The position numbers and the translations under genes are program-made. From contig CAYGLK010000001.1 in NCBI GenBank assembly GCA_964350985.1, positions 457,973-521,972 of the forward strand: a stretch of DNA of 64,000 nt, in the 5' to 3' direction. Under the pieces are notes generated by a model. It saw nothing but the letters and a program-made list of their open reading frames with translations. It had not been told where the DNA came from and did no database searches. Positions 1-64,000 of the stretch are shown here, in pieces (within the stretch, counting starts at the first letter, position 1; the number at the start of each line of letters is the position of its first letter). Source of the stretch: an uncultured Candidatus Saccharibacteria bacterium. Lineage in GTDB: Bacteria > Patescibacteriota > Minisyncoccia > Phycocordibacterales > UBA918.

Positions 1-191
1 TCTGCCTTAGCTTTTAGAGTCCAACTTTTTACTGCTTTACGATTCTTTGCTGCGTTCTTACTACCGTAAAGGAAAAAAGCTCCAGCTGCGGCTACTGCCG
101 CTGCTGTCAGACCTACACCAATTCCTACTGCTTGATTCTGTGAAATTGACGATTTTGATTTTGATTTTGAAGCTTGTTTTTTTGCTGCCAT
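1..191 (-). CDS. Partial small hypothetical protein (N-terminus MAAKKQASKSKS..GIGVGLTAAAVAAAGAFFLYGSK..), YtxH-like; 3' end lies outside the window
   Basis: ATG at complement of 189-191; the reading frame stays open to position 1; small basic protein with a Gly/Ala-rich hydrophobic segment. I see no clear SD sequence. Confidence 0.3.
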   Translation of the reverse strand, partial: MAAKKQASKSKSKSSISQNQAVGIGVGLTAAAVAAAGAFFLYGSKNAAKNRKAVKSWTLKAKA

Positions 192-220
192 ACAGAAAAT
201 ATTTAAATTTAATAATTAGA

Positions 221-538
221 TTATTCTTCATCCTCCCCTACTACTTCTTTTACTTTACGTCTCGCCATCTTTGCTACTTTGCGTCCTGCGAAAAAAGTTA
301 AGACTTTAGTCAGAACGCTTCCTTCGGAAAAAAACATTCTAATTTGAGTCAGATCACCAGCCAAAACTTCGCTGCCTTCTTCTATCCTTTCTAGTATGCT
401 TTTGACCAATCTAATTATTTTAATTATTTGGTACAAAATAAAGCAGACAAATAGGCTAAATACCACTGTCGCTATACTAGCGATTAAAAAGAATATGTTG
501 GCTTGTAATATCTCACTCATCTCTACTAAGTGTAACAA
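221..538 (-). CDS. Hypothetical small membrane protein
   Basis: Six-frame ORF of 105 aa with one strong hydrophobic helix (IFFLIASIATVVFSLFVCFILY). The true start may be the internal M (MSEILQ). Confidence 0.4.
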   Translation of the reverse strand: MLHLVEMSEILQANIFFLIASIATVVFSLFVCFILYQIIKIIRLVKSILERIEEGSEVLAGDLTQIRMFFSEGSVLTKVLTFFAGRKVAKMARRKVKEVVGEDEE

Positions 539-930
539 GTATCCTGGTGCTTAAGTAAAAACCAAGTGGAAAACTATTAAAAAATGAAAACCGCTCCCTC
601 GGTTTTCGAGAAAGCGGAATGATGAATTATGTGGTGTGAGCGTCTTGAACGAACCAATCAACTTCTCACGCCAAGAAAATTTGTGATGAAGATTTGGTTA
701 AGCATGAGTAGGATAGACAAAGTCGCCAAACTGTGTCCGCCGCGCTGAGCAACTTCTTCATTAAGCTCTTTCTTTAGCTCAGCCCAACAACGCCTTTCTC
801 TTGCAGCATCAAACTCACCTTTGCAAATGTGAGTTTTGTAAATATACCTTTTCATCAAAGACCTCCATATGTGCTAGTAAAATCATTGTAAACATACCAC
901 ATTTTTTATATTTTTCAAGTAAGAAAGTTC

Positions 931-1959
931 TTACTTTATTGTGTTTGTAGACAGAAATTTTTGAACAACTTGTTCTAATTCCTCTACGCTGTCTTGCGCC
1001 ATCAAATCTGCTCTCAGTTCTGCAGCTCCATCGAAGTCTTTAATATAAGCTTTAAAATGCTTCTTCATTACAGCCAGATTTTTAAAAGGTAAAATTTCTT
1101 GAAAGAGTTTTGTCTGCTCTAGCATTACAGCCAGCCTGGTCTCAAGAGGTACGTTAGTGGCATCTTTTTCAGGATGAAAAAGCCACGGGTTACCAAAGAT
1201 AGCTCGACCGAGCATTACTCCATCAGCACCAGTAGCTTCTGCTTTAGCTCTAGCGTCTTCAATGGAAAGAGCGTCGCCATTGCCAATGATCCTGGTCTCA
1301 AGTTTGTCTGCACCCAAAATCTCATTTCGTATCTCTACCGCCCGAGCGATTCTTTCCCACCGCGCTGGAACCTTACTCATTTCTTTTCTGGTACGAGCAT
1401 GCAAGGTAATAGCTGCTGGTCTTTCCTGAAGTAACGCCGGAAGCCATTCTTCTAGTTGGTCTCGGTTATAACCAAGTCTAGTTTTGACTGACACTGGAAT
1501 ACCTCCATCATCCATCTTGGCTCCACGCTTGGCAGCTTGGATAATTTTAGCGGCTACTTCTGGGTTTTTGATCATCGCTGAACCACAACCTTGTTTTTCA
1601 ATAGACTTATCTGGACAGCCCATATTAATATCAACACCATCAAAACCAAGCGAGAGACATAGAGCGGCGGCTTGCTCCATATGAGCTTCATTACTAGAGA
1701 ACAACTGAGCTACTATTGGTCTTTCTGCTTCAGTATAAATAAGGTCGGCCATTAGTTTTGCTTTACCTTCGGGGGTAGCTCGGACTAGTCCATCTGCTGC
1801 CACAAACTCAGTCCACATCACGTCAGGACCACCAACTGTACCGTCTCGTCTTGTGTGAGCACTGTACTTAGCAATTACTCGTCTAAAAGGCGCGTCAGTA
1901 ACATCCGCCAATGGCGCTAGGACAAAAAATGGAGTTGGTAATTTTTTCCAAAATGACAT
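931..1959 (-). CDS. dus: tRNA-dihydrouridine synthase
   Basis: ORF of 342 aa. N-terminus LAPLADVTDAPFRRV and the motifs GCPDK and NxGCP match the Dus family TIM-barrel flavoenzyme. Confidence 0.85.
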   Translation of the reverse strand: MSFWKKLPTPFFVLAPLADVTDAPFRRVIAKYSAHTRRDGTVGGPDVMWTEFVAADGLVRATPEGKAKLMADLIYTEAERPIVAQLFSSNEAHMEQAAALCLSLGFDGVDINMGCPDKSIEKQGCGSAMIKNPEVAAKIIQAAKRGAKMDDGGIPVSVKTRLGYNRDQLEEWLPALLQERPAAITLHARTRKEMSKVPARWERIARAVEIRNEILGADKLETRIIGNGDALSIEDARAKAEATGADGVMLGRAIFGNPWLFHPEKDATNVPLETRLAVMLEQTKLFQEILPFKNLAVMKKHFKAYIKDFDGAAELRADLMAQDSVEELEQVVQKFLSTNTIK

Positions 1960-2002
1960 AAGGCCTGTTTTAACATACTTTAGCCAACTATGACAACGGT
2001 TT

Positions 2003-2890
2003 CTACTCTAATTCTTCTTCCGTATCATCAGCAGCTTCTTCAGTACTTGTAGCAACTCCTTCTTCTTCCGGAACCGCTACTTCCTCATTAACGAATACTC
2101 TTGAACCAAAACGTAGATCTAGATAAAGGAAATTTCCTGGCTCAAGATGAGAAAATTGTTCTGAATTAATTATTGTTTGCAAGTTTGAAACAGTATCTAT
2201 TGCTGGAGTATCTAGATTGGCCTTGATTTCACTACCGCGGGCTAAAGTGTAAAAAACATCTCCAGTTGAATTAATTTCAATTTTTACGACATACCAACCC
2301 AACTGTGATAACAAGTAGGTAAATTCTTTAGAGTTTACATAATACTCCTCACTAAACGGTTTGGTATTTATTTCAAAACGATTTTCAACATCGTAATAAC
2401 GCACCAAACTTGAACCAGATAAATTAGGTGCCTTTGCAAAAGCATAGCCCTCTTTATCTAAGAAAAGACAACTATCATGATCGTTACTATCGCACCACAA
2501 AGCATCAGGCAAGTACTCATCAAAAGTGACTGAGATTTCTTTTCTTGAAACACGATCTACTTTTACATCTTTTATTTTTTCTATTTGATTTACTCGCTCC
2601 AAAATACTCTCTTCCGGATATAAATAAGAAAACTTTTTTGGTATCAATTTAAAATATGATCCGGTAAGTTGTTCGCGAGCGATTGTTTCAACTTTTTTCT
2701 TATCAATAGTAAATCCGCCTTCTACTGTAACCGTGTCTAGCGTAAAGGTTGAAAGCCTAGTCCCATACCAAATAGCCGTAATAACTAAAGCTACTGAGCT
2801 AAATATAATCAGACCTAGAACAATTTGCTTGATTAAAAGAATTGTTCCAGGATCCAGATATTTTTTACGCTTTTTTGGTTTTGGTTTCAT
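2003..2890 (-). CDS. ftsQ: Cell-division protein FtsQ/DivIB-like (N-terminal basic tail, one TM helix, POTRA/beta domains)
   Basis: 295 aa. MKPKPKKRKK, then a TM helix, then a pattern typical of the FtsQ POTRA domain. The C-terminus has an acidic tail. Confidence 0.5.
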   Translation of the reverse strand: MKPKPKKRKKYLDPGTILLIKQIVLGLIIFSSVALVITAIWYGTRLSTFTLDTVTVEGGFTIDKKKVETIAREQLTGSYFKLIPKKFSYLYPEESILERVNQIEKIKDVKVDRVSRKEISVTFDEYLPDALWCDSNDHDSCLFLDKEGYAFAKAPNLSGSSLVRYYDVENRFEINTKPFSEEYYVNSKEFTYLLSQLGWYVVKIEINSTGDVFYTLARGSEIKANLDTPAIDTVSNLQTIINSEQFSHLEPGNFLYLDLRFGSRVFVNEEVAVPEEEGVATSTEEAADDTEEELE

Positions 2891-2899
2891 AGATATATA

Positions 2900-2933
2900 A
2901 AAGAAGGGCGGGCTTCGCCCGCCCTTCTTTTTG
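2900..2933. terminator. GC-rich perfect hairpin plus T-run (aagaagggcgggcttcgcccgcccttcttttt) between serS and ftsQ
   Basis: Inverted repeat read directly from the sequence. Confidence 0.6.
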
Positions 2934-2934
2934 A

Positions 2935-4200
2935 TTAACCAATCTTATCCTTACCCATATACTCACGTAGTTTTTCTGGAATCAGAATACTGCCGTCTTC
3001 CTGCTGAAAGTTTTCCAGTAGTGAAACGAGGATACGTGGTGTTGGGATGGCGGTACAGTTAAGTGAGTGTGCGTAACGCATCTTCCCTTCTGCGTCACGA
3101 TAACGAATATTAAATCTTCGTGTTTGGAAGTCGTGGAAGTATGAAGCTGAACTTATCTCTCTGTAAGTCTTTTCTCCTGGTACCCAGAGCTCAATATCAT
3201 ATTTCTTCACTTGTCCCTGACCTAAGTCACCACCGCAGTTTAATACCGTTCGATATGGAATTCCGAGTGATTCAATAAACTCTTCAGTATTGCGATTGAT
3301 CCACTCATGGAGACGGACACTTTCTTCATGTGAAGCTTCACACAAGACCACCTGTTCCAGTTTGAAAAATTCATGTACTCGAATTAGCCCTTTAGTATCT
3401 TTTCCATGACTTCCAGCTTCGCGACGATAACAAGGTGAGAACGCCAAAAACTTTGCTGGTAGTTGTGACTCTTCTAAAACTTCGTCAGCATAAAGACCCA
3501 TTGTTGAAACTTCTCCTGTACCGATCAGATAATCTTCGTCTTGAGTCTTATATACATCCTCAGCTTCGTTTGGTAGGTGTCCAGTTCCGTAAAGATTACT
3601 CTTACGAACAATACTCGGAACCAATAGTGGTTCAAAGCCTTTCTCTAAGAAAAACTTGTTAGCGTAGTTCCAAACCGCCCAAGAAAGTCGAGCGCCGTCA
3701 CCTCGAAGGTAGTAACCACGAAAACCATGAACTTTGGTCCCGCGCTCGAAGTCAGCCATCTTGTGTTTATTCATCAACTCTACGTGATCTTTAGCTTCAA
3801 AAGAAAAAGAAGTTTGTTCTCCCCACGTTTTGACTTCCTGATTATCAGCGTCACTATCACCATCAGGCACAGACATATCTGGAATGTTTGGTACTTGGAG
3901 CATTAATCCTTGCCATTCTTCCATTATTGGCTTCAGGGCTTCTTCTTCTTTCTGTAGATCTAGTTTAAGAACCTGCATCCCAGAGATAAGATGTTGTCTT
4001 AAAGCTGCATCATTTCCAGCCGCTGCAATTTCTTGTGAAGCTTTATTTTGTTCTGCTTTCTTAGTCTCAAGCTTGGTCATGATCTCACGCCGTTGATCAT
4101 CAATCTTAAGCAGTCGATCAATATCGATTTTAATCTTCTTTTTTTGAGCCGCTAGTTTTACTAGGTCAGAATTCTCTCTGATGAATTTAATATCTAACAT
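2935..4200 (-). CDS. serS: Seryl-tRNA synthetase
   Basis: 421 aa. N-terminal coiled-coil arm (MLDIKFIRENSDLV...), then a class II core with FRRE-like and GGxxG motifs, as in SerRS. Confidence 0.9.
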   Translation of the reverse strand: MLDIKFIRENSDLVKLAAQKKKIKIDIDRLLKIDDQRREIMTKLETKKAEQNKASQEIAAAGNDAALRQHLISGMQVLKLDLQKEEEALKPIMEEWQGLMLQVPNIPDMSVPDGDSDADNQEVKTWGEQTSFSFEAKDHVELMNKHKMADFERGTKVHGFRGYYLRGDGARLSWAVWNYANKFFLEKGFEPLLVPSIVRKSNLYGTGHLPNEAEDVYKTQDEDYLIGTGEVSTMGLYADEVLEESQLPAKFLAFSPCYRREAGSHGKDTKGLIRVHEFFKLEQVVLCEASHEESVRLHEWINRNTEEFIESLGIPYRTVLNCGGDLGQGQVKKYDIELWVPGEKTYREISSASYFHDFQTRRFNIRYRDAEGKMRYAHSLNCTAIPTPRILVSLLENFQQEDGSILIPEKLREYMGKDKIG

Positions 4201-4294
4201 AAAATATAGTCCAAGTATTATAACGCATCACTTCTCTAGGACGAAATCCCTTACTTAGCAACATCAAATGAGATCATGCTACACTTTTTAGAGA

Positions 4295-5164
4295 ATGGAA
4301 ATATCTCATATAACCAGTTCAGAATTTAAAAAGCATAATCTAGGCATTTTAAATGAAATCCCGCAGCCGCCGAAAGAATTTTGGTATCAAGGCAACCTAC
4401 CCGACTCAAGCATAACTCTACTAGCAGTTGTTGGCTCCAGAAAATACACTACCTATGGACAGCAAGTGATTGATCACCTTATCGGTGGACTAGCTGGTTA
4501 CCCTGTTGGGATTGTCTCTGGTTTAGCGTTAGGTATGGACGGATTAGCACACGAAGCAGCTCTCAAAAATAACCTATATACTTTAGCGATACCAGGTAGT
4601 GGACTTGATGAATCAGTCCTCTACCCAGCTAGTCACAAGAGCTTAGCTCGAAAGATACTCGAAAGTGGCGGTGGTCTTTTGTCTGAACTGGCGCCAAAGG
4701 CAAGAGCAGCTCTTTGGACTTTTCCACAGAGAAACCGGGTCATGGCTGGTCTTTGTAAAGCGACTCTACTTATAGAAGCAGGAGAAAAGTCCGGCACTCT
4801 GATTACCGCCAGAATGGCTGTCGACTATAATCGTGAACTATTGGCAGTACCTGGAAGTATCTTTTCAAAGAACTCTGCCGGTACGCATCAGTTCCTAAAA
4901 CTGGGAGCCACGATGGTAACTGAGGCGGCTGATATTTTAGAAGTACTGCAGATAGAAAGTGAAAAAACCAAACCTACACAAAATAGTTTACTTTTATCTG
5001 AAATTGAAAAAACTATTATTGAACTACTTCATGAACCTCAAGACAAAGACACCTTACTGAGACAACTTCCTTTACCGACTTCTGAAGCCAGTATTATCTT
5101 GATGAATATGGAAATGCAGGGTTATATTACCTATGAATCACCTCATTATCGGGCACTCATCTAG
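4295..5164 (+). CDS. dprA: DNA processing protein DprA (Smf)
   Basis: 289 aa. Rossmann-like DprA core VVGSRKYTTYGQQV...GLALGMDGLAHEAAL...PQRNRVMAGL. Confidence 0.8.
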   Translation: MEISHITSSEFKKHNLGILNEIPQPPKEFWYQGNLPDSSITLLAVVGSRKYTTYGQQVIDHLIGGLAGYPVGIVSGLALGMDGLAHEAALKNNLYTLAIPGSGLDESVLYPASHKSLARKILESGGGLLSELAPKARAALWTFPQRNRVMAGLCKATLLIEAGEKSGTLITARMAVDYNRELLAVPGSIFSKNSAGTHQFLKLGATMVTEAADILEVLQIESEKTKPTQNSLLLSEIEKTIIELLHEPQDKDTLLRQLPLPTSEASIILMNMEMQGYITYESPHYRALI

Positions 5165-5235
5165 TGTCAGTCGGAACTCTTATTATTTGACAGAATTCCT
5201 TAAGCCTAGTATTTGTTACTGAATCTTACATATAT

Positions 5236-7596
5236 ATGAGTAAATACACCCTAGTAATTGTTGAGTCGCCAGCTAAGGCTAAGACTATTGAAAAATACCT
5301 CGGAAAAGATTACCGCGTGCTTTCTTCTATTGGTCACGTGCGCGACTTACCAAAAAGTAACAAGGATGCTGTTGATATCGAAAACGGTTTTGTACCGCGG
5401 TATATTATTTCGCCTGGAAAAGACAAAGTGATTGCCGGACTTCAAAACGCGGCCAAAAAAGCTGATGAGGTACTACTAGCATCCGACCCCGACCGTGAAG
5501 GAGAAGCGATTGCCTGGCATGTTGCCGAACTTATCAAAGAAGTTAATCCAAAGCTGAAGCGAGTAGCTTTCAACGAGATCACTGAGGCGGCTGTCAAAGA
5601 AGCTATCGCTCACCCGAGAGAGATTGATCTTAATCTCAAGGAAGCTCAAGAAGCGCGTCGAGTGTTAGACAGATTGGTTGGGTACGATTTATCTGGCTTG
5701 ATCTGGAAGAAAGTTCGTTATGGCTTATCTGCTGGACGTGTACAATCTCCAGCTCTTCGTATCGTGATGGAAAGAGAACGAGAAATCCGTGCTTTTATTC
5801 CTGAAGATTACTACAACCTTACAGCTAATACTGAAGCCAAAGGTAAAGCAATTCCCTTTTTCTGTAGTGTTGAACCAAAAGAAAAAGACGAAGCTGAACG
5901 AATCAAGAAAGTTGGTGAAAAATCTGACTGGGTAATTAAAGATCTAAAGGAAACTGAAGCAAAGCGAAGTCCAAAACCACCTTTTACAACTTCAACACTT
6001 CAACAAACAGCTTCGACTCGGCTTGGCTTTTCGCCTTCGAGAACTATGGGAGCTGCTCAAAAGTTGTATGAAGCAGGACATATTACTTATATGCGTACTG
6101 ACAGCCCAAACATCAGTGTCGTAGCGCAAAAGCAGTTGATTGCCATGATCAATAAAAGTTATGGCAAAAGTTATTTGCAACCTAGACAATACAAATCAAA
6201 GAGTAAGTCAGCTCAAGAAGCTCACGAAGCTGTGCGTCCAACCAACTTTAATAAAGACTCAGCTGGTACAACTGGTGACCAAAAAGCGCTTTACGAACTG
6301 ATTTGGAATCGTACTGTTGCCTCACAGATGGCTGACGCTACTATCAAACGATCGAAGCTCATTACTAACATCACAGATACAAGTGAAACTATTCCTGACT
6401 TCTCAGTTAATGGTTCTCGGGTTATTTTTGACGGATGGCTGAAAGTAGATACCAGGGCTCGTGGTGAAGACACTGAAGTACCAAAGATAAATGTTGGTGA
6501 CTCTGTCAAACTAAAAGATATTAGTATTGAAGCTAAACAAACTGAACCACCAAACCGCTACTCAGAAGCTGGTTTGATTAAAGAACTAGAAAAACGCGGT
6601 ATTGGTCGTCCATCAACTTACGCCTCAACCATGAAAACCATCATTGATCGTGGTTACGTTATTAAAGAAGGTCGAACTCTGATACCAACTGACACGGGCG
6701 ATGTAGTTTCTTCTTTCTTGGAAAAACATTTCTTGGAATATATAAGTGATACCTTCACTAGTGATATGGAAGATGAATTAGACGAAATTGCTGAGGGAAA
6801 AAGAACTTATGTTAAAACTCTAACTGATTTTTATCTCCCTTTCCAAAAAGATGTTGCCGGAAAAGAAAATATTGAAAAAATCACCAACCTTGGTCCGGGA
6901 CCAAAACAATTCCCTTGTCCTGAGTGTGGCGCTGATATGATCATTAAACTTGGTCGCGGAGGCAACTTTCTCTCTTGTGGACGCTTCCCTGACTGTAATG
7001 GATCAAGACTGATTGACGGTAGCGAACTTAAGCCTGACGCACCTTTAGGAACTGATCCTGAGTCTGGTCTTGAAGTATTTATCTTAAATGGAAAATTTGG
7101 ACCATACGCTCAGTTGGGTGAGACACCAGAAAAAGTAAAGGGCAAAAAACAAAAAGCACCCAAGCGTGCTTCCCTGCCTTCAGGAGTAAAGCCAGAAGAC
7201 GTCACTCTAGAAATGGCGCTAAAGTTTTTGACTCTGCCTCGCGAATTAGGAGCTCACCCTAAAACTGAAGAACCAATTATCGCCAACACTGGTCAATACG
7301 GGCCATACTTAGCTCATGCTGGAGACTTCCGGTCACTTAAAGGCAAAGATGATCCTTATACTATTACCTATGAACGGGCGCTTGAAATTTATAAAGAGCC
7401 GAAGCAAACTCGAAAAGGTGAAACTCTACTAAAGGAACTTGGTATCAATCCTGGTACTAAAAAACTAGTTAATGTCTATGAATCAAAGTCTGGACGCTTC
7501 CTCAGAAAAGGTTTTAAAAGAATTAGTATTCCAGACGAAATCAAGACAGAAGATATCACTATTGAAGTTGCGGTTGAACTACTTAAAAGAGGCTAA
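5236..7596 (+). CDS. topA: DNA topoisomerase I
   Basis: 786 aa. TOPRIM N-terminus MSKYTLVIVESPAKAKTIEKYLG, active-site region HITYMRTDS, and a C-terminal zinc-ribbon CPECG...C..C. Confidence 0.9.
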   Translation: MSKYTLVIVESPAKAKTIEKYLGKDYRVLSSIGHVRDLPKSNKDAVDIENGFVPRYIISPGKDKVIAGLQNAAKKADEVLLASDPDREGEAIAWHVAELIKEVNPKLKRVAFNEITEAAVKEAIAHPREIDLNLKEAQEARRVLDRLVGYDLSGLIWKKVRYGLSAGRVQSPALRIVMEREREIRAFIPEDYYNLTANTEAKGKAIPFFCSVEPKEKDEAERIKKVGEKSDWVIKDLKETEAKRSPKPPFTTSTLQQTASTRLGFSPSRTMGAAQKLYEAGHITYMRTDSPNISVVAQKQLIAMINKSYGKSYLQPRQYKSKSKSAQEAHEAVRPTNFNKDSAGTTGDQKALYELIWNRTVASQMADATIKRSKLITNITDTSETIPDFSVNGSRVIFDGWLKVDTRARGEDTEVPKINVGDSVKLKDISIEAKQTEPPNRYSEAGLIKELEKRGIGRPSTYASTMKTIIDRGYVIKEGRTLIPTDTGDVVSSFLEKHFLEYISDTFTSDMEDELDEIAEGKRTYVKTLTDFYLPFQKDVAGKENIEKITNLGPGPKQFPCPECGADMIIKLGRGGNFLSCGRFPDCNGSRLIDGSELKPDAPLGTDPESGLEVFILNGKFGPYAQLGETPEKVKGKKQKAPKRASLPSGVKPEDVTLEMALKFLTLPRELGAHPKTEEPIIANTGQYGPYLAHAGDFRSLKGKDDPYTITYERALEIYKEPKQTRKGETLLKELGINPGTKKLVNVYESKSGRFLRKGFKRISIPDEIKTEDITIEVAVELLKRG

Positions 7597-7605
7597 AACA
7601 AATAC

Positions 7606-7644
7606 AAAGGCCGGTCCTAGGTTCCCTAGGACCGGCCTTTGTAA
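7606..7644. terminator. Hairpin aaaggccggtcctagg/cctaggaccggccttt after topA
   Basis: Perfect inverted repeat followed by T/A-rich sequence. Confidence 0.55.
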
Positions 7645-7689
7645 AAGTAAAAACTTGTTATTTAAAGCATATATCTCTACAATAACTAG

Positions 7690-9225
7690 ATGACTGCCAG
7701 AGATATTATAGTTTTACTTGAAAATCCAAGTGAAGCAGACAAAGCTTTAATTGAAAAAGCTTTTTCTTTTGTGGAGAAAGCACACGCTGGCCACAAAAGA
7801 TACTCGGGCGAACCCTACCTAAATCACCTAGCGGCTGTTGGCTCTAAATTAGCTGAAATGAACATGAGTGCGCGAACAGTTGCTGCTGGTCTACTCCATG
7901 ACTCTATTGAAGATACTGAAGTTACGGCTGATGATATTTTAAAAGAGTTTGGCGAAGAAATTCTATTTTTAGTTGAAGGAGTAACAAAACTTAGTTCAGT
8001 ACGTTACTACGGCAGTGATCGTCACAATGAGAGTCTCAGGAAACTCTTAGTTGCAACTAGTCAGGATATTAGAGTATTGATCATTAAGCTTGTTGATCGT
8101 TTGCACAACATGCAGACCTTGTCTCATATACCTGAAAAAAAACAATTACGGATTGCTACAGAAACCTTAGAGATCTATGTACCAGTAGCACACCGACTAG
8201 GAATGGGACGTATTCGTAAAGAACTTGAGGATCTTGCTTTCCCTTATGTTTTTCCTATTGAATACACTAAAGTACAGGAACTACTTGAAAGCAAAGCCGG
8301 TAAGTCCAATGAGCTACTGGAACGAGAAAGAAAAGCTTTGCAAAAAAGATTGGCTGAAATTGGGTTACTTAGTTTTAAGACTTCATATCGAGTAAAGGGT
8401 TTGTATAGCCTTTACCATAAACTTAAGAGAAAGGAGTGGGATATTGGTGTGGTGTATGACCTCCTAGCTATGCGAGTAGTTGTTCCTGACGTCGAAGACT
8501 GTTATCGAGCCCTAGGAATCATCCACAAACTCTGGCGACCACTACCAGGAAGAGTGAAAGACTATATCGCTTTCCCAAAGCCAAACGGCTATCAATCACT
8601 TCATACTACCGTCGCAACTCCAAACGGTGTGATTATGGAGATTCAAATTCGTACCGAAAGAATGCACCATGAATCTGAGTTTGGTATTGCTTCGCACCTA
8701 AGCTATAAAGAGCAAAACGGTGCCATTGCACCTGAAAGCCAGTCCCGTTTTACCAGTCTTATTCCTTCCCTATTTAGACCTTTTAGTAACGATAAAAAAA
8801 CAAAGGAAGATATCAAACAAGCAAAGGAACATGATCACCGAGAAAAAATACCTCTTTGGATTGCGGAGATCGGTGAGACTCACAGTAAAGAAAAGTCGAC
8901 CACAGCAGAGTTTGTCGAAGATACTCAAAAAGACTTCTTCTCAAACCGAATCTTTGTCTTTACACCCGTCGGTGACGTTGTTGACTTGCCAGTTGGCGCT
9001 ACACCGATAGACTTTGCTTACGCTATTCACTCTGAGGTTGGAGATCATATTTTTGGTGCCAAGGTAAACAAAAAACTAGTACAACTAGACAAAGAGCTCC
9101 ATAACGGAGACATAGTAGAGATTGAAACAAGAAAGTCAGCTAAGCCGACCGTTAAGTGGCTGAACTTTGTTAAGACCGCTTTGGCCAGACGACGAATCAA
9201 AGCAGCTCTGGAAATTAAAAATTAA
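7690..9225 (+). CDS. rel: (p)ppGpp synthetase/hydrolase Rel/SpoT homolog, short form with HD, synthetase and TGS domains only
   Basis: 511 aa. HD motif HDSIEDT, a RelA/SpoT synthetase core, and a C-terminal TGS (PVGDVVDLPVGATPIDFAYAIHSEVG). There is no ACT/RRM tail. Confidence 0.8.
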   Translation: MTARDIIVLLENPSEADKALIEKAFSFVEKAHAGHKRYSGEPYLNHLAAVGSKLAEMNMSARTVAAGLLHDSIEDTEVTADDILKEFGEEILFLVEGVTKLSSVRYYGSDRHNESLRKLLVATSQDIRVLIIKLVDRLHNMQTLSHIPEKKQLRIATETLEIYVPVAHRLGMGRIRKELEDLAFPYVFPIEYTKVQELLESKAGKSNELLERERKALQKRLAEIGLLSFKTSYRVKGLYSLYHKLKRKEWDIGVVYDLLAMRVVVPDVEDCYRALGIIHKLWRPLPGRVKDYIAFPKPNGYQSLHTTVATPNGVIMEIQIRTERMHHESEFGIASHLSYKEQNGAIAPESQSRFTSLIPSLFRPFSNDKKTKEDIKQAKEHDHREKIPLWIAEIGETHSKEKSTTAEFVEDTQKDFFSNRIFVFTPVGDVVDLPVGATPIDFAYAIHSEVGDHIFGAKVNKKLVQLDKELHNGDIVEIETRKSAKPTVKWLNFVKTALARRRIKAALEIKN

Positions 9226-9258
9226 AAAAGACCGGGAGCAAAGCTCCCGGTCTTTTTA
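9225..9258. terminator. Bidirectional hairpin aaaaagaccgggagc-aaa-gctcccggtcttttt between rel and parB
   Basis: Perfect stem flanked by A- and T-runs. Confidence 0.6.
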
Positions 9259-9264
9259 ATTAAT

Positions 9265-10584
9265 TTAAACTGAGAAATTTCTAATCGAATACAAGCCACT
9301 CTCATCATCTTTATCTTTTGGTGGGATTGTTACTGTCTCAGAATATTCTTCTACCTCTTCTGCTTTTGCCTCAGTATTGTCTTCTGTTTCTGGCTGATTA
9401 TTCTCTTCCGGGGTTTCATTAGCAATTGATTCATTATTTGTTTCAGTCTGATCTTCTTGTACTGGTTCTTCTCTTGTTTCTTCCCTTCTTTCTTCTGCTA
9501 CTGGCTCTGCAACAATATGTTCACCGACTATTATTTCCTCTTGTTCTACAACAGCTACTTCTTCTTTTTGCTCTTCATGATTATTTTGATCTTCTTCTGG
9601 TGCTGGGGTTTCAGTTTCAGAATTAGCCAAGAGAACTTCATCACTTAAGTCAGACAACTCTCTTCCTCCATCATCTACTGCCACAGTAAGTGGAGTATGT
9701 TCAGCCAGCTTATCGGCTGCAGAGGCGGTTACTGGAGCTATGCTCATATTTGGAGCATTCTCGTCTTTAATTCGTCGTAACATCATCTCCAAGTCATCAA
9801 CTGAGAAATAATCGATTGTCAGCTGTCCGCCGTAATCTGTTTTTTGGATCTGAACTCTTGTGCCCAGAGTTTCCATAAACTTCTTCTCCATCTCGATTAG
9901 CTCAACATCAAATTCACCGAGATTCTTTTTACGTACTTTATCAGTAGCAATTTTTCGAACAATTCTTTCAAGTTCACGGACAGAAAGTTTCTTCAGTAAT
10001 ATCTCACGGAAAACAACATCTTGCTCTTCTGGTTTATCATTAAGCATTAGGAGTGTTCGAGCATGACCTTCAGTCATTTCTGCCATTCTCAGCGAGTTGA
10101 GCATATGCTCAGGTAAACCAAGTAGACGAATAGAGTTTGATACATACTCTCGACTTCGCCCTACTTTCTTGGCTACTTGCGTATGAGAAAGTCCAAAGAC
10201 TTCAGCTAACTGCTTAAACGCCAAAGCTCGGTCTACAGCATTAAGATCCTCGCGTTGCAGGTTCTCAATAATAGCCAGCTCAAGTTTTTCTTGTTCACTA
10301 TCTTCGCCTTCACGAATAATAACTGGTACTTGAGATAACCCAGCCAACTTACTAGCTCGCAAACGACGTTCTCCAGCAATAAGTTCGTACTCTGTATAGA
10401 ACGTACCATCTTCTCTTTGGATCTCTTTTCTAGTTACTGTCAGTGGCTGCAAAATACCGTACATTCGTACCGATTCAGACAACTCAACCAATTTCTGTTG
10501 ATCAAATTCCCGCCGTGGTTGAAACGGATTAGGAACGATTTTTTCTACTTCTACCCAAAATATTGAATCTCCTTGAAATGCCAT
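9265..10584 (-). CDS. parB: ParB/Spo0J-like partition protein with a ~130-aa acidic low-complexity C-terminal tail
   Basis: 439 aa. ParB box LTVTRK...IAGERRLRASKLAG, HTH LSHTQVAKKVGRSREYVSNSIRLL, and an E/Q/T-rich tail. No parA gene sits next to it. Confidence 0.75.
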   Translation of the reverse strand: MAFQGDSIFWVEVEKIVPNPFQPRREFDQQKLVELSESVRMYGILQPLTVTRKEIQREDGTFYTEYELIAGERRLRASKLAGLSQVPVIIREGEDSEQEKLELAIIENLQREDLNAVDRALAFKQLAEVFGLSHTQVAKKVGRSREYVSNSIRLLGLPEHMLNSLRMAEMTEGHARTLLMLNDKPEEQDVVFREILLKKLSVRELERIVRKIATDKVRKKNLGEFDVELIEMEKKFMETLGTRVQIQKTDYGGQLTIDYFSVDDLEMMLRRIKDENAPNMSIAPVTASAADKLAEHTPLTVAVDDGGRELSDLSDEVLLANSETETPAPEEDQNNHEEQKEEVAVVEQEEIIVGEHIVAEPVAEERREETREEPVQEDQTETNNESIANETPEENNQPETEDNTEAKAEEVEEYSETVTIPPKDKDDESGLYSIRNFSV

Positions 10585-10750
10585 ACAAAATAACAGTAAT
10601 TACCTCCACAAAGCTCTCGCCCTGTCTTATCTGACATTCTAACATACCCATCCTACCGGCCCTGTTTATAACTTTTGATTTTTCTGCTACACTCATCGTG
10701 AACCAAAGTAGATGTAGGAATAAGTAAAGAAGGTACAATTGAATATAAAT

Positions 10751-10802
10751 GCCGAAGTGGTGGAATGGTTACACCGTGAGATAGTCTCCCAGACTATCTC
10801 AC
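10751..10802 (+). pseudogene. tRNA-Leu 5'-half fragment (acceptor plus D-arm only) fused to an unrelated 12-bp hairpin. Together with its upstream 20 nt it is a direct duplicate of the tRNA-Leu(CAA) 5' region.
   Basis: 10730-10775 is near-identical to 10843-10888 (ggtacaattgaatata[a/t]atgccgaagtggtggaatggt[t/a]acac). It has no anticodon arm or T arm. Confidence 0.6.
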
Positions 10803-10863
10803 CTCAGAAACCGCAGGCATCATTTTAGTAAGATAAAGTGTAGAGGTACAATTGAATATATAT

Positions 10864-10944
10864 GCCGAAGTGGTGGAATGGTATACACGTGCGACTCAAA
10901 ATCGCATGGCGAAAGTCTTGAGGGTTCGAGTCCCTCCTTCGGCA
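10864..10944 (+). tRNA. tRNA-Leu (anticodon CAA), class II with long variable arm
   Basis: Manual fold: acceptor GCCGAAG/CTTCGGC, anticodon stem TGCGA/TCGCA, loop CTCAAAA, T-arm GAGGG-TTCGAGT-CCCTC. CCA is not encoded. Confidence 0.8.
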
Positions 10945-10994
10945 CAAAAACAATGAACCAAACACGAATAGTGTTTGGTGATTGTGTTTTTGTA

Positions 10995-11117
10995 GCCGAA
11001 GGAGGGACTCGAAAGACAGTTTCGAGGGACCCTTTAGGGACGAAACTGTCGGGGTCGAACGAGTGAGATATTTTATGAACGAAGTGAAATAAAATATCCA
11101 CGAGAGTGACCGAGTCC
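10995..11117. repeat. tRNA-flank modular element, copy A. It has three parts in order: an inverted copy of the tRNA-Leu 3' end (gccgaaggagggactcgaa), a 10-bp stem hairpin, and the conserved box ggggtcgaacgagtgagatattttatgaacgaagtgaaataaaatatccacgagagtgaccgagtcc.
   Basis: The same architecture recurs at 14187-14308 and 21695-21753, with variants at 12141-12385, 21204-21420 and 61769-62040. Confidence 0.7.
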
Positions 11118-11136
11118 TAAATCTCAATATTTAAAC

Positions 11137-12036
11137 ATGTCCCCTAAACCCAAAGTAATAGCAATTGTCGGACCAACTGCTTCAGGCAAGACTTCTCTCT
11201 CAGTTGAAGTAGCCAAAGCCTTTAATGGTGAAGTTATTTCCGCTGACTCACGACAAGTATACAAAGGACTTGATATTGGTTCTGGTAAAGTAACTCAGGA
11301 AGAAATGGAGGGAGTCAGACATCACTTACTTGATGTTATTAAACCGAACGAAACATATACTGGAGCCGATTTTGAACGAGACGCTAAAGTAGCGATTTCT
11401 GATATTCTAAGTCGCGGTAAGACACCTATTATCGCTGGCGGTACTTTCTTTTACCTTGATTTACTGCGAGGTACGATGCAGACAGCAGCAGTAGAACCAA
11501 ACCCAAAACTAAGAGCTGAGTTAGAAAAACTAACCAACCAAGAACTGTTTCAAAAAGTAGAATTATCTGATCCTAAAAGAGCTCAAGTGATTGATCCAGA
11601 CAATCGTCATCGACTTATTCGTACCTTAGAAATTATTGATTCCTTAGGTGAAGTACCTGAGCCAAAGAAAATTGAAAGTGAATATCAGTGGCAAATTTTT
11701 GGTATTGATATAGATAACGAAGACTTACACCCACGAATTGAAAAACGTCTTCATGACCGTTTAAAAAATGGCATGGTTGAAGAAGTGGAAAACCTACTTA
11801 AAGGTGGGTTAAGTAAAGAAAAGCTATCTGGCTTTGGGCTTGAGTATCGCTATCTAACTAGCTACATCCTTAAAGAAATTTCTTACGAAGAAATGACAGA
11901 ACATATTTTTGCTAAAAGTCGACAATTTGCTAAGAGGCAGCGAACTTGGCTCAAGCGTGACCAAGAGATAATTTGGAAGAAATTCCCTGTCGACTTAGAA
12001 GATGTGAAAGCTGACATAGAGGGATTTCTAGAATAG
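11137..12036 (+). CDS. miaA: tRNA dimethylallyltransferase
   Basis: 299 aa. P-loop IAIVGPTASGKTSLS, ISADSRQVYKGLDIGSGK and IAGGTFFY are typical of MiaA. Confidence 0.85.
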   Translation: MSPKPKVIAIVGPTASGKTSLSVEVAKAFNGEVISADSRQVYKGLDIGSGKVTQEEMEGVRHHLLDVIKPNETYTGADFERDAKVAISDILSRGKTPIIAGGTFFYLDLLRGTMQTAAVEPNPKLRAELEKLTNQELFQKVELSDPKRAQVIDPDNRHRLIRTLEIIDSLGEVPEPKKIESEYQWQIFGIDIDNEDLHPRIEKRLHDRLKNGMVEEVENLLKGGLSKEKLSGFGLEYRYLTSYILKEISYEEMTEHIFAKSRQFAKRQRTWLKRDQEIIWKKFPVDLEDVKADIEGFLE

Positions 12037-12069
12037 CTAGTTTGTGCTAGACTAAATCGTCGAAAATAA

Positions 12070-12140
12070 GGGCCTATAGTTCAGTGGTAGAATGCCGGTT
12101 TCCAAAACCGTTGACCAGGGTTCGAATCCTTGTGGGCCCG
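12070..12140 (+). tRNA. tRNA-Trp (anticodon CCA)
   Basis: Manual fold: acceptor GGGCCTA/TGGGCCC, anticodon loop TTCCAAA, T-arm CAGGG-TTCGAAT-CCTTG. There is one 27-43 mismatch. Confidence 0.75.
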
Positions 12141-12385
12141 CCCGAGTAAAAGCAAAAAGCCAAGACACCTGTCTTGGCTTTTTGCTTTTAGAACCTGACC
12201 TGCGTCAGGTTCGTACTCGGGCGGGAGCCGCAGGCATGTTTTGGCTTTTCATTAAGCCAAAACAGCCGAGGCGGGGTCGAGAGTACTTACTAGAATAGGA
12301 GCGAAGCGAACTATTATAGTTAGTAACTCGTGACCGCATAGAAATATAACCTCCACGAGAGTGAAAGAGTTGGTTGGTTAAACTA
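12141..12385. repeat. tRNA-flank modular element, Trp copy. It contains an inverted repeat of the tRNA 3' end plus trailer (cccgcccgagta...tactcgggcggg) enclosing a terminator hairpin, then a box catgttttggc-N10-gccaaaacagccgag, then a degenerate ..ccacgagagtga.. box.
   Basis: Shares the box with 61865-61900 and the terminal box with copies A, B and C. Confidence 0.55.
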
Positions 12386-13303
12386 CTAAGAACGACAATC
12401 CCAGTGATCATTACTTGTATTTACTCCTTCTCGAACACATGCAACTCCGCTACTAATATTTACTCTACCTTGGCGACTTCCCTGATTTCCATCTCTAAAG
12501 TTTGGCCCCATAATATATGAATTAACGTCACTGGTTCTTAAGTCAAACTTATCTCCGCCAGCATGAGTTCCTGGTCCACTACCAGAGTGCCCTAGCTCAC
12601 TTCCTCCTGTTACTGTAAATGCTGGACAAGCGGTGCCGCATTCATTTCTTAAGTGAATAAGTCCTTGTATCGCTCCAGGATTTAATCCTTCTACACTAGT
12701 ACATCCTCCTGGGTGATCTTGATATCTGACACCAGCTGGACACTCCCCTTTATTAACGGTGATTCCATTTGAAGCAAGTGTACTTCTAGCTTCTCCATTA
12801 CCAATAACAGGAACTGCTCCCGGATCTACTGGAGTAACTCCACCCACCGCAGCTGGTGGATTATAAGTTGGTGTTTGTGTCTGGCACTGAACTTCAGACC
12901 ACGGACCCCAACCTTCTATTTCTCCAATCGGAGCATTTGACACACCTTCACCACTTCCCCCACCAACAATTGAACGCATGATCGTATCAACAAAAATCCA
13001 AGCCGACATAATGATTAAAAGCCCAATGATTCCATTCTTAAATTTACTTTTAGCACCTTCTAGTGCTGAAGTATTTCCAGCAGATGTAATTAGTCCGAAA
13101 CCAGACACCATCATGATATATACAAAAATCAGAAAGACTGCTCCAAAAAGCCAAATGATACCCTTATTAGCAATATCTACTACATTACAAGCACTACAAC
13201 TTGTCCCTTCACAAATTAATTCCGAAATACCAGCAGCATCAACGGTACTAACTGGAATAAAGACAAAAAAAAGTGCCACTAGAATTAGAAATTTCATACC
13301 CAA
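12386..13303 (-). CDS. VirB2/TrbC-like pilin domain (signal peptide plus two TM helices) fused to a C-terminal Cys/Gly-rich domain with peptidase-M15/LAS-like motifs
   Basis: 305 aa. The N-terminal 110 aa resemble the tandem pilin paralogs at 26.3-28.1 kb. The C-terminus has THAGGDKFDL (H-x3-G-x3-D) and DHWD, resembling VanY/M15 zinc peptidases. That assignment is tentative. Confidence 0.45.
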   Translation of the reverse strand: MGMKFLILVALFFVFIPVSTVDAAGISELICEGTSCSACNVVDIANKGIIWLFGAVFLIFVYIMMVSGFGLITSAGNTSALEGAKSKFKNGIIGLLIIMSAWIFVDTIMRSIVGGGSGEGVSNAPIGEIEGWGPWSEVQCQTQTPTYNPPAAVGGVTPVDPGAVPVIGNGEARSTLASNGITVNKGECPAGVRYQDHPGGCTSVEGLNPGAIQGLIHLRNECGTACPAFTVTGGSELGHSGSGPGTHAGGDKFDLRTSDVNSYIMGPNFRDGNQGSRQGRVNISSGVACVREGVNTSNDHWDCRS

Positions 13304-13391
13304 TAATTATACTATATCAGTTACCTACAAAAGAAGCTCTGTGGCTAGCCTATTTGAAAAACCCACCGTCTGTGGTAATTTGTATGGCACT

Positions 13392-13474
13392 GCGTCGGTA
13401 CTCAAGCGGTCAACGAGGGGAGACTGTAAATCTCCTGACTTATGTCTACGAAGGTTCGAATCCCTCCCGGCGCA
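13392..13474 (+). tRNA. tRNA-Tyr (anticodon GTA), long variable arm
   Basis: Manual fold: acceptor GCGTCGG/CCGGCGC with one G-U pair, anticodon stem GGAGA/TCTCC, loop CTGTAAA. Confidence 0.75.
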
Positions 13475-13585
13475 CAAACCTTGACAATACACTGTTTTTA
13501 GTGTATTGTTTATAAACCGTACTAAGGACTGACGTTTGCGAAAAGCGAATGCAGGAGATCGAAGGCGGAACCAGGAGAATGTTCC

Positions 13586-14029
13586 ATGAATCTGAGAATC
13601 TGGCTGAAAGCCAAAGCGAAGGTAGGTGACGATAGCAAGATCGCCAACCTGAAGGTCGAGTCGGACGAAAAAAGTGGGGGCAAGTACCTCAACGCTTACA
13701 TCGATCCGATGGACCCCGCCATGCGCATGCCTATCGTCCCATGCAAGGACGTGCGGGCGTACACGTACACGGACGAGTACCACGTCGGCTACCGGCCGGA
13801 CGGCTTGTACAAGACACCCCATGCCGAGGCACGAGTGAAGACCAACAAGAACCTCCATACCCCAAGCTGGGACAACAAGGAGGACTGCTCGTTCATGATG
13901 GTTTCGCAGACCATCTCCATCACCGCCCCTAGCCTGAAAGCGCTCCGCGAGATCTACTCCAAGGTCCGCACCGGCGAACTGAAGGCTACGGAAGTCTGGG
14001 GAGAGGTCAAGGAAGAAATGTCGTACTGA
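13586..14029 (+). CDS. Hypothetical protein encoded in a high-GC (~60%) foreign segment, 147 aa
   Basis: Strong GC3 bias in this frame only. RBS aggaga sits 7 nt upstream of the ATG and a rho-independent terminator follows. I recognise no family. Confidence 0.6.
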   Translation: MNLRIWLKAKAKVGDDSKIANLKVESDEKSGGKYLNAYIDPMDPAMRMPIVPCKDVRAYTYTDEYHVGYRPDGLYKTPHAEARVKTNKNLHTPSWDNKEDCSFMMVSQTISITAPSLKALREIYSKVRTGELKATEVWGEVKEEMSY

Positions 14030-14055
14030 CGCCACACCAGCTCCATGCAAGTCGA

Positions 14056-14088
14056 AGCAGCTCCTGCTTCCCTGCCGGAGCTGTTTTC
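14056..14088. terminator. Hairpin gcagctcc..ggagctg plus TTTT after the high-GC gene
   Basis: Inverted repeat read from the sequence. Confidence 0.55.
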
Positions 14089-14186
14089 TATTTATATTAA
14101 ACCGCACAAAAGTGTCTAACCAACTCCAGCTCGGCGCACCAAATACCAAAACCAAAGCTTACGCTTTGGTTTTGTTGTATTTGTTA

Positions 14187-14308
14187 GCGCCGGGAGGGAT
14201 TCGAATGACTCTTTCGAGGGACCCTCAGGGACGAAAGAGTCGGGGTCGCAAGAGTGAGATATTTTATGAACGCAGTGAAATAAAATCTCCACGAGAGTGA
14301 CCGAATCC
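14187..14308. repeat. tRNA-flank modular element, copy B. It opens with an inverted copy of the tRNA-Tyr 3' end (gcgccgggagggattcgaa), 713 nt downstream of the tRNA.
   Basis: The hairpin stem differs from copy A by compensatory changes (gacagtttcg/cgaaactgtc versus gactctttcg/cgaaagagtc). The terminal box ends gaccgaATccc, matching the Tyr T-arm. Copy A ends gaccgaGTcc, matching the Leu T-arm. Confidence 0.7.
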
Positions 14309-14587
14309 CGTAAAACGTCACGTGCGTAGGGATTCGAAAAGCTTTTGAGCATTTTCTTGAGTTTACGAAAAGAAAATCCAAAAGGTGTGCTGCCCCTGTA
14401 AGCAAAGCTTTCTTTCACTGCATTCATATCATAAATGAAAATAAAATTTAATTTAGATACTCATTTGTGAAAGTAACGACCGAAATTCCCTCCCAACACC
14501 CAGTAAATATTGACATCAGACATAAAAAGTAGTTAAATCTGGTTTGCTAGCCTGTCCTTTCCACCCCTCCCCCACCAAGGAAACATC

Positions 14588-14929
14588 ATGATCACATTCT
14601 CCCCCAAAAACAACTTCTTCGGCCGTTTCATTGCCTGGCTGAATGATTTTTCACTGGACATTCAAGAAGCCTGCTTCATCCGCAGAAAATTGACCCTTAC
14701 TGAGATGGTCCGATCGTCCAAGGAGGTCTTTGAATGCTGTAAAGAAGATGCCTCCCGAGAAGCAGCCTTGGAAATTTGGGACAACGCTGCTAAGAATCTA
14801 ATTCTAAGCACTGAGACGATCTCAGAGCTGGAAAAGGCTCTTTTGCTTTCACCTAGCGGTGGTAAGGCCGAAGAAACAGCAAGTGATTACCAAAGACCTA
14901 AACTTTTGGCTGCCGTCAGCGGCGAGTAA
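14588..14929 (+). CDS. Hypothetical small protein (113 aa), GC-elevated
   Basis: Upstream TTGACA-17-TTAAAT, RBS aagga, and two consecutive terminators downstream. Confidence 0.45.
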   Translation: MITFSPKNNFFGRFIAWLNDFSLDIQEACFIRRKLTLTEMVRSSKEVFECCKEDASREAALEIWDNAAKNLILSTETISELEKALLLSPSGGKAEETASDYQRPKLLAAVSGE

Positions 14930-14943
14930 GCGACCCGACCCGG

Positions 14944-15036
14944 CCGAGACGACCCGCCTTCGCGGACACGTCTCGGCGGGTTGTTTTTTAATAACTATCT
15001 TAAATAAAAAGGTCCGGCAAAGCCGGATCTTTTTAT
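14944..15036. terminator. Two consecutive hairpin terminators, the second bidirectional and shared with clpB
   Basis: ccgagacg..cgtctcgg plus T-run; aaaaaggtccggcaaagccggatcttttt. Confidence 0.6.
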
Positions 15037-15053
15037 TGCTCAGATGACTCAAA

Positions 15054-17759
15054 TTAAGCTTTAACTGTCGTCTTAGTTTTTCGTGAACCGACTTTACTCT
15101 TTCCTGTCTTACTTCCCTTCTTCAGCACGTCAAAACTAAGCTCTCCTTTCTTCATTGAGACTTTAACATTACCTTTTTGTAACATTCCTTCTCCTACCAT
15201 CATGTTAGCTACAGGTGTCAGGATCTTACTTTGAATTACTCGCTTTAGTGGACGTGCTCCAAATTTTGGATCGTAACCTTCACGTGCAATAAATTCTAGA
15301 ACTTCATCAGTCAATGACAAAGTGATTTCTTTTTTAGCTAGACGCTTTTGGACATCTTCAATTTGAATATTAACGATACTGCGGATAGTCTCTGCAGTTA
15401 AGATATCGAAGATAATGATCTCATCCAATCGATTGAGGAATTCTGGACGGAAAAATAGCTTCAGACTATCCAATACCTTATCTTTTGCTTGGACATACTG
15501 CGCTACCTCACCCTTATCATCCAAAGATGAGAAGCCATAGCTAGACATACGATCGATATGTTCAGCTCCAATATTTGAAGTCATGACAATCACTGTATTG
15601 CGGAAGTTTACTTTCCGACCCTTAGCGTCAGTTAAGTGACCTGAGTCTAGGACTTGAAGCAAAATGTTAAATACTTCAGGGTGAGCTTTTTCGATCTCAT
15701 CGAGCAAGATAACAGAGTATGGTCGGTGACGAACTCGTTCAGTTATAGAACCGCCTTCTTCGTGACCAACATAGCCTGGAGGCGAACCGATGATTTTAGA
15801 AACTGAATGTTTCTCCATAAACTCAGACATATCAATCCGGATCAAGGCATCAGGATCGTTAAACATAAATTCAGTCAAAGACCGTGCTAGTTCTGTTTTA
15901 CCAACTCCGGTTGGACCTAGGAATAAGAACGAACCAATTGGTCGGTTTGGATCTGAGATACCAGCTCGTGATCGCTTGATAGCGTCAGCGACGAGTTTAA
16001 TAGCATGAGTCTGTCCAACCACTTTTTCAGACAAAACTTCTGCCATACGACCAAGTTTCTTGGCTTCTTCTTCAAGCATCCGAGATACAGGAATACCTGT
16101 CCAACGAGAAACAACCGCAGCAATATCTTCTTCAGTCACTTCTTCTTTAAGTAATCGTCGGTGACGTTGTAGTTTCTTTAGACGCTTTAATTTATCATCC
16201 AGTTTCTTTTCAGATGAAGGGATGTAGTCATAACGAATCTCAGCTGCTTTTGTCAGGTCGGCCATAGCTTCAGCTGTTTCCGCCTCCGTTCTGAGTTCTT
16301 CTAGAGTTTTCTTCAGTGCACTGATTTCACCCAGAGCAGTTCTTTCGTTAGTCCACTTTACTTCGATAGCCGAAGTGGTTTCTTTCAACTCACCAATCTC
16401 TTCTTCAATCTCTTTGATTCGAGCTTTGATCTTGGTTTTGTTTTCAGAAATCTCAACTTCTTTACGCAAAGCCTCACGCTCGATTTCTAGTCGTCGTATC
16501 TTACGATCAGCAAGCACTAACTCTTCAGGTTTATTCTCAAGCGAGATACGTAAAGCAGAAGCAGCTTCATCGATGAGGTCAACAGCCTTATCAGGCAGAA
16601 AACGATCAGTGATATAGCGTGAAGATAGATTTACCGCTGACACAATAGCGTCGTCAGTAATTCGTACTCCATGGAATAATTCATACTTCTCAGATAGACC
16701 ACGCAAAATAGCTACCGCATCTTCAGGCGATGGTTCATTTACAAATACTGGTTGGAAACGTCGTGTTAAAGCAGGATCTTTTTCAATATGTTTTTGATAC
16801 TCTTTCAGGGTAGTAGCACCAATAACTCTCATCTCACCACGAGCCAAAGCTGGCTTCAACATATTTGAAGCGTCCATTGAACCTTCTGCTTGACCAGCTC
16901 CAACAATAGTATGAAGTTCATCAATAAATAAGATCACTTTACCGGCAGCGGCTTCAACTTCTTTCATAACTGTTTTAAGTCTTTCTTCAAACTCACCACG
17001 GAACTTTGTTCCAGCAACGAGCAGGCCTAAGTCTAGTGAAAGGATTTCTTTTTCCTTGACTGATTCTGGTACTTGACCTAAAACAATTTGTTGAGCTAGA
17101 CCTTCAGCAATAGCCGTCTTTCCAACCCCAGCTTCTCCAATAAGGACGGGATTATTTTTTGTTCGCCGAGATAGGATCTGTACTACTCGCTGAATTTCTA
17201 AGTCACGACCGATAACAGGATCAAGTTTATTTTCTTGAGCTAGTTTTGTCAGGTTGCGAGTGTATTTTGTCAGAGCGCGATATTTTTTTGGAGACTGAAC
17301 ATCAGTGATGTTATTTTCTCGAATTTCTTTGATGGTCTTTAATACTCTTTCTTTCTCTATATCCATTCGCTTCAGCATTTCAGCTGCTGGTCCAGGATGT
17401 TCCAAGATAGCAATAAACAGGTGTTCTACTCCTACATATGAGTCACCGGTCTTCTCAGCAAATTGTCCAGAGAAATCCAAAGCCTTAGCTAACTCAGGAG
17501 TTAGGTAGAGTTGGTATGAAGGTGAGATGGTTGTCTGCATCTCGGTCACCTCAAGTGCTTCTAGTAGAAGATCAGTAAAAGCAATCACGTCTATATCTAG
17601 ACGATCCAGAACAGAAATAACCATACTCTCGTCTTGCATCGCAAGAGAAGTAAGTAAGTGAATCGGACTAACATGATTTTGTCCGCGTTCAATGGCTAGT
17701 TCATGGGCTTTTCGGATAGCTTCCTTAGCTTTAGATGTAAAATTTTGAAAATTTGGCAT
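15054..17759 (-). CDS. clpB: Chaperone ClpB (AAA+ disaggregase)
   Basis: 901 aa. Two AAA+ modules ([16 protein letters not shown]), Clp_N repeats and a long middle coiled-coil domain. Confidence 0.9.
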
Positions 17760-17872
17760 AGGTCAACAATGATTATACTTGATAGCGCTCTGTAAACAGA
17801 AATAAAATTAGGATAGCGCCTTCCTTTATATTACTACGTCTTTAATTCTTCTATATTGCAACAAAAATACTC

Positions 17873-19135
17873 TTAAGTCAATCCAGACATCTTCTCGTGA
17901 AATTTTGTTAAGACTACTAGAACTTTATCTAAATCTGATTTTGTAGTCTCTTCTCCTAGTGAAAGTCTGAGAGTTGATTTTGCTCTATCTATATCATCCG
18001 TCATTACTCGCACCACCTTACTCTCTCCACTCCCGGCTCCAGCACAAGCACTTTTAGTACTAGCGGCAATACCATGTTTATCTAAATAAACTACTAAGTA
18101 CTCCGTATCAAACCCAGGCAACGATATATTTATGTTGTTAGCTAGACGATCTTCACCTAATGGACCATTTATTTTTACTTGAGCAAGAACGTCAGGAATT
18201 TTTTCAAAGAAAAAATTCCTGACGTTGGCTACCTTCTCAGCTCGACTCAAATAGTTTTTCTGAGCCAACTCTAAAGCTGTCGCCCCGCCAACTATACCGG
18301 CAACATTTTCGGTACCTGGTCGGAGTCCCATTTCCTGTCCTCCACCATAAAGTATTGGTACTAATGAAACCTCGCCGCGTTTAGCCAAGATCCCCATCCC
18401 CTTTGGTCCATTACATTTACCTGTATCAAGTGACATCAGATCAACTCCAAGTGTCGAGAGTGAACACGGTAGCCATAATGGAGCTTGGGCTGCATCTACA
18501 TGAACAATTATTTTTTTACTTACTTCTTTTTCAAAACTACGCACCACTCGGACCAAACGTCCGACAGACTGCACCGTTCCTACTTCACTATTTGCATAAG
18601 CAAAAGTAACCAAGACCGTCTTCTCACTTAAAGCAGCTTCAAGAGCTCCGACAGAAATCTTGCCCTCATTATCTACTTCCACAAACTTAACCTTAATACC
18701 AGTCGCTTCGAGAATAGGGATCAGATTAGCAATTGATGGATGTTCAATTTCGGTGGTAACAATCTCCATCTCAGCATATGGTATTCCGTCGATCTGTTTT
18801 AGTTTTTTAACTAGACCTAAAATAGCTAGATTGTTACTTTCTGTACCTCCAGAGGTAAAAGTGATGCCGGTTGGTTGAATACCAAGCACCGTAGCAACTT
18901 TCTGACGAGCAGAAGCAGTAGCTACTTTCGATCTCAGTCCCGCACTATGAATAGCACTCGGGTTAGCGTACTCATTATCCAGAAACGGACTCATGGCTTT
19001 TTTTACCAAAGGATGGAGGGGTGTTGCAGCAGCATGATCAAGATAAATCTGCTGGTTTTTTCTGAAAAAGGAAAACATCTTAAAATCATGACACAAGGTG
19101 AAAAATATGTAAATCTTTGCTATACTGCCGTACAT
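17873..19135 (-). CDS. Cysteine desulfurase (class V aminotransferase, NifS/IscS-like)
   Basis: 420 aa. LDHAAATP, a PLP-lysine region and NSEVG. The real start is probably the internal MFSFF. Confidence 0.75.
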   Translation of the reverse strand: MYGSIAKIYIFFTLCHDFKMFSFFRKNQQIYLDHAAATPLHPLVKKAMSPFLDNEYANPSAIHSAGLRSKVATASARQKVATVLGIQPTGITFTSGGTESNNLAILGLVKKLKQIDGIPYAEMEIVTTEIEHPSIANLIPILEATGIKVKFVEVDNEGKISVGALEAALSEKTVLVTFAYANSEVGTVQSVGRLVRVVRSFEKEVSKKIIVHVDAAQAPLWLPCSLSTLGVDLMSLDTGKCNGPKGMGILAKRGEVSLVPILYGGGQEMGLRPGTENVAGIVGGATALELAQKNYLSRAEKVANVRNFFFEKIPDVLAQVKINGPLGEDRLANNINISLPGFDTEYLVVYLDKHGIAASTKSACAGAGSGESKVVRVMTDDIDRAKSTLRLSLGEETTKSDLDKVLVVLTKFHEKMSGLT

Positions 19136-19160
19136 TCAATTATTAGCACACCCCTTAAAG

Positions 19161-20681
19161 GTGTTTTTCCGTATTTGTACCATGAAAAAAAGCAAAACAG
19201 CCCCAAGTAACGTAGTAAAAAGGCCACCAATTGTGGTTGTGATGGGTCATATTGACCACGGTAAATCGACCTTGCTCGATTACATTCGTAAGAGTAATAG
19301 TGTTGACGCTGAAGCTGGTGGTATCACCCAACACCTCTCGGCTTACGTAGTTACACACAAGACAAAGGAAGGAAATACGGAGAACATCACTTTTCTAGAT
19401 ACTCCTGGACACGAAGCTTTTCAAAAGATGCGTCTTCGTGGTGCTGACGTAGCTGATATTGCTATCTTGGTAGTTTCAGCTGAAGACGGTGTTAAGCCGC
19501 AAACTCTTGAAGCCCTAGCTTCAATCAAGCAAGCTAACCTTCCTTACATTGTTGCGATCAACAAAATCGATAAGCCTGGAGCAAACATCGTTAAAACTCA
19601 ATCTAGCCTGATCGAAAACGAAATCTATATCGAAGGAATGGGTGGTGATATTCCTTGGGTTGGTATTTCAGCTAAATCTGGAGAAAACATCTCTGAGCTT
19701 TTAGACATTGTAGTTTTAGCTGCTGACTTAGCTGAACTAAAAGCTGACACCAATGCTCCTGCTGTTGGACAAATCATCGAAGGTAAGATGGATCCAAAAC
19801 GCGGAAACACAGCTACATTGATAGTAAAAGAAGGGACACTAAAGAAAGGAACGTTTGTCGTTTCTGGTTCTTCGTATACTCCAGTTAGAATTATGGAAAA
19901 TCATCTCGGGAAAGCTATAGCTGAAGCTGGTCCTTCAACACCAGTTGGTATTGTTGGTTTTGGCGACATTCCTGTGATTGGAGCTGAATTCTATACAGTA
20001 AACTCAAAGAAAGAAGCTGAGGTGGCAATTGAAGCCAACCAACCAGTTGTTAAAGAGCATGTTAGAGAGATGAATCCCCTACCAACTATTCCAATTCTGA
20101 TCAAGGCAGACGTACTTGGTACGATTGAAGCTATTGAACATGAGCTGAGTAAATTTACTTCAGAAAGAATTGCTGTCCGCGTAATTGACACTGGCGTCGG
20201 TAATGTTACTTCAAACGATATCCAAAACGTTAGTGCTACTAAAAACGCGATCGTGGTTGGATTCAATGTAAAAGTCGAACGCCAAGCTGCTGAGCTAGCT
20301 GAAAGACTAGGAGTAGAAATTGATACTTTTGATATTATCTACGAACTATCTGAATGGCTAAATACAGCTCTTAAGAATCGAACACCTAGAATGGAAGAGC
20401 AGCAAGTGACTGGAAAAGTTAAAGTGCTTAAGTATTTCAGTACTCAAAAGAATCTCCACGTACTTGGCGCTCGTATGGAAGAAGGTGTTATCAAGATGAA
20501 ACAACGAGTTAAAATTACTCGTCGAGATGTTGAGATTGGAAAAGGAACAATTAAAAACCTACAGCAGTTCAAATCTGACGTACAACAGGTTGAAACTGGT
20601 GAGTTTGGGCTCCAGCTCGAAACTCGCAACGAAGTCGCTCCAGGAGACAACCTAGAGCCTTACGACACTGTAATTACCTAG
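19161..20681 (+). CDS. infB: Translation initiation factor IF-2 (short form)
   Basis: G-domain VVVMGHIDHGKSTLLD, DTPGHEAF, NKIDK, and C-terminal beta-barrel domains. Confidence 0.85.
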   Translation: MFFRICTMKKSKTAPSNVVKRPPIVVVMGHIDHGKSTLLDYIRKSNSVDAEAGGITQHLSAYVVTHKTKEGNTENITFLDTPGHEAFQKMRLRGADVADIAILVVSAEDGVKPQTLEALASIKQANLPYIVAINKIDKPGANIVKTQSSLIENEIYIEGMGGDIPWVGISAKSGENISELLDIVVLAADLAELKADTNAPAVGQIIEGKMDPKRGNTATLIVKEGTLKKGTFVVSGSSYTPVRIMENHLGKAIAEAGPSTPVGIVGFGDIPVIGAEFYTVNSKKEAEVAIEANQPVVKEHVREMNPLPTIPILIKADVLGTIEAIEHELSKFTSERIAVRVIDTGVGNVTSNDIQNVSATKNAIVVGFNVKVERQAAELAERLGVEIDTFDIIYELSEWLNTALKNRTPRMEEQQVTGKVKVLKYFSTQKNLHVLGARMEEGVIKMKQRVKITRRDVEIGKGTIKNLQQFKSDVQQVETGEFGLQLETRNEVAPGDNLEPYDTVIT

Positions 20682-20689
20682 TCTTATAT

Positions 20690-21025
20690 ATGTCTGATCG
20701 TCATTTAAGAGTAGAGTCCCTGATCCGCGAGTTGGTGGCTAGCTTTATTCAACACGAAGCTAACACCGATCCACTTATTACTGTTACTCATACAAGTACT
20801 TCTCCCGACTACCGCCGGGTGACTATTTTCTTTACTACCATTCCTGGTAGTCCTGAAGCTGAAGCAAACGCTCTAGCTTTCCTAAAGCGAATGGGCGGCG
20901 AACTACGTGGCTACATCAAGAAAAAGAGTAACCTAAAAATTATTCCTTTTATCGAGTTTAGTGTGGACTATGGTGAAAGACACCGTCAACAAATTGATGA
21001 TATTGTCCGAGATATCGAAAAATAA
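20690..21025 (+). CDS. rbfA: Ribosome-binding factor A
   Basis: 111 aa. KH-like RbfA pattern (RVESLIRELVA..ITVTHTSTSPDYRRVTIFFT) immediately after infB. Confidence 0.7.
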   Translation: MSDRHLRVESLIRELVASFIQHEANTDPLITVTHTSTSPDYRRVTIFFTTIPGSPEAEANALAFLKRMGGELRGYIKKKSNLKIIPFIEFSVDYGERHRQQIDDIVRDIEK

Positions 21026-21128
21026 CAAAAAGCTGTCCCCCGGGACAGCTTTTTGTTATTTTCGACAACAGAAGTCCTTAAAATACACTTTGATCGTATC
21101 TAATTTAATGCTAAAGTACTCTCTACAA

Positions 21129-21203
21129 AGTCCTGGTGGCGAAGTGGTTAACGCTGCGGTTTGCAAAACCGCCATACGTGGGTTCAACTCCCACCCAGGA
21201 CTC
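21129..21203 (+). tRNA. tRNA-Cys (anticodon GCA)
   Basis: Acceptor GTCCTGG/CCAGGAC, anticodon loop TTGCAAA, T-arm GTGGG-TTCAACT-CCCAC. Confidence 0.8.
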
Positions 21204-21431
21204 ACGTCATTAAAACGCTTCGAGCGTTTTAATGACGTGAGTCCTGGAGCATCATGCTTAGGCATGATGCGGGTGGGAGTTGAACAGCGGAGCAATGTTT
21301 TCTTTCCTCCTAGAAAGAAAACGAGCGAGCTGCGTCCAGTAGTTCTTATGAGCGTCAGCGAATTAGAAACTACGGGACAACTCCCAATTCTCGCCAATCC
21401 AGACAAATAAAAATCCACCATACAGAAACTT

Positions 21432-21517
21432 GCCGGGATGGTGGAATGGTAGACACGAAGGACTTAAAATCCTTTGCCTATTAAAAAAGCGTGCGGGTTC
21501 GAGTCCCGCTCCCGGCA
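21432..21517 (+). tRNA. tRNA-Leu (anticodon TAA), class II
   Basis: Acceptor GCCGGGA/TCCCGGC, anticodon stem AAGGA/TCCTT, loop CTTAAAA, T-arm GCGGG-TTCGAGT-CCCGC. A perfect terminator hairpin follows at 21519-21560. Confidence 0.7.
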
Positions 21518-22085
21518 CAATAGTAAAAACCACCAACTTTTGTTGGTGGTTTTTACTATTGTCGTAGGGACTCGAAAGCCGGAACGTAACGGAGTGAAGT
21601 AAGGCAGGGTCGTGAGCGATATATTTTTAACGAGTTTACGAGTTAAAAATAATCGACTCCTGACCGAGTCCCGCTCCCGGCTTATCTGTACAAATGAGTG
21701 AGATTATTTTATGAACGAAGTGAAATAAAATAACCACGAGAGTGACCGAGTCCCTTTTGCTTTTGTGGTCACGAGTTACTAAGTCTTTTATTTCACTACG
21801 TTCATAAAAGTCTAAGTACTCTCGACCCCGACTTGTCGGCCCAAAGGGGCCCCGACTTCGTCTTTCAAGTCCTCTCCCGCGCGACAAACAGCAAAGCCCT
21901 AGAACAAATTGTTCTAGGGCTGCTGATTTGTGCGCGGGAGAGGAATCTTTCTCGTTACACGAGCGGTACAGGTTTCATATCGTACTCGCTTCGCTGCGTG
22001 CGATATATTCAACCTTTTCAAGTCCTCTCTCGAAAGCTAACGCTTTCTCCGCGCAAACTAAAAGCCCCGAAGGGCTTTCATTTTG
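21518..22085. repeat. Repeat-dense non-coding hub between tRNA-Leu(TAA) and tRNA-Leu(TAG). Components, in order:
- a terminator hairpin;
- a direct partial copy of the tRNA-Leu(TAA) 3' end (gagtcccgctcccggc, 21669-21684);
- the TTTTATGAACGAAGTGAAATAAAAT box (21695-21753) and its inverted copy (21783-21836), forming a ~140-bp nested palindrome;
- inverted and direct copies of the tRNA-Leu(TAG) 3' end (21873-21950).
   Basis: All repeats read directly from the sequence. I consider the ORFs predicted here spurious. Confidence 0.6.
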
Positions 22086-22167
22086 TGCGCGGGAGAGGAC
22101 TTGAACCTCCACAGATTGCTCTATTAGTTCCTAAGACTAACGCGTCTACCAATTTCGCCACCCGCGC
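22086..22167 (-). tRNA. tRNA-Leu (anticodon TAG), class II
   Basis: Reverse complement folds with acceptor GCGCGGG/CCCGCGC, anticodon stem TTAGT/ACTAA and loop CTTAGGA. Confidence 0.75.
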
Positions 22168-22265
22168 GGATGTGGGAAAGAGTATAACATAAATCAAAAA
22201 AATGTCTTCTGTGATTATTAGCTTGTTTAAACAGGTATTATATTGTAAACTTCGAGTCACATATT

Positions 22266-22338
22266 GCGCCCTTAGCTCAGATGGTAGAGCAGCTCCCTCT
22301 TAAGGAGACGGTCCAAGGTTCGATCCCTTGAGGGCGCA
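22266..22338 (+). tRNA. tRNA-Lys (anticodon CTT)
   Basis: Acceptor GCGCCCT/AGGGCGC, anticodon loop CTCTTAA, T-arm CAAGG-TTCGATC-CCTTG. Confidence 0.75.
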
Positions 22339-22350
22339 CAAAATAATATA

Positions 22351-22410
22351 AAACAAAGATCGTATCATGTATGATACGATCTTTGTTTTTCATATCATGT
22401 ATGATACGAA
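22351..22410. promoter_or_regulatory. Two copies of the palindromic operator-like core ATCATGTATGAT downstream of the regulator gene. The first lies inside a 38-bp perfect palindrome that is also a terminator-like hairpin.
   Basis: aaacaaagatcgtatcatgtatgatacgatctttgttt plus catatcatgtatgatacga. Two more copies lie at 22864-22905. Confidence 0.5.
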
Positions 22411-22412
22411 AG

Positions 22413-22859
22413 CTATTTTTTAAATATTTTGTCGGATAAGTTAAATAACAAAAAGTGCATTGGATGTTTTTTCTTGAGGCTAGCGAATGTAAGTTGGGAA
22501 TAGTGTTCTTGACCTTCATTATATTCCTTTGTTAAATTATTTTTTGCCCGCTTCTCTTTCTCTAACTTGACTGCTTTCCCATACTCAGGAAACTCATCAA
22601 TTAACCATCTCTTTACTTTTATCACAGTATTTGGACTAAGCTTCAAGTCATAAATGATTTCAGCTTGAGATCGCCCTGAAAGAAGCATTTGTGCTATCAA
22701 AAGCCTACGTCCCAACATCAGTTGCTCACTTTCAGTTAATAATTCTTTAATAAAATTCTTCCCTTTATTTTCTTTAGCTGCAGAATCAGCTGCTCCGAAA
22801 AGGGTTTTTATTGCTAACTTATCTAAAGGCTTATCTCTGTCACTAATTTTCTTTTTCAT
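22413..22859 (-). CDS. TrpR/YerC-family HTH regulator
   Basis: 148 aa. LTESEQLMLGRRLLIAQMLLSGRSQAEIIYDLKLSPNTVIKVKRWL matches the Trp-repressor-like fold. Four copies of a palindromic site flank the gene. Confidence 0.55.
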   Translation of the reverse strand: MKKKISDRDKPLDKLAIKTLFGAADSAAKENKGKNFIKELLTESEQLMLGRRLLIAQMLLSGRSQAEIIYDLKLSPNTVIKVKRWLIDEFPEYGKAVKLEKEKRAKNNLTKEYNEGQEHYSQLTFASLKKKHPMHFLLFNLSDKIFKK

Positions 22860-22863
22860 ACTT

Positions 22864-22905
22864 CATATCATACATGATATGAAAATCGTATCATGTATGA
22901 TATGA
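22864..22905. promoter_or_regulatory. Two upstream copies of the ATCAT(G/A)(T/C)ATGAT palindrome in the regulator's promoter region
   Basis: catatcatacatgatatg and atcgtatcatgtatgatatga. Confidence 0.5.
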
Positions 22906-22932
22906 GGAATAAGTTAGATTACTATTTGTAAA

Positions 22933-23973
22933 CTAGCTTATTGCAGACCTCAACTTAGTCTTTTTAAACTGCGACGGCCTAAAGAAGCGATTATAGTAAC
23001 GGGCGATTATTTTCTTAACCTTAGCAGGTAAACTATCAATCAACTCACACTTCTTAGAACAATAACCTTTTCTTTTATCTAGACAGTTATCGCAACCCAG
23101 AAACAAAACGTGACAGACTTGGTTTTTACAATGATAGTGATTGTCACTCTTTTCTTCGCGACAGAGGTGGCAATGAGAAATTACTTCATCCCCAATCTTC
23201 TCACCGAGACGTTCATCAAATACAAAGTTCTTTCCACGAAACATATTTGGCAAACCTTCTTTTTCAACTTGATGTTTGTAATCAATCACTCCCCCTTTTA
23301 AATGACGTACATTCTCGTAACCTTGGTGCTTAAGCCAGGCACTAGCTTTCTCACAACGAATACCACCAGTACAGTAGAGAGCAATTTTTTTATTTTTATG
23401 GAGTTTTAAAATTTCAGGTACAACCTTAAGTTCTTCTCTAAAAGTATCAACGTCGGGCTTAATAGCATTTTCAAAATGACCAATCTCACTCTCGTAAGCA
23501 TTGCGCATATCCACAATCACAGCCTCGGGATCTTCTACATAAGCATTGATCTCAGCAGCAGTTAGATACTCACCAGTGTTAGTAACGTCAAAACTATCAT
23601 CATCCAAACCATCAGCAACAATCTTACCTTTAACCTTAATAGCGAGTTTATAAAAAGATGAACTCTCCCCTTCCTCAACTGCAAACTTATAAGGTACCTC
23701 AGCTAGTTCTGGTTGTGCTTGAACCCAGGTGTCAAAAGCATCCCAATTTTCCTCTGGTACATTCATTTGTGCATTGATCCCCTCATAGGCGACATAGATA
23801 CGTCCCAAACAGCCAAGAGAACCCCAAGCTTCTAAAAGTCTAGTGCGGAAGGTTTCTGGGTCACTTAGCTTTACATAACGATAAAATGAGAGGGTCTTAC
23901 GAGCACGAGTATCTGCTAAGACAGCTTGTCTTTTTTCATGACGTGGCCGCATATCAGGGCGATTAAGTGACAT
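22933..23973 (-). CDS. trhO: tRNA uridine(34) hydroxylase TrhO (rhodanese-domain protein, YceA/UPF0176) with a Cys-rich C-terminal extension
   Basis: 346 aa. The N-terminal UPF0176 domain and the rhodanese active-site CTGGIRCEKASAWL are conserved. Confidence 0.75.
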   Translation of the reverse strand: MSLNRPDMRPRHEKRQAVLADTRARKTLSFYRYVKLSDPETFRTRLLEAWGSLGCLGRIYVAYEGINAQMNVPEENWDAFDTWVQAQPELAEVPYKFAVEEGESSSFYKLAIKVKGKIVADGLDDDSFDVTNTGEYLTAAEINAYVEDPEAVIVDMRNAYESEIGHFENAIKPDVDTFREELKVVPEILKLHKNKKIALYCTGGIRCEKASAWLKHQGYENVRHLKGGVIDYKHQVEKEGLPNMFRGKNFVFDERLGEKIGDEVISHCHLCREEKSDNHYHCKNQVCHVLFLGCDNCLDKRKGYCSKKCELIDSLPAKVKKIIARYYNRFFRPSQFKKTKLRSAIS

Positions 23974-24195
23974 ATAGTTCTATAGAAGTAGTTAAGAAAC
24001 AAAATGGTAACAGAGCCAAGACCTACACGCAACCACACTCAAGAACTAAACATTTTCATTATTTTACAAAGGGTCACCCTAGGGAAAATACCAAGGTCGA
24101 TCCTTTGTATAGTTGTATTCTGGTCAATATATGCAAAATTAGTAGATTCTTGCTAGAAAAGCCATATTTATAGCCATATTATGGAGGTAGTAAAC

Positions 24196-24224
24196 TTGAC
24201 TTTTGCACTAAAATATGCTATGAT
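24196..24224 (+). promoter_or_regulatory. Sigma-70-like promoter TTGACT-17-TATGAT for the high-GC two-gene island
   Basis: Read directly from the sequence; 94 nt upstream of the first gene. Confidence 0.5.
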
Positions 24225-24317
24225 AGTAAATGGAAGGGCTAAACAGAATCAACGGTAGAGAAATCTACTTTCGCTTTTTGACAATACAATCGCGACAGAA
24301 GTCGCAAAGGAATCGAA

Positions 24318-25175
24318 ATGGACGTGCTTAAGAGACTCAAAAGCCTGGCTGGCTTGGCCACTTGGAGTAGTCATTTTGACACTCTGGGCAACATAATCGC
24401 AAGAATATTGGGCAGGAATCAAGTAGAAGGATCTCCACCGGCAGTGGGAGCTCCTCCAGTAGTTAAGGGGAGGAGCGGATTTGGCAGCTGGGGTGACGAG
24501 CGAAAGTGGCTCGTCTTCCTCGAAGCTGCTGAAACACACAGCCCAGGGGCAGCAAAGCTTCTGACTGATTTTTGGAATTGGGCTGACAAATATGATGGCC
24601 CGAGTTGGCTGGCCCGGAGTTACATTAAGTTGATCGGGAGTTTTAGAAGGACTCTCATCGTGGAAATGGGCTCCAGCGAAGGAGCGGAGTGTGGCAGCAA
24701 AACAACGAAGACAAGGACCACCCGCAAGGAAGAGGATGGTGAGAGTGTCGTTGTTGAGGAGCAGCGGACGGAAAAGCTGCACATCGCTGGCACATCAAAT
24801 CCCAAGCAACTGTTTCTGCGGATGGCCAAGATCATCCGCGAAAATCAAGCCAGTGACACGGCGCGGGGGCGGCTGCGAGGCTACAAAGCCTGTCGGCAAT
24901 TCCTCCATGATAACTGGGTACCATTTCCAGACCAGAAGATCATTACCCTTCTGGAACGCCTCGAGACTGGCAGTAAAGAAAGTGTGGCTACTCTATGGTC
25001 ACAAGCACTAGAGATCATCGGTCGCACCGACACACACATGACGTTTCATCTGTCCCAATGGGCGGATGATGCAGAAGTATGGTCGGTTGCTCGGCGGGCG
25101 GAATTACCAATCCGGCGAGCTGCAAGAACAACAACCCTCTTTGATCGGTGCCACGCTTTTTGTCGCCGAATCTAA
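24318..25175 (+). CDS. Hypothetical protein (285 aa) in a high-GC (~53%) island
   Basis: Frame-specific GC3 bias and RBS aagga. I recognise no family. The antisense ORFs here are spurious. Confidence 0.5.
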   Translation: MDVLKRLKSLAGLATWSSHFDTLGNIIARILGRNQVEGSPPAVGAPPVVKGRSGFGSWGDERKWLVFLEAAETHSPGAAKLLTDFWNWADKYDGPSWLARSYIKLIGSFRRTLIVEMGSSEGAECGSKTTKTRTTRKEEDGESVVVEEQRTEKLHIAGTSNPKQLFLRMAKIIRENQASDTARGRLRGYKACRQFLHDNWVPFPDQKIITLLERLETGSKESVATLWSQALEIIGRTDTHMTFHLSQWADDAEVWSVARRAELPIRRAARTTTLFDRCHAFCRRI

Positions 25176-25193
25176 CAACCCTTGGAGATCGGA

Positions 25194-26176
25194 TAATGTT
25201 TAGTGAAATCATGCGTCTGGTGCGGGCACTTCTGTCAGCTGCAGACGACCAGGAAGTGCGGGACATACTTATTGATAAACCTTCGCGTTTGCGAAGTGCG
25301 ATCATGCTGTTCTTCGTCCTTGCCTTTGGTGCAATATGCCTAGGCTGGTTCTGTAACATCATCGGCATCAAGGAGGCCAATGCTGTCCTGTTCTTTCTCG
25401 GAGCTTTCCTTATCGGAGCCAAGACGTTACTCAACCCAGCTCTGCTGGGAGCGAGTGGTGGTATTGGCCTCCTGCTGGGATGGCTCAACAGCGAGGGCGC
25501 TGCAAAGGGCGCTGGCAAAGGGATTTACTTCCTTTATCAAGCCAGTGTTTGGACCTTGTTATGGTTTACCTTGACCACGATGGTCTTGGCGACATGGTCC
25601 TTTCAAGAGAGCCCTGGTTCATTCTGGGTGTTCGCCATGGGGACCATGGTTATGGCCCTGGCTGTTACGGCCTACAAAGTCGAAGGAAAGACAACCTTCA
25701 CATTGATTGCCATCTATGCAATCGTTGTTATGGCGAGCGCAGGATGGCAAACACTTTCCACTGACCAGAAACCAAACTGGTCTTGGGAAAAAATAGTCCG
25801 GACCCTCGACGTCGACAAGACTGACGAGGAGAAGGCGGTGGAGGCAAAGGAAAACTTGGTTTCTGAAGCCAAGGCGAAGGCTGAGGCTGATGAAGTCACG
25901 CGGTTGACGAAAGCAGTGACCCAACAACTGCCAACAACGATCGCAGTGCCCCACTGCAAGAATGGAGTGTCCGCACCGGTGATATTACCGGTCGGCTGGC
26001 ACCTTCGTTCCGGCTGGGGAGGAGGCTCGGTCAAGGTTGAGTACCTCAGTGGTGGCGACTGGGAAGTTGCCACCAGGAGCAATACCGAAAAGCCGGTAGA
26101 GGCTTTCCGCTACTGCACCAACTCGGAACACAACGCGGCACTGGGCATAATGCCTTTGTCGTGGACACGTATCTGA
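25194..26176 (+). CDS. Hypothetical polytopic membrane protein with a C-terminal soluble domain, second gene of the high-GC island
   Basis: RBS GGAGAT sits 6 nt upstream of the ATG at 25194; the six-frame ORF starts at 25148. About six TM helices, then an E/K-rich linker and a C-terminal domain. Confidence 0.5.
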
Positions 26177-26208
26177 GCAAGAAGAACAAATCCTCAATGG
26201 AATGAGGT

Positions 26209-26241
26209 CAACCGGGCTAGCTTGCTAGTTCGGTTGTTTTT
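26209..26241. terminator. Hairpin aaccgggctagc/gctagttcggtt plus TTTTT ending the island operon
   Basis: Imperfect inverted repeat plus T-run. Confidence 0.5.
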
Positions 26242-26259
26242 ATATAAAAATTTTATTAG

Positions 26260-26754
26260 CTAAGGGTTACCTCCACCTGAACCTCCTGAGTTACCGCCCC
26301 CTGGGCCGCCTGGATTGCTTCCTCCCGGTCCACCAGGATTGCTACCGCCAACACCTGTGTTTGGTTGGAAAATAAAGTCACAACCTGGAAGAGTTGGGTC
26401 ATTAGCGCATTCTAAATTTTTATTTAAACCAAAAGTTCCAGCAGCCAAATTAAACAAAGCGTAGGCTGACATAATTATTACTAATCCTAGCAATCCATAA
26501 GTGATATTCTTCTTCCCTTCTGAACGGGCGCTTTCGTTGTCAGCATTCATAATATAAACAGCACAACCATAAATGAAGAACAAAAAAGCAACTGCTGACA
26601 TTAGAGAAATTAACGGAAACAATATATAAGTGTCTATTTTATCAACTAGGCCTTTCGCCGCTGCGTTCGCTGCTTCTCGAGCTGCATTATTAGCGGCTTC
26701 TTGTTCTGGAGTCATATAGACAATAGTATCAGAGCTTAGGTTAAGAAAAAACAC
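26260..26754 (-). CDS. VirB2/TrbC-like (T4SS pilin-like) small membrane protein with a Gly/Pro/Asn-rich C-terminal tail
   Basis: 164 aa with two hydrophobic helices. It is one of four paralogs in tandem. Confidence 0.45.
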   Translation of the reverse strand: MFFLNLSSDTIVYMTPEQEAANNAAREAANAAAKGLVDKIDTYILFPLISLMSAVAFLFFIYGCAVYIMNADNESARSEGKKNITYGLLGLVIIMSAYALFNLAAGTFGLNKNLECANDPTLPGCDFIFQPNTGVGGSNPGGPGGSNPGGPGGGNSGGSGGGNP

Positions 26755-26807
26755 TAATACACAAAAGCCCCGTAAGGGGCTTTTGTGTATTAGTTTAATA
26801 CTTATGC

Positions 26808-27209
26808 TTATCTAGGTCCTCGGTCAGGATCGATTTGGACCTGCGGCACGTTATCTAAGGACCTTCCTTCCAAGCCAGTAGCGCCAGCAAGTAGATTTAC
26901 AATACCGTAAAATACGATGATCAAAAGGAAACCTAGAGTAGCGTAGATCATTAGACTCTTTCCTTTCTCTTTACTTTCGTCATTGGCTCCACCGGCAATG
27001 AAGTATTGGAACATTCCCCAAACAAACACTAAGAAACCAATACCTATAATAAATGGAATCAAGACATCGTTAGTGAACAATAGAATGTTTTCAAGCAATC
27101 TTCCAAATAGTCCCCCAGATCCGTCAGCAGCTAAACCAGCCTGAGCAAAAGTCATCAGTGGTAATGCAAACAAAGTACCAGAAGCAATGAATAAATTTAA
27201 ACGTCGCAT
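26808..27209 (-). CDS. VirB2/TrbC-like pilin (signal peptide plus two TM helices)
   Basis: The likely start is MRRLNLFIASGTLFALPLMTFAQA, a signal peptide; the six-frame ORF extends to 27257. A terminator hairpin lies at 26765-26795. Confidence 0.5.
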   Translation of the reverse strand: MRRLNLFIASGTLFALPLMTFAQAGLAADGSGGLFGRLLENILLFTNDVLIPFIIGIGFLVFVWGMFQYFIAGGANDESKEKGKSLMIYATLGFLLIIVFYGIVNLLAGATGLEGRSLDNVPQVQIDPDRGPR

Positions 27210-27312
27210 AAAATATAAATATTTAAATAAATAATAAGGATACTGATAATTATACACAAAAAATGGCTTTTTCGTTAGCCTTTAATACAGGCTGTGTATA
27301 AAACACTTTGGC

Positions 27313-27573
27313 TTAAGTTCCAAAAATAGAGCTTCTGATCAGCTCTACTACTCCCCAAGCAATTATCATCAAGGTGAATACTACAACAGAAGTTAAAGCC
27401 AGTTGCTTTCCGTCACTAACTTTCTTTTCATCACCCGCACTTAAGACCCAGGCGTCAAATGTCTTCCAGACTACGTAGAGAAAAACAACACCAAAAATTA
27501 GCGGAATAATAAGATTAATTAAACCCAATAGAGCGTCTACCAGGCCAGCGAATGTTGTTGGGGTTTCTTGCAT
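27313..27573 (-). CDS. VirB2/TrbC-like small pilin (86 aa, two TM helices)
   Basis: Hydrophobic-helix pattern and family resemblance to the neighbouring genes. Confidence 0.45.
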   Translation of the reverse strand: MQETPTTFAGLVDALLGLINLIIPLIFGVVFLYVVWKTFDAWVLSAGDEKKVSDGKQLALTSVVVFTLMIIAWGVVELIRSSIFGT

Positions 27574-27583
27574 ATATTAAATC

Positions 27584-28081
27584 TTAAGCGGTAAATGAAG
27601 AAACTAAATTTTTTATAATTTCAGCAATTGCCACCGCACCAATCACCAATACTCCACCAATAATAGCGTAGGTCAGAGATTTTGTCGCTTGCTCTATTTG
27701 TGCAGCATTTCCCCTGGCGGTAACATATAAGAAACCTGAATAAATGATGAAGAAAACAATTAGTGGCAAGGCCAAGATAACCACAACACTAAGAACACTA
27801 GTCAGCAGCCCTTCTACAGTACCGATCTTAAGAGGATTTTTCAGTTTAACTGAAGTGGCTTGGTTGCTTGTATCTCCATCGCTAGTTCTAGAATTTGTAG
27901 CTTCTCCTGCATTATTCCTAGATTCACCTCCAGCAGTTCCAGTATTAACGGCTGCTGGTTTTTCTGAAGGAGCTGAACCTCCGCTTTCCTGCGCCAAGAC
28001 ATAACTAACAGGTAGGACTAAAACTATAAGAAGAAGGCCTAAAAAAAGTATCTTTAGTGAATCTATAACTTTTATATTCAT
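27584..28081 (-). CDS. VirB2/TrbC-like pilin with signal peptide and a Ser/Thr/Gly-rich linker
   Basis: 165 aa. The N-terminal signal is followed by a low-complexity region and C-terminal TM helices. Confidence 0.45.
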   Translation of the reverse strand: MNIKVIDSLKILFLGLLLIVLVLPVSYVLAQESGGSAPSEKPAAVNTGTAGGESRNNAGEATNSRTSDGDTSNQATSVKLKNPLKIGTVEGLLTSVLSVVVILALPLIVFFIIYSGFLYVTARGNAAQIEQATKSLTYAIIGGVLVIGAVAIAEIIKNLVSSFTA

Positions 28082-28095
28082 GGTAAATATTTTAA

Positions 28096-29400
28096 TTAAT
28101 AAATTTGTTCAATCTTTACTAATGCATCACTGACAGCTGATCCCAGGTTACTGCGGTTGGCTGTTACTGAATCCAGCATCTGACGCAAAATCACATCAAG
28201 TTGATCTTGATCTGGACTAAGCCAACCTCGGGTGTAAAGAGCAGACTCGTAGGCAATCCTTCCGTAGACATCATTACTCCCAGCAGTTACTGAGCTTCTG
28301 AATACAGGAGCTAGGTTGTAAGCGGTGGTTAATTTTTGAGCATTTGTTTGACTGCTTAGTTGCTGCAAGATAATACTTGCTCCTAGTTTATTTTTAGCGG
28401 CCTTAGGAATAGCTAGGCCATAATAAAGACCGTAGTTACGTTTTACCGTAGCAGCTGCACCTTGCGGCACTGGTGCGATATCAAAACTAAGGTTTGGGTT
28501 CTTTGCTTGTATTTCTTTTCCTTCACTAGCAAAACCAAAATACATGGCTAAGTCTTCGCTCAAGAACATCTCACGATCTTGTCTAAATGAACGATTCCAA
28601 CTATAGAGAGTATTGCCTGTATTGTTAAAATTTGTAAAGAATGAGACAGCGCCTGTTAGTGGTCTCGCTGGTGCCTGACCTATCACCTCTTCCAGTCTAA
28701 CTTTATAAAAACTCTGACTTTCAGTTACAAGCGCACTTCCTCCCTGGATTAATAGTAATGAAAGTATTGGAAAAGCATTTTTAACATTTCCATATTCACC
28801 AAAAGCGATAGCTGGTCTAGTAATATTTCTATTACTATCACGCAAAGTTAAGGCTGGGACCACTTCTCCAACTAACTCTTCCCAGGTGCGCGGCGCAGCC
28901 GATAGATTTTTGTTGGCAAAAATATCTCGATTCCAAAAGAGTACCAGCGGATTAACTGCTATCGGCAAAGCATAGATACCGTCACTTAGCGCAAAGATTT
29001 CCGCCCCGTCAGTATAAGTACTTCTAAAATCACGTATTGGGTAGGCATCATAAGTAATAGCCTGTAGTCTCTTACGATGTTCAACAATACGATCATGTCC
29101 AATTAATATTAAGTCTGGGGGCTTTTGATCAGCCAGGGCATTTACAAATTCATTATCGAAGCTGACTGGATCAACATAGCGGTATGAAACATTTTGGAAA
29201 CTCTTGTCAGTTCCTTCGATTTCTCTTATCAAGTCAGAGAAAGCTGGTGATGGTAAAACACCCCAAATAACAACAGTACCGGTAACTTTCGCTGGATCAT
29301 TTTCATCACTTGGAGAATAAGTGCTAAGCAAAATCAGAGCTATGACAAAAAGCGATCCAAAAACTCCAATCAAAACTAATTCAAAAGGTCTTAATTTCAT
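28096..29400 (-). CDS. Extracellular solute-binding protein (ABC-type, family 1-like), membrane-anchored, orphan
   Basis: 434 aa. An N-terminal signal anchor, then GTVVIWGV.., with the general pattern of sugar SBPs. No permease or ATPase gene is adjacent. Confidence 0.45.
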   Translation of the reverse strand: MKLRPFELVLIGVFGSLFVIALILLSTYSPSDENDPAKVTGTVVIWGVLPSPAFSDLIREIEGTDKSFQNVSYRYVDPVSFDNEFVNALADQKPPDLILIGHDRIVEHRKRLQAITYDAYPIRDFRSTYTDGAEIFALSDGIYALPIAVNPLVLFWNRDIFANKNLSAAPRTWEELVGEVVPALTLRDSNRNITRPAIAFGEYGNVKNAFPILSLLLIQGGSALVTESQSFYKVRLEEVIGQAPARPLTGAVSFFTNFNNTGNTLYSWNRSFRQDREMFLSEDLAMYFGFASEGKEIQAKNPNLSFDIAPVPQGAAATVKRNYGLYYGLAIPKAAKNKLGASIILQQLSSQTNAQKLTTAYNLAPVFRSSVTAGSNDVYGRIAYESALYTRGWLSPDQDQLDVILRQMLDSVTANRSNLGSAVSDALVKIEQIY

Positions 29401-29945
29401 ATTTTTCTAACGGCAAAACCGTAATGATGATCTCCGGCTGGATATTCTCTTTCAAAGATAAATTGAGCTGCTTCACATAGATCTGTAGCAGCTGCTTTAC
29501 TCACCACGTCTGCTGGCTGTGGACCTAAGCCACCAAATGATTCAGACCAGTCAATCACGTAAAGCACTCCGTCTTTGCGTAACACTCTTCTGATTTCTTT
29601 TAAAGCCGCGGCTTTATCTTCAAACTGAAACAAGGTGTTTATTAGTAAACCTGAATCAAGAGAATTGTCGGTAAGCTTTATCCCTCCCGCCTCTTCCAGG
29701 TCACACCAAAGTGGACTAACGTTTTGTAAGCTAGCATTACGGACAAATTCACCCAGTTTTTCAACCAGTCCTTTCTGGATCTCGCAAGCATAAACTCTTC
29801 CTTCAGCACCTACAGCCTCTGATAAACTCTTCAAGAAAAAACCGTTTCCAGCACCAAAATCAGCCACCTTATCACCTTCATTTAAATGGAAGTGAGTGGC
29901 AACAATTTCTGGAGTAACAAAACGACCAGGTATAACAAAATTCAT
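29397..29945 (-). CDS. Class I SAM-dependent methyltransferase
   Basis: 182 aa. Motif I ADFGAGNGFF, plus acidic and post-II motifs. Confidence 0.65.
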   Translation of the reverse strand: MNFVIPGRFVTPEIVATHFHLNEGDKVADFGAGNGFFLKSLSEAVGAEGRVYACEIQKGLVEKLGEFVRNASLQNVSPLWCDLEEAGGIKLTDNSLDSGLLINTLFQFEDKAAALKEIRRVLRKDGVLYVIDWSESFGGLGPQPADVVSKAAATDLCEAAQFIFEREYPAGDHHYGFAVRKI

Positions 29946-30089
29946 TGCTTTTATTATACATCATAAGATTTTAGCTTTTACTTAGGTGTGTGAAATAAAA
30001 GACCGCGAGCTATGCTCGCGGTCTTTTATTTACCTCTATTCGACTTTAGGTCGGACAACGAAGAAGTGTGCCGTTTGTGTAGCTTATAT

Positions 30090-32558
30090 CTAGACAAACA
30101 CTACGCTCGCGATAGCATCACCCTCACGCATCTTCATCACTCTTACTCCTTGTGTTTGACGACCTAGAGTTGGTACGTCCTTCAGTGGCAATTTAATCAC
30201 CTGTCCTCGCTGACTCATAATTACTAGCTCACCATCAGTTCGTTCATCTTCCTTGAGAACAATTCCGCAAACAATATCTCCTGTTTTGTTTGTTACCTTT
30301 GCAGTCTTAATCCCAGAACCACCTCGCTTTTGTACTTTGTATTCTTTAGCTGGAGTGGCCTTTCCGTAACCTTGCCTAGTAACAATTAAAATCTCGGTTT
30401 TCTTTTCATCTTTCTTGAAGATGTCTGCTGAGACAATATAGTCATTCTTGCCAAGCTTCATAGCAGCAACGCCAGCTGCTGTACGTCCCATTTGACGCAC
30501 ATCACTTTCTTTAAAGCGAATTGATTGACCTAGTGAAGTCACCAAAGACACTTCATCTCCCTTTCCAGCAAAGCGCGCGGCAATCAAAGAGTCATCGTCT
30601 TTAAGAGTAATTGCAATCAAACCACTGCGACGCACATCTTTAAAGGAAATGGCATCACTCTTCTTGGCTACACCATTTTTTGTGATCATCATTAGACTCC
30701 AGTCTCCAGTCCATTCTTCTTTCCGAACAGCCAGTACTGAAGTTACTTTCTCTTCTTGAGAAAGTGGCAAGAAGTTCATGATTGATTTACCACGAGTTGC
30801 TCGTCGTCCTTCTGGGATTTCAAACATCTTACTTTGGTAAACTTTACCCTTATCAGTGAAGAAAAGAAGATCACTATGTGCTGAAGTTGTCAGCAAAGTA
30901 GTGACCACGTCTTCTTCTTTAGTATTGAGGTCAACCACTCCTACCCCGCCTCGTTTTTGAGTTTTGTATTCTTCGGGATTTGTCCGCTTTACGTACCCTC
31001 CTTGAGTCAATACCAAAACACTTTCTTCGTCAGGAATAAGATCTTCTTGGGACATTTGTTTAACACCCCCCTTCACAATCTTAGTCCGTCTATCGTCGCC
31101 ATATTTTTCAGCAATTTCCAAAAGGTCATCTTTAACGATCTTTAACATCAGCGCTTTATTCTTCAAAATCGATTGCAAGTGCTTTATCAGTTTTTGTACT
31201 TCAGCTAACTCATCTTCAATCTTCTTTCTCTCTAGTCCTGCTAGCTTCTGAAGTCGCATATCCAAGATCGCTTGTGCTTGGACAATTGAGAACTTAAATT
31301 CCTTCATCAAGGCAGCATGGGCAGACGGAACATCTTTAGCAGCCCTGATAAGCTTGATGATCTTATCGATATGATCCAAAGCCTTTTTGAGACCAAGCAA
31401 GATATGTTCTCGATCTTGAGCCTTTGTAAGGTCATATTGTGTTCGGCGACGAATCACTTCTGCTCGGTGTTTGACGTACTCCTCTAAGATCGCTTTCAAT
31501 GAGAGAGTTTGCGGAATACCTTCAACTAAAGCCACCATGTTGTAGTGGAAAGTTTCTTCCAGCTGAGTGTGTTTGTATAGTTTATTTAAAATCGTCTGAG
31601 GTTGAGCTCCACTCTTAAGTTCAATCACCACTCGAATATCAGTCGTTGATTCGTCACGCATGTCACGAATACCTTCAATTCTTTTATCACGAACCAAGTC
31701 AGCAATCTTCACTTGTAGGTCAGCTTTATTAACTCGATAAGGGATTGAAGTAATTACGATAGCAAAAGCGCCTCGCTTGTCTTCAACAATCTCTGCTTCA
31801 CCACGAACCACTACTCCTCCCTTACCGTTGGCGTAAGCATGGGCTATATCTTTCTGATTGAAAGCCACAGCACCTACCGGGAAGTCTGGTCCTTTAACGA
31901 ACTTCAGCAGATCGTCAGTTGAAGCTCCTGGATTATCGATCAAGTGTGCTACTGCAGCCGCAACCTCACGTAGGTTGTGTGGAGGAATATTTGTAGCCAT
32001 TCCCACCGCAATTCCAAGCGAACCGAGTAAAAGCAGGTTAGGTACTGCTGCAGGCAAAACAATTGGCTCTTTTTTAGTACCGTCAAAGTTTGGCCGCCAA
32101 TCTACCGTGTCTTTTTCTAAGTCACGTAAAATCTCTTCCGAGATTTTAGACATCTTTGCTTCTGTATATCGGTAGGCTGCTGCCGAGTCTCCGTCGATAG
32201 ATCCAAAGTTTCCTTGTCCTAACACTAGTGGGTAGCGAGTGGCAAAATCTTGCGCTAACTTCACCATGGCATCATACACAGAGTTGTCACCATGAGGGTG
32301 AAAACTACCAAGCACGTCTCCCACCACAGTAGCTGACTTCTTAAACCGAGCGGTTGAAGTGAGTCCATTCAAACGCATTGAATACAAAATACGTCGGTGC
32401 ACAGGCTTAAGACCATCCCGAACATCAGGAAGTGCACGTTGAGTAATAACCGACATCGCATAGTCGAGATAAGCCGTCTCCATTTCGGAGGTAATGTCTT
32501 GGTTTATGATACCTCTAGGTGAGATTGGTTGTTCTGGGGCAATTGTCTTTTTCGGCAT
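30090..32558 (-). CDS. gyrA: DNA gyrase subunit A
   Basis: 822 aa. [18 protein letters not shown], active-site Tyr region and a C-terminal beta-pinwheel. A terminator follows at 29997-30030. Confidence 0.9.
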
Positions 32559-32609
32559 ATGTCTTTACAACTGGAATAAAAATAATAAAAAGTATAGCAT
32601 ATTTGCTGG

Positions 32610-33074
32610 TTATCTGCCGCCTCCGGCTGAGGCTTCTGACTCCGCAGATCCGCTAGCTGTAGTTGTACCGATCAATACTTCACTATATGAAGGCTCGGAA
32701 GTTGTTGCTGTTTCAGGCTTATTTTCTTGCTCCTTTTTTTCAACTATTTGTCTATCTTCATCGGTTAAGATAATCCCTCCTGAAGCTTTCGGTTCAGCCT
32801 GATCCACTTCAGGTTTTTTTTCTTCAGAATCTCCAAAAGCTGATATCAATGAGCCGAGTTGTTCTTTTGACTGTTTAAGAAAAGTTGCAAAAGGTCTTTG
32901 TTTTGACTCAGCCTCAACTGCTACCGCACTTGAAGTTGCATTAAAGCCTGGAAAGGCGACCAACCAAACGAGAAATACAGCTAAAGTAAATACAGCGGAA
33001 AAGCCTAGAGCATAATTGTCACGCACTGATTTTGGCTGACGTCTAAGATGCTGAAAGAATTTTTTCATAAACAA
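32610..33074 (-). CDS. Hypothetical membrane-anchored protein with an acidic, low-complexity C-terminus
   Basis: 154 aa with one TM helix. Confidence 0.35.
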   Translation of the reverse strand: MFMKKFFQHLRRQPKSVRDNYALGFSAVFTLAVFLVWLVAFPGFNATSSAVAVEAESKQRPFATFLKQSKEQLGSLISAFGDSEEKKPEVDQAEPKASGGIILTDEDRQIVEKKEQENKPETATTSEPSYSEVLIGTTTASGSAESEASAGGGR

Positions 33075-33103
33075 TAGTCAATAATTTTGAACTCTGTATC
33101 GAA

Positions 33104-33748
33104 CTAGACCACTTTAAGAACACGTACTTCCCCTTCCATTTCATTTACATCTTTCTTTTTGATTGTGAGTTTATCTGAAACTGCACCCCCTTCCACTCCT
33201 GCTTCTTTCAAGAAAGCTGTTAGTGAATTTTTGTCGTAGTGCATTGGAATAATTAACTTTGCCTCTAACTTCACCGCTAATTTTGTTGCCTGAGGCACAT
33301 CAAGTACATCACCACCTCCGATCGGTAAAAACAAAATATCTACATCACCAAATGATCCGAGGATTTTTGGATCAATTTCATTTGTACCTAAGGCACCTAA
33401 AAAGATCATGTTGATATCTTCCAGTTTTACCTGATAGATATTGTTGAAACGATCAACCCCTTCATAAGTCGTCTTCACTCCATAACCACGAGCAGTCACC
33501 GAACCAACTTCGTACTCACCAGGACCACGTACAACATAAGGTTCTTTTGTACCATGAGCTGCCTGATCTACCCCATTAAAGTTTGGGTGATTTAAAGAAA
33601 CAAAAGCAATATCCGCACCAAATTTAACTCCTGATAATTTTGACTCTTTAGCGATTGGGTCAAATGCAATTGTAGTATCTCCAAAAGATACCTTAAAACA
33701 TTGTCCGCCGTGATGTGTAATAACCATAGTGTCACTAGTATACGACAT
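33104..33748 (-). CDS. MBL-fold metallo-hydrolase
   Basis: 214 aa. An HxHxDH-like region (ITHHGGQCF) and conserved downstream Asp/His residues. Confidence 0.65.
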   Translation of the reverse strand: MSYTSDTMVITHHGGQCFKVSFGDTTIAFDPIAKESKLSGVKFGADIAFVSLNHPNFNGVDQAAHGTKEPYVVRGPGEYEVGSVTARGYGVKTTYEGVDRFNNIYQVKLEDINMIFLGALGTNEIDPKILGSFGDVDILFLPIGGGDVLDVPQATKLAVKLEAKLIIPMHYDKNSLTAFLKEAGVEGGAVSDKLTIKKKDVNEMEGEVRVLKVV

Positions 33749-33930
33749 TACTAAGAGAAGCTAAAGTAAGTAGCTCTCTTCCTAGACATTTTGAGTCATC
33801 TATACTATATTTGTCCTTACCATTTTGGTAATTATTAGTTCCTAGCGGCACACGTTAACCCTGTACTGATGCTTACGGCCCTGAGACTCGGCAGTACAGA
33901 CGCGTGTCGTCGGAATAACAAAACAAAAGT

Positions 33931-35037
33931 ATGACAGAAAACACTGCTAATACAGCAGAAGGAAGTGTGTTAATGCAGAACTACGCTGCAGAAACACCAG
34001 CTGCTCCTAAAGAAGGACAGTTAATTGATGGTACTGTATCAGCACTAGGAAGAGCTCGTGTCTTTATTGACTTGCCTCCTTTCGGAACAGGTATCATTTA
34101 TGGTCGTGAATACATGAACGCTCGAGATATCCTGCGAAAGATATCAGTTGGTGATTCTATTGCTGCGAAAGTAGTAATGACTGAAAACGAAGATGGTTAC
34201 ATCGAACTTTCACTTAAAGAAGCACGTCAAGCTCTTATTTGGGCTGATGCTGAAGAAGCTGTGAAGAAGGGTTCTGTAATGAGCCTACTTGTAAAAGAAG
34301 CTAACAAGGGTGGTCTTATCATTGAATGGCAAGGCATCCAAGGATTCCTTCCTGCTTCGCAGCTTTCAGCTGACAACTACCCACGCGTAGTTGACGGAGA
34401 CAAGGACAAGATCCTTACTGCTCTAAATGACCTTATCGGTAAACACCTTAGTGTTGTTATGATCACAGCTGATCAAAAAGAACACAAGTTGATCTTCTCT
34501 GAAAAGGGTCTGCAAGAAAAAGAAGAGAAGGAAGAGAAAGTTGGTAAGTACGAAGTTGGTGACGTTCTCACTGGAGAAGTTACTGGCGCTGTCGACTTTG
34601 GTATCTTCGTTAAGGTTGAACAAGGTCTTGAAGGTCTAGTGCACATCTCTGAACTAGATTGGGGTCTTGTAGAAGACACTCGTGCGCTATACAAGGTTGG
34701 CGACAAGGTAAAGGTAAAAGTTATTGAAGTGAAAGACGACAAGATTTCTCTTTCTATCAAGCAACTTAAAGATAACCCATGGATGGAAGCAAGTAAGAAG
34801 TTCAAGAAAGATGATGTGGTGGACGCGGTTGTTATTAAATACAACAAGCACGGTGCTCTAGCTTCTATTGAAGAAGGTGTAGCTGGACTAGTACACATCT
34901 CTGAATTTGAGAAAGAAGAAAATCTTAAGAGTGCTCTATCTCTTGGAAATGTTTACAAGTTCAAGATTTCACTTTTTGAACCAACTGAACAACGAATGAC
35001 TCTGTCATACAAAGAAGCAAATCCAGAAGCTAAGTAA
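33931..35037 (+). CDS. rpsA: 30S ribosomal protein S1 (four S1 domains)
   Basis: 368 aa. Repeated S1 OB-fold motifs (G.V.G.V....FG.FV...G.EGLVHISE). Confidence 0.75.
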   Translation: MTENTANTAEGSVLMQNYAAETPAAPKEGQLIDGTVSALGRARVFIDLPPFGTGIIYGREYMNARDILRKISVGDSIAAKVVMTENEDGYIELSLKEARQALIWADAEEAVKKGSVMSLLVKEANKGGLIIEWQGIQGFLPASQLSADNYPRVVDGDKDKILTALNDLIGKHLSVVMITADQKEHKLIFSEKGLQEKEEKEEKVGKYEVGDVLTGEVTGAVDFGIFVKVEQGLEGLVHISELDWGLVEDTRALYKVGDKVKVKVIEVKDDKISLSIKQLKDNPWMEASKKFKKDDVVDAVVIKYNKHGALASIEEGVAGLVHISEFEKEENLKSALSLGNVYKFKISLFEPTEQRMTLSYKEANPEAK

Positions 35038-35051
35038 GCTAACGGATAAAA

Positions 35052-35094
35052 TAAAAACAGCGTGGTGGGCTTTGCCCACCACGCTGTTTTTATT
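35052..35094. terminator. Bidirectional terminator aaaaacagcgtggtgggc-ttt-gcccaccacgctgttttt between rpsA and pth
   Basis: Perfect 15-bp stem. Confidence 0.65.
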
Positions 35095-35101
35095 TTCTCT
35101 T

Positions 35102-35704
35102 CTAATTAAACCGATTCATTGTCTTATCGTGCCCCACTTCAAGAATAGAACACAACACATCTTTAACCTTAGGAAAAACTTCTTTCTCTAATTTATCTTG
35201 TTCATTTCTAGTAAAGTTACTTAAGACAAATTTAGGTAAAGCTTCGCCAGTAAGGACCTTCATTTTTCCTGTCCAAAAACTACTTGGAGCTACGCCAATT
35301 CTTAATCGAATAAAATCTTTTGTTCCCAGTGTTTCAATAATAGACTTAATTCCGTTATGACCACCATCTCCTCTTCCAAAAGAAACCCTTACTTCACCAA
35401 AAGGTAATGCCACATCATCGTATATCACCACTAGATTAGAACTATCAGGACTATTTAAAAGCTTTTTTACAGCCTTACCCGAATGGTTCATAAAAGTATC
35501 TGGGTAAAGCACTGAAAGATCCTGGTCCAAGACATTTCCTTCTGAGAGTTCGCCCAGATATTTTGCTGACTTAACTGTCTCTGGTAGTTGCATCTTTTTT
35601 ATAAAAAAATCTGCTGCTAAAAAGCCAACATTATGTCTGGTGAATTTATATTTTGAACCAGGATTTCCTAATGCCACGAAGTAATACATAAGAGTATTGT
35701 ACAC
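35102..35704 (-). CDS. pth: Peptidyl-tRNA hydrolase
   Basis: 200 aa. GLGNPG..Y..TRHN.G motif near the N-terminus. Confidence 0.85.
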   Translation of the reverse strand: MYNTLMYYFVALGNPGSKYKFTRHNVGFLAADFFIKKMQLPETVKSAKYLGELSEGNVLDQDLSVLYPDTFMNHSGKAVKKLLNSPDSSNLVVIYDDVALPFGEVRVSFGRGDGGHNGIKSIIETLGTKDFIRLRIGVAPSSFWTGKMKVLTGEALPKFVLSNFTRNEQDKLEKEVFPKVKDVLCSILEVGHDKTMNRFN

Positions 35705-35771
35705 GAAGCCGATAATTTTTTGTAACCAAAAACGTCATATTTGTTTTTAAATTTTGCTTCAAGTATAATAG

Positions 35772-36419
35772 GTGAATCAAGTTATGAATTTGTTCTCATC
35801 AAAAAATAATACCTCCGAAAATCACTTACTAGAATCTCTAGAAGACGAACAAAACGCCCCTTTACCAGCTAAAGAAAATCCTTTTGTAGAGATTCTTCGA
35901 TTTTCAGTGATTGCCCTTTTGATTGTTATTCCAATTAGAACTTTTATTGCTCAACCTTTTATCGTCTCTGGTGCATCAATGAATGAAACTTTCCAAAATG
36001 GTGAGTACTTGATAGTTGACCAGCTTAGTTACAACCTAGCTTCCCCAGAGCGCGGAGACGTTATCATTTTCCGTTATCCACGTGACCCGTCCAAGTACTT
36101 TATTAAAAGAATTATTGGTGTTCCAAACGACACTATCAGTATAGTAGACAGTACTGTCACTATTACCAACGATGAAAACCCAGATGGTTTTGTTTTAACT
36201 GAACCATATATTAAGAGTATGCGGCCAGGTGCAAATATAACTGAAGAACTGGGAGAAAGAGAATATTTTGTGATGGGAGACAACCGCGATGAAAGTTCTG
36301 ACTCTCGGGTTTGGGGAGTCCTTCAGGAAGAGCGCATTATTGGCCGAGCTTTTCTCCGACTTTTTCCACCACAGACCATCGGAGTTTTACCAGGAGCCAT
36401 TGACCGAACTACAAATTAG
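35772..36419 (+). CDS. lepB: Signal peptidase I
   Basis: 215 aa. SGASM (catalytic Ser), KRIIGVPND, GDNRDESSDSRVWG. Confidence 0.85.
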   Translation: MNQVMNLFSSKNNTSENHLLESLEDEQNAPLPAKENPFVEILRFSVIALLIVIPIRTFIAQPFIVSGASMNETFQNGEYLIVDQLSYNLASPERGDVIIFRYPRDPSKYFIKRIIGVPNDTISIVDSTVTITNDENPDGFVLTEPYIKSMRPGANITEELGEREYFVMGDNRDESSDSRVWGVLQEERIIGRAFLRLFPPQTIGVLPGAIDRTTN

Positions 36420-36437
36420 TAATTATTTTAGCGTCTT

Positions 36438-37604
36438 ATGAAATACTCACCAACAGATTTCCTAAAGATTGCCACTAACACGGCTGAACACTTTGGTTTT
36501 CGTACAGCTAACATAATCAAAAAGAATCCTCTTTGTAAAAATTGCGAGATTCCTTTGTCTTATGTCTCAAGCCCAGCCGACAAGAAAAATGACAGCCAAC
36601 AGTGTCTACTAAACAATGGTGTACTTTCGTTTTGTGAGGATAACCTACATGCGCTTGAAGCTCCGGTACTACTCTATTCTTTGGACCAACTACCAGAAGA
36701 AGATAAAACTGTTTTTACTTTTAATATTTTTAACGTCCAGAAAAGTATTGCTGAAGCGATATTGATTCAAGTTGGACGTTCTTTGATGCAAGAACTTGAT
36801 CATGGTGACCATGTAGTACGAATCAACTCTCTTGGTGATGCTGAATCTAACCTACGATACAGTCGAGAACTAGCAAACTTCCTTAGAAAAAGAATTGAGA
36901 CTATTCCACCAACAGCGCGTGAATTGATGAAAGAACACCCTATCCTTGCTTTGATGCACTTAATCGAAACTGATCACGAAGTAGCGCACCGTAGTCCAAA
37001 CCCACTGGAATTCCTTAGTGACCCTAGTCGAAAACACTTCCGGGAGATTGTTGAATACTTGGATATGACTGAGACCCCATACGAAATAGACCCTAAGATG
37101 CTAGGACACCACGAATATTATTCTGATGCTCTGTTTTCGATCGAAACTAGTGATCCCGAAGACCTGACCTTACCAAGAATCTCTGTCAAAGGTGGTCGTT
37201 ATGATGAATTTTTGTATCGAAAGACCAGAAGCCGTATTCCAGCAGCCGGAGCAGTAGTAACCTATAGCAATGGAAAGCAACCAACTAGAATGCCTAAAGC
37301 TAAGTCTGTAGAGCCCGAGATATATGTCGTCCAACTGGGCTTTGGTCCAAAAGTACGCAGTCTTTCAGTCATTGAAAAGCTCAAAGAAGCAGGTATTCAT
37401 GTCAGACATGACCTCGCTAACGACTCCCTTTCAGCTCAATTACGCGACGCAGAGGCACGAGAAGTGCGTTATGCCGTTATTATTGGTCAAAAAGAGTTTG
37501 TTGACCAAACAGTTATCCTGCGTGACATGAAAGAAAGAAACCAAGAAAACATCTCTATCGACGCTCTAGTCAAGAAAATGAAGCGCCAAATCTCAGTTTC
37601 TTAG
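36438..37604 (+). CDS. hisS: Histidyl-tRNA synthetase-like class II protein with a divergent N-terminus (the canonical motif-2 arginines are not visible)
   Basis: 388 aa. HisRS-specific INSLG..RYSRELANFLRK, motif 3 GGRYDEF..PAAG, and a C-terminal anticodon-binding domain. Confidence 0.55.
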   Translation: MKYSPTDFLKIATNTAEHFGFRTANIIKKNPLCKNCEIPLSYVSSPADKKNDSQQCLLNNGVLSFCEDNLHALEAPVLLYSLDQLPEEDKTVFTFNIFNVQKSIAEAILIQVGRSLMQELDHGDHVVRINSLGDAESNLRYSRELANFLRKRIETIPPTARELMKEHPILALMHLIETDHEVAHRSPNPLEFLSDPSRKHFREIVEYLDMTETPYEIDPKMLGHHEYYSDALFSIETSDPEDLTLPRISVKGGRYDEFLYRKTRSRIPAAGAVVTYSNGKQPTRMPKAKSVEPEIYVVQLGFGPKVRSLSVIEKLKEAGIHVRHDLANDSLSAQLRDAEAREVRYAVIIGQKEFVDQTVILRDMKERNQENISIDALVKKMKRQISVS

Positions 37605-37635
37605 AGAAGAATCCACTTGCTTATCTTAAAACTTA

Positions 37636-37902
37636 ATGATATGCTCTTGCCCACATATGGCAATAAACGTCCAAGTAGAAAAAAATCAAAACGAGAGTAG
37701 TGCGAATGTAATTCGTCGCTTTACGAAACGTGTTCAAGGAGCAGGGATCATACCTAAAGTACGATCTGGTCGCTACCGAACAAGAATTAAAAGTGATAAC
37801 GTTCAAAGACGAGCAAAGCTAAAGAAACTAGGTAAGAAAGAAACTTACGAAAAGTTGCTTAAGTTAGGCAAGATTGCAGAACAAAAAAGCTACCGACGAT
37901 AA
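37636..37902 (+). CDS. rpsU: Probable 30S ribosomal protein S21 (start may be the internal MAINVQ)
   Basis: A small, very basic protein (..VIRRFTKRVQGAGII..RSGRYRTRIK..RRAKLKKLGKK) followed by a terminator at 37905-37945. Confidence 0.45.
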   Translation: MICSCPHMAINVQVEKNQNESSANVIRRFTKRVQGAGIIPKVRSGRYRTRIKSDNVQRRAKLKKLGKKETYEKLLKLGKIAEQKSYRR

Positions 37903-37947
37903 ACAAAAACCCCTTCTCTACTTGAAGGGGTTTTTGTTTATTCGGTC

Positions 37948-38352
37948 GTGTGTCATACTACTCTAATGACAAACGCTACACTTACTATCTCTAGTACTGT
38001 AAAAAAATATCCAAAATTAGACTACCAAAAATTCAAAGACACTATTCTTGGAAAGAAATATCAACTATCCTTGGCTTTTGTTGGTAGTAAAAGAGCTCAA
38101 AGTATCAATATCGCCTCACGCAAAAAAGATTACGTTCCCAACGTCTTATCTTTCCCTTTTGATCAAAACCAGGGTGAGATTTTTATCTGCCCTGAAATCG
38201 CCGCTACAGAAGCTCATAAATTCTCTCTTTCACAAGATGGCTATATCGCCTTCTTATTTATTCATGGGTTAATTCATCTCAAAGGCCATGATCATGGCGA
38301 GGCTATGGATAAACTCGAAAAAAGTTACCTAAAAAAGTTTAAGATAGTTTAG
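37948..38352 (+). CDS. ybeY: Endoribonuclease YbeY
   Basis: 134 aa with HGLIHLKGHDH (H3xH5xH zinc motif). Confidence 0.8.
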   Translation: MCHTTLMTNATLTISSTVKKYPKLDYQKFKDTILGKKYQLSLAFVGSKRAQSINIASRKKDYVPNVLSFPFDQNQGEIFICPEIAATEAHKFSLSQDGYIAFLFIHGLIHLKGHDHGEAMDKLEKSYLKKFKIV

Positions 38353-38365
38353 TATTAAGATTATT

Positions 38366-39535
38366 ATGGCAGAACAAATAATCACAGGAATAGATGTCGG
38401 TACCTACCACGTAAAAGTGGCTATTGCTCGTATCCCAAAAAATGCGACTGACAAAACTATCCCAGAGATTATTGGTACCGGTTACGCTGAAAGCCGTGGG
38501 CTCAAAAATGGCTATATCATTCAAAACGATGAAGTAGCTCGTAGTATTAAAAGTGCTGTTGTTCAAGCTGAAAAAGCAGCCGGTGTAATCGTTAAAAAGG
38601 CCCATGTAGCGATAGGAAGCATTGGTCTGGAGGAAACATACTCTAGAGGGGAGATTATCCCTGCTAGAGCTGATTCTGAGGTCACAGTGACTGATGTTGA
38701 GAAAGTGATGCAAGATAGTGAAGATCGCATCATCGACCACATCCCTAACCGAAAGATTCTTCACAACATCCCACTTCGCTATACGGTAGACGGAACAGAG
38801 GTACTTGGTAGACCACAGGGTATGCGAGGGACTAAGCTTGAAGTTGATGCTCTGTTTATTACCTCATACGAACAACATATCGACGACCTGATGAGTACGC
38901 TTGAGAGTATCGGTATCTATACTGAAGATATTATTGCTTCCCCACTAGCAGCTAGTTTTGTCATGCTAAACAAGAACCAGAAAAAAGCTGGTTGCCTTCT
39001 AGCTAACATTGGATCAGAAACGACTTCGATTGTAGTCTTCGAGGACTCTACTCCGATCTCACTAAAGATCTTCCCAACGGGATCCAACGATATCACCAAT
39101 GACATTGCTCTGGGACTTAAAGTCTCTATCGAAGATGCTGAGAAGATCAAGCGTGGTGGTATGACTAGCGCAACCTACTCAAAGAAAAGACTGGATGAGA
39201 TTATTCAAGGACGTCTCACTACCATTTTTAATCTAGTTGATTCTCACCTAAAGAAGATCAAGCGTGACGGTTTACTTCCAGCTGGAATCATCCTCACTGG
39301 AGGCGGGTCTAACACTCACGGAATAGCCGAAGTTGCTAAAACAACCCTCTCACTCCCTGCCCGAACAGCCACTTTAGAAATTGGAAAAAATACTAAAGTT
39401 AAAGATGCGACTTGGGCTGTAGCTTACGGACTATGTATGTGGGGTGCCAGCGACACCGAAGACACATCTACTCTCGGCATTGTAAAACAAACTAAAAAAA
39501 GTATTTTCTCTTGGTTCAATCAATTCCTTCCGTAA
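38366..39535 (+). CDS. ftsA: Cell-division protein FtsA
   Basis: 389 aa. Actin-fold N-terminus ITGIDVGTYHVKVAI, immediately upstream of ftsZ. Confidence 0.8.
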   Translation: MAEQIITGIDVGTYHVKVAIARIPKNATDKTIPEIIGTGYAESRGLKNGYIIQNDEVARSIKSAVVQAEKAAGVIVKKAHVAIGSIGLEETYSRGEIIPARADSEVTVTDVEKVMQDSEDRIIDHIPNRKILHNIPLRYTVDGTEVLGRPQGMRGTKLEVDALFITSYEQHIDDLMSTLESIGIYTEDIIASPLAASFVMLNKNQKKAGCLLANIGSETTSIVVFEDSTPISLKIFPTGSNDITNDIALGLKVSIEDAEKIKRGGMTSATYSKKRLDEIIQGRLTTIFNLVDSHLKKIKRDGLLPAGIILTGGGSNTHGIAEVAKTTLSLPARTATLEIGKNTKVKDATWAVAYGLCMWGASDTEDTSTLGIVKQTKKSIFSWFNQFLP

Positions 39536-39672
39536 TAAAATAGATAAGTTGTCAATCACACACGCATCAATAATGTCAATATCGTGACAGATACTTTTTA
39601 AAGATGTATGATTGTGGAGCTTATTAAATAAATGTACTCAGGGGTGGGTACGAGCATTTTTACAACAAATTT

Positions 39673-40914
39673 ATGGAACAAATAAAATCAGACGTGGAAT
39701 CATTCGCACGTATTCGAGTAGTCGGAGTTGGAGGCTCTGGAAACAACGCCGTGAACTACATGGTGACCTCTAAAGTAAAAGGAGTTGAGTTTATTGCTAT
39801 TAACAGTGACTCTCAAGACCTACATCACTCACTAGCAAAAAAGAAAATTCACGTAGGTAAGAACCTAACTCGTGGACTAGGTGCTGGAGGTAATCCTGAT
39901 CTAGGACGAAGAGCTGCTGAAGAAACTCGTGAAGAGATTGCAAACGCAATCAAGGGATCAGACATGATCTTCGTTACTTGTGGAATGGGAGGTGGAACAG
40001 GTACAGGAGCTGCTCCAGTTGTAGCGAAGATCGCTCGAGAGAGTGGCGCGCTAACTGTTGGAGTTGTAACTAAGCCTTTCTTATTTGAAGGACAAGAAAG
40101 AATGCGTTTAGCACTTCAAGGTATTGAAGAACTTAAAAAAGAAGTGGACGCGCTCATCACCATCCCTAACGACAGACTCCTAGCAATCGTAGATCGTGAG
40201 ACTACTGTGCAAAACGCTTTCCAACAATGTGACAATGTACTTAAACAAGCGGTTGAAGGTATATCTGACCTTATTACAATGCCAGGTATCATCAACGTCG
40301 ACTTCGCCGATATCCGTAGTGTGATGGAGAACGCTGGTTCAGCCTTAATGGGTGTTGGAATTTCAACAGGAGAAAAGCGAGCCGAAGAAGCTGCGCAAGG
40401 AGCTATCAACTCTCCCCTACTTGAAGTTTCTATTACTGGAGCTAAGGGTGTCCTCTTTGCCATTGCTGGTGGAGACGACCTAGCGATGCTTGAGATCCAA
40501 GACGCTGCACGAGTAATCACTGAATCAATTGATCCACACGCTAAAGTTATCTTTGGAGCTATTAAAGATGACAAGCTAAAGAAGAACGAAATCAAGGTCA
40601 CAGTTATTGCGACTGGTTTCCCTGAAGAATCTTATTCCTCACAGACAACCATCTCAAGAAGAGTACCGACAGCTGCACCAGCTCGAGTTGAGCCAGAAGA
40701 AGCAGTGGCTTCAGAACCTTCTACACGAGGAAGAATCTTTAATTCTTTAACGACTCCGCGTCGACCAGAACCAGAAGCTAGTGAGGCACCAGCCGCACCA
40801 GCAAACAACGACATTCCGAAACGTGATCCAAAGCCAGTAGATCCAATCGAAGAAGACGATGGCGACGACTGGGGGGCAGTCCCTGCATTCCTTCGCCGGT
40901 CAAAACTAAAGTAG
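39673..40914 (+). CDS. ftsZ: Cell-division GTPase FtsZ
   Basis: 413 aa. [10 protein letters not shown], tubulin signature [17 protein letters not shown], and the C-terminal tail peptide [11 protein letters not shown]. Confidence 0.9.
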
Positions 40915-41069
40915 GAGATTTATTTCTACCTAATAAATAATATTTACTAGGTAGTAGGGACTGCCGGGCGCAGCGATACGAGTCGCCCCCCTCCTAGGGC
41001 GACGAGACAGCGAGCCGAGGTCACGAGCACTTAGTAGATTTGGAACGTAGTGAACAAATATACTTAGTG

Positions 41070-41117
41070 ACTTGGGACCAGTGCCAGCATTTCTGCGTCG
41101 TTCAAAGCTCAAGTAAT
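41070..41117 (+). repeat. Degenerate duplicate of the ftsZ 3' end, encoding ..[15 protein letters not shown]
   Basis: gacttgggaccagtgccagcatttctgcgtcgttcaaagctcaagtaa compared with the ftsZ 3' end gactggggggcagtccctgcattccttcgccggtcaaaactaaagtag. An in-frame TGA lies 19 codons upstream. Confidence 0.55.
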
Positions 41118-41280
41118 TGAGCTAGAAAAGACGCGGCCGGTGCGGCGGACTCATTGAGGGCTTTTGTGAGAATTCACAAAACAAAAGAACCAATGAGTGG
41201 ACAGCTCCTGTAAGGAGCCAACGAAGTCCACTTCACTACCAAATCTATATATACTTAGGTAAAACTTTATGGGAGATAGT

Positions 41281-41312
41281 TTTACGGGGACCAGTGCCGG
41301 AAAACTTAAATA
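41281..41312 (+). repeat. Second, internally deleted duplicate of the ftsZ tail region (ggggaccagtgccgg...aaacttaaataa)
   Basis: Shares gggaccagtgcc with the copy at 41070. Confidence 0.45.
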
Positions 41313-41425
41313 AACTGACTCTATTTGAAAAACAAAACCCTCAGTTGACTGGAGGGTTTTGTTTTAAAGACAGAACCGAAGATTGTGGTGGTGGTATAAT
41401 TACACAAGTTTAATAACAAATAATT

Positions 41426-42745
41426 ATGAATAAAATTTTTCTAAATACTAAAGTTGTAGTAGTCCTACTAGTCGTCTTAGTCGCTGGTTTAGTTAACAAC
41501 ACTGCAGAAGCAAAAGCTAATTTTAGCAACAAAGTCACTTCTTTAGAAAAATCGTATACTGAAGGTGATCAAATCTCTTTTAATATAACCGGAACAGACT
41601 CAGATAGGAAAAAACTGACTAAAGACCTTGGTTATCACGTTCAGTTTAATGTTGTCCGAAAAAATTCCAAAGACTCAAACGGTGTTGGTTTTAACGCTGA
41701 ATACAGCTATGAACTAAATCAATGGGTGGGAAAATTTCTTGCACCAGAAGTAGGAACTTACAAAATTGAAATTGTGCTTTATTGCGCTACGGAAAAATGT
41801 GACCGTAATAATTACTCAGATTCTCAGCAAGTTATTAAAAAATCCTTTAGTGTAAAAAAGTCTAAGTCTAAGAAATTTAAAAACTCTACCGTTCTTAACG
41901 AAGGATATGTAACTAACGATTTTGCCAGTGATCAAAATCCAGCTATAGCAGAGCTTGTAGACGGAAGCTTCGTTGTATATTACAACTCAAGCACTCCTGA
42001 AGGAACTAATGGAATATTCGTAACAACATCAAAAGATGGTAAAAAGTGGACAAAGCCAAAGTTCTTTTCAGACAGCTGGGGAAATCTTAATGCCATAGCA
42101 GATAGAAAATATAATTTATTACTTCAAACCGGCGCTGAAGGTGGATTGTCAATTATAAATAACAAGAAAAAAGAGAGATCAGTTAAACCTACTGTTGCCA
42201 ATGACAGCGTTGGTTCAATAATAAAAGCGAAGGATGGATACTACTACGTTAGCTACAGCTCGAACAATCCAACCAATGTATATTTAACTAGGACAAAAAA
42301 CTTAAAAAGCTGGTCAAAACCAATTAAAATTTCTTCTGGATCAGACTTTGAGTTTGATTCATCTCTAACCCAAATGAATGATGGTTCATTTTATGTAGCC
42401 TACAACAGCTACTCAGACAAAGGGGTGAGCATTAAATACTCAACAGATGGAAAAAAATGGAAATCGGAAAAGACATTCCTCACTAAAACTGATGCCCAAA
42501 GTGGAATCTCAATGGTAGTTGTAAATAGCAGACCGGTAGTCTTTTGGTCTTCAAATTACATTACATATTACAGTTACAAAACAGCAACTGGTTGGACGAC
42601 ACCTGAGGTAGCTTTGACGGGAACCCCTCTTGGTATCGATCCAATAGTAAGTAAAGACGGCACTATTATTGCAGTTTATGCGACAGAACAAAATAATCAA
42701 CGAGATATAAAGATTAAAAACCTAGGCACACTCAACATAAAATAG
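41426..42745 (+). CDS. Secreted BNR/Asp-box repeat protein (sialidase-like beta-propeller)
   Basis: 439 aa. Signal peptide, then repeated S-x-D-G-x-x-W motifs (SKDGKKWT, STDGKKWK). A terminator follows at 41335-41366. Confidence 0.5.
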   Translation: MNKIFLNTKVVVVLLVVLVAGLVNNTAEAKANFSNKVTSLEKSYTEGDQISFNITGTDSDRKKLTKDLGYHVQFNVVRKNSKDSNGVGFNAEYSYELNQWVGKFLAPEVGTYKIEIVLYCATEKCDRNNYSDSQQVIKKSFSVKKSKSKKFKNSTVLNEGYVTNDFASDQNPAIAELVDGSFVVYYNSSTPEGTNGIFVTTSKDGKKWTKPKFFSDSWGNLNAIADRKYNLLLQTGAEGGLSIINNKKKERSVKPTVANDSVGSIIKAKDGYYYVSYSSNNPTNVYLTRTKNLKSWSKPIKISSGSDFEFDSSLTQMNDGSFYVAYNSYSDKGVSIKYSTDGKKWKSEKTFLTKTDAQSGISMVVVNSRPVVFWSSNYITYYSYKTATGWTTPEVALTGTPLGIDPIVSKDGTIIAVYATEQNNQRDIKIKNLGTLNIK

Positions 42746-42794
42746 ATAAAAATATTACCCTTGCGTTAACCGGGAATAATTGAGGTCCTGGAAT

Positions 42795-42847
42795 GTTTTG
42801 TTTTTTACCCTTATGCGGTAAAATAGCACCACTAGAAAATAATTTTG
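42795..42847 (+). repeat. 53-bp direct repeat, copy 1, carrying a promoter-like TTTGTT..TAAAAT and ending in the TTG used as the CDPS start
   Basis: gttttgttttttacccttatgcggtaaaatagcaccactagaaaataattttg. Copy 2 at 44182-44234 has one mismatch. Confidence 0.7.
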
Positions 42848-43543
42848 AGAGATTTCGTGAGAATAGAAAATTATCTAAACACCGATAAGGACGATTTAAA
42901 ATCTAGAAAATTTAATATTTTTGTTGGAGTTAGCCTTGGAAGCAAGTATTTTTCAAAAGAAAGAATTAAGGATTATTTGCTGTGGGCCTTAGCGCATACA
43001 AAGGAAAAAGTTGCCGTTCTCATTCCAGACAAAATACATGCGGTAAACCATGAAGTGAGGAGCAGTTACTCCAAAGAGCGTGCAAAAAACCTATCGTTTA
43101 GAGAGGGTGAAGAAGTTAAAGAAATTGTCGAAACCATCTTGTCAGAAATTGAACCTGAGAAGCGTTCGCTTGTGAATATTTTAAAGTGGGAAAATATTGA
43201 GACGAAAGAACATAAATCTATAGTAAAGATTTTACACAAGGAATTTAAGAATAATATAAACTTTAGAAACTCAATCATCGAAATAGTGAAGGATAGTATG
43301 AAATCAAAGAAGTTGACCGACTCTGATTATGAAAGACTTGCTGTTTACCCTCTCGAAGAGTTACCTATGCTAATTAATGGAATTGTACATAATGAATTGA
43401 TGTATACTTTACTTCCGTATCCTGGAACATCTAAAATTGATTATCTGGCGATTGACTTACAGGAAGGATTGAGTTTTCCTGAAGTAACAAATAAAATAAA
43501 GACAGGGAGAAAACTTCATCTAATCGAAGCTTATGCAACATGA
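42845..43543 (+). CDS. Cyclodipeptide synthase (tRNA-dependent), XYP subfamily
   Basis: 232 aa. FVGVSLGSKYFS....LLWA aligns with AlbC LIGISAGNSYFS....LQWA and YvmC LVGISPFNSRFS, including the catalytic Ser. VYPLEELP...TLLPYPG aligns with YvmC EYVIAELP...TLLAYHR, covering the Y, E and YP positions. Position 40 is S rather than N, and YP replaces YH, which marks the XYP subfamily. The start is TTG (or the GTG five codons in). Confidence 0.7.
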   Translation: MRDFVRIENYLNTDKDDLKSRKFNIFVGVSLGSKYFSKERIKDYLLWALAHTKEKVAVLIPDKIHAVNHEVRSSYSKERAKNLSFREGEEVKEIVETILSEIEPEKRSLVNILKWENIETKEHKSIVKILHKEFKNNINFRNSIIEIVKDSMKSKKLTDSDYERLAVYPLEELPMLINGIVHNELMYTLLPYPGTSKIDYLAIDLQEGLSFPEVTNKIKTGRKLHLIEAYAT

Positions 43544-44091
43544 CCATGGAACACAGACCAAATAAATTTGGAGCAGAAAAATCTATTGAGAATGTAGATT
43601 TTCGAATCGTTGAAAAAAATGAACAAGTCAAAAAAAACTTAATGGATCTTTTACATGAATATCCAAACCATTTTATTCCTGGACTCTTTGAAAAAACAGC
43701 TGAAAAAGATTTTGATGCTTCCGATGTTATGTTGGCATACGATGGAGACACACCTGTTGGATGTCTTATGTTCAATAGGTCAACTAAAGAATTTAATTGG
43801 TTAGCAGTTACGCGAGATACAAAAATGCGTAGATCAGAAATTGCTAGGAGTCTTTTTGAAAGCTTTTATCCAACCATTGAATCAGGGACAAAAGTCGTCG
43901 CTTTTCCAAATACTGAAGATGCATCCATTCCAGGTCAACCAACCTTTTCCGGTCAGAATTTTGATGCTGCGAGAAAACTATACAGATCAATGGGTTGGGA
44001 TATGAGTGAAGAGAATAGAGTCGAAAATAAATATGGCGAAGGTGCCCACGTTTATAGAGTAGAATGGGTTCCAAACAAAAATCCTGAATAA
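43540..44091 (+). CDS. GNAT-like acetyltransferase, translationally coupled to the CDPS gene (ATGA overlap)
   Basis: 183 aa. ..VGCLMFNRSTKEFNWLAVTRDTKMRRSEIARSLFESF.. resembles the GNAT beta4-alpha3 core, but the Gly motif is atypical. Confidence 0.4.
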   Translation: MTMEHRPNKFGAEKSIENVDFRIVEKNEQVKKNLMDLLHEYPNHFIPGLFEKTAEKDFDASDVMLAYDGDTPVGCLMFNRSTKEFNWLAVTRDTKMRRSEIARSLFESFYPTIESGTKVVAFPNTEDASIPGQPTFSGQNFDAARKLYRSMGWDMSEENRVENKYGEGAHVYRVEWVPNKNPE

Positions 44092-44181
44092 CAATAGAAA
44101 CCCATTTTGTACTAAAATGACGTTGATGATTGGTTACTAAAAAGACTCTTACTTAAACAAAACCTTTCAGTTAACTGAAAG

Positions 44182-44234
44182 GTTTTGTTTTTTACCCTTA
44201 TGCGGTAAAATAGCACCACTACAAAATAATTTTG
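44182..44234 (+). repeat. 53-bp direct repeat, copy 2, immediately upstream of and overlapping the trxB start. A terminator hairpin lies at 44155-44181.
   Basis: gttttgttttttacccttatgcggtaaaatagcaccactacaaaataattttg. Confidence 0.7.
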
Positions 44235-45164
44235 CCTTTTATGTTTGAATTGACGATTATCGGTGGCGGACCAGCTGGAACAGCGGCCGGAGTCTACGCG
44301 TCTCGAAAACAACTAAAAACTCTCTTGGTAACCAAAGAATGGGGTGGCCAAAGTACTGTCTCTCCAGATATTCAAAACTGGATTGGTACCACCTCTATTG
44401 CTGGCGACAAATTAGCCTCTGACCTTAAAGGTCACCTAGAGGCCTATGCTGGTGATTACGTCACTGTTAAGGGTAATTCTTTAGTTACAACCATCACTAA
44501 GTCAGAAGCTGGCTTCTCAGTCACTCTAGACTCAGGTGAAACTTTCGAAACTAAAACAATCTTAGTTGCCAGCGGATCAAAGCGTCGCCAATTACCCGCT
44601 AAGAATGCAGACATTTTCGAACACAAAGGTCTAACCTACTGTGCTAGTTGCGATGGACCATTGTTTAGTGGACAAGATGTAGTTGTTATCGGTGGCGGTA
44701 ATGCTGCTTTTGAAACAGCTGCTCAGCTACTTGCCTACACTAAGAGTGTTACCTTGCTGCAACGCGGTGGTATCTACAAAGCTGATCCAGTAACGGTAGA
44801 GAAAGTACTCAGTCACCCAAACATGACTGGCGTACTAAATGCTCAAGTAACTGAAGTTTCTGGTGACAAATTTGTTTCTGGACTAACCTACTTAGACGGA
44901 CAAACAAATGAAAGTACGGAGATTAAAGCTACTGGTATATTTGTTGAGATCGGAATGATTCCAAACACTGACTACTTAAAAAACGTAGTTGAACTAGATC
45001 AGTACCAAAGAGTAGCGATTGACCCATGGTCTCAGAAGACAAACACTCCTGGTATCTGGGCAGCTGGTGATTGTACCAACGTGCTCTACCACCAAAATAA
45101 CATCGCTGCTGGCGATGCTGTACGGGCACTAGAAGACATCTACGTTACACTAAAGACTAAGTAA
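44232..45164 (+). CDS. trxB: Thioredoxin reductase
   Basis: 310 aa. FAD site IIGGGPAGTAAGVYA, redox CASCDG, NADPH site GGGNAAFE. The start is the TTG at 44232 or the ATG at 44241. Confidence 0.85.
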   Translation: MPFMFELTIIGGGPAGTAAGVYASRKQLKTLLVTKEWGGQSTVSPDIQNWIGTTSIAGDKLASDLKGHLEAYAGDYVTVKGNSLVTTITKSEAGFSVTLDSGETFETKTILVASGSKRRQLPAKNADIFEHKGLTYCASCDGPLFSGQDVVVIGGGNAAFETAAQLLAYTKSVTLLQRGGIYKADPVTVEKVLSHPNMTGVLNAQVTEVSGDKFVSGLTYLDGQTNESTEIKATGIFVEIGMIPNTDYLKNVVELDQYQRVAIDPWSQKTNTPGIWAAGDCTNVLYHQNNIAAGDAVRALEDIYVTLKTK

Positions 45165-45186
45165 TCGCTCAAATATTAAAATACGT

Positions 45187-45212
45187 AAAAGGCGCCCCTC
45201 CAGGCGCCTTTT
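45187..45212. terminator. Hairpin aaaaggcgcccctccaggcgcctttt after trxB
   Basis: Perfect GC stem. Confidence 0.65.
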
Positions 45213-45469
45213 ACTTTGTACAACGTAGAGTTTTGGCCTGCGCGCTTTGCCCTTAAAGAGCGTTGTATTAGAGATACATTACCACCGCGCAAACCTACAA
45301 ACAGCTTCTCATAGATTAGTAAGTAGAGTCAATCGGTTAATAAAAGCTTATTTACAGCCACACTGTGTATAAAGGTGTGTAAAAACCATGCATAACTGTG
45401 TGTAAAGGTTTTGTATAACTATGAGTAAAACTACTTGACTCGGTTTAGAAAATACTTTGAGATTTATGC

Positions 45470-46228
45470 TTATCCAGCAAAGAAAGTCCCCACGTAGTAA
45501 GCGATCAAAGCAGCTGCTACTCCAACAGTAACTACTTCTACCATTGCTGCCATCAGAGCTCCTCCTACCACTCGCCACTTTAGGAGACCAAGTAAGATCA
45601 AAGCGAAGAAAGTTCCGATCACTGAAAGTGTAAATACATTTGAAACCGTTCCCTCAGGAATAAAAATAAATGGTAGAAGTGGAATGACTCCAAAAACCAT
45701 GAAGGATAAGAAAGTAGCTGTTCCTGTCATGACTGGGTTTGATCCACGCGGATCAGCCATTTCCAACTTGTGGTTCATCATAAAGTCCACTAAGTACTCA
45801 TGGTTCTTTCCATAGATAGAAGCCAGTGTTTCAGCGTCTTCTGGAGTAAAGCCTTTTTCCATCATCAAAGCTACAGCAGCAGCTCGTTCCCCTGCTGGAT
45901 TATTTTTTAAATGTGCCTCTTCTTTCACTCTAGCTGCGTTATACAGATCCTTCTCTGACCGTACTGACAAGAAGTTTCCTAGACCCATAGAGGCAGCGTC
46001 AGCAAAAAGATTAGCCAAACCGAACAAAAGCACGACCACAAAAGTTAACTGTGTAGAGGTGTCGCTTGAGACTGCTGCACCGGCAAAACCAGCCACAACC
46101 GCAAAAGTAGTAATAATTCCATCAATTCCTCCGTAGATTACCTCTGTAAAATACTCTGCTAAAGGTGAAGTCTTCTTCACTTCCACTCCTTGATTGTTGG
46201 TTAAATTCATATGAAAAAAGTATAACAC
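45470..46228 (-). CDS. VIT1/CCC1-family membrane protein (putative Fe/Mn transporter)
   Basis: Hallmark YGGIDGIITTFAVVAG near the N-terminus and C-terminal TM helices. The start is probably the internal MNLTNN. Confidence 0.6.
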   Translation of the reverse strand: MLYFFHMNLTNNQGVEVKKTSPLAEYFTEVIYGGIDGIITTFAVVAGFAGAAVSSDTSTQLTFVVVLLFGLANLFADAASMGLGNFLSVRSEKDLYNAARVKEEAHLKNNPAGERAAAVALMMEKGFTPEDAETLASIYGKNHEYLVDFMMNHKLEMADPRGSNPVMTGTATFLSFMVFGVIPLLPFIFIPEGTVSNVFTLSVIGTFFALILLGLLKWRVVGGALMAAMVEVVTVGVAAALIAYYVGTFFAG

Positions 46229-46290
46229 GATATTAAAACCCTAGAAATTTTCCCTATTTTTGCTACTATAGTGGCCGTAGCGAAGATACT

Positions 46291-46362
46291 GGCCCTATCG
46301 TATAACGGCTAGTACACAGGATTCTCATTCCTGGAATCGGAGTTCGATTCTCCGTAGGGTCA
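46291..46362 (+). tRNA. tRNA-Glu (anticodon CTC)
   Basis: Acceptor GGCCCTA/TAGGGTC, anticodon stem CAGGA/TCCTG, loop TTCTCAT, T-arm GGAG-TTCGATT-CTCC. A terminator hairpin follows. Confidence 0.8.
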
Positions 46363-46586
46363 CGAGTACAAAAAAGCGCACCTTAGGGCGCCTTTTTTGT
46401 TCGTGATCCCGCAACTAAACAGTCTGGAGGAATGTTTACGTGAGAATCGAAAAACTTTTGAGATATTTCAGAAATGAAGTGAAAGATTATACTTTGTGAT
46501 TCGTGACCACAAAATAATATTGATTTCATAGTTTTAAAAAAGAGACCAGTGTCTTGCACCAGCCTCTTTTGTGGTTTGTGAAACTA

Positions 46587-47015
46587 TTACCATCCACTAT
46601 CATTTGCCGGCCCTTCTTTGAGACCGTGGTATATGAACCATAAGCTAGTACAAATGACAGGAATGCTCACAAGGTATGCCCAGAGAGTATTTTCTTGAAG
46701 TGCGTATTTCCCGGCAACTACGCCCCATACGAGACATGTGACAGAAACAGAAACAGTGAAGCCTTTGGCCAGTCCACCTGTAGGAACACGTCCGGTCATT
46801 TTTTCACCGACCAGCCAGTAGATTGAACAAAAAAGTATGAACGAAAACACGCTTCCTGCTATCCAGTCGTGAATCAATTCACGTGGAAGTACATAACCCG
46901 TACCGAGGCAGAACATTGCAGCAGCTAGTGTTAAACAAATAGATACGTTTCTGTCCTTTCTTTCCCAGCTACTTAAGTCTTTTTTCATGACATCGCCTCC
47001 TCTTAGTAAGAACAA
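46587..47015 (-). CDS. Hypothetical membrane protein
   Basis: 142 aa with four predicted TM helices. The likely start is MKKDLSSWERK. Confidence 0.4.
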   Translation of the reverse strand: MFLLRGGDVMKKDLSSWERKDRNVSICLTLAAAMFCLGTGYVLPRELIHDWIAGSVFSFILFCSIYWLVGEKMTGRVPTGGLAKGFTVSVSVTCLVWGVVAGKYALQENTLWAYLVSIPVICTSLWFIYHGLKEGPANDSGW

Positions 47016-47099
47016 ATAGTCTTAGCTATATTATCTTTTTGTATATAAATGTCAAAGCGACTCATTTTATTGATTCAATAAAAATTGAATTGAATAAAT

Positions 47100-47127
47100 G
47101 GTTCCAATTCGTACTACATAGGGTCAC
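47100..47127 (+). repeat. 28-nt box GGTTCCAATTCGTACTACATAGGGTCAC, copy 1. Its 3' half matches the tRNA-Glu 3' end (TAGGGTCAC). A perfect terminator hairpin follows at 47150-47190.
   Basis: Direct sequence identity with copies at 50565, 51241 and 51667 (the last is degenerate). Confidence 0.7.
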
Positions 47128-47199
47128 CAATTCGTGCTAGCACGAGAAGCATACAAAAATAGCTCCGAAAGGAGCTATTTTTGTATGCTTACTGCCAGA

Positions 47200-47781
47200 T
47201 TAGCCAACCTGTCTTATCCAGTCACGAGTTATGCTATGAATTCTACCTATTTCAATTTCAGGCAAAATCCCCGTATGCATTATTATATTTCTTGATAATT
47301 CAAGGTCGTTAAATCGAGAAGAAATCCAATGTTGATCAGGAAAAAGGTCTGAAAAATCTTCCCAATTATTCACAATGATTTGTGAAAGATTACCAAACAT
47401 CGTATATCCAATGAGAGAAGAGCTTCTTTGAGCATGGTATTTATTTTTCTCCTCTTTTGTTCTCAAATCATTTGCTGATTTTTTTACCCTTTCAGGGACA
47501 CAAATATCCCACCAAGCCTGCCCTTTTCTATCTGCAAGCCGATCTTCAATAAGGTCTCTTACCGCATTCTCTAGACAAAAGAAAACCTCATAAACATTTC
47601 CCATATTTTTCGCCTTGTTCAACAAAACTGGGCTAAAATCACTTTCTTCAATCGTAGCTAATTCAGTTTTATTCTCTATTCCAACTTCAATCCCTTCTTT
47701 TGCTAGAGACAATAGATCGTCTGTAGCCAAGATTCCGTTGAAAGCTAACTTTTTTAAAGATTTAATGTGTCTAGCTTCCAT
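47200..47781 (-). CDS. HEPN-domain protein (Rx4H motif SRNIIMH), Abi/Swt1-like putative RNase
   Basis: 193 aa. The C-terminal Rx4-6H motif is the HEPN hallmark. It is the second gene of a two-gene operon. Confidence 0.45.
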   Translation of the reverse strand: MEARHIKSLKKLAFNGILATDDLLSLAKEGIEVGIENKTELATIEESDFSPVLLNKAKNMGNVYEVFFCLENAVRDLIEDRLADRKGQAWWDICVPERVKKSANDLRTKEEKNKYHAQRSSSLIGYTMFGNLSQIIVNNWEDFSDLFPDQHWISSRFNDLELSRNIIMHTGILPEIEIGRIHSITRDWIRQVG

Positions 47782-47785
47782 ATAC

Positions 47786-48418
47786 CTAATCGACTAGATT
47801 ATCTCTAAGGCTTTTAAAAATCGCATTGTAGACACTAATATCAGTTGTTGCAGGCAGGTGTATTTCTATGTTGTGCTGAAAACTTATAGCTCTAGGCTCA
47901 TTCTGTAATTCGACCACTTCCTTAGTCGCAGGTTTTACGTCTGAAACCTTATCTGTGGTTTCTTTTGTAGAGATTTCTTTATTAGACAAACTCGGAGATT
48001 GTCCAAACTTAGCTAATGTAGTAAGTGTTTTGAAAGTTAGAAAATACCTAGCTACTGCCACTTCATCTTTTCCTGTTATTCTCGATATAGCTCCTTTTAT
48101 TTCATCATCCGTTTTTGTATAAATCTCAGTATCAATAATAAACAAATCTTTATAAAGATCTTTTATTTTTTCACCAAGAACAAATTTCCAGTCAGATGAA
48201 TCTCTGAGTCTGTCATAGTATTCAGTCGGAACACCATCCTCTGTCATAAAACCAAGTTTTTTTAAAAGTGGAATTATCGCTCTGTCATTTGTACTCGAGA
48301 ACCCTAATTGTTTAAGAAATTCATATGTAAATTTCGTAGGCTTTGCAGCAGCACGAATTTTACTAAAAATAGGTTCAATCTTATTATTAGTTAGTACGTA
48401 AGGATATGAATCAGCCAT
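47786..48418 (-). CDS. Hypothetical partner protein of the HEPN gene (N-terminal wHTH-like region, C-terminal domain)
   Basis: 210 aa. Its stop codon is 4 nt from the HEPN start. I recognise no family. Confidence 0.45.
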   Translation of the reverse strand: MADSYPYVLTNNKIEPIFSKIRAAAKPTKFTYEFLKQLGFSSTNDRAIIPLLKKLGFMTEDGVPTEYYDRLRDSSDWKFVLGEKIKDLYKDLFIIDTEIYTKTDDEIKGAISRITGKDEVAVARYFLTFKTLTTLAKFGQSPSLSNKEISTKETTDKVSDVKPATKEVVELQNEPRAISFQHNIEIHLPATTDISVYNAIFKSLRDNLVD

Positions 48419-48679
48419 AAGTTATAAAAGTTAATATTAAGATGTTTGACATATTATATTATAAAATGACAGATTTGACACACTTCATAAAAAAACACTT
48501 TGAAAAGCTCGGCGCACGAGAAGGGTCGTTAAGATTTCTGTGTCACTAGTCAAAATTGCCTTACAGGGCAATAAGTTGACGAGGTTCTATCTCGAGAAGG
48601 CTCACAAATTTTACAGTCTCATATTAAGCTACGTTTAAACAACTACAAAGGGACGTTGGAACCGTGGTAGAATTTTTGT

Positions 48680-49546
48680 ATGAAAATAGGAACATGGAAT
48701 TTAAAATTTCTTTTCGATGAAGGAACTCGGCTCTATTCTGGAGTTGAAACAGAATTTACAAAAGAGTTTGTTGAAAAACGATTTACATACTTTGCAGAAC
48801 AGTTTGATTTACTTGATTGTGATATTTTATTTTTGCAAGAAGTTGGAGACAAAAGTGCTTTAGAAAAAATAGTTGCTCAGACAAAAAATGATTATTCATA
48901 TTTTATTGCTAATCCAGATGCATACGGAACAGGAAATGCTGTTATTTATAAAAGTAACCTAAACTGCAAATGTGAATCTGTCTCTACGAATAGTACGGTG
49001 CCGGTATTTAATGAGGAAGATACTGACACTATTACTAACAGAATAAAATCCCGCAGAGACTACGTTAAACTTGAGACGACAGTAAATAATCAAGCGCTAG
49101 TACTAGTAGGGCTACACATTAAGGCACGATTTCTTGTATATAAAAATGGAAGTAGTTTTCCAAACGAAGAAGAAAAAGATTCTCAAGTTTTGGCTGCAGA
49201 TGGTGCAATACGTTCTGAGATATTTAGATTAAACCAAGCCAAGAAAGTTAGAGAAATTGCGAGCAATGTTTTAGGTAATGAAAATACTCACTTCATAGCT
49301 TTAGGAGATTTTAATGCTGAGCAAAATTCTGAAGTAGTAAAGATAATTCGGGGAGGGATTAAGGATAGACATGACACACTCAGACTGATAACTGAAGATT
49401 CAGCAATTGACCATATCTTTGTTTCTCAGTCACTGGAAGAGAAAGTGTCTAATATAGAAATACTAAATGAATTAAAAGCTTCTGACGGCGGTGCTGAAAT
49501 CGTTGAAAGTGACCACGCTCCCATAACATTTAAACTGCAGTTTTAG
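48680..49546 (+). CDS. Endonuclease/exonuclease/phosphatase (EEP) family protein
   Basis: 288 aa. MKIGTWNL, LQEV, GDFN and SDHAP motifs. Extended -10 TGgTAGAAT upstream. Confidence 0.7.
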   Translation: MKIGTWNLKFLFDEGTRLYSGVETEFTKEFVEKRFTYFAEQFDLLDCDILFLQEVGDKSALEKIVAQTKNDYSYFIANPDAYGTGNAVIYKSNLNCKCESVSTNSTVPVFNEEDTDTITNRIKSRRDYVKLETTVNNQALVLVGLHIKARFLVYKNGSSFPNEEEKDSQVLAADGAIRSEIFRLNQAKKVREIASNVLGNENTHFIALGDFNAEQNSEVVKIIRGGIKDRHDTLRLITEDSAIDHIFVSQSLEEKVSNIEILNELKASDGGAEIVESDHAPITFKLQF

Positions 49547-49672
49547 TCTTAATTCTTAATCTCAGCTCACCCTCTAGTTGCTTAACTATTTCGTTCCGAT
49601 TCCGTCTCAGTTAGATAACAACGACTTTTGAGATTAATTTAAAAGGATTATTTTTATTAACCAAGAAGATAC

Positions 49673-50545
49673 TTGGAACTTTTGTTATACTTGAGATATA
49701 TGGAATCTATTAATACAGAACCTGACCAAGAAATGGTACCTTCAGAACAGACCCAAATAATCTTGAATATACTTAAAGAGGTAGAGCAGATTGTCCTAAG
49801 ATACTTTAAAACTGGAGTCGGGGTTGAATATAAAAAAGATGCCTATGACCCAGTGACTATTGCAGACAAAGAAGCAGATAAACATATTAGAGAAGCAATT
49901 GCTCGGCAGTTTCCAGGGGACGCAATCTTATCAGAAGAAAGCGAAATAATTCCAGAAAACTTCTCTGGGCGAGTTTGGATGATTGATCCTTTAAATGGCA
50001 CAAAATCTTTTATTAAAGGCTCCGACACCTTTGCTGTGGTTATGGGATTAGTTGAAGACGGAGTGCCTGTTTTAGGATGCGTTAGTCTACCTGCTCAGAA
50101 GATAACGTTCCATGCCGAAAGAGGAGCTGGGTCATTTAAGGAAATATCAGGAAAAAGAACTCGATTACAAAGTAGTTTAGTTTCTGAAATTGAGCAAGCT
50201 AGACTTATCACTCGCGAACCCAGTGCAGAAATCAGACCTTTAGAGCAAAAAGTCAGCCAACTGCCCTTCCTTGAAACCTTAGAACAAGGAAGTGGAGCAA
50301 AACTATGCATGATAGCAAACGGTGAAGCAGAGGCACATATAAATACTAACTCTAGAGCTTCAAAATGGGACATTGCTGCACTACAGCTTATTTTGGAAGA
50401 AGCCGGAGGTAAAGTTACAGACTTAGACGGAAAACCAATAAATTACACAGAAGCGGAAGTCTTACTTACAAGAAGCTATGTGGCTTCGGCTAACTCTGAA
50501 CTACACTCTAAAATTATTGCAGGATTAAGAAACCTTGAGGTGTAA
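49673..50545 (+). CDS. Inositol monophosphatase / CysQ (3'(2'),5'-bisphosphate nucleotidase) family protein
   Basis: 290 aa. EE..E metal-binding region, WMIDPLNGT and a G..DTF-like motif. Confidence 0.65.
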   Translation: MELLLYLRYMESINTEPDQEMVPSEQTQIILNILKEVEQIVLRYFKTGVGVEYKKDAYDPVTIADKEADKHIREAIARQFPGDAILSEESEIIPENFSGRVWMIDPLNGTKSFIKGSDTFAVVMGLVEDGVPVLGCVSLPAQKITFHAERGAGSFKEISGKRTRLQSSLVSEIEQARLITREPSAEIRPLEQKVSQLPFLETLEQGSGAKLCMIANGEAEAHINTNSRASKWDIAALQLILEEAGGKVTDLDGKPINYTEAEVLLTRSYVASANSELHSKIIAGLRNLEV

Positions 50546-50564
50546 AACACTTGTTTTACTATCC

Positions 50565-50592
50565 GGTTCCAATTCGTACTACATAGGGTCAC
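50565..50592 (+). repeat. 28-nt tRNA-Glu-3'-like box, copy 2, followed by the hairpin aaagcaccctttgggtgcttttt
   Basis: Identical 28-mer. Confidence 0.7.
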
Positions 50593-50691
50593 AACATATT
50601 TTCTTAGTAAAAGCACCCTTTGGGTGTTTTTGCTTTTGAATATCCTGTGAGCTTACGAGAAAAGTGCATAGATTGACAAAGTGAATATTGT

Positions 50692-51105
50692 GTGACAATA
50701 TCTGAGATGGAACACCTTCACACAACCAACAAGAGGTCCTGTATGAACGTCCAAAAGATTGCCCGTTGGATCATTGTCACCGCATTGCTTTTTATGGGGT
50801 TGGCAGCTACTTTGCAATTTTTGATAAAACTTAGTGGAGAGACATTACCACTGAGTTTTACCGATCTGTGCCTATGGCTAATCATGTGTGGTGTCTGTCT
50901 CAAAGCCGCCCTGACACAACGAAAAGCCTGGGCAATAACCGGACTCCTGAGTATATTCCTTACTCTGGTCAAGAGTGTTGAACTTTCACTGTTCTACGTC
51001 GAAAACCACTCAATTTCATTGGTCATAACGCTTCTTGTGGCGCTACACTTGTCGACCATGGTAATTCCACAAAGTACTCGTGGTCAACGAGTGATTGCTC
51101 ACTAG
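50692..51105 (+). CDS. Hypothetical membrane protein (four TM helices)
   Basis: 137 aa. The likely start is the internal MNVQKIARWIIV. Confidence 0.4.
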   Translation: MTISEMEHLHTTNKRSCMNVQKIARWIIVTALLFMGLAATLQFLIKLSGETLPLSFTDLCLWLIMCGVCLKAALTQRKAWAITGLLSIFLTLVKSVELSLFYVENHSISLVITLLVALHLSTMVIPQSTRGQRVIAH

Positions 51106-51240
51106 AAGCCCGAGGACATAATTCAAATAGCGACACTGCACCAAGGTGCAAAGAAATGCCCCGCTTTCTTGCGGGGCAACTTTTTTATTAAATTTTAGTT
51201 AAAAGCAAAACTTTTAATATTGAAATCGAATTGATTAAAA

Positions 51241-51268
51241 GGTTCCAATTCGTACTACATAGGGTCAC
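51241..51268 (+). repeat. 28-nt tRNA-Glu-3'-like box, copy 3. It is followed by the same trailer and terminator as the real tRNA-Glu (gagtacaaaaaagagcgcctttgggcgctttttt).
   Basis: Over 45 nt match the region downstream of tRNA-Glu. Confidence 0.7.
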
Positions 51269-51338
51269 GAGTACAAAAAAGAGCGCCTTTGGGCGCTTTT
51301 TTGTTTGTAATTTTAAAATAATTTAGTATTTAAATTAA

Positions 51339-51596
51339 TTACGTTAGAGACACATACCAAGAAATCACAGTATAACCAAAGTAAGAACAAAGAACGATTC
51401 CAGCTATGGCTAATATATAGTGACCTTTAGCCATGTTTTGACCCTTACCTTTATACAATGCTATAACTCCCGACAAGAAACCAACTGGTGCAAGAAAAAT
51501 AATGAAGCCAGGAGCTAAAAAACACGCAACTCCGCTGACAACAGATGTAATAGCATACTCTTTACTATTCTGCTTTTTTAATTTAAAACTATCCAT
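51339..51596 (-). CDS. Hypothetical small membrane protein (85 aa, two TM helices)
   Basis: Hydrophobicity pattern only. Confidence 0.35.
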   Translation of the reverse strand: MDSFKLKKQNSKEYAITSVVSGVACFLAPGFIIFLAPVGFLSGVIALYKGKGQNMAKGHYILAIAGIVLCSYFGYTVISWYVSLT

Positions 51597-51666
51597 AAAA
51601 ATCTAGTTTACTCTTATAAAGTTTCTTTCTAAAGTATGGTTTAGTTTAGTAACTTAGTCAACGAAC

Positions 51667-51689
51667 ACAATCGTACTACATAGGCTCAC
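51667..51689 (+). repeat. Degenerate copy 4 of the box (acaatcgtactacataggctcac), plus a terminator hairpin
   Basis: 18 of 23 positions match the core. Confidence 0.5.
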
Positions 51690-51751
51690 AAAATTAAAAA
51701 GACTAAGATATAAAATCTTGGTCTTTTTAATTTTGTGAAAAAATACTAATC

Positions 51752-52624
51752 CTAAATCCCCGCCTCAATATAGTAATCTTCTGAACCATACAATGTGTAT
51801 CCGTCTTCTGCTTCAGCTGCAAAGACATTTACTGGCTTTCCTATATGTGACTCCAGTCCGCCAATACCATCCTCGAATCTCACCTCACCAACAGTATCTC
51901 TAGACCAGCCTCGTAAGAGTATAATTGTCTTTCCTTCTACTGTAGCGCTACAAATACCGTCTGCAAAACAACTAGTATTGACGGCTTCTAGAGTCCCTCC
52001 GAAAGCTACTGTCCCTTCAGGTAACTTTGAATCATCTTTATCTACTGCTTCTTTACTAACTACTTCTACAAGACGATACTCATAGACACTGGCGTCTGCT
52101 GGTACTGATTCACGCTCTGTTCTCTCAACAATCAATTCATATGAATAGCCAGACTCAAATTCAAAACCATCAATAGAGTCGTAAAAGTATTCACCGTTTA
52201 CTATTAGGCATTCCATCTCACCTTCTCCAGTACAAGGCTTTCGTTCTGGTTCAATATTAAAGGTAAGTAGATTTTCGTCATTCTCACCCACTGGCATAGC
52301 AGCTTCAAAAACCGCCTCGCCTCTTACTTCTAACATTGCTTCTCCTTGATGTTCCCAAAATACAATAGATTCATCATCGTTAGTATATTTTGCTCCAGAT
52401 GCAGATATAGAGCGTTCTAGTTCATATTGAACGCCACTTAGACTAATCTGAGCGTAGTCAGCACCATCACTATATTGAACAGTAAATTGTCGATCATCCT
52501 CAATAAATGTTACTGGTTCAGTCACATAAACAACTTCCTTTTCGGTAGTACTATTGTTAGCAAATAATGCGTAGCTAACCAAGACAACAAAAACAAGCGC
52601 TAAAATCAAAAACAATTTTTTCAT
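51752..52624 (-). CDS. Secreted MliC-like lysozyme-inhibitor domain protein with a C-terminal DUF4377-like domain
   Basis: 290 aa. Signal peptide; SASGAKY...VFWEHQGEAMLEV matches the MliC motifs SxSGAxY and KGxEA. The second half has C..GEGEMECL..NGEYFYD. Confidence 0.55.
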   Translation of the reverse strand: MKKLFLILALVFVVLVSYALFANNSTTEKEVVYVTEPVTFIEDDRQFTVQYSDGADYAQISLSGVQYELERSISASGAKYTNDDESIVFWEHQGEAMLEVRGEAVFEAAMPVGENDENLLTFNIEPERKPCTGEGEMECLIVNGEYFYDSIDGFEFESGYSYELIVERTERESVPADASVYEYRLVEVVSKEAVDKDDSKLPEGTVAFGGTLEAVNTSCFADGICSATVEGKTIILLRGWSRDTVGEVRFEDGIGGLESHIGKPVNVFAAEAEDGYTLYGSEDYYIEAGI

Positions 52625-52735
52625 AGATATATTGCTACTTTTAATATACTAAGGTTATCAAATCTACTGGATAATGTAAAAAGGACCTGATTTTTTAAGA
52701 TCGCCATCTCCCTCTTTATCTGCTAGGATGCCAAT

Positions 52736-53308
52736 ATGAAAATAACGTCAGCAAAGTTTGTTCGAGGAGTTAAGGGCGATAACGGTATTCTAGAAAATGG
52801 AATTCCTCAGATTGCTTTTATTGGCCGTTCTAATGTTGGAAAATCTAGTCTCCTCAATTCACTTACTAACTCAAAAAATCTAGCAATCACTAGTAAGACG
52901 CCAGGACGAACTAAAGAGATCAATGTCTTTTCAATCAATGACACCCATTACTTCATGGACCTACCTGGATACGGTTTTGCTAAGACCGAAATAAAAATCT
53001 GGGAGAAACTCGGAAAGCTTATCTATTGGTACCTCTTTGATTCAAAACACAATCCCAGAGTCGTACTATTGGTTGATGCTGAAGTAGGGCCAACACACTC
53101 TGACTTAGAGATGCTTGGAGAACTAGAGAGAGCCGGCAAAGATATTGTAGTTGTCTTAAATAAAGTTGATAAAATCAAAAAATCACAGTACTTAAACCGC
53201 TTAAAAGACCTTGGCAAACAACTTCGTGGACACAAACTCTTCCCCTACTCTTCCAAAACTAAGTTAGGAGTAGAAGAACTAACTAATGAACTTTTAAAGA
53301 AAAATTAG
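52736..53308 (+). CDS. engB: Ribosome biogenesis GTPase EngB/YsxC
   Basis: 190 aa. G1 GRSNVGKSS, DLPGYGFA and NKVDK motifs. Confidence 0.85.
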   Translation: MKITSAKFVRGVKGDNGILENGIPQIAFIGRSNVGKSSLLNSLTNSKNLAITSKTPGRTKEINVFSINDTHYFMDLPGYGFAKTEIKIWEKLGKLIYWYLFDSKHNPRVVLLVDAEVGPTHSDLEMLGELERAGKDIVVVLNKVDKIKKSQYLNRLKDLGKQLRGHKLFPYSSKTKLGVEELTNELLKKN

Positions 53309-53320
53309 TTAATCTCTTCT

Positions 53321-56300
53321 TTACAAAATCCTCACCGCTCCATTGTCAGCATCGACCTCGACCCTATCACCGTTTTTCAAAACCTGGGTTGCTTTTTCTG
53401 TTCCAATTACACAAGGGATATTGAGTTCACGAGCAACAATAGCAGCATGACATGTCACTCCTCCTCTGTTGGTAATTATTGCACCAGCCTGGGACATTAG
53501 TGGTAAAAATGTCGGCGAGGTCATATCACAAACCAAAACATCACCCTTACTGAATTTATCTGAAGCTGGATCTGTAACAACAGAAACTGTACCACTGTAC
53601 TTTCCTAAACAAGCTGTTTGTCCATTAAGATCACCTTTTACTTCAGATGCATTAATACTTGGTATTTGTTGTGTGATTAGACGATTATAGTCAATAAACC
53701 ACAGCCCTTGATCTGTATCCACTGTTTCAAAATAGCCATTTAAGTAGTCAAAACTAAATGTTCCATTTAACTGTTTTGAAATCTCAGCTTTTTGCGTCTC
53801 GTTAACTTTCAAATAACTAACCACTTTTTTAAGATGCTCCTCTGCTTCTTTATTAGCAGGTACAAGTTTCCATTCGTTGAAATCATACTCGAAAGAAATC
53901 GGTGTGTTTTCTAAGTAAAATCCTTGGGTTAATTTTTCATGAGAGTCAGCAATAACTTCGCCGCGAATACCTGATTCACTGACTACAAATATGGTCGACC
54001 AATAACTGATGTCTGCATCAGGAACAAAATCCGCTCGATACTTTGAAGGATCGACTTCTTGTTCAACTAACCAAGTTTCGACCACTTCTCGCACAGTCTT
54101 ACCTCTCATTCTTAGCTTCTTCAAATTATTATCCAAAGGGATCAAACGTAGGGCACATTTTTCACTACCATGGTTTTCTAAATATGATTTAAATTCATCT
54201 GATCTATCAACTACATCACTTAAACTAAACTGGGTTGGTCTATCGAATGGTATCCCAGTAATTTCATTCAAAACAGCTAGCCGTTCTCTCTTCTCATTAT
54301 CCTCATCCCGATGTTTTGCAGCGTCTTCATGACTCATATTTCCAAGCCATTCCGTCAAGGAAATTTGCTTATCAAAAAATTCTTCTTTAGGTGCAGTCAC
54401 ATCAGTAGGCAATGAATCATTCTTCTCCAAAATCCTCACCACTCCCTTATCTGCATCGACCTCGACTAAGTCTCCGTCTTTTAATATTTCAGTCGCTACT
54501 TTGGTTCCTACTACACAAGGTTTTCTAAATTCTCGGGCAACAATTGCAGCGTGACAAATAACTCCACCTTCGTCAGTAACAAAAGCTGCGGCTTTTCTCA
54601 TAGCGTCAATATATGCAGGAGTGGTCATTCCAGCAACCAAAATTTCACCCTCCTTAAGCAACTTACTATCTTCTTGAGTCTGGATGATTCTCACCTTACC
54701 TTGTACCACACCAGCAAAAGCAACCTTTCCTTCTAAGAGGTTACTCTTCTGAACTTCAGTTTTTTCCAACCCCTGAGCCATGGCAAATTCTTCAACCTGT
54801 TTTTTACCAAAGAAAAACTCATAACGGTCACCTTGTGAAAGTATGGCAAAGTGAGTTTTACGTTCTTCCAATTCTTCGACACTTGGCAAAGTATCTGCCT
54901 CAGCCCACTGATAAAATTCCTTTTCAGTGAGCCGTAACAATGAATCGTCTAAACCTAGGGCTTTCAAAGTCTCACGCAAGGCCCAATTTGCTCTAACTAA
55001 AGCTGTTTTTCCTTCGTCATGTAAATAAGAAAGCTTCTGTACAATACTGGCTAACCATTGTTCATATTCCGAGAATTGAGTTTGGGTAAAATCAGAACTT
55101 TCGTTAATTTCCAAAACATTGCCTTGCAAAATTCTCTTGTAATCAGCAGCATTCCAACTCTTAGAGACATATTCTGAATGTATGAAACCATACTCTTTCG
55201 CTAGATTTTCTGCTTGTTCATTCAACCACTCAGCTGATTTATTTGTAATTTCATTTTGAATTAAATAGATTGCTTGAGATTCTCTAGCAATCAAAGTTCG
55301 GCTATGGGGACGTAACAATTCTTCTTTTATGGGTAAAAAACGATCCCCCAAAGACTCTTTAAGAAACTCCAACGGCACCTTACTACAGCTTAGTCCGAAT
55401 AACATATAACCCATGTTTCTTCGGAAAGTTTTATATAAAAACAAAGCGTCTGTTTTTGTTTCTCCGGGGACAATTTTAAGATCAGTTTTGATTTGAGTGA
55501 TTACTTTTTCAATGTTTTCTTCCAATTCCTTTGATACATTTTTACAATACTCATGTAGGTTGGTACGTTCATTTATTGGAGCGTTCTTGCCGAAAAAAAT
55601 TGGCAACACGACATCATTCTTGAGTATTAAATCATTTCTAGAGCCAAAGTAGACTGGACCAATATTTATTTTTTCTCTACGAGCACTGATGTTGGCATCC
55701 CAATGGAGTAAATCTTGAGTACGTGCTGCCATTTTTTGCCAAGCTACTTCAGTAGTTGAATTTGTTGCTATTTTGTCTGCCTCTTTATTAGTAGGTTTAG
55801 TTACTGAAAGTGTCGTAATCGGGCGACTTTGGACAATATAAAAAGCATTGTTTTCAAAAGCCCACTCTATATCACAAGGAAATCCATAATGATCTTCAAT
55901 AGTGACAATAATATTCGCCAGTTCAGATATTTGTTCTTTATCTAAAACTTGTTGATCAGCTTGCTCTGGTGAAAGTTCGATCCATTCATTAAAACCGTGT
56001 TCTGCATCCAACTTAGTTGAGCGATATAAGGCCTTGTTTTGGCTACTAACGTTAATATCTAAAATATCTCTTGGTTCTTTGGTAACAACATAAGCATCTG
56101 GAGTAACAGAACCAGAAACGATTGCTTCGCCAAGACCAAATCCGGCTTCAATGATTATTTGATTATAATCTTCAGTTACCGGATGTACAGAAAAAGCGAT
56201 TCCAGATTTTTCGGAATTGACCATTTTTTGAACCACAACCGCCACTGAAATATGTGTCGTGTTTAATCCCTTTTCAAAACGATAGAAAATAGCTCTTGGA

Positions 56301-56770
56301 GTAAAAAGACTTGCCCAACAACTTTTAACTTGCTGGAGTAGGGTATCTTTGGTGGTATTGAGATATGAAGACAGTTGCCCAGCCCAAGCATGATCAGCAC
56401 CATCTTCTGCAGTGGCTGAAGAGCGTACAGCCACATATTCCATCTTGTAGTTACCATATTGTTCAAGGACTTCGTCAGCAATAGCTTGTGGCATTGTGGC
56501 ACGCATGATCAAGGATTGAATCTTTTCTGAAGCACTATCTACTGTATGAATTACTTTATGATCGACAGTATTCAAAACCGCCTCAATCTCTTGAATGAGG
56601 TCTGTTTCCTTAATAAAATAATCAAAAGTATCCGCCGTCACCACAAAGCCGTCAGGTACTGGAATATTAGCCGCTAACATCTCCCCTAAGGAAGCTCCTT
56701 TCCCTCCAGCAATATGAGCATCTTTTTTGGTCAGATCACTAAATTTCTGAGTGTATTTCATGATTTTCAT
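53321..56770 (-). CDS. PEP-utilizing enzyme (PEP synthase / rifampicin-phosphotransferase-like) with an N-terminal PPDK_N ATP-grasp and two phosphohistidine mobile domains
   Basis: 1149 aa. N-terminal AGGKGASLGEM. The CHAAIVARE motif occurs twice, at about residue 740 and about residue 1100. Confidence 0.7.
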   Translation of the reverse strand: MKIMKYTQKFSDLTKKDAHIAGGKGASLGEMLAANIPVPDGFVVTADTFDYFIKETDLIQEIEAVLNTVDHKVIHTVDSASEKIQSLIMRATMPQAIADEVLEQYGNYKMEYVAVRSSATAEDGADHAWAGQLSSYLNTTKDTLLQQVKSCWASLFTPRAIFYRFEKGLNTTHISVAVVVQKMVNSEKSGIAFSVHPVTEDYNQIIIEAGFGLGEAIVSGSVTPDAYVVTKEPRDILDINVSSQNKALYRSTKLDAEHGFNEWIELSPEQADQQVLDKEQISELANIIVTIEDHYGFPCDIEWAFENNAFYIVQSRPITTLSVTKPTNKEADKIATNSTTEVAWQKMAARTQDLLHWDANISARREKINIGPVYFGSRNDLILKNDVVLPIFFGKNAPINERTNLHEYCKNVSKELEENIEKVITQIKTDLKIVPGETKTDALFLYKTFRRNMGYMLFGLSCSKVPLEFLKESLGDRFLPIKEELLRPHSRTLIARESQAIYLIQNEITNKSAEWLNEQAENLAKEYGFIHSEYVSKSWNAADYKRILQGNVLEINESSDFTQTQFSEYEQWLASIVQKLSYLHDEGKTALVRANWALRETLKALGLDDSLLRLTEKEFYQWAEADTLPSVEELEERKTHFAILSQGDRYEFFFGKKQVEEFAMAQGLEKTEVQKSNLLEGKVAFAGVVQGKVRIIQTQEDSKLLKEGEILVAGMTTPAYIDAMRKAAAFVTDEGGVICHAAIVAREFRKPCVVGTKVATEILKDGDLVEVDADKGVVRILEKNDSLPTDVTAPKEEFFDKQISLTEWLGNMSHEDAAKHRDEDNEKRERLAVLNEITGIPFDRPTQFSLSDVVDRSDEFKSYLENHGSEKCALRLIPLDNNLKKLRMRGKTVREVVETWLVEQEVDPSKYRADFVPDADISYWSTIFVVSESGIRGEVIADSHEKLTQGFYLENTPISFEYDFNEWKLVPANKEAEEHLKKVVSYLKVNETQKAEISKQLNGTFSFDYLNGYFETVDTDQGLWFIDYNRLITQQIPSINASEVKGDLNGQTACLGKYSGTVSVVTDPASDKFSKGDVLVCDMTSPTFLPLMSQAGAIITNRGGVTCHAAIVARELNIPCVIGTEKATQVLKNGDRVEVDADNGAVRIL

Positions 56771-56845
56771 TATATATCAATGAGATCTGAAAAGAAATTA
56801 GTCGTACAATAGACCTGCTTAAACCTATGTTGTAGACTTAATAAT

Positions 56846-57586
56846 ATGTCCAGAACACGAATTATTTTCTACGGTGTCATTTCTATACTAATGGTCATTT
56901 CTGCGTTTCTGTTATTTATAATTATAAGTAATAACTCAGAAAAAAATATTGACCAACAAGAAATGACCGAAAATGCTACTGAGATAAATACAACCACTCT
57001 TGAATTGACAGAAGAAGTTACTATAGAGAAATCTATAACTAGCACGCCTTCGACAACCACTTTAAATACCACCCCTAAGGCTGAAGAAATCAAAGTTGAC
57101 TTGCCAGTAGTAAAACCTGAAACAACTCAATTTACTTTTGATCCTTTAATAATACTCGCAGCACACAACACTATACGAGGAGATGTTGGTATTGCTCAAC
57201 TTACCTATTCAAAAACACTGGCACGGGATGCCCAAAAGTGGAGTGACAAACTACAATATAATGATTGTGAAATAAAACATGACCCAAAAACAAACTACGG
57301 TGAAAACTTATACTGGGCTTCACAAACTGGTAACATTGAAGACGGACTGATCGCCACACCCAAAGGAGTAGTAAATTCGTGGGCAGCTGAAAAAGTTGAT
57401 TATAATTACGCTGAAAATAGTTGTGTACCAGGAAAGCAGTGTGGTCACTATACACAAATAGTTTGGGAAGAAACTTCAGAAGTTGGTTGTGGAGTAAGCG
57501 TCTGTCGAAACGGAAACTCCCAGAAAGAAATATGGGTCTGTCGCTACAATCCCCCCGGAAACTACATTGGAGAAAAACCTTACTAA
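56846..57586 (+). CDS. CAP/SCP/PR-1 domain secreted protein
   Basis: 246 aa. TM anchor, then a Thr-rich linker, then CAP motifs HN..R, GENL and HYTQIVW plus a Cys pattern. Confidence 0.7.
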   Translation: MSRTRIIFYGVISILMVISAFLLFIIISNNSEKNIDQQEMTENATEINTTTLELTEEVTIEKSITSTPSTTTLNTTPKAEEIKVDLPVVKPETTQFTFDPLIILAAHNTIRGDVGIAQLTYSKTLARDAQKWSDKLQYNDCEIKHDPKTNYGENLYWASQTGNIEDGLIATPKGVVNSWAAEKVDYNYAENSCVPGKQCGHYTQIVWEETSEVGCGVSVCRNGNSQKEIWVCRYNPPGNYIGEKPY

Positions 57587-57616
57587 TTTTTAAATCGTTA
57601 AAAGAAGAAGGGGACA

Positions 57617-58615
57617 TTAACAATTCAACGCTTTGCGCCAACCCGCTTCTAGCGCTTCTTGTTCAGAGCAAAACCACCGCTCCCCAGCCTCCTCGTTAAT
57701 TCTAGTCTGGTTATAAGATTGGCAACCAGGCACATGATAGATTTTAACTTCATCAGAATTGATATTTCCTTTGACTACACACTGTGAACCAGAGCTAGAT
57801 TGAACCACCGGTACTACAGGAGACACGACTGGAGCTACTTCACTAACACTCTCATTCTCACAACCTTCTCCCCAAAGCCCTGTTCCTAATTTTCTAGCTT
57901 CTTGTTCTGCACTCAGAAAGACATCATTATAAGCAACATCTGGAGGATAAGTAGAGACATTAGCATAACCTTCTTTTACTAGAGTTAAATTTACGAAAAT
58001 ATCATCGACATACACATATCGAAGCAATCTCCCGTACTTATCTGTCTCGCTCACATCTTTTACTAATCTGACCTGTTTCCCTGCAACCAACTCTTTATTT
58101 TTGCTTGAAGCTTCTGCACCAAAACATTCCACTGGCTTACTTGGATGAACTGTTTCTGGTGTATTAACACCAATATAACGAACCCGTTTATTTTCTCCGT
58201 CAATTAAAACATCAATTGTATCGCCATCAACTACTCTCGTGACAAGGTAAGTTTCTGCTTCATTCTGAGAATCTGAGTCTGAAACTTTATTTATTGTCTC
58301 GATACCCTGCTCTGTACTTGAATATTCTTTAAGTAATTCTGAATCACTGACAATATTTTCTTCATCAAAAATTCCTACTTTGGTGTCTGTAATATTTACA
58401 ACCTCTACTGCTGCAGTATTAGCTATTGGCACTTCTGGAGCAGTCATCCCAAAACCAACGACAGACACAAACCAAAGTAAGCCGTAAATTAGTAAATTTT
58501 GCTTCCTGGTTAGAGTGCGCTTATACAGACGTTGGAGGAAATTAGGAAAGATCAGACCTAGAACTAGAAGTGGCCCAGATAAGACAAAGAGAGAAAGAAA
58601 AATATACTCCACCAA
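57617..58615 (-). CDS. Membrane-anchored thermonuclease (SNase-like) with a Cys-rich C-terminal domain
   Basis: 332 aa. VVDGDTIDV...RYIGVNTPE is typical of staphylococcal nuclease homologs. Confidence 0.6.
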   Translation of the reverse strand: MVEYIFLSLFVLSGPLLVLGLIFPNFLQRLYKRTLTRKQNLLIYGLLWFVSVVGFGMTAPEVPIANTAAVEVVNITDTKVGIFDEENIVSDSELLKEYSSTEQGIETINKVSDSDSQNEAETYLVTRVVDGDTIDVLIDGENKRVRYIGVNTPETVHPSKPVECFGAEASSKNKELVAGKQVRLVKDVSETDKYGRLLRYVYVDDIFVNLTLVKEGYANVSTYPPDVAYNDVFLSAEQEARKLGTGLWGEGCENESVSEVAPVVSPVVPVVQSSSGSQCVVKGNINSDEVKIYHVPGCQSYNQTRINEEAGERWFCSEQEALEAGWRKALNC

Positions 58616-58696
58616 AGTATATTACCGTATTCTTGTCATTGGATCACTTTTTTCCGAGTGTTATAATTGAGATATTACTATTGAATATTTAAATAT

Positions 58697-59050
58697 ATGA
58701 CAACACAAGAAATTGCTGATCGTTTAGTAGCTTTAAATCGTGAAAATAATCACGAACTAGCTTACAAAGAACTTTACTCTGAAGATATTTTAAGTATTGA
58801 AAACTGGGACGGAGAAAGAACTGAACATAAAGGGATGGATGCTATTAAGAAAAAAGGTGAAGGCTGGTACGCTAGTGTAGCTGAAATACACGAGACAACC
58901 TGCAGTGAACCGCTAGTAGCCGACAACAGCTTTGCAGTTACTTTTTTCATGGATATTACCTACAAAGACGCTGGCCGACAAAGCATGACAGAACTCGCTG
59001 TCTATACTGTTAAAGACGGAAAGATTGTAGAGGAGGAATTTAAAGGCTAA
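58697..59050 (+). CDS. SnoaL/NTF2-like small protein
   Basis: 117 aa. Pattern and size resemble SnoaL-like domains. Confidence 0.4.
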   Translation: MTTQEIADRLVALNRENNHELAYKELYSEDILSIENWDGERTEHKGMDAIKKKGEGWYASVAEIHETTCSEPLVADNSFAVTFFMDITYKDAGRQSMTELAVYTVKDGKIVEEEFKG

Positions 59051-59098
59051 GGATATAAAACGAAAAACCGCTTGGATTTTATCCAAGCGGTTTTTTGT

Positions 59099-59581
59099 TT
59101 AGTCCTTTTTAAAAGATTTCTTCAACTTCTTCACATCCGCCAAAAGCTGGAGAGCGTGGCTGGCTGGATCGACTTCAGGATAGGCCGCTGCAATCTTCCC
59201 TTCTGGATCAACTACATAAGTAATACGATTAGTACCACGGACCACTTTCCCATACATTTTCTTTTCAACAAACGCTCCGTATTTATCCATCATCTCCATA
59301 GTTGGATCGGAAAGTAAGGTAAACGGAAGATTATATTTTTCGGCAAATTTCTTATGTGATTTTGGTGTGTCTTTACTAACTCCAAAGACAGTTACTCCCT
59401 GTCGTTTAAAATCTTTATAGACATCAGCAATAGCACAAGCCTCTTTCGTACATCCTGGAGTATCGTCCTTTGGATAAAAATAAATGACTATCCAATTACC
59501 TAAAGAAGTTTTTAAAGACTGTGTTTTATTATCTTGATCAAGCAACTTAAATAAGGGTGCCTTCCTACCAATTTTAAACAT
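59099..59581 (-). CDS. bcp: Peroxiredoxin Bcp (thiol peroxidase)
   Basis: 160 aa. FYPKDDTPGCTKEAC motif. Confidence 0.8.
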   Translation of the reverse strand: MFKIGRKAPLFKLLDQDNKTQSLKTSLGNWIVIYFYPKDDTPGCTKEACAIADVYKDFKRQGVTVFGVSKDTPKSHKKFAEKYNLPFTLLSDPTMEMMDKYGAFVEKKMYGKVVRGTNRITYVVDPEGKIAAAYPEVDPASHALQLLADVKKLKKSFKKD

Positions 59582-59757
59582 ACAGGGTTATAGACTGACT
59601 GTTGCCCAATAGTGACCTAAAGCAAATGTAAAAGCTAAAGAGATAAACCAAACCGCCAACTGATTCTTAGATAAATTTTTCATAGACAAAATATAAAATG
59701 ATTAATAACTCTGTTAATTATACTCTTTAGATTGAGTAAGTTCTGGGCTATGAACAC

Positions 59758-61572
59758 CTACTCCACTGTCACACTCTTGGCTAAGTTTCTCGGACGATCG
59801 ACATTTAAGTCTTTAGCGACTCCCACATAGTAAGCGAATAATTGAAGCGGCAAAACAGAGACTATTGGTTGCAGCAAGGGATGAACTTTCGGTATGTAGA
59901 TCACATCATTAGCAACTTCAGCAATATGTAAGTCCCCTTCTGTAGCCAAAGCGATTACTGGCGCTGAGCGAGCTTTTACTTCTTCAATATTAGAAACCAT
60001 TTTTTCATAAACAGCATCTTGAGGTACTAAGGCAAAGATCGGAAAATCTTTATCAAGCATTGCAATAGGACCGTGTTTTAATTCTCCTCCAGCATAAGCT
60101 TCTGCATGAATATAGGTGACTTCTTTAAGTTTAAGTGAACCTTCATAAGCAATAGGCGCATGGAAAGTCCGTCCTATATACATAAAGTCTCTGTAACCAG
60201 AATATTTTTTAGCGATTTTTTGTATTTGTGCTGAATTTCTTAAAACTGCCCTCAGCACATCTGGTAATTCTTTTAATGCTTTAGAAATCTCCAAACCTTC
60301 AGCTTTAGTCATTCCCCTCTCTCGCGCCAAGAATAAAGTAAACAAAGCAAAGGCGGTTAGCTGAGAAATAAAGGCCTTGGTAGAAGCAACAGCTACTTCT
60401 GGACCAGCGTGGCTGTGAATACCAGCATCGACTTCTCTCGAGATTGCTGAACCAACCACATTAACCATGCCGAGAGTTAACATGCCCATTTTTTTGGCTT
60501 TCTCAAGTGAAGCTCTAGTATCTGCCGTTTCCCCAGACTGACTAACAAAAAAGGCGGCCGCTTTTTTATCTGGATAAGTTTTCTTATAGCGATACTCACT
60601 ACCAAGCTCTACCTCAACCGGTAGTCTAGCGTACTCTTCGAGCATATAGCGCCCAACTAAGCCGGCATAGTACGCTGACCCACAACCAATTATATGTAAC
60701 CTTTCAATATTTCTAATGCTAGTTAAAACATTCTCTAAACCACCAAGCTTAGCTGTCCCTTCCTCAGCTGAGATGCGTCCGCGAATAGTGTTCTCTACTA
60801 CTTCAGGAGCTTCAAATATTTCCTTAAGCATAAAGTGTTCATAACCATTTTTTTGAACTGCTTCATGGCTCCATTCTATTTGTTCTGACTTTTTCTTTCG
60901 CTTAGCACCAGCGATGGTAGTTATTTCATAATCATCTTTAGTAACTACTGCCATATCACCATCGTCTAAGTAAACCACTTCTTTAGTATGTACTAGTAAC
61001 GCGGAAGGGTCTGAAGAAATAAAATTTTCATTTTTACCGATACCAAGAACAATCGGACTACCTAAACGTGCTACCACCACCTTTTCTGGCTCACGTTCAC
61101 TCATCACTGCAATACCGTAAGTACCACGAACCGCCTTAAGTGCAGAGCGAGTCGCTTGGAGTAGGTTGCCTCGGTAAAAAGAACCGATTAACTTTATTAA
61201 AACCTCAGTATCAGTATCAGACTCAAAACGAATACCTTGGACCGTTAGTCCTTCTTTTAATTCACGATAATTTTCAATGATTCCGTTGTGGACTAGCCAG
61301 AGAGACTGGCTCATATCATGATGCGGATGAGCATTTTTTTCAGTTGGAGCACCGTGAGTTGCCCAACGAGTGTGTGCAATACCAGCAGTACCTTTAAAAC
61401 TGTCAGTGATTTTACTAGCAAGGTTTTTTATCGGACCAGCAGCTTTTATCGCTCCTTGTCCAGCGATGAAAATACCAGCAGAATCATAACCGCGATATTC
61501 AAGCGTCCTCAATCCTTCAAGTAGAATCGGTGCTGCTTGTTTTTTACCAACGTATCCAAATATTCCACACAT
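59758..61572 (-). CDS. glmS: Glutamine--fructose-6-phosphate aminotransferase
   Basis: 604 aa. MCGIFGY Ntn-amidotransferase start, two SIS domains, C-terminal ..SVTVE. Confidence 0.9.
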   Translation of the reverse strand: MCGIFGYVGKKQAAPILLEGLRTLEYRGYDSAGIFIAGQGAIKAAGPIKNLASKITDSFKGTAGIAHTRWATHGAPTEKNAHPHHDMSQSLWLVHNGIIENYRELKEGLTVQGIRFESDTDTEVLIKLIGSFYRGNLLQATRSALKAVRGTYGIAVMSEREPEKVVVARLGSPIVLGIGKNENFISSDPSALLVHTKEVVYLDDGDMAVVTKDDYEITTIAGAKRKKKSEQIEWSHEAVQKNGYEHFMLKEIFEAPEVVENTIRGRISAEEGTAKLGGLENVLTSIRNIERLHIIGCGSAYYAGLVGRYMLEEYARLPVEVELGSEYRYKKTYPDKKAAAFFVSQSGETADTRASLEKAKKMGMLTLGMVNVVGSAISREVDAGIHSHAGPEVAVASTKAFISQLTAFALFTLFLARERGMTKAEGLEISKALKELPDVLRAVLRNSAQIQKIAKKYSGYRDFMYIGRTFHAPIAYEGSLKLKEVTYIHAEAYAGGELKHGPIAMLDKDFPIFALVPQDAVYEKMVSNIEEVKARSAPVIALATEGDLHIAEVANDVIYIPKVHPLLQPIVSVLPLQLFAYYVGVAKDLNVDRPRNLAKSVTVE

Positions 61573-61695
61573 AAAAAATTATTTTAACTTTCCTTAATAT
61601 TACTCCGTTTTGTAAAGAAAGGTTACCAAGAAGTTAAATGAGTATTTATGAGTAGATTAAAATATGCTATGATCGTGCCACTGATATTAAGTATT

Positions 61696-61768
61696 GTCCG
61701 GTTAGCTCAGCTGGTAGAGCGCTACATTGACATTGTAGAGGTCACAGGTTCAAGTCCTGTATCGGACA
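61696..61768 (+). tRNA. tRNA-Val (anticodon GAC)
   Basis: Acceptor GTCCGGT/ATCGGAC, anticodon stem CTACA/TGTAG, loop TTGACAT, T-arm ACAGG-TTCAAGT-CCTGT. Confidence 0.8.
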
Positions 61769-62040
61769 CATGAGTATACAAAACAACCCTGCCTTTAAAG
61801 GCAGGGTTGTTTTGTATAGGAAGCAAAGAGTTTTGCTTCCGCACTCAAGTGTCAGACGGAGACATGTTTTGGCTATCACTAATGCCAAAACAGTCGAGTC
61901 CGGGGAGGAAGTTCTTATGAACGTAGTGAATTAGAAACTTGACCCCACAAAAAAGTAAGATTTTTATGAGCGAAGCGAAATAAAGTAGCCAATTAGGATA
62001 CTGAATCTGTAAGATTCAAGTCCTGTATCGACGACAAAGT
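61769..62040. repeat. tRNA-flank modular element, Val copy. Components, in order:
- a terminator hairpin (61775-61816);
- a second hairpin;
- the box catgttttggc..gccaaaacagtcgag;
- variant boxes ttatgaacgtagtgaattag and ttttatgagcgaagcgaaataa;
- a 16-nt direct copy of the tRNA-Val 3' end (ttcaagtcctgtatcg, 62017-62032).
   Basis: Read directly from the sequence; modules are shared with the Trp, Cys and Leu flank elements. Confidence 0.6.
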
Positions 62041-62249
62041 TAGTTTAATTCTGCGGGATTAGGTTTGACATCGGCAGAGAAAAGACTATACTCCAAGACA
62101 GCTGCTCGTTTGGGACGCGCAGATGCTTCTTCACTCGACAATTTCGTCCTCCCCTTCGAAAGGTCGTCGACTGCTGAAACCAAAGCGCGTCCCAGCGAGC
62201 AGGCTGGTTCTTTAGAGCTCGCGTTAAGCGGGTTTTTATTTTGTTAAAA

Positions 62250-62277
62250 TTGACAGCGATCAACATTTAAATATAAT
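62250..62277 (+). promoter_or_regulatory. Perfect-consensus sigma-70 promoter TTGACA-16-TATAAT
   Basis: ttgaca gcgatcaacatttaaa tataat. It is followed by a ~390-nt region with no ORF of 60 aa or more on this strand. Confidence 0.6.
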
Positions 62278-62284
62278 AAAATTC

Positions 62285-62665
62285 TGCTGCTGACCGCGAC
62301 CGGCTATAAAGTCGTTGGGTGGCCATGGGTTCTAGTTTCCTTACTGAAGGAGCTAGGGGCGGTGGGCCTTTCTGACTCAGGGCGCGGAAGCAGCAACCCC
62401 TAAACCTCTCTAGCAATACAACGCGAAAGAGGTTTTCTTTTTATATTTGACTTCTTTGGCTTAGTTTGATACATTTCAATTTCGGCAGTGTCAGTGAGAG
62501 TAGGCTGTTAAATATTAGTCCCATCATATGGATTGGAGCCGCAAGCCTGCCACGAGCGGGAAGCATGAAGATCTGTACGAGGACCAGTGCTTGGTCTAAA
62601 TCTGCTGGTACTGCCGAAAAACGCCAGGTTCCCCTTTAGCAATTCATCGCTATTGGGGGCCTTTT
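62285..62665 (+). ncRNA. Candidate non-coding RNA of unknown identity. tmRNA, RNase P and SRP RNA were considered and none confirmed.
   Basis: Strong promoter, no ORF, GC-rich helical segments (for example gctgctgaccgcg pairing with cgcggaagcagc), and a 3' G/C hairpin plus T-run near 62640-62660. Confidence 0.35.
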
Positions 62666-62675
62666 TATGCTATAA

Positions 62676-63836
62676 ATGTCAATAATGATCTTGCTTTCTA
62701 TCGAAACTAGCTGCGACGAGACCGCTATCAGTATCCTTAAGGTTGAAGGTGATTTTCCTAATGCTACATACGAAGTAATAGGCAACTCCCTTTTTTCACA
62801 AATTGATATTCATAAAGAGTACGGCGGAGTCTTTCCTGCCTTAGCCAAGCGTGAACACATCATTACAATCTTGCCTATGATGGAAAAAGCTTTAAAAGAA
62901 GCAGGTTTATCTTTAGAGCAGACGACACTGGACACAGAGAAAACAGAAAAGATTAAAGAACTTCTAAACCGCGAAGGTGATCTTGGAGAAGAGTTATTGG
63001 CATTTCATGAAAAATCTGGTCGGCCACAAATCGATGCCATCGCTGTCACTTGTGGACCAGGACTTGAACCAGCACTATGGGTTGGGGTAAATTTTGCCCG
63101 TGCGTTGTCTTTGCTTTGGGAAACTAAAGTCATTCCGGCTGATCATATGGAAGGACATATCTTAGCTTCTATTTTTGAAAATAATTCATTAAAGCAAGTT
63201 ACTTTTCCGGCCTTAGCTCTTTTAGTATCTGGAGGGCATACTGAATTGGTTCTCATGGAAACCTGGAGTCAATATAAAAAGGTTGGTCAAACTCGCGACG
63301 ACGCAGTTGGTGAAGCTTTTGATAAAGTCGCTCGTCTTCTTGGATTGCCATACCCTGGCGGACCACAAATCGGGAACCTGGCTGCCGAAGCTAGAACAGA
63401 AAACCTACCTCCTTTTGCCAAACTTCCCTTACCAATGCTTCATTCTGGAGATCTGGACTTTTCTTTCTCTGGACTGAAGACTGCAGTTCGTTATGCCATT
63501 GCTGACAAGAGCTTAACTGAAGATGAAAAGAAGGCTTTAGCCAGAGACTTTGAAGAAGCAGCGGTTGGAATACTAGTTAAAAAAAGTGCTGCGGCTATTA
63601 AAGAATTGAGCGTGAACAGCTTAATCTTAGGCGGCGGTGTCTCTGCTAATAGTTTCTTAAGAAAAGAAATAAAAAAGCTAGAAGATAATAGTCTCCAAGT
63701 GTATCTACCAGATGTCTCTCTTTCAACTGACAACAGTATTATGATCGCTCTAGCTGGTCACTCACACTTAAATGAGGCTATGTCTGCCACAGATTTTGCC
63801 ACCAATGTTCGCGCCAACGGCAATCAGTCACTCTAG
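62676..63836 (+). CDS. tsaD: tRNA N6-adenosine threonylcarbamoyltransferase TsaD (Kae1/YgjD family)
   Basis: 386 aa. LSIETSCDETA, HMEGH and GGV.AN motifs. Confidence 0.85.
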   Translation: MSIMILLSIETSCDETAISILKVEGDFPNATYEVIGNSLFSQIDIHKEYGGVFPALAKREHIITILPMMEKALKEAGLSLEQTTLDTEKTEKIKELLNREGDLGEELLAFHEKSGRPQIDAIAVTCGPGLEPALWVGVNFARALSLLWETKVIPADHMEGHILASIFENNSLKQVTFPALALLVSGGHTELVLMETWSQYKKVGQTRDDAVGEAFDKVARLLGLPYPGGPQIGNLAAEARTENLPPFAKLPLPMLHSGDLDFSFSGLKTAVRYAIADKSLTEDEKKALARDFEEAAVGILVKKSAAAIKELSVNSLILGGGVSANSFLRKEIKKLEDNSLQVYLPDVSLSTDNSIMIALAGHSHLNEAMSATDFATNVRANGNQSL

Positions 63837-63897
63837 AGCTAGTCACTTCAAATAAGACCAAAGTAATGTTACTATTCGCTATATAAATAGTCTTTTT

Positions 63898-64000
63898 ATG
63901 AACGAATACGAAAACAAATCCAAAATTCCAGAAATTTTCTTAAAGCCCTACGATCCAGCGGCTCACGAAAAAAATCTCTACACTCTTTGGGAAGAGTCGG
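63898..64000 (+). CDS. valS: Valyl-tRNA synthetase, N-terminal fragment; continues beyond the window
   Basis: MNEYENKSKIPEIFLKPYDPAAHEKNLYTLWEES matches the ValRS N-terminus pattern Y.P...E..LY..WE..G. Confidence 0.5.
   Translation, partial: MNEYENKSKIPEIFLKPYDPAAHEKNLYTLWEES

Follow-up and report, generated by a model that had tools for sequence, protein, structure and literature searches.

A probable single-gene cassette with a tRNA-mimicking end site at the 3' end of tRNA-Tyr in a CPR genome

The tRNA-Tyr(GTA) gene described here lies in a 64,000-nt stretch of DNA that was analysed as a whole and is referred to below as the window. A perfect 19-nt inverse copy of the 3' end of this tRNA (TTCGAATCCCTCCCGGCGC / GCGCCGGGAGGGATTCGAA) is found at 14187-14205, with 711 nt between the tRNA (13392-13475) and the copy and 713 nt between the two arms. 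At tRNA-Leu(CAA) the inverse 3'-end copy begins 49 nt past the tRNA end, with arms of 26 nt and 37 nt between them. A sequence-only reading of the window had drawn attention to both distances, a displacement of 713 nt at tRNA-Tyr and about 50 nt at tRNA-Leu(CAA), and both hold. The backbone around tRNA-Tyr is common to the window and a relative locus, L015, and consists of a pilin/SLT region (minus strand), tRNA-Tyr (plus strand), roughly 1.6 kb of variable DNA, and clpB (minus strand); the interval between tRNA-Tyr and clpB may be a variable hotspot. The features of the locus are the following.

13392..13475, plus strand: tRNA-Tyr(GTA), intact (ARAGORN; Rfam 47.6 bits)
13476..14139, plus strand: the whole single-gene cassette, 664 nt (limits of homology with L005, L004, L002 and L001)
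13481..13509, plus strand: sigma-70-like promoter TTGACA-17-TATTGT (promoter scan, 10/12 matches)
13485-13508: palindrome CAATACACTGTTTTTAGTGTATTG, that is CAATACACTG-TTTT-TAGTGTATTG, 10 nt past the tRNA (fold z -5.9)
13516..13570, plus strand: conserved 5' leader, an irregular hairpin (folds, covariation, motif scans)
13567..13585, plus strand: small hairpin GGAAC...GTTCC presenting or sequestering the AGGAG ribosome-binding site (RNAfold of leaders; sequence)
13573-13577: ribosome-binding site (RBS) AGGAG, 8 nt before the ATG (read from the sequence)
13586..14029, plus strand: 147-aa ORF (ORF147) of an uncharacterised CPR protein family (ORF list; four close homologues)
14038..14139, plus strand: shared cassette 3' module, terminator and end site (comparison with L039 and other cassette ends)
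14038-14083: intrinsic terminator hairpin and T-run (-23.3 kcal/mol, z -5.1)
14112-14139: cassette-end site GTGTCTAACCAACTCCAGCTCGGCGCAC, 28 nt mimicking the 3' end of tRNA-Tyr, with the right copy of CGGCGCAC at 14132-14139
14140..14205, plus strand: original tRNA trailer, a hairpin (14147-14174) and the 19-nt inverse complement (14187-14205) (repeat finder)
14195..14312, plus strand: tRNA-trailer ('flank') element, a three-way junction of P1, P2 and P3 (covariance model, 97.7 bits)
14327..14494, plus strand: second, degenerate trailer unit (sequence; direct-copy alignment; comparison with L039 3420-3524)
14510..14929, plus strand: next cassette, with promoter-like TTGACA-17-TTAAAT (14510-14538, by eye) and a 113-aa ORF (14588-14929)

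The sequence-only reading had credited the ORF with its own RBS and its own terminator and had placed a palindrome beside the tRNA, and all three signals were recovered. The palindrome fills the spacer of the promoter, and is a candidate operator, a candidate terminator hairpin for the tRNA, or both. The same promoter-palindrome combination occurs behind other real or pseudo tRNA 3' ends, at L005 (twice), L045 and L069, where it directly precedes different genes.

ORF147 is a real protein under purifying selection. Its family comprises 94 clusters in a library of 1.84 billion representative sequences, dN/dS against homologues is 0.14-0.21, and differences between homologues concentrate at the third codon position (for example, 24, 21 and 55 at positions 1, 2 and 3). 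A long antisense ORF at 13325-14155 could be taken to mean that the GC-rich stretch is not protein-coding and that it represents a structured RNA or a chance ORF. This idea has next to no probability left, as it is refuted by the substitution pattern (24/21/55, dN/dS ~0.15), and the 94 homologous clusters and a confident structural model also speak against it. That model, built by AF2 from 21 sequences, reached a pLDDT of 87 and a pTM of 0.77, where an earlier one from 5 sequences had been poor (pLDDT 45). The product is small, mostly beta-stranded and predicted to be cytoplasmic. No match to ORF147 was found in Pfam, PHROG, PADLOC, NCBIfam or PDB sequence profiles, and none of 26 family members matched Pfam. 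Foldseek searches of the PDB and BFVD returned ribosomal uS10, PII, levivirus coat proteins and AAA ATPases, all with E > 0.1 and TM <= 0.36, which we took as noise.

Insertion sequences of the IS200 type are minimal, at about 700 bp. The cassette is similar in size (~700 nt), likewise has a single small ORF, and carries one hairpin at its left end (13485-13508) and another that could occlude the RBS (13567-13585), so that ORF147 might be read as the transposase of a minimal IS200/IS605-like element. We rejected this reading as very improbable indeed. ORF147 matches neither Y1_Tnp nor another Pfam family, its conserved residues lack the His-hydrophobic-His (HUH) motif, and no structure matches its predicted fold; unlike an IS200 element, the cassette shows no HUH/Y1 signature, is present in a single copy in the window, and is specific in position to tRNA ends.

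Upstream of the gene, eleven folded leaders have one architecture in common, which can be written CCG-N-GGR-N-CKG-(P2 hairpin)-CRG-GAA/GAGA-YCC-N-CGG-AA. The P2 hairpin takes at least seven different sequences and keeps its pairing in all of them, and the leader structure is thus supported by covariation. RNAalifold gave a weak result on the leaders, with P2 misaligned by MAFFT between two subgroups, and per-sequence folds were used instead. A regular expression for the motif, run over 419 kb, matched solely upstream of family ORFs, and a scan of metagenomes with the same motif gave 8 loci, each followed by a family ORF (8/8). Against Rfam 15, nothing at E <= 10 was found over 10700-14700 besides tRNAs and chance matches. 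The leader, retained over deep divergence, is a candidate cis-regulatory RNA and probably governs translation.

The family is apparently restricted to CPR. Named members belong to Kaiserbacteria and Paceibacterota only, and all homologues with context lie in CPR-type gene neighbourhoods. A tRNA gene on the same strand lies upstream of the family gene at 11 of the 15 informative loci, and at 9 of these 11 the ATG follows 110-420 nt past the tRNA; no tRNA is nearby at the other four (L053, L056, L065 and L067). At least eight types of tRNA are involved: Tyr, Leu-CAA, Leu-CAG, Lys-TTT, Lys-CTT, Gly-CCC, Phe and Ala-GGC.

The base composition of the gene had suggested a different origin to the sequence-only reading, which described a foreign segment of about 60% GC that could have come from a high-GC donor, and guessed at an actinobacterial host if the organism is a Saccharibacteria-like epibiont. 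The deviation is indeed extreme, although 60% is slightly too high a figure: GC is 52.0% in the gap as a whole and 56.5% in ORF147, and the richest 444-nt stretch of the 64 kb, which starts at 13641, reaches 58.8%. The strong GC3 bias claimed for the ORF is plain, at 0.80 compared with a mean of 0.336 (sd 0.083) for 58 ORFs of the window (z ~6), and almost all of the GC excess falls at the third codon position. Genes of genomes with about 60-65% GC typically show values like the 0.51, 0.39 and 0.80 seen here for GC1, GC2 and GC3, as would be expected if the composition were the un-ameliorated signature of an actinobacterial host. Furthermore, one family member (L067) has native-like GC in a 58%-GC contig, although this contig is from Kaiserbacteria, so that a donor-like composition does occur, in another CPR lineage.

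However, a recent transfer of this kind appears quite improbable. No homologue was found outside CPR-type contexts. A pattern search of 185,579 GTDB representative genomes, which reaches close relatives only, gave no close relative of ORF147, a peptide-pattern search of IMG/VR and JGI metagenomes likewise gave none, and tblastn against phage and plasmid collections returned no match. The promoter, leader and terminator, which are normal in AT content, are conserved along with the gene. Across 16 family loci in hosts of 37-58% GC, GC3 ranges from 0.54 to 0.88; homologues of 27-78% identity mostly have values of 0.7-0.88, with two lower ones at 0.54 and 0.57. Synonymous divergence among close homologues is about 0.5-1.4, and close homologues in other genomes of ~40% GC have a dS of ~1 and a GC3 that is still 0.72-0.79. 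Conservation of the ORF in low-GC relatives, which the same reading had named as an argument against its donor, is therefore what we observe. Because GC3 is high although dS is ~1, high GC3 is a maintained property of the family and cassette pool and not a relic that has yet to ameliorate. It persists throughout the family and, less strongly, in other cassettes of the arrays. Biased gene conversion among mobile copies could be the cause, as could selection at the mRNA level. A deviation in GC is thus by itself a poor argument for transfer from host to symbiont, and an extreme GC3 that stays stable in a family whose synonymous sites are saturated needs an explanation of its own.

Homology with the cassettes of L005, L004, L002 and L001 starts at CCTTGACA and ends at CGGCGCAC; with L005 it opens 4 nt past tRNA-Tyr and closes at CGGCGCAC. 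Read directly from the sequence, CGGCGCAC is an 8-bp direct repeat that bounds the insert, with its left copy (13468-13475) forming the last 8 nt of tRNA-Tyr in the manner of an attL core and its right copy (14132-14139) closing the cassette. The tRNA and the end site agree exactly over these 8 bp only, with loose similarity beyond them, and the mimic exceeds the tRNA segment that it resembles by 2-4 nt in length. Aligned over 104 nt, the 3' module of the window and the end of an unrelated cassette at L039 share 89% identity, and the proteins of the two cassettes show no similarity to each other. The end site GTGTCGAACCAMCTCYANYTCGGCGCAC also closes cassettes of L005 and L004 and, twice each, of L039 and L045; at L001 it stands ahead of the ORF147 cassette. 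A strict regular expression for the cassette-end site gave zero matches.

L039, a Paceibacteria metagenome-assembled genome, has a tRNA-Tyr 92% identical to that of the window, behind which come a hairpin of 33 nt and then the complement and the trailer element, with no cassette in between. The uninterrupted link between tRNA-Tyr and its flank, which the sequence-only reading had proposed to look for in relatives, is thus present here, and together with the CGGCGCAC repeat and the conserved end mimic it supports the claim that DNA was inserted between tRNA-Tyr and its own flank element. At the same site in L015 the cassette is absent and other content is found.

We must also consider that the gene is a vertically inherited resident of CPR genomes that lives behind tRNAs, and that local duplication or rearrangement displaced the flank and produced the pseudo tRNA end. 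Linkage of the family to tRNAs extends over many lineages of CPR, and the leader has been kept over deep divergence. At L052, which is syntenic with the window (tRNA-Tyr, clpB, miaA, parB), a distant family member follows tRNA-Tyr near clpB, an arrangement that could alternatively reflect old vertical residence at the tRNA-Tyr site. The distant members (the group of L048, L050, L052 and L059) are without the end site and have another conserved tRNA trailer; the integration signature covers the window's own family subgroup only. Nevertheless, vertical residence seems unlikely given that neither L039 nor L015 has the unit at this site, that the same 3' module is attached to unrelated genes, that members of the family sit behind eight types of tRNA, and that at L059, L060 and L066 identical cassette DNA is found behind three different tRNAs.

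We therefore favor, as the probable account, that 13476-14139 is a self-contained accessory cassette which site-specific recombination placed at the very 3' end of the tRNA-Tyr gene of a CPR (Paceibacteria-like) genome. The cassette consists of a promoter with its palindrome, a leader RNA, one gene, an intrinsic terminator, and an end site of about 50 nt that imitates the T-loop and the 3' strand of the acceptor of tRNA-Tyr. A crossover inside the shared core CGGCGCAC would regenerate tRNA-Tyr and leave the mimic adjoining the old trailer, with its hairpin, inverse complement and trailer element. In this scheme a circular or excised form would show CTCGGCGCAC joined to AAACCTTGACA (also CAGCTCGGCGCAC joined to AAACCTTGACAATACACTG), and the empty site would read CCCTCCCGGCGCAC followed by CAAATACCAAAACC; no form of the circular or excised kind was seen.

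The cassette contains no recombinase, its sole gene being the 147-aa ORF, and the enzyme would presumably act in trans. At L001, a 6.6-kb element lies between the tRNA-Tyr 3' end and an end site of the same type; it has displaced the ORF147 cassette and encodes a large serine recombinase (Resolvase, Recombinase and Zn_ribbon_recom domains). An enzyme of this type may be the best candidate. No homologue of the L001 recombinase was found in the 64-kb window. Serine recombinases do not require such a direct repeat, and since the repeat here is only 8 bp, the assignment of the enzyme is weak.

The region 14105-14210, which spans the cassette end and the old trailer, is predicted to fold at -45.7 kcal/mol (z -7.1). 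The trailer element that follows is an undescribed, structured element that is widespread in CPR. It lies behind 7 of the 9 tRNAs of the window, an alignment-based fold has compensatory changes in 13 of 34 pairs, and no Rfam family matched it. Primer-binding sites, T-boxes, guide RNAs (omega or bridge RNA), and hammerhead or other known ribozymes were each considered for the element and dropped for want of a defining feature or Rfam match. Our literature search found no account of either this element or cassettes placed behind tRNAs.

Among known systems, tRNA-targeting integrative elements offer several parallels: the cassette begins precisely where a tRNA gene ends and leaves that tRNA intact, its far side carries a copy of the tRNA end that yields a direct repeat, tandem arrays are parted by pseudo tRNA ends, the site is empty in a relative, and an element with a recombinase occupies the site at L001. 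In contrast to those elements, the cassette is 664 nt long with one cargo gene and no integrase, its repeat is 8 exact bp plus a degenerate mimic, and its end module is common to unrelated single-gene units. Integron cassettes (ORF plus attC) are also serial single-ORF units, and the conserved, recombination-site-like end module of ~100 nt found here on unrelated genes may be a counterpart of their 3' site. Unlike integron cassettes, the units here have their own promoter and terminator, the end site mimics a tRNA end and not an attC-type imperfect palindrome, and they occur in a CPR host; neither IntI nor attI nor Pc was seen, and no integrase adjoins the cassette. The tyrT locus of E. coli, where tRNA-Tyr is followed by 178-bp repeats that each contain a tRNA 3' end and that give the rtT RNA and the Tpr peptide, is similar in its repeated units with 3'-end copies and a small coding region. 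It has no sequence relation to the window, where the copies are both inverted and direct and where a conserved protein of 147 aa, equipped with regulatory signals of its own, makes up the cargo.

The genomes of CPR (Patescibacteria) are small, and their mobile elements and routes of gene flow are poorly known. Single-gene units that plug into tRNA 3' ends by way of a tRNA-mimic end module would constitute a recurring route, and such units would be recognisable by sequence and countable across metagenomes. A broader and considerably more tentative proposal is that CPR genomes may contain arrays comparable to integrons, in which single-gene cassettes with their own promoters are lined up behind tRNA genes. 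Every cassette would end in a recombination module mimicking the tRNA 3' end, and interleaved with the cassettes would be a previously undescribed, structured trailer RNA element that carries, at its 5' end, the inverse complement of the 3' end of its own tRNA. ORF147 could be the flagship cargo of these arrays, as a CPR-wide family with its own conserved leader RNA and an extreme GC3 that is actively maintained in AT-rich genomes. The locus in any case adds three uncharacterised objects for study, namely a 94-cluster family whose fold is confidently predicted and has no match, a leader RNA of 55 nt that shows covariation, and a three-way-junction element found behind most tRNAs in many lineages of CPR.

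Downstream, the degenerate trailer unit ends in a pseudo tRNA-Tyr 3' end (CGAAATTCCCTCCC, 14481-14494), behind which the next cassette begins. Its 113-aa ORF, for which no homologue was found among the loci retrieved, has a GC3 of 0.51.

The gap between tRNA-Tyr and the inverse copy of its 3' end contains a single ORF of 147 aa (ORF147), and is laid out as follows.

Features of the tRNA-Tyr gap (window positions)
13392-13475: tRNA-Tyr(GTA)
13481-13509: promoter-like TTGACA-17-TATTGT
13485-13508: palindrome occupying the promoter spacer (fold z -5.9)
8 nt upstream of the ATG: ribosome-binding site AGGAG
13586-14029: the sole ORF, 147 aa
14038-14083: terminator hairpin, then a T-run (z -5.1)
14187-14205: perfect 19-nt inverse copy of the tRNA-Tyr 3' end, GCGCCGGGAGGGATTCGAA, with 713 nt between the arms

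At tRNA-Leu(CAA), the equivalent inverse copy begins 49 nt past the tRNA. GC content is 40.5% in the window, 52.0% in the whole gap and 56.5% in ORF147, where it is distributed over codon positions 1, 2 and 3 as 0.51, 0.39 and 0.80. Relative to the mean third-position GC (GC3) of 58 window ORFs, 0.336 (sd 0.083), this is a deviation with a z-score of ~6. Both the compositional anomaly and the displaced inverse copy described in the sequence-only reading are therefore real; its GC of about 60% captured a strong anomaly but is slightly high, given the value for the ORF and the 58.8% of the GC-richest 444-nt stretch in the 64 kb (from 13641). A second GC-rich island at 24318-26176 (~53% GC), adjoining a pilin-like gene, holds two ORFs of 285 and 342 aa (GC3 0.53 and 0.60).

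The object is a miniature cassette that targets a tRNA end and carries an uncharacterised protein family. The window and L015, a Paceibacteria MAG locus, have a common backbone of pilin/SLT(-), tRNA-Tyr(+), ~1.6 kb of variable DNA and clpB(-), and the pilin-tRNA-Tyr pair is also present in loci L001, L038 and L039. An empty site is found in L039, a Paceibacteria MAG in which tRNA-Tyr (92% identical) leads directly into a hairpin, then the complement, then the flank element, the structured element that trails tRNAs; this is the uninterrupted link between tRNA and flank. In an alignment with the homologous loci L005, L004, L002 and L001, cassette homology begins at CCTTGACA, 4 nt past the tRNA, and stops at GTGTCTAACCAACTCCAGCTCGGCGCAC (14112-14139). 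The latter, hereafter the end site, resembles the tRNA-Tyr 3' end GGTTCGAATCCCTCCCGGCGCAC and has its final 8 nt in common with it, so that a direct repeat, CGGCGCAC, flanks a 664-nt unit (13476-14139). End sites recur at two other cassette ends in L039, twice in L045, and in L005 and L004; in L001 one lies immediately upstream of the ORF147 cassette.

The ends of the cassette are shared with other genes. Over 104 nt, the window terminator and end site (14038-14141) match the 3' end of L039 cassette A at 89% identity, yet the protein of cassette A, also of 147 aa, is unrelated to ORF147. The promoter-palindrome recurs behind further tRNA ends, real or pseudo, where it drives other genes (the second cassette of L005, and L045), and in L069 it directly follows tRNA-Ala(GGC), driving a 36%-identical family member. 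Together, the empty site in L039, the flanking direct repeat, the end site and the shared 3' module support the earlier proposal of an insertion between tRNA-Tyr and its downstream flank element. Other small GC3-enriched genes are cassettes in the same tRNA-Tyr hotspot of Paceibacteria MAGs (L015 2778-2914; L039 3710-4633); the two in L039 each terminate in a pseudo tRNA-Tyr 3' end.

A recombinase is found in L001, where a 6.6-kb element (1341-8110) that encodes a large serine recombinase is bounded by the tRNA-Tyr 3' end and an end site of this type, a pseudo tRNA end, with the ORF147 cassette next. The recombinase ORF extends across the tRNA in antisense, and its C-terminus would therefore change upon excision. 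No homologue of this recombinase was found within the 64-kb window. The cassettes may have integrated one after another at the tRNA end by site-specific recombination, with a recombinase supplied in trans.

ORF147 is a real gene and belongs to a wider uncharacterised family. Four homologues at 73-78% identity were found among 5.8 billion proteins, and at E <= 1e-3 a profile matched 94 clusters in a set of 1.84 billion representatives. dN/dS is 0.14-0.21 among the sequences of the window, L001, L002, L004 and L005, which differ mostly at codon position 3. The AlphaFold2 model (21-sequence alignment; pLDDT 87, pTM 0.77) predicts seven beta strands and one C-terminal helix. The family had no match in Pfam, PHROG, PADLOC, NCBIfam or PDB sequences, and Foldseek searches of the model against PDB and BFVD gave none better than E = 0.1. 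Named members are all "hypothetical protein", from Candidatus Kaiserbacteria and Candidatus Paceibacterota only.

Among distinct loci with enough upstream sequence, 11 of 15 have a same-strand tRNA upstream of the family ORF.

tRNAs upstream of family ORFs (distance from tRNA end to ATG)
Window: Tyr, 110 nt
L069: Ala-GGC, 112 nt
L062: Lys-CTT, 236 nt
L052: Tyr, 275 nt
L048/L063: Leu-CAA, 286 nt
L059: Gly-CCC, 299 nt
L066: Leu-CAG, 299 nt
L050: Lys-TTT, 364 nt
L060/L061: Phe, 417 nt
L064: Tyr, 1371 nt
L001: Tyr, with the 6.6-kb element intervening

L059, L060 and L066, from different metagenomes, are 100% identical from ~25 nt past the tRNA through the ORF, and between L059 and L060 identity continues >500 nt beyond it into the next genes. 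Because this identical DNA stands behind different tRNAs (Gly-CCC, Phe and Leu-CAG, respectively), the sequence comparison suggests either that it is mobile or that recombination takes place at tRNA trailers. A distant subgroup of the family lacks the tRNA-Tyr-mimic end site and has a different conserved trailer; therefore, the integration signature is documented for the window's subgroup only. In L060 (reverse strand, ~1190-1400) and L061 (~220-430), a complete tRNA-Phe that lacks CCA stands 55 nt ahead of a partial second tRNA-Phe, which comprises the 3' two thirds and has CCA; the cassette trailer begins directly after this partial copy.

The family-wide composition bears on where the gene came from.

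GC3 of family ORFs and GC of host or contig
Window/L001/L002/L004/L005: GC3 0.72-0.80; GC 39-54%
L048/L050/L052/L053/L056/L058: GC3 0.70-0.86; GC 37-52%
L059/L062: GC3 0.81-0.88; GC about 40%
L065: GC3 0.57; GC 38%
L069: GC3 0.54; GC 45%
L067 (Kaiserbacteria): GC3 0.69; contig GC 58%

The guess of a recent high-GC, perhaps actinobacterial, donor is unsupported: GC3 is high across the family in hosts down to 37% GC, and since dS between close homologues is ~0.5-1.4, their third positions have turned over yet stayed G/C. The promoter, leader and terminator, which are conserved along with the gene, have an unremarkable composition. Phages, plasmids and IMG/VR yielded no match, and 185,579 GTDB species representatives yielded no close one. 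The source organism belongs to the Patescibacteria (CPR), and the closest relatives among the loci compared carry a Paceibacteria label. Other cassette genes of similar arrays are also GC3-enriched (0.51-0.70, one at 0.44), and the whole cassette pool is therefore GC-richer than its hosts. High GC is a trait of the ORF147 family rather than a relic of transfer, and the bias is maintained. Candidate explanations for the GC-rich cassette pool are that cassettes arose in, and still circulate from, higher-GC CPR such as L067, that their copies undergo biased gene conversion, or that selection acts on the mRNA.

Every family ORF is preceded by a ~55-nt motif (13516-13570 in the window), for which 11 of 11 sequences adopt one common irregular-hairpin fold. 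Its apical stem P2 occurs in at least seven different sequences with pairing kept. Across 419 kb, every match to a regular expression for the motif lay ahead of a family ORF, and a JGI metagenome scan yielded eight loci, all with a family ORF after the motif. It matched no Rfam family. We read this leader as a putative cis-regulatory element for translation.

The flank element itself is a structured three-way junction of ~120 nt with covarying stems, compensatory changes in 13 of 34 predicted pairs and an invariant G-U pair on the tRNA strand. On its 5' side it is the inverse complement of the T-loop-to-acceptor 3' end of the cognate tRNA, part of which is repeated on its 3' side. A covariance model located eight full copies in the window.

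Flank-element copies (window positions)
11003-11121
12216-12345
14195-14312, behind tRNA-Tyr
21274-21388
21566-21675
21757-21870, minus strand
61849-61952
40955-41089

Copies trail seven of the nine window tRNAs (Leu(CAA), Trp, Tyr, Cys, Leu(TAA), Leu(TAG) and Val), and one orphan lies behind the terminator of an ftsZ-like gene. The element belongs to no Rfam family, and no description was found in the literature searched. Its loop motif, TATGAACGNAGTGAAATAAAA, has exact matches in 42 GTDB contigs, mostly Parcubacteria/Paceibacteria, Saccharibacteria and Kaiserbacteria, where it usually sits 100-300 nt past the end of a tRNA and, in one case, downstream of a tmRNA. Several trailer-motif contigs come from MAG records labelled Patiriisocius (L007), Opitutia (L045) and Clostridia (L008/L025/L034), and may be mis-binned CPR contigs; in L034 and L025 the loop motif is repeated in tandem every 110-119 nt.

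Within the window, tRNA-Cys, Leu(TAA), Leu(TAG, minus strand) and Lys form a dense cluster at 21100-22340, in which two series of trailer units run towards each other and meet at ~21755; the units are of two types, with tRNA 3'-end copies between them. At tRNA-Leu(CAA), the sequence just 5' of the tRNA and its first 19 nt are duplicated as a 39-nt segment (10731-10769 and 10844-10882, 97% identical). An unrelated hairpin follows the upstream copy, and the duplication may be the scar of a rearrangement at the 5' side of this tRNA.

Follow-up and report, generated by a model that had tools for sequence, protein, structure and literature searches.

A two-gene slot beside the pilin array of Paceibacteria, probably filled by replacement-type cassettes

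Operons in which a gene for an SPFH protein of the stomatin, HflK or QmcA type is paired with one for an NfeD-type membrane protein, its "operon partner", are found in both bacteria and archaea (PMC2636767; PMC4208085). Replacement-type flexible genomic islands hold different genes of similar function at the same position and are renewed by homologous recombination in their flanks (PMC4033161). In Patescibacteria, the VirB2-like pilin arrays are described, in the part of the source paper that was available, as highly variable, members of one array sharing about 25% identity; the same part makes no mention of a two-gene operon (PMC12102498). Polymorphic toxins, in turn, join a conserved N-terminal module to interchangeable C-terminal modules.

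The locus considered here lies in a 64,000-nucleotide stretch of DNA (the window) and encodes two proteins, ORF1 and ORF2. As in the SPFH/NfeD operons, 44 related genomes have in the corresponding slot a stomatin-like SPFH gene and, downstream of it, one for a membrane protein that ends in a small beta domain, and the window operon has the same layout and the same C-terminal module as one SPFH-type relative, L095. However, the window has no SPFH gene and ORF1 has no SPFH similarity, neither ORF2 nor the partner proteins of the relatives match NfeD in Pfam or the PDB, and NfeD proteins are not known for cysteine-paired C-terminal domains that change anchors, as those of the slot do. With flexible islands the slot shares conserved flanks, non-homologous alternatives, sharp breaks, a deviant composition and, probably, a cell-surface product, but it spans just two genes and about 2 kb, the differences recorded are those between species and genera, its expression signals stay in place, one breakpoint is intragenic with a domain kept in frame, and in most lineages the compositional shift is towards higher GC3. 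A VirB2-like pilin array directly adjoins the window operon, although the operon is a separate, convergent transcription unit encoding unrelated proteins. ORF2-type proteins resemble polymorphic toxins in their modular build, but the slot has no downstream immunity gene and no known toxin domain, and its modules are small beta domains with cysteine pairs, carried by an integral membrane anchor.

The locus is best explained as a replacement-type cassette slot of the ultrasmall Paceibacteria (Patescibacteria/CPR), the content of which differs between lineages, a reading to which we assign a probability of about 60%. In its favour are the scattered distribution of cassette types, the lack of correlation between the identities of cassettes and flanks, the sharp breaks and the resident expression signals. 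A strong resident promoter, a structured leader and a resident terminator would drive an operon opposite in strand to the pilins (Table 1). Its first gene would alternate between a stomatin-like SPFH gene, in most genomes, and the unrelated soluble ORF1 family, in this one; the second would carry a membrane module, in unrelated versions, with small cysteine-pair C-terminal domains shuffled between anchors. In the window, the leader, ORF1 and the six-helix membrane module would have replaced the SPFH gene and short anchor of the nearest relative and been fused in frame to the C-terminal module that the relative also has, this direction of replacement being the one suggested by parsimony. The likely route would be homologous recombination in the conserved flanks and inside the C-terminal module.

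Table 1. Features of the locus and its neighbours, in window coordinates.
Feature	Position	Strand	Remarks
TrhO-type gene (UPF0176_N + Rhodanese + Rhodanese_C)	22933-23973	-	TrhO architecture
AT-rich inverted-repeat-like motif CCATATTTATAGCC	24162..24175	+	about 30 nt upstream of the -35 box
Predicted promoter TTGACT-17-TATGAT, TG-extended -10	24196..24224	+	best match (10/12) in 7 kb
5' leader	24225..24317	+	between promoter and ORF1
Replaced segment (leader, ORF1, ORF2 membrane module)	24235..25862	+	no DNA similarity to L095 (blastn)
ORF1	24318..25175	+	285 aa; no hydrophobic segment
ORF2 ribosome-binding site GGAGAT	25184..25189	+	6 nt before ATG 25196; direct sequence reading
ORF2	25196..26176	+	326 aa; ATG 25196
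ORF2 part common to L095 (coiled-coil linker + ~85-aa module)	25863..26176	+	continuous DNA homology with L095
Predicted intrinsic terminator	26209..26241	+	12-bp stem 26209-26236, then T run
VirB2-like pilin gene	26260-26754	-	like the genes beyond it, matches T4SS_pilin PF18895

In all 46 of the 46 related Paceibacteria loci with both flanks, an opposite-strand operon, usually of two genes, stands between trhO and the VirB2-like pilin array; beside the window operon this array comprises four small genes, three of them matching T4SS_pilin. The order trhO, two genes, pilins, SBP, methyltransferase, gyrA is found in L004, L009, L011 and L095, and the same order also holds in 46 of the loci retrieved with SBP. 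The first cassette gene is a stomatin-like SPFH gene in 44 loci and a member of the ORF1 family in 12, including the window, and the second encodes a polytopic membrane protein with a variable C-terminal domain, the cysteine count of which is nearly always even. Relatives of ORF2 or of its module come after an SPFH gene in L095, L046 and L073; in the window operon, which has no such gene, the partner of ORF2 is ORF1. Homologues of ORF1 and ORF2 occupy the same position in at least 12 genomes, and all homologues with readable context are in this Paceibacteria slot, the contigs of L002 and L013 being too short to show flanks. They are rare, with two to seven matches among 5.8 billion clustered proteins in a word-indexed search. 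In the one species sampled repeatedly the cassette does not vary, P0005 being identical on 11 contigs from several samples; exact 42-mer and ORF1 protein scans of JGI metagenomes found neither a near-identical strain of the window genome nor a close donor.

Compared with the nearest relative found (L095, GyrA 91%), the window has breakpoints at 24235 and 25863, and opposite the segment between them L095 holds a non-homologous SPFH-type cassette. With more distant relatives, similarity is lost from about 24240 to 26377. Could such differences have arisen by purely vertical descent, from one ancestral operon changing extremely fast under diversifying selection, without exchange between lineages? 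The position is conserved, no locus lacks the operon, the cassette is uniform within one species, and the ORF1 of the window is closest to that of L017, from the same SBP clade, all of which would suit such a history. We nevertheless consider it improbable. The two first-gene families, ORF1 and SPFH, and the two kinds of membrane module have no profile similarity, yet they alternate between sister taxa, and the ORF1 type appears in about ten separate places on the SBP tree (neighbour-joining, one protein, no support values). Between cassettes and flanks, identities are uncorrelated (Spearman coefficients of 0.03 and -0.03 between SBP identity and that of ORF1 and ORF2, respectively), and there are strong reversals: L035 and L044 share 74% identity in SBP and 86% in TrhO but only 29% in ORF1, while L035 and L050 share 53% in SBP but 67% in ORF1. 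Homology breaks with knife-like sharpness, ending between L032 (SPFH) and L050 (ORF1 type) at the end of the last pilin and returning exactly at the start codon, and different anchors carry one and the same C-terminal module. A similar pattern would be expected from an old balanced polymorphism with lineage sorting. The boundaries of a mobile element were also considered around the segment and rejected, since there are no meaningful direct or inverted repeats beyond chance; no integrase-like ORF or other mobility gene lies between trhO and the pilins.

The preliminary description had assigned the pair a promoter and a terminator of its own. Both are present, at 24196 and 26209, but comparison with the relatives shows them to be resident in the slot, conserved across cassette types and not imported with the genes. 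Promoter-like matches as a class are not enriched (18, against 12.5 +/- 3.8 in shuffled sequences); 34 of 50 related loci have TTGACT-17-TATNAT, at a score of at least 10/12, ahead of their first cassette gene, whatever the cassette type, and the window promoter is homologous to those of L021 and L095, both of which have SPFH-type cassettes. The region 24154-24237 is 76-80% identical to SPFH-type relatives and includes the AT-rich motif, which is CCTTATTTATAAGG-like in the relatives, holds the same relative position in many aligned upstream regions and is possibly an operator or an UP-like element. The terminator is homologous to that of L095, and the differences in its stem are paired (compensatory) changes.

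The leader of the window carries TGGAAGGG at 24231-24238, near the predicted transcript start, a small hairpin at 24255-24268, TTGACA at 24278-24283 and a hairpin, GCGAC-AGAA-GTCGC, at 24292-24305, together with a Shine-Dalgarno-like AGGA. The leaders of the relatives have a 5' hairpin of varying sequence, a second hairpin and TTGA[CA]A just ahead of the ribosome-binding site; TTGA[CA]A is present in 31 of 42 leaders (3.1 expected). No DNA homology between the window leader and L095 was found by blastn, and the window leader folds weakly (z = -0.6). In per-sequence folds the leader hairpins have a mean z of -1.7, with 16 of 39 below -2. RNAalifold gave no consensus from a MAFFT alignment because the stems vary in both sequence and length, so the support for the hairpins is that of the per-sequence folds.

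ORF1 belongs to a small uncharacterised family of soluble proteins with invariant D60 and E61 (a GDE motif), R111 and P202; its closest homologues are 47-50% identical. It has no significant match in Pfam, NCBIfam, PHROGs, PADLOC or the PDB, and its AF2 model (pLDDT 59, built from a seq­uence alignment of 7 members), a helical core with a long hairpin, has no fold match. The SPFH identity of the common first gene, on the other hand, is firm at the level of sequence profiles: 17 of 23 slot SPFH members match Pfam Band_7, and the family profile finds PH stomatin at 7e-17, human stomatin at 2e-15 and HflK at 1.5e-12. Since stomatin is found at such a value, the method is able to detect SPFH proteins. 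For ORF1 there is no Pfam match to SPFH/Band 7 (PF01145) at E <= 1, a PDB profile search with the ORF1 family retrieved no SPFH protein, and neither an SPFH-type membrane anchor or hairpin nor an alpha/beta fold with a coiled coil after it is seen, as there is no hydrophobic segment and the modelled fold is the helical one. That ORF1 might be a diverged SPFH protein was rejected, hhalign giving a probability of 0.1 between the ORF1 and slot SPFH families.

ORF2, modelled by AF2 at a mean pLDDT of 85, comprises six predicted helices between residues 29 and 185, then a long helix (210-244) and, at the C-terminus, a beta domain (248-325). Its membrane module belongs to a family with 110 representatives at E < 1e-10 in a profile search, recognisable by the motif LNDxDxSQG...ATWSF...P.AF, which is followed by a variable, cysteine-containing C-terminal region; in the window the first motif is divergent (LNSEGAAKG), and the closest homologues of the module are 31-34% identical. 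Searches of Pfam, NCBIfam, PHROGs, PADLOC, the PDB and BFVD returned no significant match for ORF2, a Pfam scan of all 84 ORF2-family members returned none, and the same is true of Foldseek against the PDB and of PDB profile searches started from the ORF2 family, from the C-terminal module and from the partner proteins in SPFH-type cassettes. No NfeD domain (PF01957) or C-terminal OB-fold was detected in ORF2 by Pfam, PDB profiles or Foldseek. The possibility that the ORF2 module is a diverged version of the other partners was rejected by hhalign.

The C-terminal module has two invariant cysteines (LP..I.VP.C..G.S...P.GW...W...YL..G.W...VEAFRYCT.S...G.M.L.W). In L095 it is part of a 139-aa protein downstream of the Band_7 gene, where it rides on a short N-terminal hydrophobic anchor, and it is 67% identical to P0004 and P0016, in which it is attached to other membrane anchors. 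The C-terminal regions hold two or four cysteines in 78 of the 84 ORF2-family members, and the module is probably extracytoplasmic. The earlier view of ORF2 as a polytopic protein agrees with the six helices, and that of an extracytoplasmic-looking C-terminal domain with the even cysteines, but six helices with a positively charged N-terminus would put the C-terminus in the cytoplasm, in conflict with the argument from cysteine parity. A positive-inside count over the ORF2 family gives no clear orientation.

What might such a slot be for? The Paceibacteria, like other CPR bacteria, are believed to live attached to other cells, and the genes that determine partner specificity are largely unknown. 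The slot lies beside pilus genes in every relative examined, keeps a strong promoter and combines a repeatedly swapped, presumably exposed domain with a cytoplasmic partner, which makes it a concrete candidate for partner specificity and a marker that could readily be tracked in metagenomes; turnover of the exposed domain likewise suggests a role in cell-surface specificity. ORF1 may be cytoplasmic and associate with ORF2, which would anchor a disulfide-bonded domain on the outer face of the membrane, and the pair would then perform the job done in the relatives by the SPFH scaffold and its membrane partner. A more far-reaching proposal, which we hold only tentatively, is that a fixed "expression socket" beside the pilin array, consisting of the promoter, the leader with its UUGACA box and the terminator, receives non-homologous two-gene modules that are exchanged, sometimes in frame with the exposed domain kept, and act as a determinant of the specificity of episymbiont cell-cell contact, the excess of G and C being the footprint of frequent recombination (GC-biased conversion) or of a shared cassette pool. 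Whatever the function, the locus brings forward two protein families (ORF1 and the ORF2 membrane module) and one small cysteine-pair domain that are without annotation.

The entry-exclusion proteins of conjugative systems are likewise variable inner-membrane proteins, and the operon could be an accessory part of the T4SS or pilus, such as a VirB6-like channel subunit or a factor for entry exclusion or specificity. It always adjoins, and is convergent to, the VirB2-like array, a class described as variable in Patescibacteria (PMC12102498). This role is unlikely, since ORF2 has no Pfam match to TrbL/VirB6 and only an insignificant one, in a fold search, to 8rtd_L, a chain of the R388 T4SS (E = 0.8, TM 0.13), the operon forms a transcription unit of its own on the opposite strand, and the retrieved flanks contain neither VirB4 nor any other T4SS gene. 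About equally unlikely is an anti-phage system of the abortive-infection or exclusion kind in a defence hot spot, with ORF1 as the sensor and ORF2 as a membrane-disrupting effector. Defence loci typically have patchy types, rapid turnover, an atypical composition and a pair of soluble and membrane genes, all of which are seen here, and there are faint similarities to a PHROG holin (E = 0.2) and, for ORF2, to PADLOC CARF_TM (E = 0.035, 12 bits). No PADLOC or PHROG match is significant, however, and PADLOC finds nothing in ORF1; moreover, what the slot contains is in every case a single operon built to one general design, never varied or absent cargo, most genomes have a stomatin-like scaffold in it, and the strong, constitutive-looking promoter is kept across the lineage.

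Why, then, is the slot so rich in G and C? The GC-elevated island of the preliminary description is borne out by a sliding window: the top 1-kb windows of the 64 kb are 24501-25500 (GC 0.531) and 25001-26000 (0.526), against a mean of 0.405. The GC of ORF1 and ORF2 is 0.530 and 0.533 and their GC3 0.535 and 0.603, while the 42 other long ORFs of the window have a GC3 of 0.31 +/- 0.05 (z = 5.5 for the pair). The shift is not particular to this genome. Over 46 loci the GC3 of the slot is 0.547, against 0.426 in the flanks (Wilcoxon p = 3e-11), in 30 of the 46 no other gene of the locus is as high as the cassette, and in L095 the values are 0.54 and 0.56 against 0.30-0.39. In about 8 of the 46 loci (e.g., L025, L026 and L067) GC3 is not raised, so the factor behind the elevation is not universal. 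The part of ORF2 common to L095 has the highest GC3, 0.67. Raised throughout the lineage and peaking in this common part, GC3 neither dates nor marks an import; a high silent-site GC is a property of the slot across the lineage and no date stamp of transfer.

The anomaly had been taken to indicate recent horizontal acquisition, and a foreign island that arrived from outside the lineage with its own promoter and terminator would account for the GC3 of the pair, the lack of DNA similarity to relatives over most of the segment and the rarity of homologues. Of the classical marks of horizontally acquired islands, an atypical composition is indeed seen, but absence from the same site in relatives is not observed. 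Of the marks of replacement-type islands, conserved flanks enclose non-homologous alternatives, SPFH type or ORF1 type, at one position, and island and flanks are phylogenetically discordant (by the neighbour-joining tree and the identity correlations). The slot is never empty, and syntenic homologues occur in at least 12 genomes, the very arrangement that the preliminary description had set against its own proposal. With the same compositional offset across the relatives, expression signals homologous to those of relatives with other cassette types, the highest GC3 in the portion shared with L095, readable homologues confined to this slot, no integrase, repeats or att-like sites, and a best ORF1 homologue of only 47-50% identity, the foreign island is largely refuted and very improbable. 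Exchange as such stands for part of the locus (24235-25862); recency has no sign in its favour, given the distance of the homologues of both proteins. Its coding content having been exchanged between lineages, most of which show a high silent-site GC in it, the replacement-type slot is no simple one-off island. For genome scans this is a caution: the strong GC3 anomaly and the "self-contained" signals here belong stably to the slot and give no evidence of recent insertion from outside.

Candidate causes of the elevation are GC-biased gene conversion at a recombination hot spot and a shared pool of GC-richer cassettes. The consistent upward shift in AT-rich genomes could offer a natural test case for bacterial GC-biased gene conversion. 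In the pooled data the synonymous shift favours C over G, which pure GC-biased conversion does not predict. Translational selection was rejected as the cause: the window genes for FtsZ and ribosomal protein S1 use NNC in preference to NNU, yet their four-fold-site GC is low (0.12-0.23), and the pair is raised in every synonymous class.

GC-rich stretches in AT-rich genomes are often structured RNAs, and many antisense ORFs are present here, but a non-coding reading, whether as such an RNA or as chance ORFs, is refuted by conservation at the protein level, with significant homologues and conserved motifs for both ORFs and the high pLDDT of ORF2, by antisense ORF lengths that codon composition predicts, and by Rfam, which returned only tRNAs and noise for the whole window (gathering thresholds) and for 24100-24400 (permissive search). 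ORF1 and ORF2 are real protein-coding genes. The two co-directional ORFs first described, the 285-aa soluble protein, the trhO and pilin flanks and the membrane-associated nature of the pair all hold up. Homology and structure searches, which had been proposed for both proteins, gave homologous families and a good model of ORF2, though no known family or fold. Antisense ORFs are, as had been supposed, spurious, because their lengths equal those in codon-shuffled controls; real antisense or overlapping genes were rejected on the same ground. The second ORF had been given 342 aa, which corresponds to a GTG start (25148..26176). Its GGAGAT site is present, and since this lies 6 nt ahead of the ATG, ORF2 is taken to have 326 aa, the length also called in Logan, with 321 aa called by NCBI. 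The closest tRNA genes are at 22085-22339, past trhO and one more gene.

The locus between trhO and the pilin genes is a replaceable cassette: it fills a conserved, always-occupied slot, has expression signals that belong to the slot, and shares in a lineage-wide excess of GC at third codon positions (GC3). The preliminary description had taken it for a recent acquisition with its own signals; that reading is only partly supported, for part of the segment has been exchanged, but permanent occupancy, resident signals and the lineage-wide GC3 tell against the rest. The window cassette is like two known kinds of locus, the replacement island and the SPFH-partner operon. It consists of unannotated protein families.

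ORF1 and ORF2 are real genes, since each has significant homologues and the ORF2 fold is predicted at pLDDT 85. The soluble 285-aa ORF1 product, the promoter and terminator around the pair, and the flanking genes (a TrhO-type rhodanese and VirB2-like T4SS_pilin genes) were all found as first described, and the antisense ORFs dismissed as spurious are no longer than in codon-shuffled controls. The 342 aa reported for ORF2 hold in so far as its frame can be read from a GTG at position 25148, but the GGAGAT box cited with it (25184-25189) lies 6 nt upstream of the ATG at 25196, giving the shorter protein; gene callers gave 326 and 321 aa, corresponding to this ATG or a nearby start. Rfam has no family matching the two-gene stretch.

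Features of the cassette and its surroundings in the window
Feature	Position	Strand	Remarks
Cluster of four tRNA genes (Cys, Leu, Leu, Lys); Trp-repressor-like gene	21130-22859		just beyond trhO; Trp-repressor-like gene at 22413-22859
AT-rich inverted-repeat-like motif	24162-24175		divergent trhO/cassette intergenic region
Promoter TTGACT-17-TATGAT	24196-24224	+	TG extension; top promoter-like site within 7 kb
Leader	24225-24317
ORF1	24318..25175	+	285 aa; hydrophobic segment absent
ORF2	25196..26176	+	326 aa from ATG behind GGAGAT
ORF2, membrane part	residues 29-185		six predicted membrane helices
ORF2, middle part			35-residue helix between membrane helices and beta domain
ORF2, C-terminal part	residues 248-325		small beta domain
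Terminator-like 12-bp hairpin and T run	26209-26236	+	downstream of ORF2
Last pilin gene	26260-26754		repetitive Gly/Pro/Asn-rich tail (GGSNPGGPGG...) of GC 0.56
Perfect 19-bp inverted repeat and T run	26753-26794		strong terminator-like hairpin; between two pilin genes

What are the two proteins? Neither had been recognised at first, and neither has a match in Pfam, NCBIfam, PHROGs or PADLOC. The ORF1 family is very small, with seven proteins in an index of 5.8 billion sequences and an invariant GDE motif, R111 and P202. Its model is mediocre (pLDDT 59), with a helical core and one long hairpin, and no structural neighbours were found. For the ORF2 membrane module, an exhaustive profile search gave 110 representatives at E < 1e-10, with the motif LNDxDxSQG...ATWSF...P.AF; no fold similar to ORF2 was found among solved or viral structures. 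The regions C-terminal of this module vary from member to member, and that of the window, which has two invariant cysteines, also occurs on quite different membrane anchors at 45-67% identity. In 78 of 84 family members the C-terminal region has 2 or 4 cysteines, a pattern that suggests disulfide bonds and hence an extracytoplasmic location; loop charge distribution is indecisive on the topology.

Weak homologues of ORF2 (P0005 and P0006) and of ORF1 (P0010) lie in identical gene order in three other assemblies: trhO, the pair, convergent pilins, SBP (a flank gene beyond the pilins), a methyltransferase gene and gyrA. Identity to the window is 84% for GyrA, 67-70% for TrhO and 43-46% for SBP, and only about 20% for the cassette pair. 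With SBP as bait, 80 further loci were collected, all from Paceibacteria/Parcubacteria MAGs, some of them labelled otherwise. Presence or absence in related genomes had been proposed as a check, and it spoke against a recent arrival: all 46 loci with both SBP and trhO have the slot filled, nearly always by a two-gene operon on the strand opposite the pilins. The first cassette gene encodes a stomatin-like SPFH protein in 44 loci and an ORF1-family protein in 12, the window among them. Profile matches of the SPFH family include PH stomatin (7e-17), human stomatin (2e-15), HflK (1.5e-12) and QmcA (5e-11), and 17 of 23 members match Pfam Band_7. No profile similarity was found between the SPFH and ORF1 families, or between the ORF2-type membrane module and the membrane proteins behind SPFH genes. 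Two loci (L046 and L073) have hybrid cassettes, in which the first gene is of the SPFH type and the membrane module behind it of the ORF2 type, and thus the two genes can combine across types. L002, a 2.3-kb contig (GC 0.55) that contains nothing but the cassette, possibly an effect of assembly breaks at the variable borders, encodes a 459-aa protein with a weak Band_7 hit and the 236-aa P0004, whose C-terminal module is 67% identical to that of the window; the GC3 of these genes is 0.59 and 0.77.

Fast divergence alone would seem insufficient for this pattern, which points to exchange. On a neighbour-joining SBP tree, the ORF1-type cassette occupies about ten separate spots among SPFH-type neighbours, and over the 12 ORF1-type loci SBP identity is uncorrelated with that of ORF1 or ORF2 (Spearman 0.03 and -0.03). 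Loci L035 and L044 share 74% identity in SBP and 86% in TrhO, yet only 29% in ORF1. L035 and L050, with 53% identity in SBP, have 67% in ORF1 but only 27% in the ORF2 module, and so the two genes reassort as well. In a comparison of two sister loci, L032 (SPFH type) and L050 (ORF1 type), DNA homology runs through SBP and all pilins, ends with the last pilin gene and is picked up again precisely at the first cassette gene's start codon; both loci have leader, promoter and trhO in common.

The nearest relative found, L095 (GCA_035324355.1; GyrA 91%, TrhO 79%, SBP 62% identity), carries a cassette of the SPFH type, in which a Band_7 gene precedes the gene for P0016 (139 aa). Its homology to the window covers trhO up to 24038 and a promoter piece (24154-24234), is absent from 24235 to 25862, and restarts at 25863, inside ORF2 at the start of the linker helix, from where it extends over the C-terminal module, the terminator (with paired changes in its stem) and the pilins. 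Leader, ORF1 and six-helix module thus occupy the place of the SPFH gene and short anchor of L095, joined in frame to the common C-terminal module. Since the SPFH type predominates in the window's clade, the ORF1 type is, by parsimony, presumably the derived state. No repeats or mobility genes were found at the cassette borders; the simplest route of replacement would be homologous recombination in conserved flanks, the mechanism reported for flexible genomic islands of the replacement type (PMC4033161).

The expression signals are resident in the slot, whatever cassette type follows. TTGACT-17-TATNAT precedes the first cassette gene, of any type, in 34 of 50 loci (score >= 10/12). In related loci the leader starts with a G-rich, TGGAAGGG-like sequence, followed by a 5' hairpin whose sequence varies from genome to genome, a second hairpin (both based on single-sequence folds) and TTGA[CA]A directly before the ribosome-binding site; 31 of the 42 leaders have this last motif, where 3.1 would be expected. 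The architecture is kept upstream of either cassette type in the window and L014-L091; the window leader has the motifs but folds weakly. Rfam has no family for the leader, which could serve as an mRNA-stabilising or regulatory element. The AT-rich, CCTTATTTATAAGG-like motif, a possible operator, is found again in many relatives, some 30-40 nt before the -35 box.

Why is the cassette GC-rich? The elevation first noted (about 53%) is borne out: 1-kb windows over the pair reach GC 0.53, the maximum of the 64-kb window (mean 0.405). It lies mainly at third positions, with GC3 of 0.535 (ORF1) and 0.603 (ORF2) against 0.31 +/- 0.05 in 42 other long ORFs (z = 5.5 for the pair), and non-coding flanks are at host level. 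Across 46 loci, mean cassette GC3 is 0.547, versus 0.426 in the remaining genes of each locus (Wilcoxon p = 3e-11), and it exceeds that of every other gene in 30; it tracks host GC3 (slope 0.71, r = 0.51), with the offset greatest in AT-rich hosts and lacking in about eight loci. Translational selection of the genome does not account for the rise, because in the window's FtsZ and S1 genes the only bias is towards NNC over NNU and four-fold GC is low, whereas the pair is raised at four-fold sites and in both pyrimidine- and purine-ending two-fold codons. Because GC3 peaks in the C-terminal module shared with L095 (0.67; the membrane module has 0.61, ORF1 0.54), it neither marks the imported part nor dates the transfer. 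Candidate sources are GC-biased gene conversion (PMC4450053) where recombination has a hot spot, and a common pool of GC-richer cassettes; pooled synonymous data, with C in excess over G, fit neither cleanly.

Defence, T4SS-accessory or other roles are conceivable, but found no support in Pfam, PADLOC or structure searches. Four points suggest a membrane complex: the gene layout, the SPFH proteins in the equivalent position, the cysteine-pair domain, which is shuffled and likely exposed, and the constant proximity of a VirB2-like pilin array. In this complex, a partner that is cytoplasmic or membrane-proximal (ORF1 in the window, a stomatin-like scaffold in other genomes) would join a polytopic protein displaying a variable domain, and a role in surface specificity is plausible. 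VirB2-like pilin arrays of Patescibacteria are described as variable (PMC12102498).

In most comparisons the tail of the last pilin gene (26260-26380) has no DNA homology to relatives, homology beginning near 26378, and thus the variable zone spills into the pilin C-terminus. The inverted repeat between two pilin genes suggests that the array is more than one simple transcription unit. Relatives hold other genes beyond trhO (in L004, a DCC1-like/DoxX gene), and the far side of trhO is therefore also rearranged. In L095, genes for a Fic-domain protein and an AEP-TOTE/SNF2-type helicase lie between rbfA and trhO (1306-4498); the window has neither at that position, and they are possibly an inserted module for defence or of mobile origin. 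The window's other GC-rich stretch (13300-14500, GC up to 0.50) includes a tRNA-Tyr (13392-13475). Three ORFs in it, at 13586-14029 (+), 14588-14929 (+) and 13325-14155 (-, overlapping the tRNA-Tyr), have no Pfam match, and Rfam gave no hit. The stretch adjoins another gene for a T4SS_pilin-domain protein (12386-13303, 305 aa) and is possibly another variable region next to a gene of pilin type.

Follow-up and report, generated by a model that had tools for sequence, protein, structure and literature searches.

How did a gene for a cyclodipeptide synthase (CDPS), followed by a gene for a GNAT-fold protein, come to stand in front of trxB in a Parcubacteria (Paceibacteria) genome, and what might the two proteins do together? 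The locus lies in a 64-kb stretch of DNA, here called the window, and every feature discussed below is on its + strand. A preliminary description read the two genes as a cassette bracketed by direct repeats, inserted upstream of trxB by duplication of the trxB promoter and start region. The explanation that we favor, and consider probable, combines an XYP-type CDPS, a functionally coupled GNAT-fold partner and insertion by duplication of the trxB promoter.

A CDPS with a predicted hydrophobic pocket

The first gene (42857..43543) encodes a 228-aa CDPS of the XYP type. It scores 57.3 bits against Pfam PF16715 (cut-off 27) and 70.1 bits against TIGR04539 (cut-off 45), and its best PDB match is 7qat, the structure of ParcuCDPS (E 3.9e-29, 32% identity over 207 aa). 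As the catalytic set we tested the equivalents of AlbC S37, Y178, E182 and Y202, mapping residues against PMC7613923 and numbering them on the 228-aa protein. The nucleophile S26 as well as Y164, E168 and Y188-P189 are invariant in an alignment of 31 homologous sequences, which bears out the catalytic positions first proposed, and S26, Y164, E168 and Y188 align with ParcuCDPS S26, Y167, E171 and Y191. The XYP subfamily is marked by Tyr-Pro at AlbC positions 202-203, where the NYH subfamily has His203, and leaves position 40 free (PMC7613923); the invariant Y188-P189 pair places the window CDPS in this subfamily, as initially suggested. S29 occupies the 'X' position, at which most clade members carry Asn, and D58, conserved with ParcuCDPS, is also listed among the key residues.

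Homologues, including a 100%-identical database entry, are 227-230 aa long and start at GTG 42857. Because all of them share this start, we assign it as the true CDPS start. The TTG codons at the ends of the two repeats, initially taken for start codons, are simply the first codons of maximal ORFs; at the second repeat, alignment of relatives' trxB begins at, and thereby identifies, ATG 44241.

The predicted P1 pocket of the window CDPS consists of L55, M171 and L186, a combination found throughout its clade, versus Y55, E174 and Y189 in ParcuCDPS. Since Leu, Met and Leu replace the residues that bind His in ParcuCDPS, we predict that P1 takes a hydrophobic substrate and not His. The same combination resembles engineered ParcuCDPS mutants that produce cyclo(Leu-Pro) and cyclo(Phe-Pro). 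Judged from its sequence, the enzyme would thus link the aminoacyl groups of two tRNAs into a cyclodipeptide and accept a hydrophobic residue in its P1 pocket. The expectation that a CDPS would be unusual in a reduced genome has not survived, as ParcuCDPS has already been characterized and a database search with the window CDPS returned more than 50 homologues in Patescibacteria.

The GNAT-fold partner and its linkage to CDPSs

The second gene (43540..44091) encodes a single-domain protein of 183 aa if translated from ATG 43540, or 181 aa from ATG 43546. The ATGA overlap of the two ORFs noted in the preliminary description is present at 43540-43543, but partner homologues begin at the second ATG, so the overlap may go unused; the partner starts either within this 4-nt overlap or 2 nt after the CDPS. 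The protein has the GNAT alpha/beta fold, and yet it falls below the gathering scores of GNAT models (17.4 versus 27 bits for PF13508 and 16.4 versus 23.6 bits for PF13673) and reaches only 12.6 bits against RimI TIGR01575 (cut-off 86). The original GNAT assignment holds at the level of fold and does not extend to sequence models; the tight linkage of the partner to the CDPS is upheld. Motif A reads R-R-S-E-I-A against the canonical Q/R-x-x-G-x-G/A; it lacks the central Gly, and of its residues the family as a whole keeps just the final Ala and the Ile. The helix of motif B (A144, R145, Y148, G152) is still present, and C75 and an N-T-E-D loop (124-127) vary little or not at all. Use of acetyl-CoA is uncertain, given the missing Gly-rich loop for the CoA pyrophosphate and the failure of every GNAT sequence model. 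The closest folds are the N-alpha-acetyltransferases RimI and Naa10/20/30/50, which act on free alpha-amines. The protein lacks the two tandem GNAT domains and tRNA-binding helix of Fem-type transferases. A phage origin was rejected, with no viral contigs carrying the GNAT family and no meaningful PHROG matches, as was a defence origin, with zero PADLOC matches.

The partner family is narrow (26 representative clusters) and confined to Patescibacteria metagenomes. In every locus examined it adjoins a CDPS-fold gene, and these genes belong to three divergent lineages: window-type CDPSs (loci L007-13, L100 and L107), a ParcuCDPS orthologue (L101, E 6.5e-63) and 'family B', a CDPS-fold family invisible to Pfam. 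The fold of family B was established by structure search alone; hhalign gave probabilities of 1.5-8% for its relation to CDPSs by sequence, and it had no PDB or Pfam match. Two divergent natural fusions, P0215 and P0228, carry the order GNAT-CDPS-GNAT. Some close CDPS homologues have no GNAT neighbor: L002 and L003 encode a SET-domain protein instead, and L004 has neither. SET-domain (lysine methyltransferase) proteins recur among the partners of CDPS-fold proteins in operons or fusions.

The linkage in every locus examined, the fusions and the narrowness of the family together argue for functional coupling. From this genomic pattern we infer that the partner and the CDPS act together, probably as a complex, and that the partner transfers acyl groups or handles substrate, its putative target being the CDPS product or an enzyme-bound intermediate. 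The same family accompanies CDPSs with very different predicted P1 pockets, which argues against tailoring specific to one side chain. Separately, no amine stands out as a site for acylation in a cyclodipeptide whose side chains are hydrophobic.

A rather unlikely alternative is that the partner, instead of being a tailoring enzyme, serves self-protection or regulation, or assists the CDPS in binding tRNA as a non-catalytic subunit. In the self-protection variant it might, for example, acetylate aminoacyl-tRNA or a cellular target, as TacT/AtaT toxins do. The degenerate motif A would suit such a role, as would the occurrence with CDPSs of unrelated predicted specificity and the preference of the nearest folds for free alpha-amines, of which a cyclodipeptide has none. 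The GNAT-CDPS-GNAT fusions, however, point to joint action on one substrate and not to a toxin-antidote pair, and the empty PADLOC search and the retained motif B helix with its conserved Tyr also speak against this alternative.

A broader alternative, which we judge quite improbable, would remove the CDPS-fold enzymes of the CPR and their GNAT or SET partners from secondary metabolism altogether and make them systems for tRNA-dependent peptide or protein modification, in which a target is, for example, aminoacylated and then acetylated or methylated. Partners that are GNATs of the N-terminal-acetyltransferase type and SET-domain proteins, encoded in operons or fusions, are what such a system would have, and the reduced host genomes hold few biosynthetic pathways. 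Against this, every catalytic residue for cyclization is conserved, and ParcuCDPS, whose L101 orthologue has the same GNAT, releases cyclo(His-Pro) and cyclo(His-Glu) as free products, both in E. coli and in vitro (PMC5816076, PMC7613923). Our preferred reading accordingly keeps a cyclizing CDPS with a coupled GNAT-fold partner, a two-gene module known only from Patescibacteria.

Insertion between ftsZ and trxB

The gene downstream of the cassette, trxB (44241..45164), encodes a member of the thioredoxin-disulfide reductase family (TIGR01292 250 bits, PF07992), and synteny in 74 loci identifies it as the ancestral neighbor of ftsZ (39673..40917; tblastn synteny). Among 80 related Parcubacteria loci, ftsZ is followed by trxB in 74, with a median gap of 129 nt and a maximum of 1608 nt; in the window the gap is 3323 nt. 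The CDPS, the GNAT gene and the intervening BNR gene are absent from this site in all 80 related trxB loci, which upholds the proposal of an insertion upstream of trxB. The BNR gene (41426..42745), encoding a 439-aa BNR/Asp-box, GH43-like secreted protein with a weak PF04616 match, has a GC content of 33-38%; GC is 32-38% exactly between 41200 and 44200, and 45-49% in the flanks. The adjacency of ftsZ and trxB, the absence of all three genes in relatives and the sharp drop in GC indicate that the empty site is ancestral. The BNR gene is part of a 3.3-kb low-GC insert of which the cassette forms the last 1.3 kb, so the earlier supposition that trxB would directly follow the BNR gene wherever the cassette is missing proved wrong: it follows ftsZ.

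The direct repeats reach further than first described. Copy 1 (42788..42847), now in front of the CDPS gene, and copy 2 (44175..44234) are 60 nt long and identical at 57 of 60 positions; the 53-nt core originally reported (42795-42847 / 44182-44234) contains one mismatch, and 40 nt match exactly. The window contains exactly two copies of a 39-nt core, and 0 of 100 shuffles produced a match. Copy 2 comprises the 3' arm of a hairpin, T3, the ancestral trxB promoter (TAAAAT at 44206-44211) and a leader. Copy 1 comprises the corresponding orphan 3' arm with its T-run (42788-42806), a -10-like TAAAAT (42819-42824) and the 5' leader, and no hairpin is possible there (z = 0). T3 itself (44155..44190), also found as an inverted repeat, has a perfect 16-bp stem, a 4-nt loop and a T-run (dG -20.3 kcal/mol, z -6.7). 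Transcription of the cassette likely terminates here, and 2 nt separate the hairpin apex from the left edge of the repeat. A second hairpin, T1 (41329..41365; dG -19.4 kcal/mol, z -4.0), lies 3' of ftsZ and is a diverged copy of T3 (local alignment score 48, reached by 0 of 2000 shuffles), so that T1 and T3 flank the entire block of BNR gene and cassette.

Copy 2 is orthologous to GGTACAATAGCnCCACTAnGAAATAATT, which lies upstream of trxB in five relatives (L017, L021, L025, L026 and L029). By this sequence comparison, copy 2 is the conserved trxB promoter and copy 1 its duplicate. With the thresholds used, a simple sigma-70 and terminator scan called no promoter in the repeat and missed both its -10 box and T3; the promoter call is based on conservation of the -10-like box in relatives, and the T3 call on folding energy. 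Of the duplication of promoter and start region originally envisaged, the promoter part stands, whereas the trxB start codon lies outside the repeat. A supposed third, decayed promoter copy at 42754-42770 was rejected as not significant, since scores that high came from 39 of 2000 shuffles and from 55 of 1715 genomic 42-mers.

These features suggest a course of insertion. From an ancestral order of ftsZ, terminator hairpin, trxB promoter and trxB, a target of ~60 nt would have been duplicated, running from the 3' half of the terminator hairpin through the -10 region of trxB and the leader to a point 7 nt before the trxB ATG. The upstream promoter copy would then be placed to drive the CDPS-GNAT pair, with the downstream copy still ahead of trxB, and a 5' hairpin arm brought in by the cassette would pair with the downstream copy and rebuild a full terminator. 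Given the rebuilt terminator and the retained trxB promoter, the insertion need not be polar on trxB. We infer a single recombination event: a circle that had a homologous hairpin-promoter segment might have integrated in Campbell fashion, or a break close to the apex of the hairpin might have been repaired. As drawn from the repeat sequences, loss of the cassette by recombination between the 60-nt copies is plausible.

Similar brackets occur elsewhere. The ParcuCDPS-type cassette in L101 is bracketed by ~100-nt duplicates of its intergenic region, and the lone CDPS gene in L004 by 33-nt repeats that start in the 3' end of tRNA-Lys; flanking repeats are absent in five other cassette contexts, and 1 Mb of related DNA has a background of ~1 such pair per 110 kb. 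The repeats of the window, L101 and L004 are each of local sequence and unrelated to one another, and because the repeat differs at each site there is no common att core. The window cassette has both the flanking repeats and the empty site of a genomic islet. An integron or other integrase-mobilized element was rejected, with no recombinase gene within 10 kb on either side of the cassette and no shared att/attC core; the hairpin apex GTTAAC presumably does not fit an attC core.

We think it unlikely that the bracket arose in two steps, with a promoter-less cassette landing first, either between the trxB promoter and trxB or 3' of the BNR gene, and a 60-nt segment copied later by small duplication or gene conversion and selected for restoring expression of trxB or of the cassette. 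The repeats are 95% identical, and the two cassette proteins are 73% and 71% identical to their closest known relatives, so the repeat could be much younger than the acquisition; the five contexts without repeats point the same way. Yet this course requires two precise events where one is enough, the bracket architecture arose independently in L101 and L004, and the 5' hairpin arm sits exactly at the 3' end of the cassette, as the junction of a single event predicts.

Misassembly, whether a cassette misplaced between the repeat copies or a repeat created by a chimeric join, appears extremely improbable. Short-read graph contigs do break at the repeat and the palindrome and so do not span the junctions, and the assembled Logan contigs with the exact CDPS and BNR proteins, which stop there, contain no empty-site, circular or BNR-trxB junction. 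The exact repeat is nevertheless shorter than typical reads, the sequence on either side of the repeat recurs in independently assembled Logan contigs (run ERR3534985), the source contig measures 528 kb, and the same architecture appears in the unrelated assemblies of L101 and L004. We therefore retain duplicative insertion in one event as the preferred reading.

Implications and comparison with known systems

CDPSs give access to bioactive diketopiperazines by a compact route, and one of them, ParcuCDPS, already serves as a biocatalyst. The window CDPS defines a sister clade with a naturally hydrophobic predicted P1 pocket and brings with it an uncharacterized, tightly linked partner that is also common to the ParcuCDPS orthologue. 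The link to a CDPS-fold family that Pfam does not detect suggests that domain mining underestimates how common tRNA-dependent peptide chemistry is in ultra-small symbionts, and the nested target duplications at the ftsZ-trxB junction offer a rare view of how genes enter genomes almost without mobile-element machinery.

A further reading, speculative and on balance unlikely, would join both halves of the analysis. In the CPR, and possibly in DPANN archaea, the GNAT would be an obligate subunit of CDPS-fold enzymes that turns their chemistry away from a simple cyclodipeptide; its gene would lie in operons, some of them including a SET-domain gene, or form part of GNAT-CDPS-GNAT fusions. The dipeptidyl-enzyme intermediate might, for example, be intercepted to give an N-acylated dipeptide, or a peptide or protein might be modified in a tRNA-dependent way. 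Cassettes would spread duplicatively through recombinase-poor, competence-dependent genomes, and copying of a local terminator-promoter unit would make each insertion self-expressing and non-polar.

Among known systems, integrative elements with attL/attR sites and Campbell-type plasmid integration share with the cassette direct target repeats and an empty site in relatives, and the L004 repeat, starting in a tRNA 3' end, resembles the former. Unlike integrative elements, the cassette has no integrase or recombinase in or near it, and its repeat is a local terminator-promoter unit. The partner, for its part, recalls Fem/MurM, L/F-transferase and VlmA/PacB in being a GNAT fold in a pathway that uses aminoacyl-tRNA, and the GNAT-CDPS-GNAT fusions evoke the double-GNAT layout of Fem/MurM-type transferases.

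The view that a GNAT is not a classical CDPS tailoring enzyme needs qualification, as CDPS-adjacent GNATs have been noted before. A GNAT-fold ligase or N-acetyltransferase in a CDPS operon was predicted for Rickettsiella grylli by Aravind et al. in 2010 (PMC2922099), and of the PRISM domains near CDPS genes, N-acetyltransferases occur most often (PMC5767969). These cases likewise place a GNAT-fold gene in an apparent operon with a CDPS, but they are generic predictions from other phyla, whereas the window partner belongs to a narrow, CDPS-linked Patescibacteria family that is twice fused to a CDPS and was not noted there.

The closest comparison is ParcuCDPS from Parcubacteria RAAC4_OD1_1 (GenBank ETB63777.1; PDB 7QAT, 7QAW and others), which has been characterized biochemically and structurally in papers that do not describe a partner gene (PMC5816076, PMC7613923). 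The enzyme type is thus known from Parcubacteria, and the conserved partner family and the mode of insertion are so far undescribed in the literature. The two CDPSs differ in overall sequence (~32% identity) and in the His-binding residues of the P1 pocket. They share family, XYP subgroup, host phylum and size (230 versus 228 aa), both enzymes have S26, D58, the catalytic Tyr and Glu and the Tyr-Pro pair, and the L101 gene, a close ParcuCDPS orthologue, is likewise accompanied by this GNAT partner and bracketed by repeats of its own.

Identity of the two cassette genes

Two co-directional ORFs lie between a BNR/Asp-box gene (439 aa, 41426-42745) and a thioredoxin-reductase-family gene, trxB, in the region 42400-44700. 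The first (42857..43543, + strand) scored 57.3 bits against the Pfam CDPS model (cut-off 27) and 70.1 bits against TIGR04539 (cut-off 45), and its closest solved structures are seven entries (7qat and others) for the Parcubacteria bacterium RAAC4_OD1_1 enzyme, ParcuCDPS (E 3.9e-29, ~32% identity over 207 aa). Among 5.8 billion proteins searched, 54 homologues were found, almost all of them 227-230 aa long, with named sources in Patescibacteria, Paceibacterota or Gracilibacteria. Residues S26, D58, Y164, E168, Y188 and P189 (228-aa numbering) are invariant across 31 aligned sequences and correspond to S26, D58, Y167, E171, Y191 and P192 of ParcuCDPS, whose roles have been probed by mutagenesis (PMC7613923). 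These results confirm the cyclodipeptide synthase proposed in the preliminary description, and the XYP assignment is also right, since Y188-P189 supply the Tyr-Pro at AlbC positions 202/203 that defines this subgroup. The TTG start codons proposed there did not stand: all homologues begin M-(R/K)-I, which fits a CDPS start at GTG 42857 and not at TTG 42845, and trxB begins at ATG 44241. The database entry 100% identical to the window CDPS is 228 aa long.

Throughout the window clade, L55, M171 and L186 occupy the P1 positions at which Y55, E174 and Y189 of ParcuCDPS have been demonstrated to recognise histidine (PMC7613923). Engineered Y55V/E174L/Y189L combinations turned ParcuCDPS to production of cyclo(Leu-Pro) or cyclo(Phe-Pro) (PMC7613923), and because the natural residues resemble these variants, we predict a hydrophobic first substrate for the window CDPS.

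The second ORF (43540..44091, + strand) gave only sub-threshold matches to GNAT sequence models (PF13508, 17.4 bits, cut-off 27), and a Pfam domain was found in 0 of its 38 homologues, which are all from Patescibacteria and all annotated 'hypothetical'. It has a GNAT fold, yet belongs to an unrecognised sequence family, and a narrow one, as only 26 clusters emerged when 1.84 billion representatives were scanned in full with an HMM; no viral contigs with the family were found. The motif B helix is kept (A144, R145, Y148, G152). Use of acetyl-CoA is uncertain because the CoA-pyrophosphate loop, R-R-S-E-I-A, lacks the usual glycine. The GNAT gene had been described as overlapping the CDPS gene by ATGA; the fold and the tight spacing hold (2 nt or less whichever ATG is used), but homologues begin at the second ATG, 43546, and the overlapping ATG may not be the start in use.

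Insertion at the ftsZ-trxB junction

A repeat search reported one long direct repeat around the cassette, with copy 1 at 42788-42847 and copy 2 at 44175-44234 (60 nt, 57/60 identical). The repeat-bracketed two-gene cassette first noticed is thus real: the 53-nt core originally described has one mismatch, the exact stretch is 40 nt, and the 64-kb window has exactly two occurrences of a 39-nt core, which appeared in 0 of 100 shuffles. Copy 2 starts 2 nt from the apex of hairpin T3 (44155-44190), a perfect palindrome that folds with a 16-bp stem and precedes a T-run (dG -20.3 kcal/mol, z -6.7). In copy 1, the 3' arm of the hairpin is repeated with two mismatches but has no partner arm, and shuffles of the region fold as well as the region itself (z = 0). 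The hairpin occurs once more, in more diverged form, as T1 (41329-41365) 3' of ftsZ, and T1 is significantly similar to T3 (0 of 2000 shuffles as good). Together T1 and T3 enclose the entire block of BNR gene and cassette; the duplications are therefore nested. The window's only other direct repeat of 20 or more exact nt spaced 0.5-3 kb apart is a 28-nt pair at 50565-50592 and ~51241-51268 (spacing 676).

Scanning GTDB species representatives for TrxB afforded 80 related loci (56-81% identical), all from Parcubacteria or Paceibacteria-type MAGs. CDPS, GNAT and BNR genes are absent from all 80, and in 74 the gene immediately 5' of trxB, in the same orientation, is ftsZ, contrary to the expectation that trxB would follow the BNR gene where the cassette is missing. 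The ftsZ-trxB gap has a median of 129 nt in these relatives (300 nt or less in 58, maximum 1608 nt) and measures 3323 nt in the window. GC content is 45-49% in ftsZ, falls to 32-38% over ~41200-44200 and returns to 41-45% in trxB. Given its absence from the 80 loci and a low GC content like that of the cassette, the BNR gene is therefore also inserted DNA.

In the ~100 nt immediately 5' of trxB, the relatives carry a hairpin, AAACAAAACCnTTCA...TGAAnGGTTTTGTTT, directly followed by a conserved GGTACAATAGCnCCACTAnGAAATAATT that ends 7-12 nt 5' of ATG-TAC-GAA. Copy 2 and T3 together are orthologous to this unit, and ATG 44241 aligns with the trxB start, so copy 1 is the duplicate; the latter places a -10-like TAAAAT (42819-42824) 33 nt 5' of the CDPS GTG. 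Overall, this orthology and the 80 cassette-free loci support the initial suggestion that an XYP CDPS and its GNAT-fold partner were inserted upstream of trxB through a duplication of its promoter.

In seven genomes, the last 11 ftsZ codons and stop are present a second time, detached from the gene, 130-240 nt past the real ftsZ stop (window 41084-41119, real end 40882-40917; also L023, L027, L031, L033, L040 and L043). The window copies differ at nine synonymous and no amino-acid positions over the last 10 codons and stop, and the detached tail looks like what remains of an insertion that entered the 3' end of ftsZ with its own replacement C-terminus. Between the two tails lies a conserved GC-rich element of ~140 nt (40952-41091; also 12260-12335, +, and 21767-21835, -), without an Rfam match at gathering threshold. 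An nhmmer profile found 29 copies across related loci and the window, many of them close to tRNA genes or on the borders of repeat-bracketed genes (e.g. L026); L031, L033 and L043 have a different 'type 2' element at the same place. Two genes upstream of ftsZ, a 388-aa protein is encoded (36438-37604, +) in which an HGTP anticodon-binding domain accompanies only a weak match to the HisRS catalytic domain; it may be a class II aminoacyl-tRNA synthetase that is divergent or paralogous. A HEPN_Swt1-like protein (193 aa) and an adjacent DUF5343 protein (210 aa), encoded in a low-GC stretch (47200-48418, -), may form a toxin-antitoxin or defence-type pair.

Possible origin and recurrence

In the arrangement we propose, copy 1 would provide the promoter for the CDPS-GNAT genes, the cassette 3' end provides a 5' hairpin arm whose pairing with copy 2 would rebuild the terminator, and copy 2 still lies 5' of trxB. 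Judging from this anatomy, the insertion would be self-expressing and might leave trxB free of polar effects. The simplest explanation is a single recombination event, either Campbell-type integration of a circular molecule whose hairpin-promoter segment was homologous, or the repair of a break close to the apex of the palindrome. The location of two mismatches in the orphan arm of copy 1, with the copy 2 arm pairing perfectly, fits either route, and equally simple decay of a useless arm.

Similar bracketing was found around the ParcuCDPS-type cassette of L101 (4140-4236 and 5549-5648; ~100 nt, ~90% identical), where the repeat covers all of the intergenic region, from the stop codon 5' of it through a terminator hairpin, and around the lone CDPS of L004 (5821-5853 and 6757-6789; 33 nt, 97% identical), where it begins in the last 4 nt of tRNA-Lys(ttt). 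Bracketed cassettes thus account for 3 of ~9 contexts, far above the background of ~1 repeat pair (at least 20 exact nt, 0.5-3 kb apart) per 110 kb in 1.0 Mb of related control DNA. In L011, the CDPS gene lies directly 3' of tRNA-Ser(gct). Two of the control pairs, in relatives, are direct repeats of 125-220 nt that likewise bracket small, unrelated genes ~1 kb 3' of trxB, namely a 244-aa membrane protein gene in L026 (repeat at 9922-10047, +1402) and a 134-aa ORF in L030 (repeat at 9526-9744, +1760). Duplicative insertion may thus be general in these genomes and is probably not confined to CDPS cassettes. The 10 kb on either side of the window cassette contain no recombinase gene. The 60-nt repeats could plausibly mediate excision, although no evidence of it was found: the sole independent contigs (Logan, ERR3534985) end at the repeat or palindrome, as graph assemblers do. 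Recurrent duplicative insertion is a new variant, worth modest follow-up.

Linkage and role of the GNAT-fold partner

Gene contexts from exact-protein look-ups and a metagenome scan place the GNAT partner beside a CDPS-fold gene in every locus examined. The neighbour is a window-type CDPS (L007-L013, L100, L107), a close ParcuCDPS orthologue (L101, E 6.5e-63 to 7qaw) or a CDPS-fold protein of ~250 aa without Pfam or PDB sequence match (family B), in the orders CDPS-GNAT, B-GNAT, B-SET-GNAT (L103) and GNAT-B (L105). Two divergent proteins from JGI metagenome contigs, P0215 (624 aa) and P0228 (709 aa), are natural three-domain fusions of the form GNAT (window type)-CDPS-GNAT, with no sign of stop-codon read-through at the junctions. 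The converse linkage is incomplete, with a SET-domain gene 3' of the window-type CDPS in L002 and L003 and nothing 3' in L004. These CDPS-fold genes also recur with SET-domain (lysine methyltransferase-like) proteins as a second kind of partner, encoded 3' of a window-type CDPS (L002, 6677-7132), between family B and GNAT (L103, 1988-2503) or fused to family B (P0151-P0153, 422-424 aa).

On these sequence grounds, the CDPS and GNAT pair is probably a conserved functional unit, and the fusions and consistent linkage lead us to argue for joint action. We argue against classical side-chain acetylation of a finished diketopiperazine by the GNAT: the partner's nearest folds are N-alpha-acetyltransferases, its motif A has degenerated, the CDPSs that it accompanies are predicted to have unrelated specificities, and a hydrophobic cyclodipeptide would offer no free amine. 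Tentatively, the most likely reading is that the GNAT acylates the product or an intermediate bound to the enzyme, ahead of a protective, regulatory or non-catalytic subunit and, third, a tRNA-dependent peptide or protein modification system with SET partners. Fem-type chemistry was also considered and is unlikely for a single 183-aa domain (PMC12945691).

Earlier observations of a GNAT gene adjoining a CDPS gene are generic (PMC2922099; PMC5767969), and the searchable literature yielded nothing on this GNAT family, family B or the SET link. New variants that merit modest follow-up are the conserved, sometimes fused GNAT partner and its link to a hidden CDPS-fold family. The CDPS itself is not unusual for a reduced genome, contrary to the preliminary description: homologues occur in Patescibacteria, and ParcuCDPS was characterised in 2018, with cyclo(His-Pro) (44%) and cyclo(His-Glu) (56%) as products (PMC5816076), its crystal structure dating from 2022. 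The window enzyme is a new member of this known, already exemplified kind.
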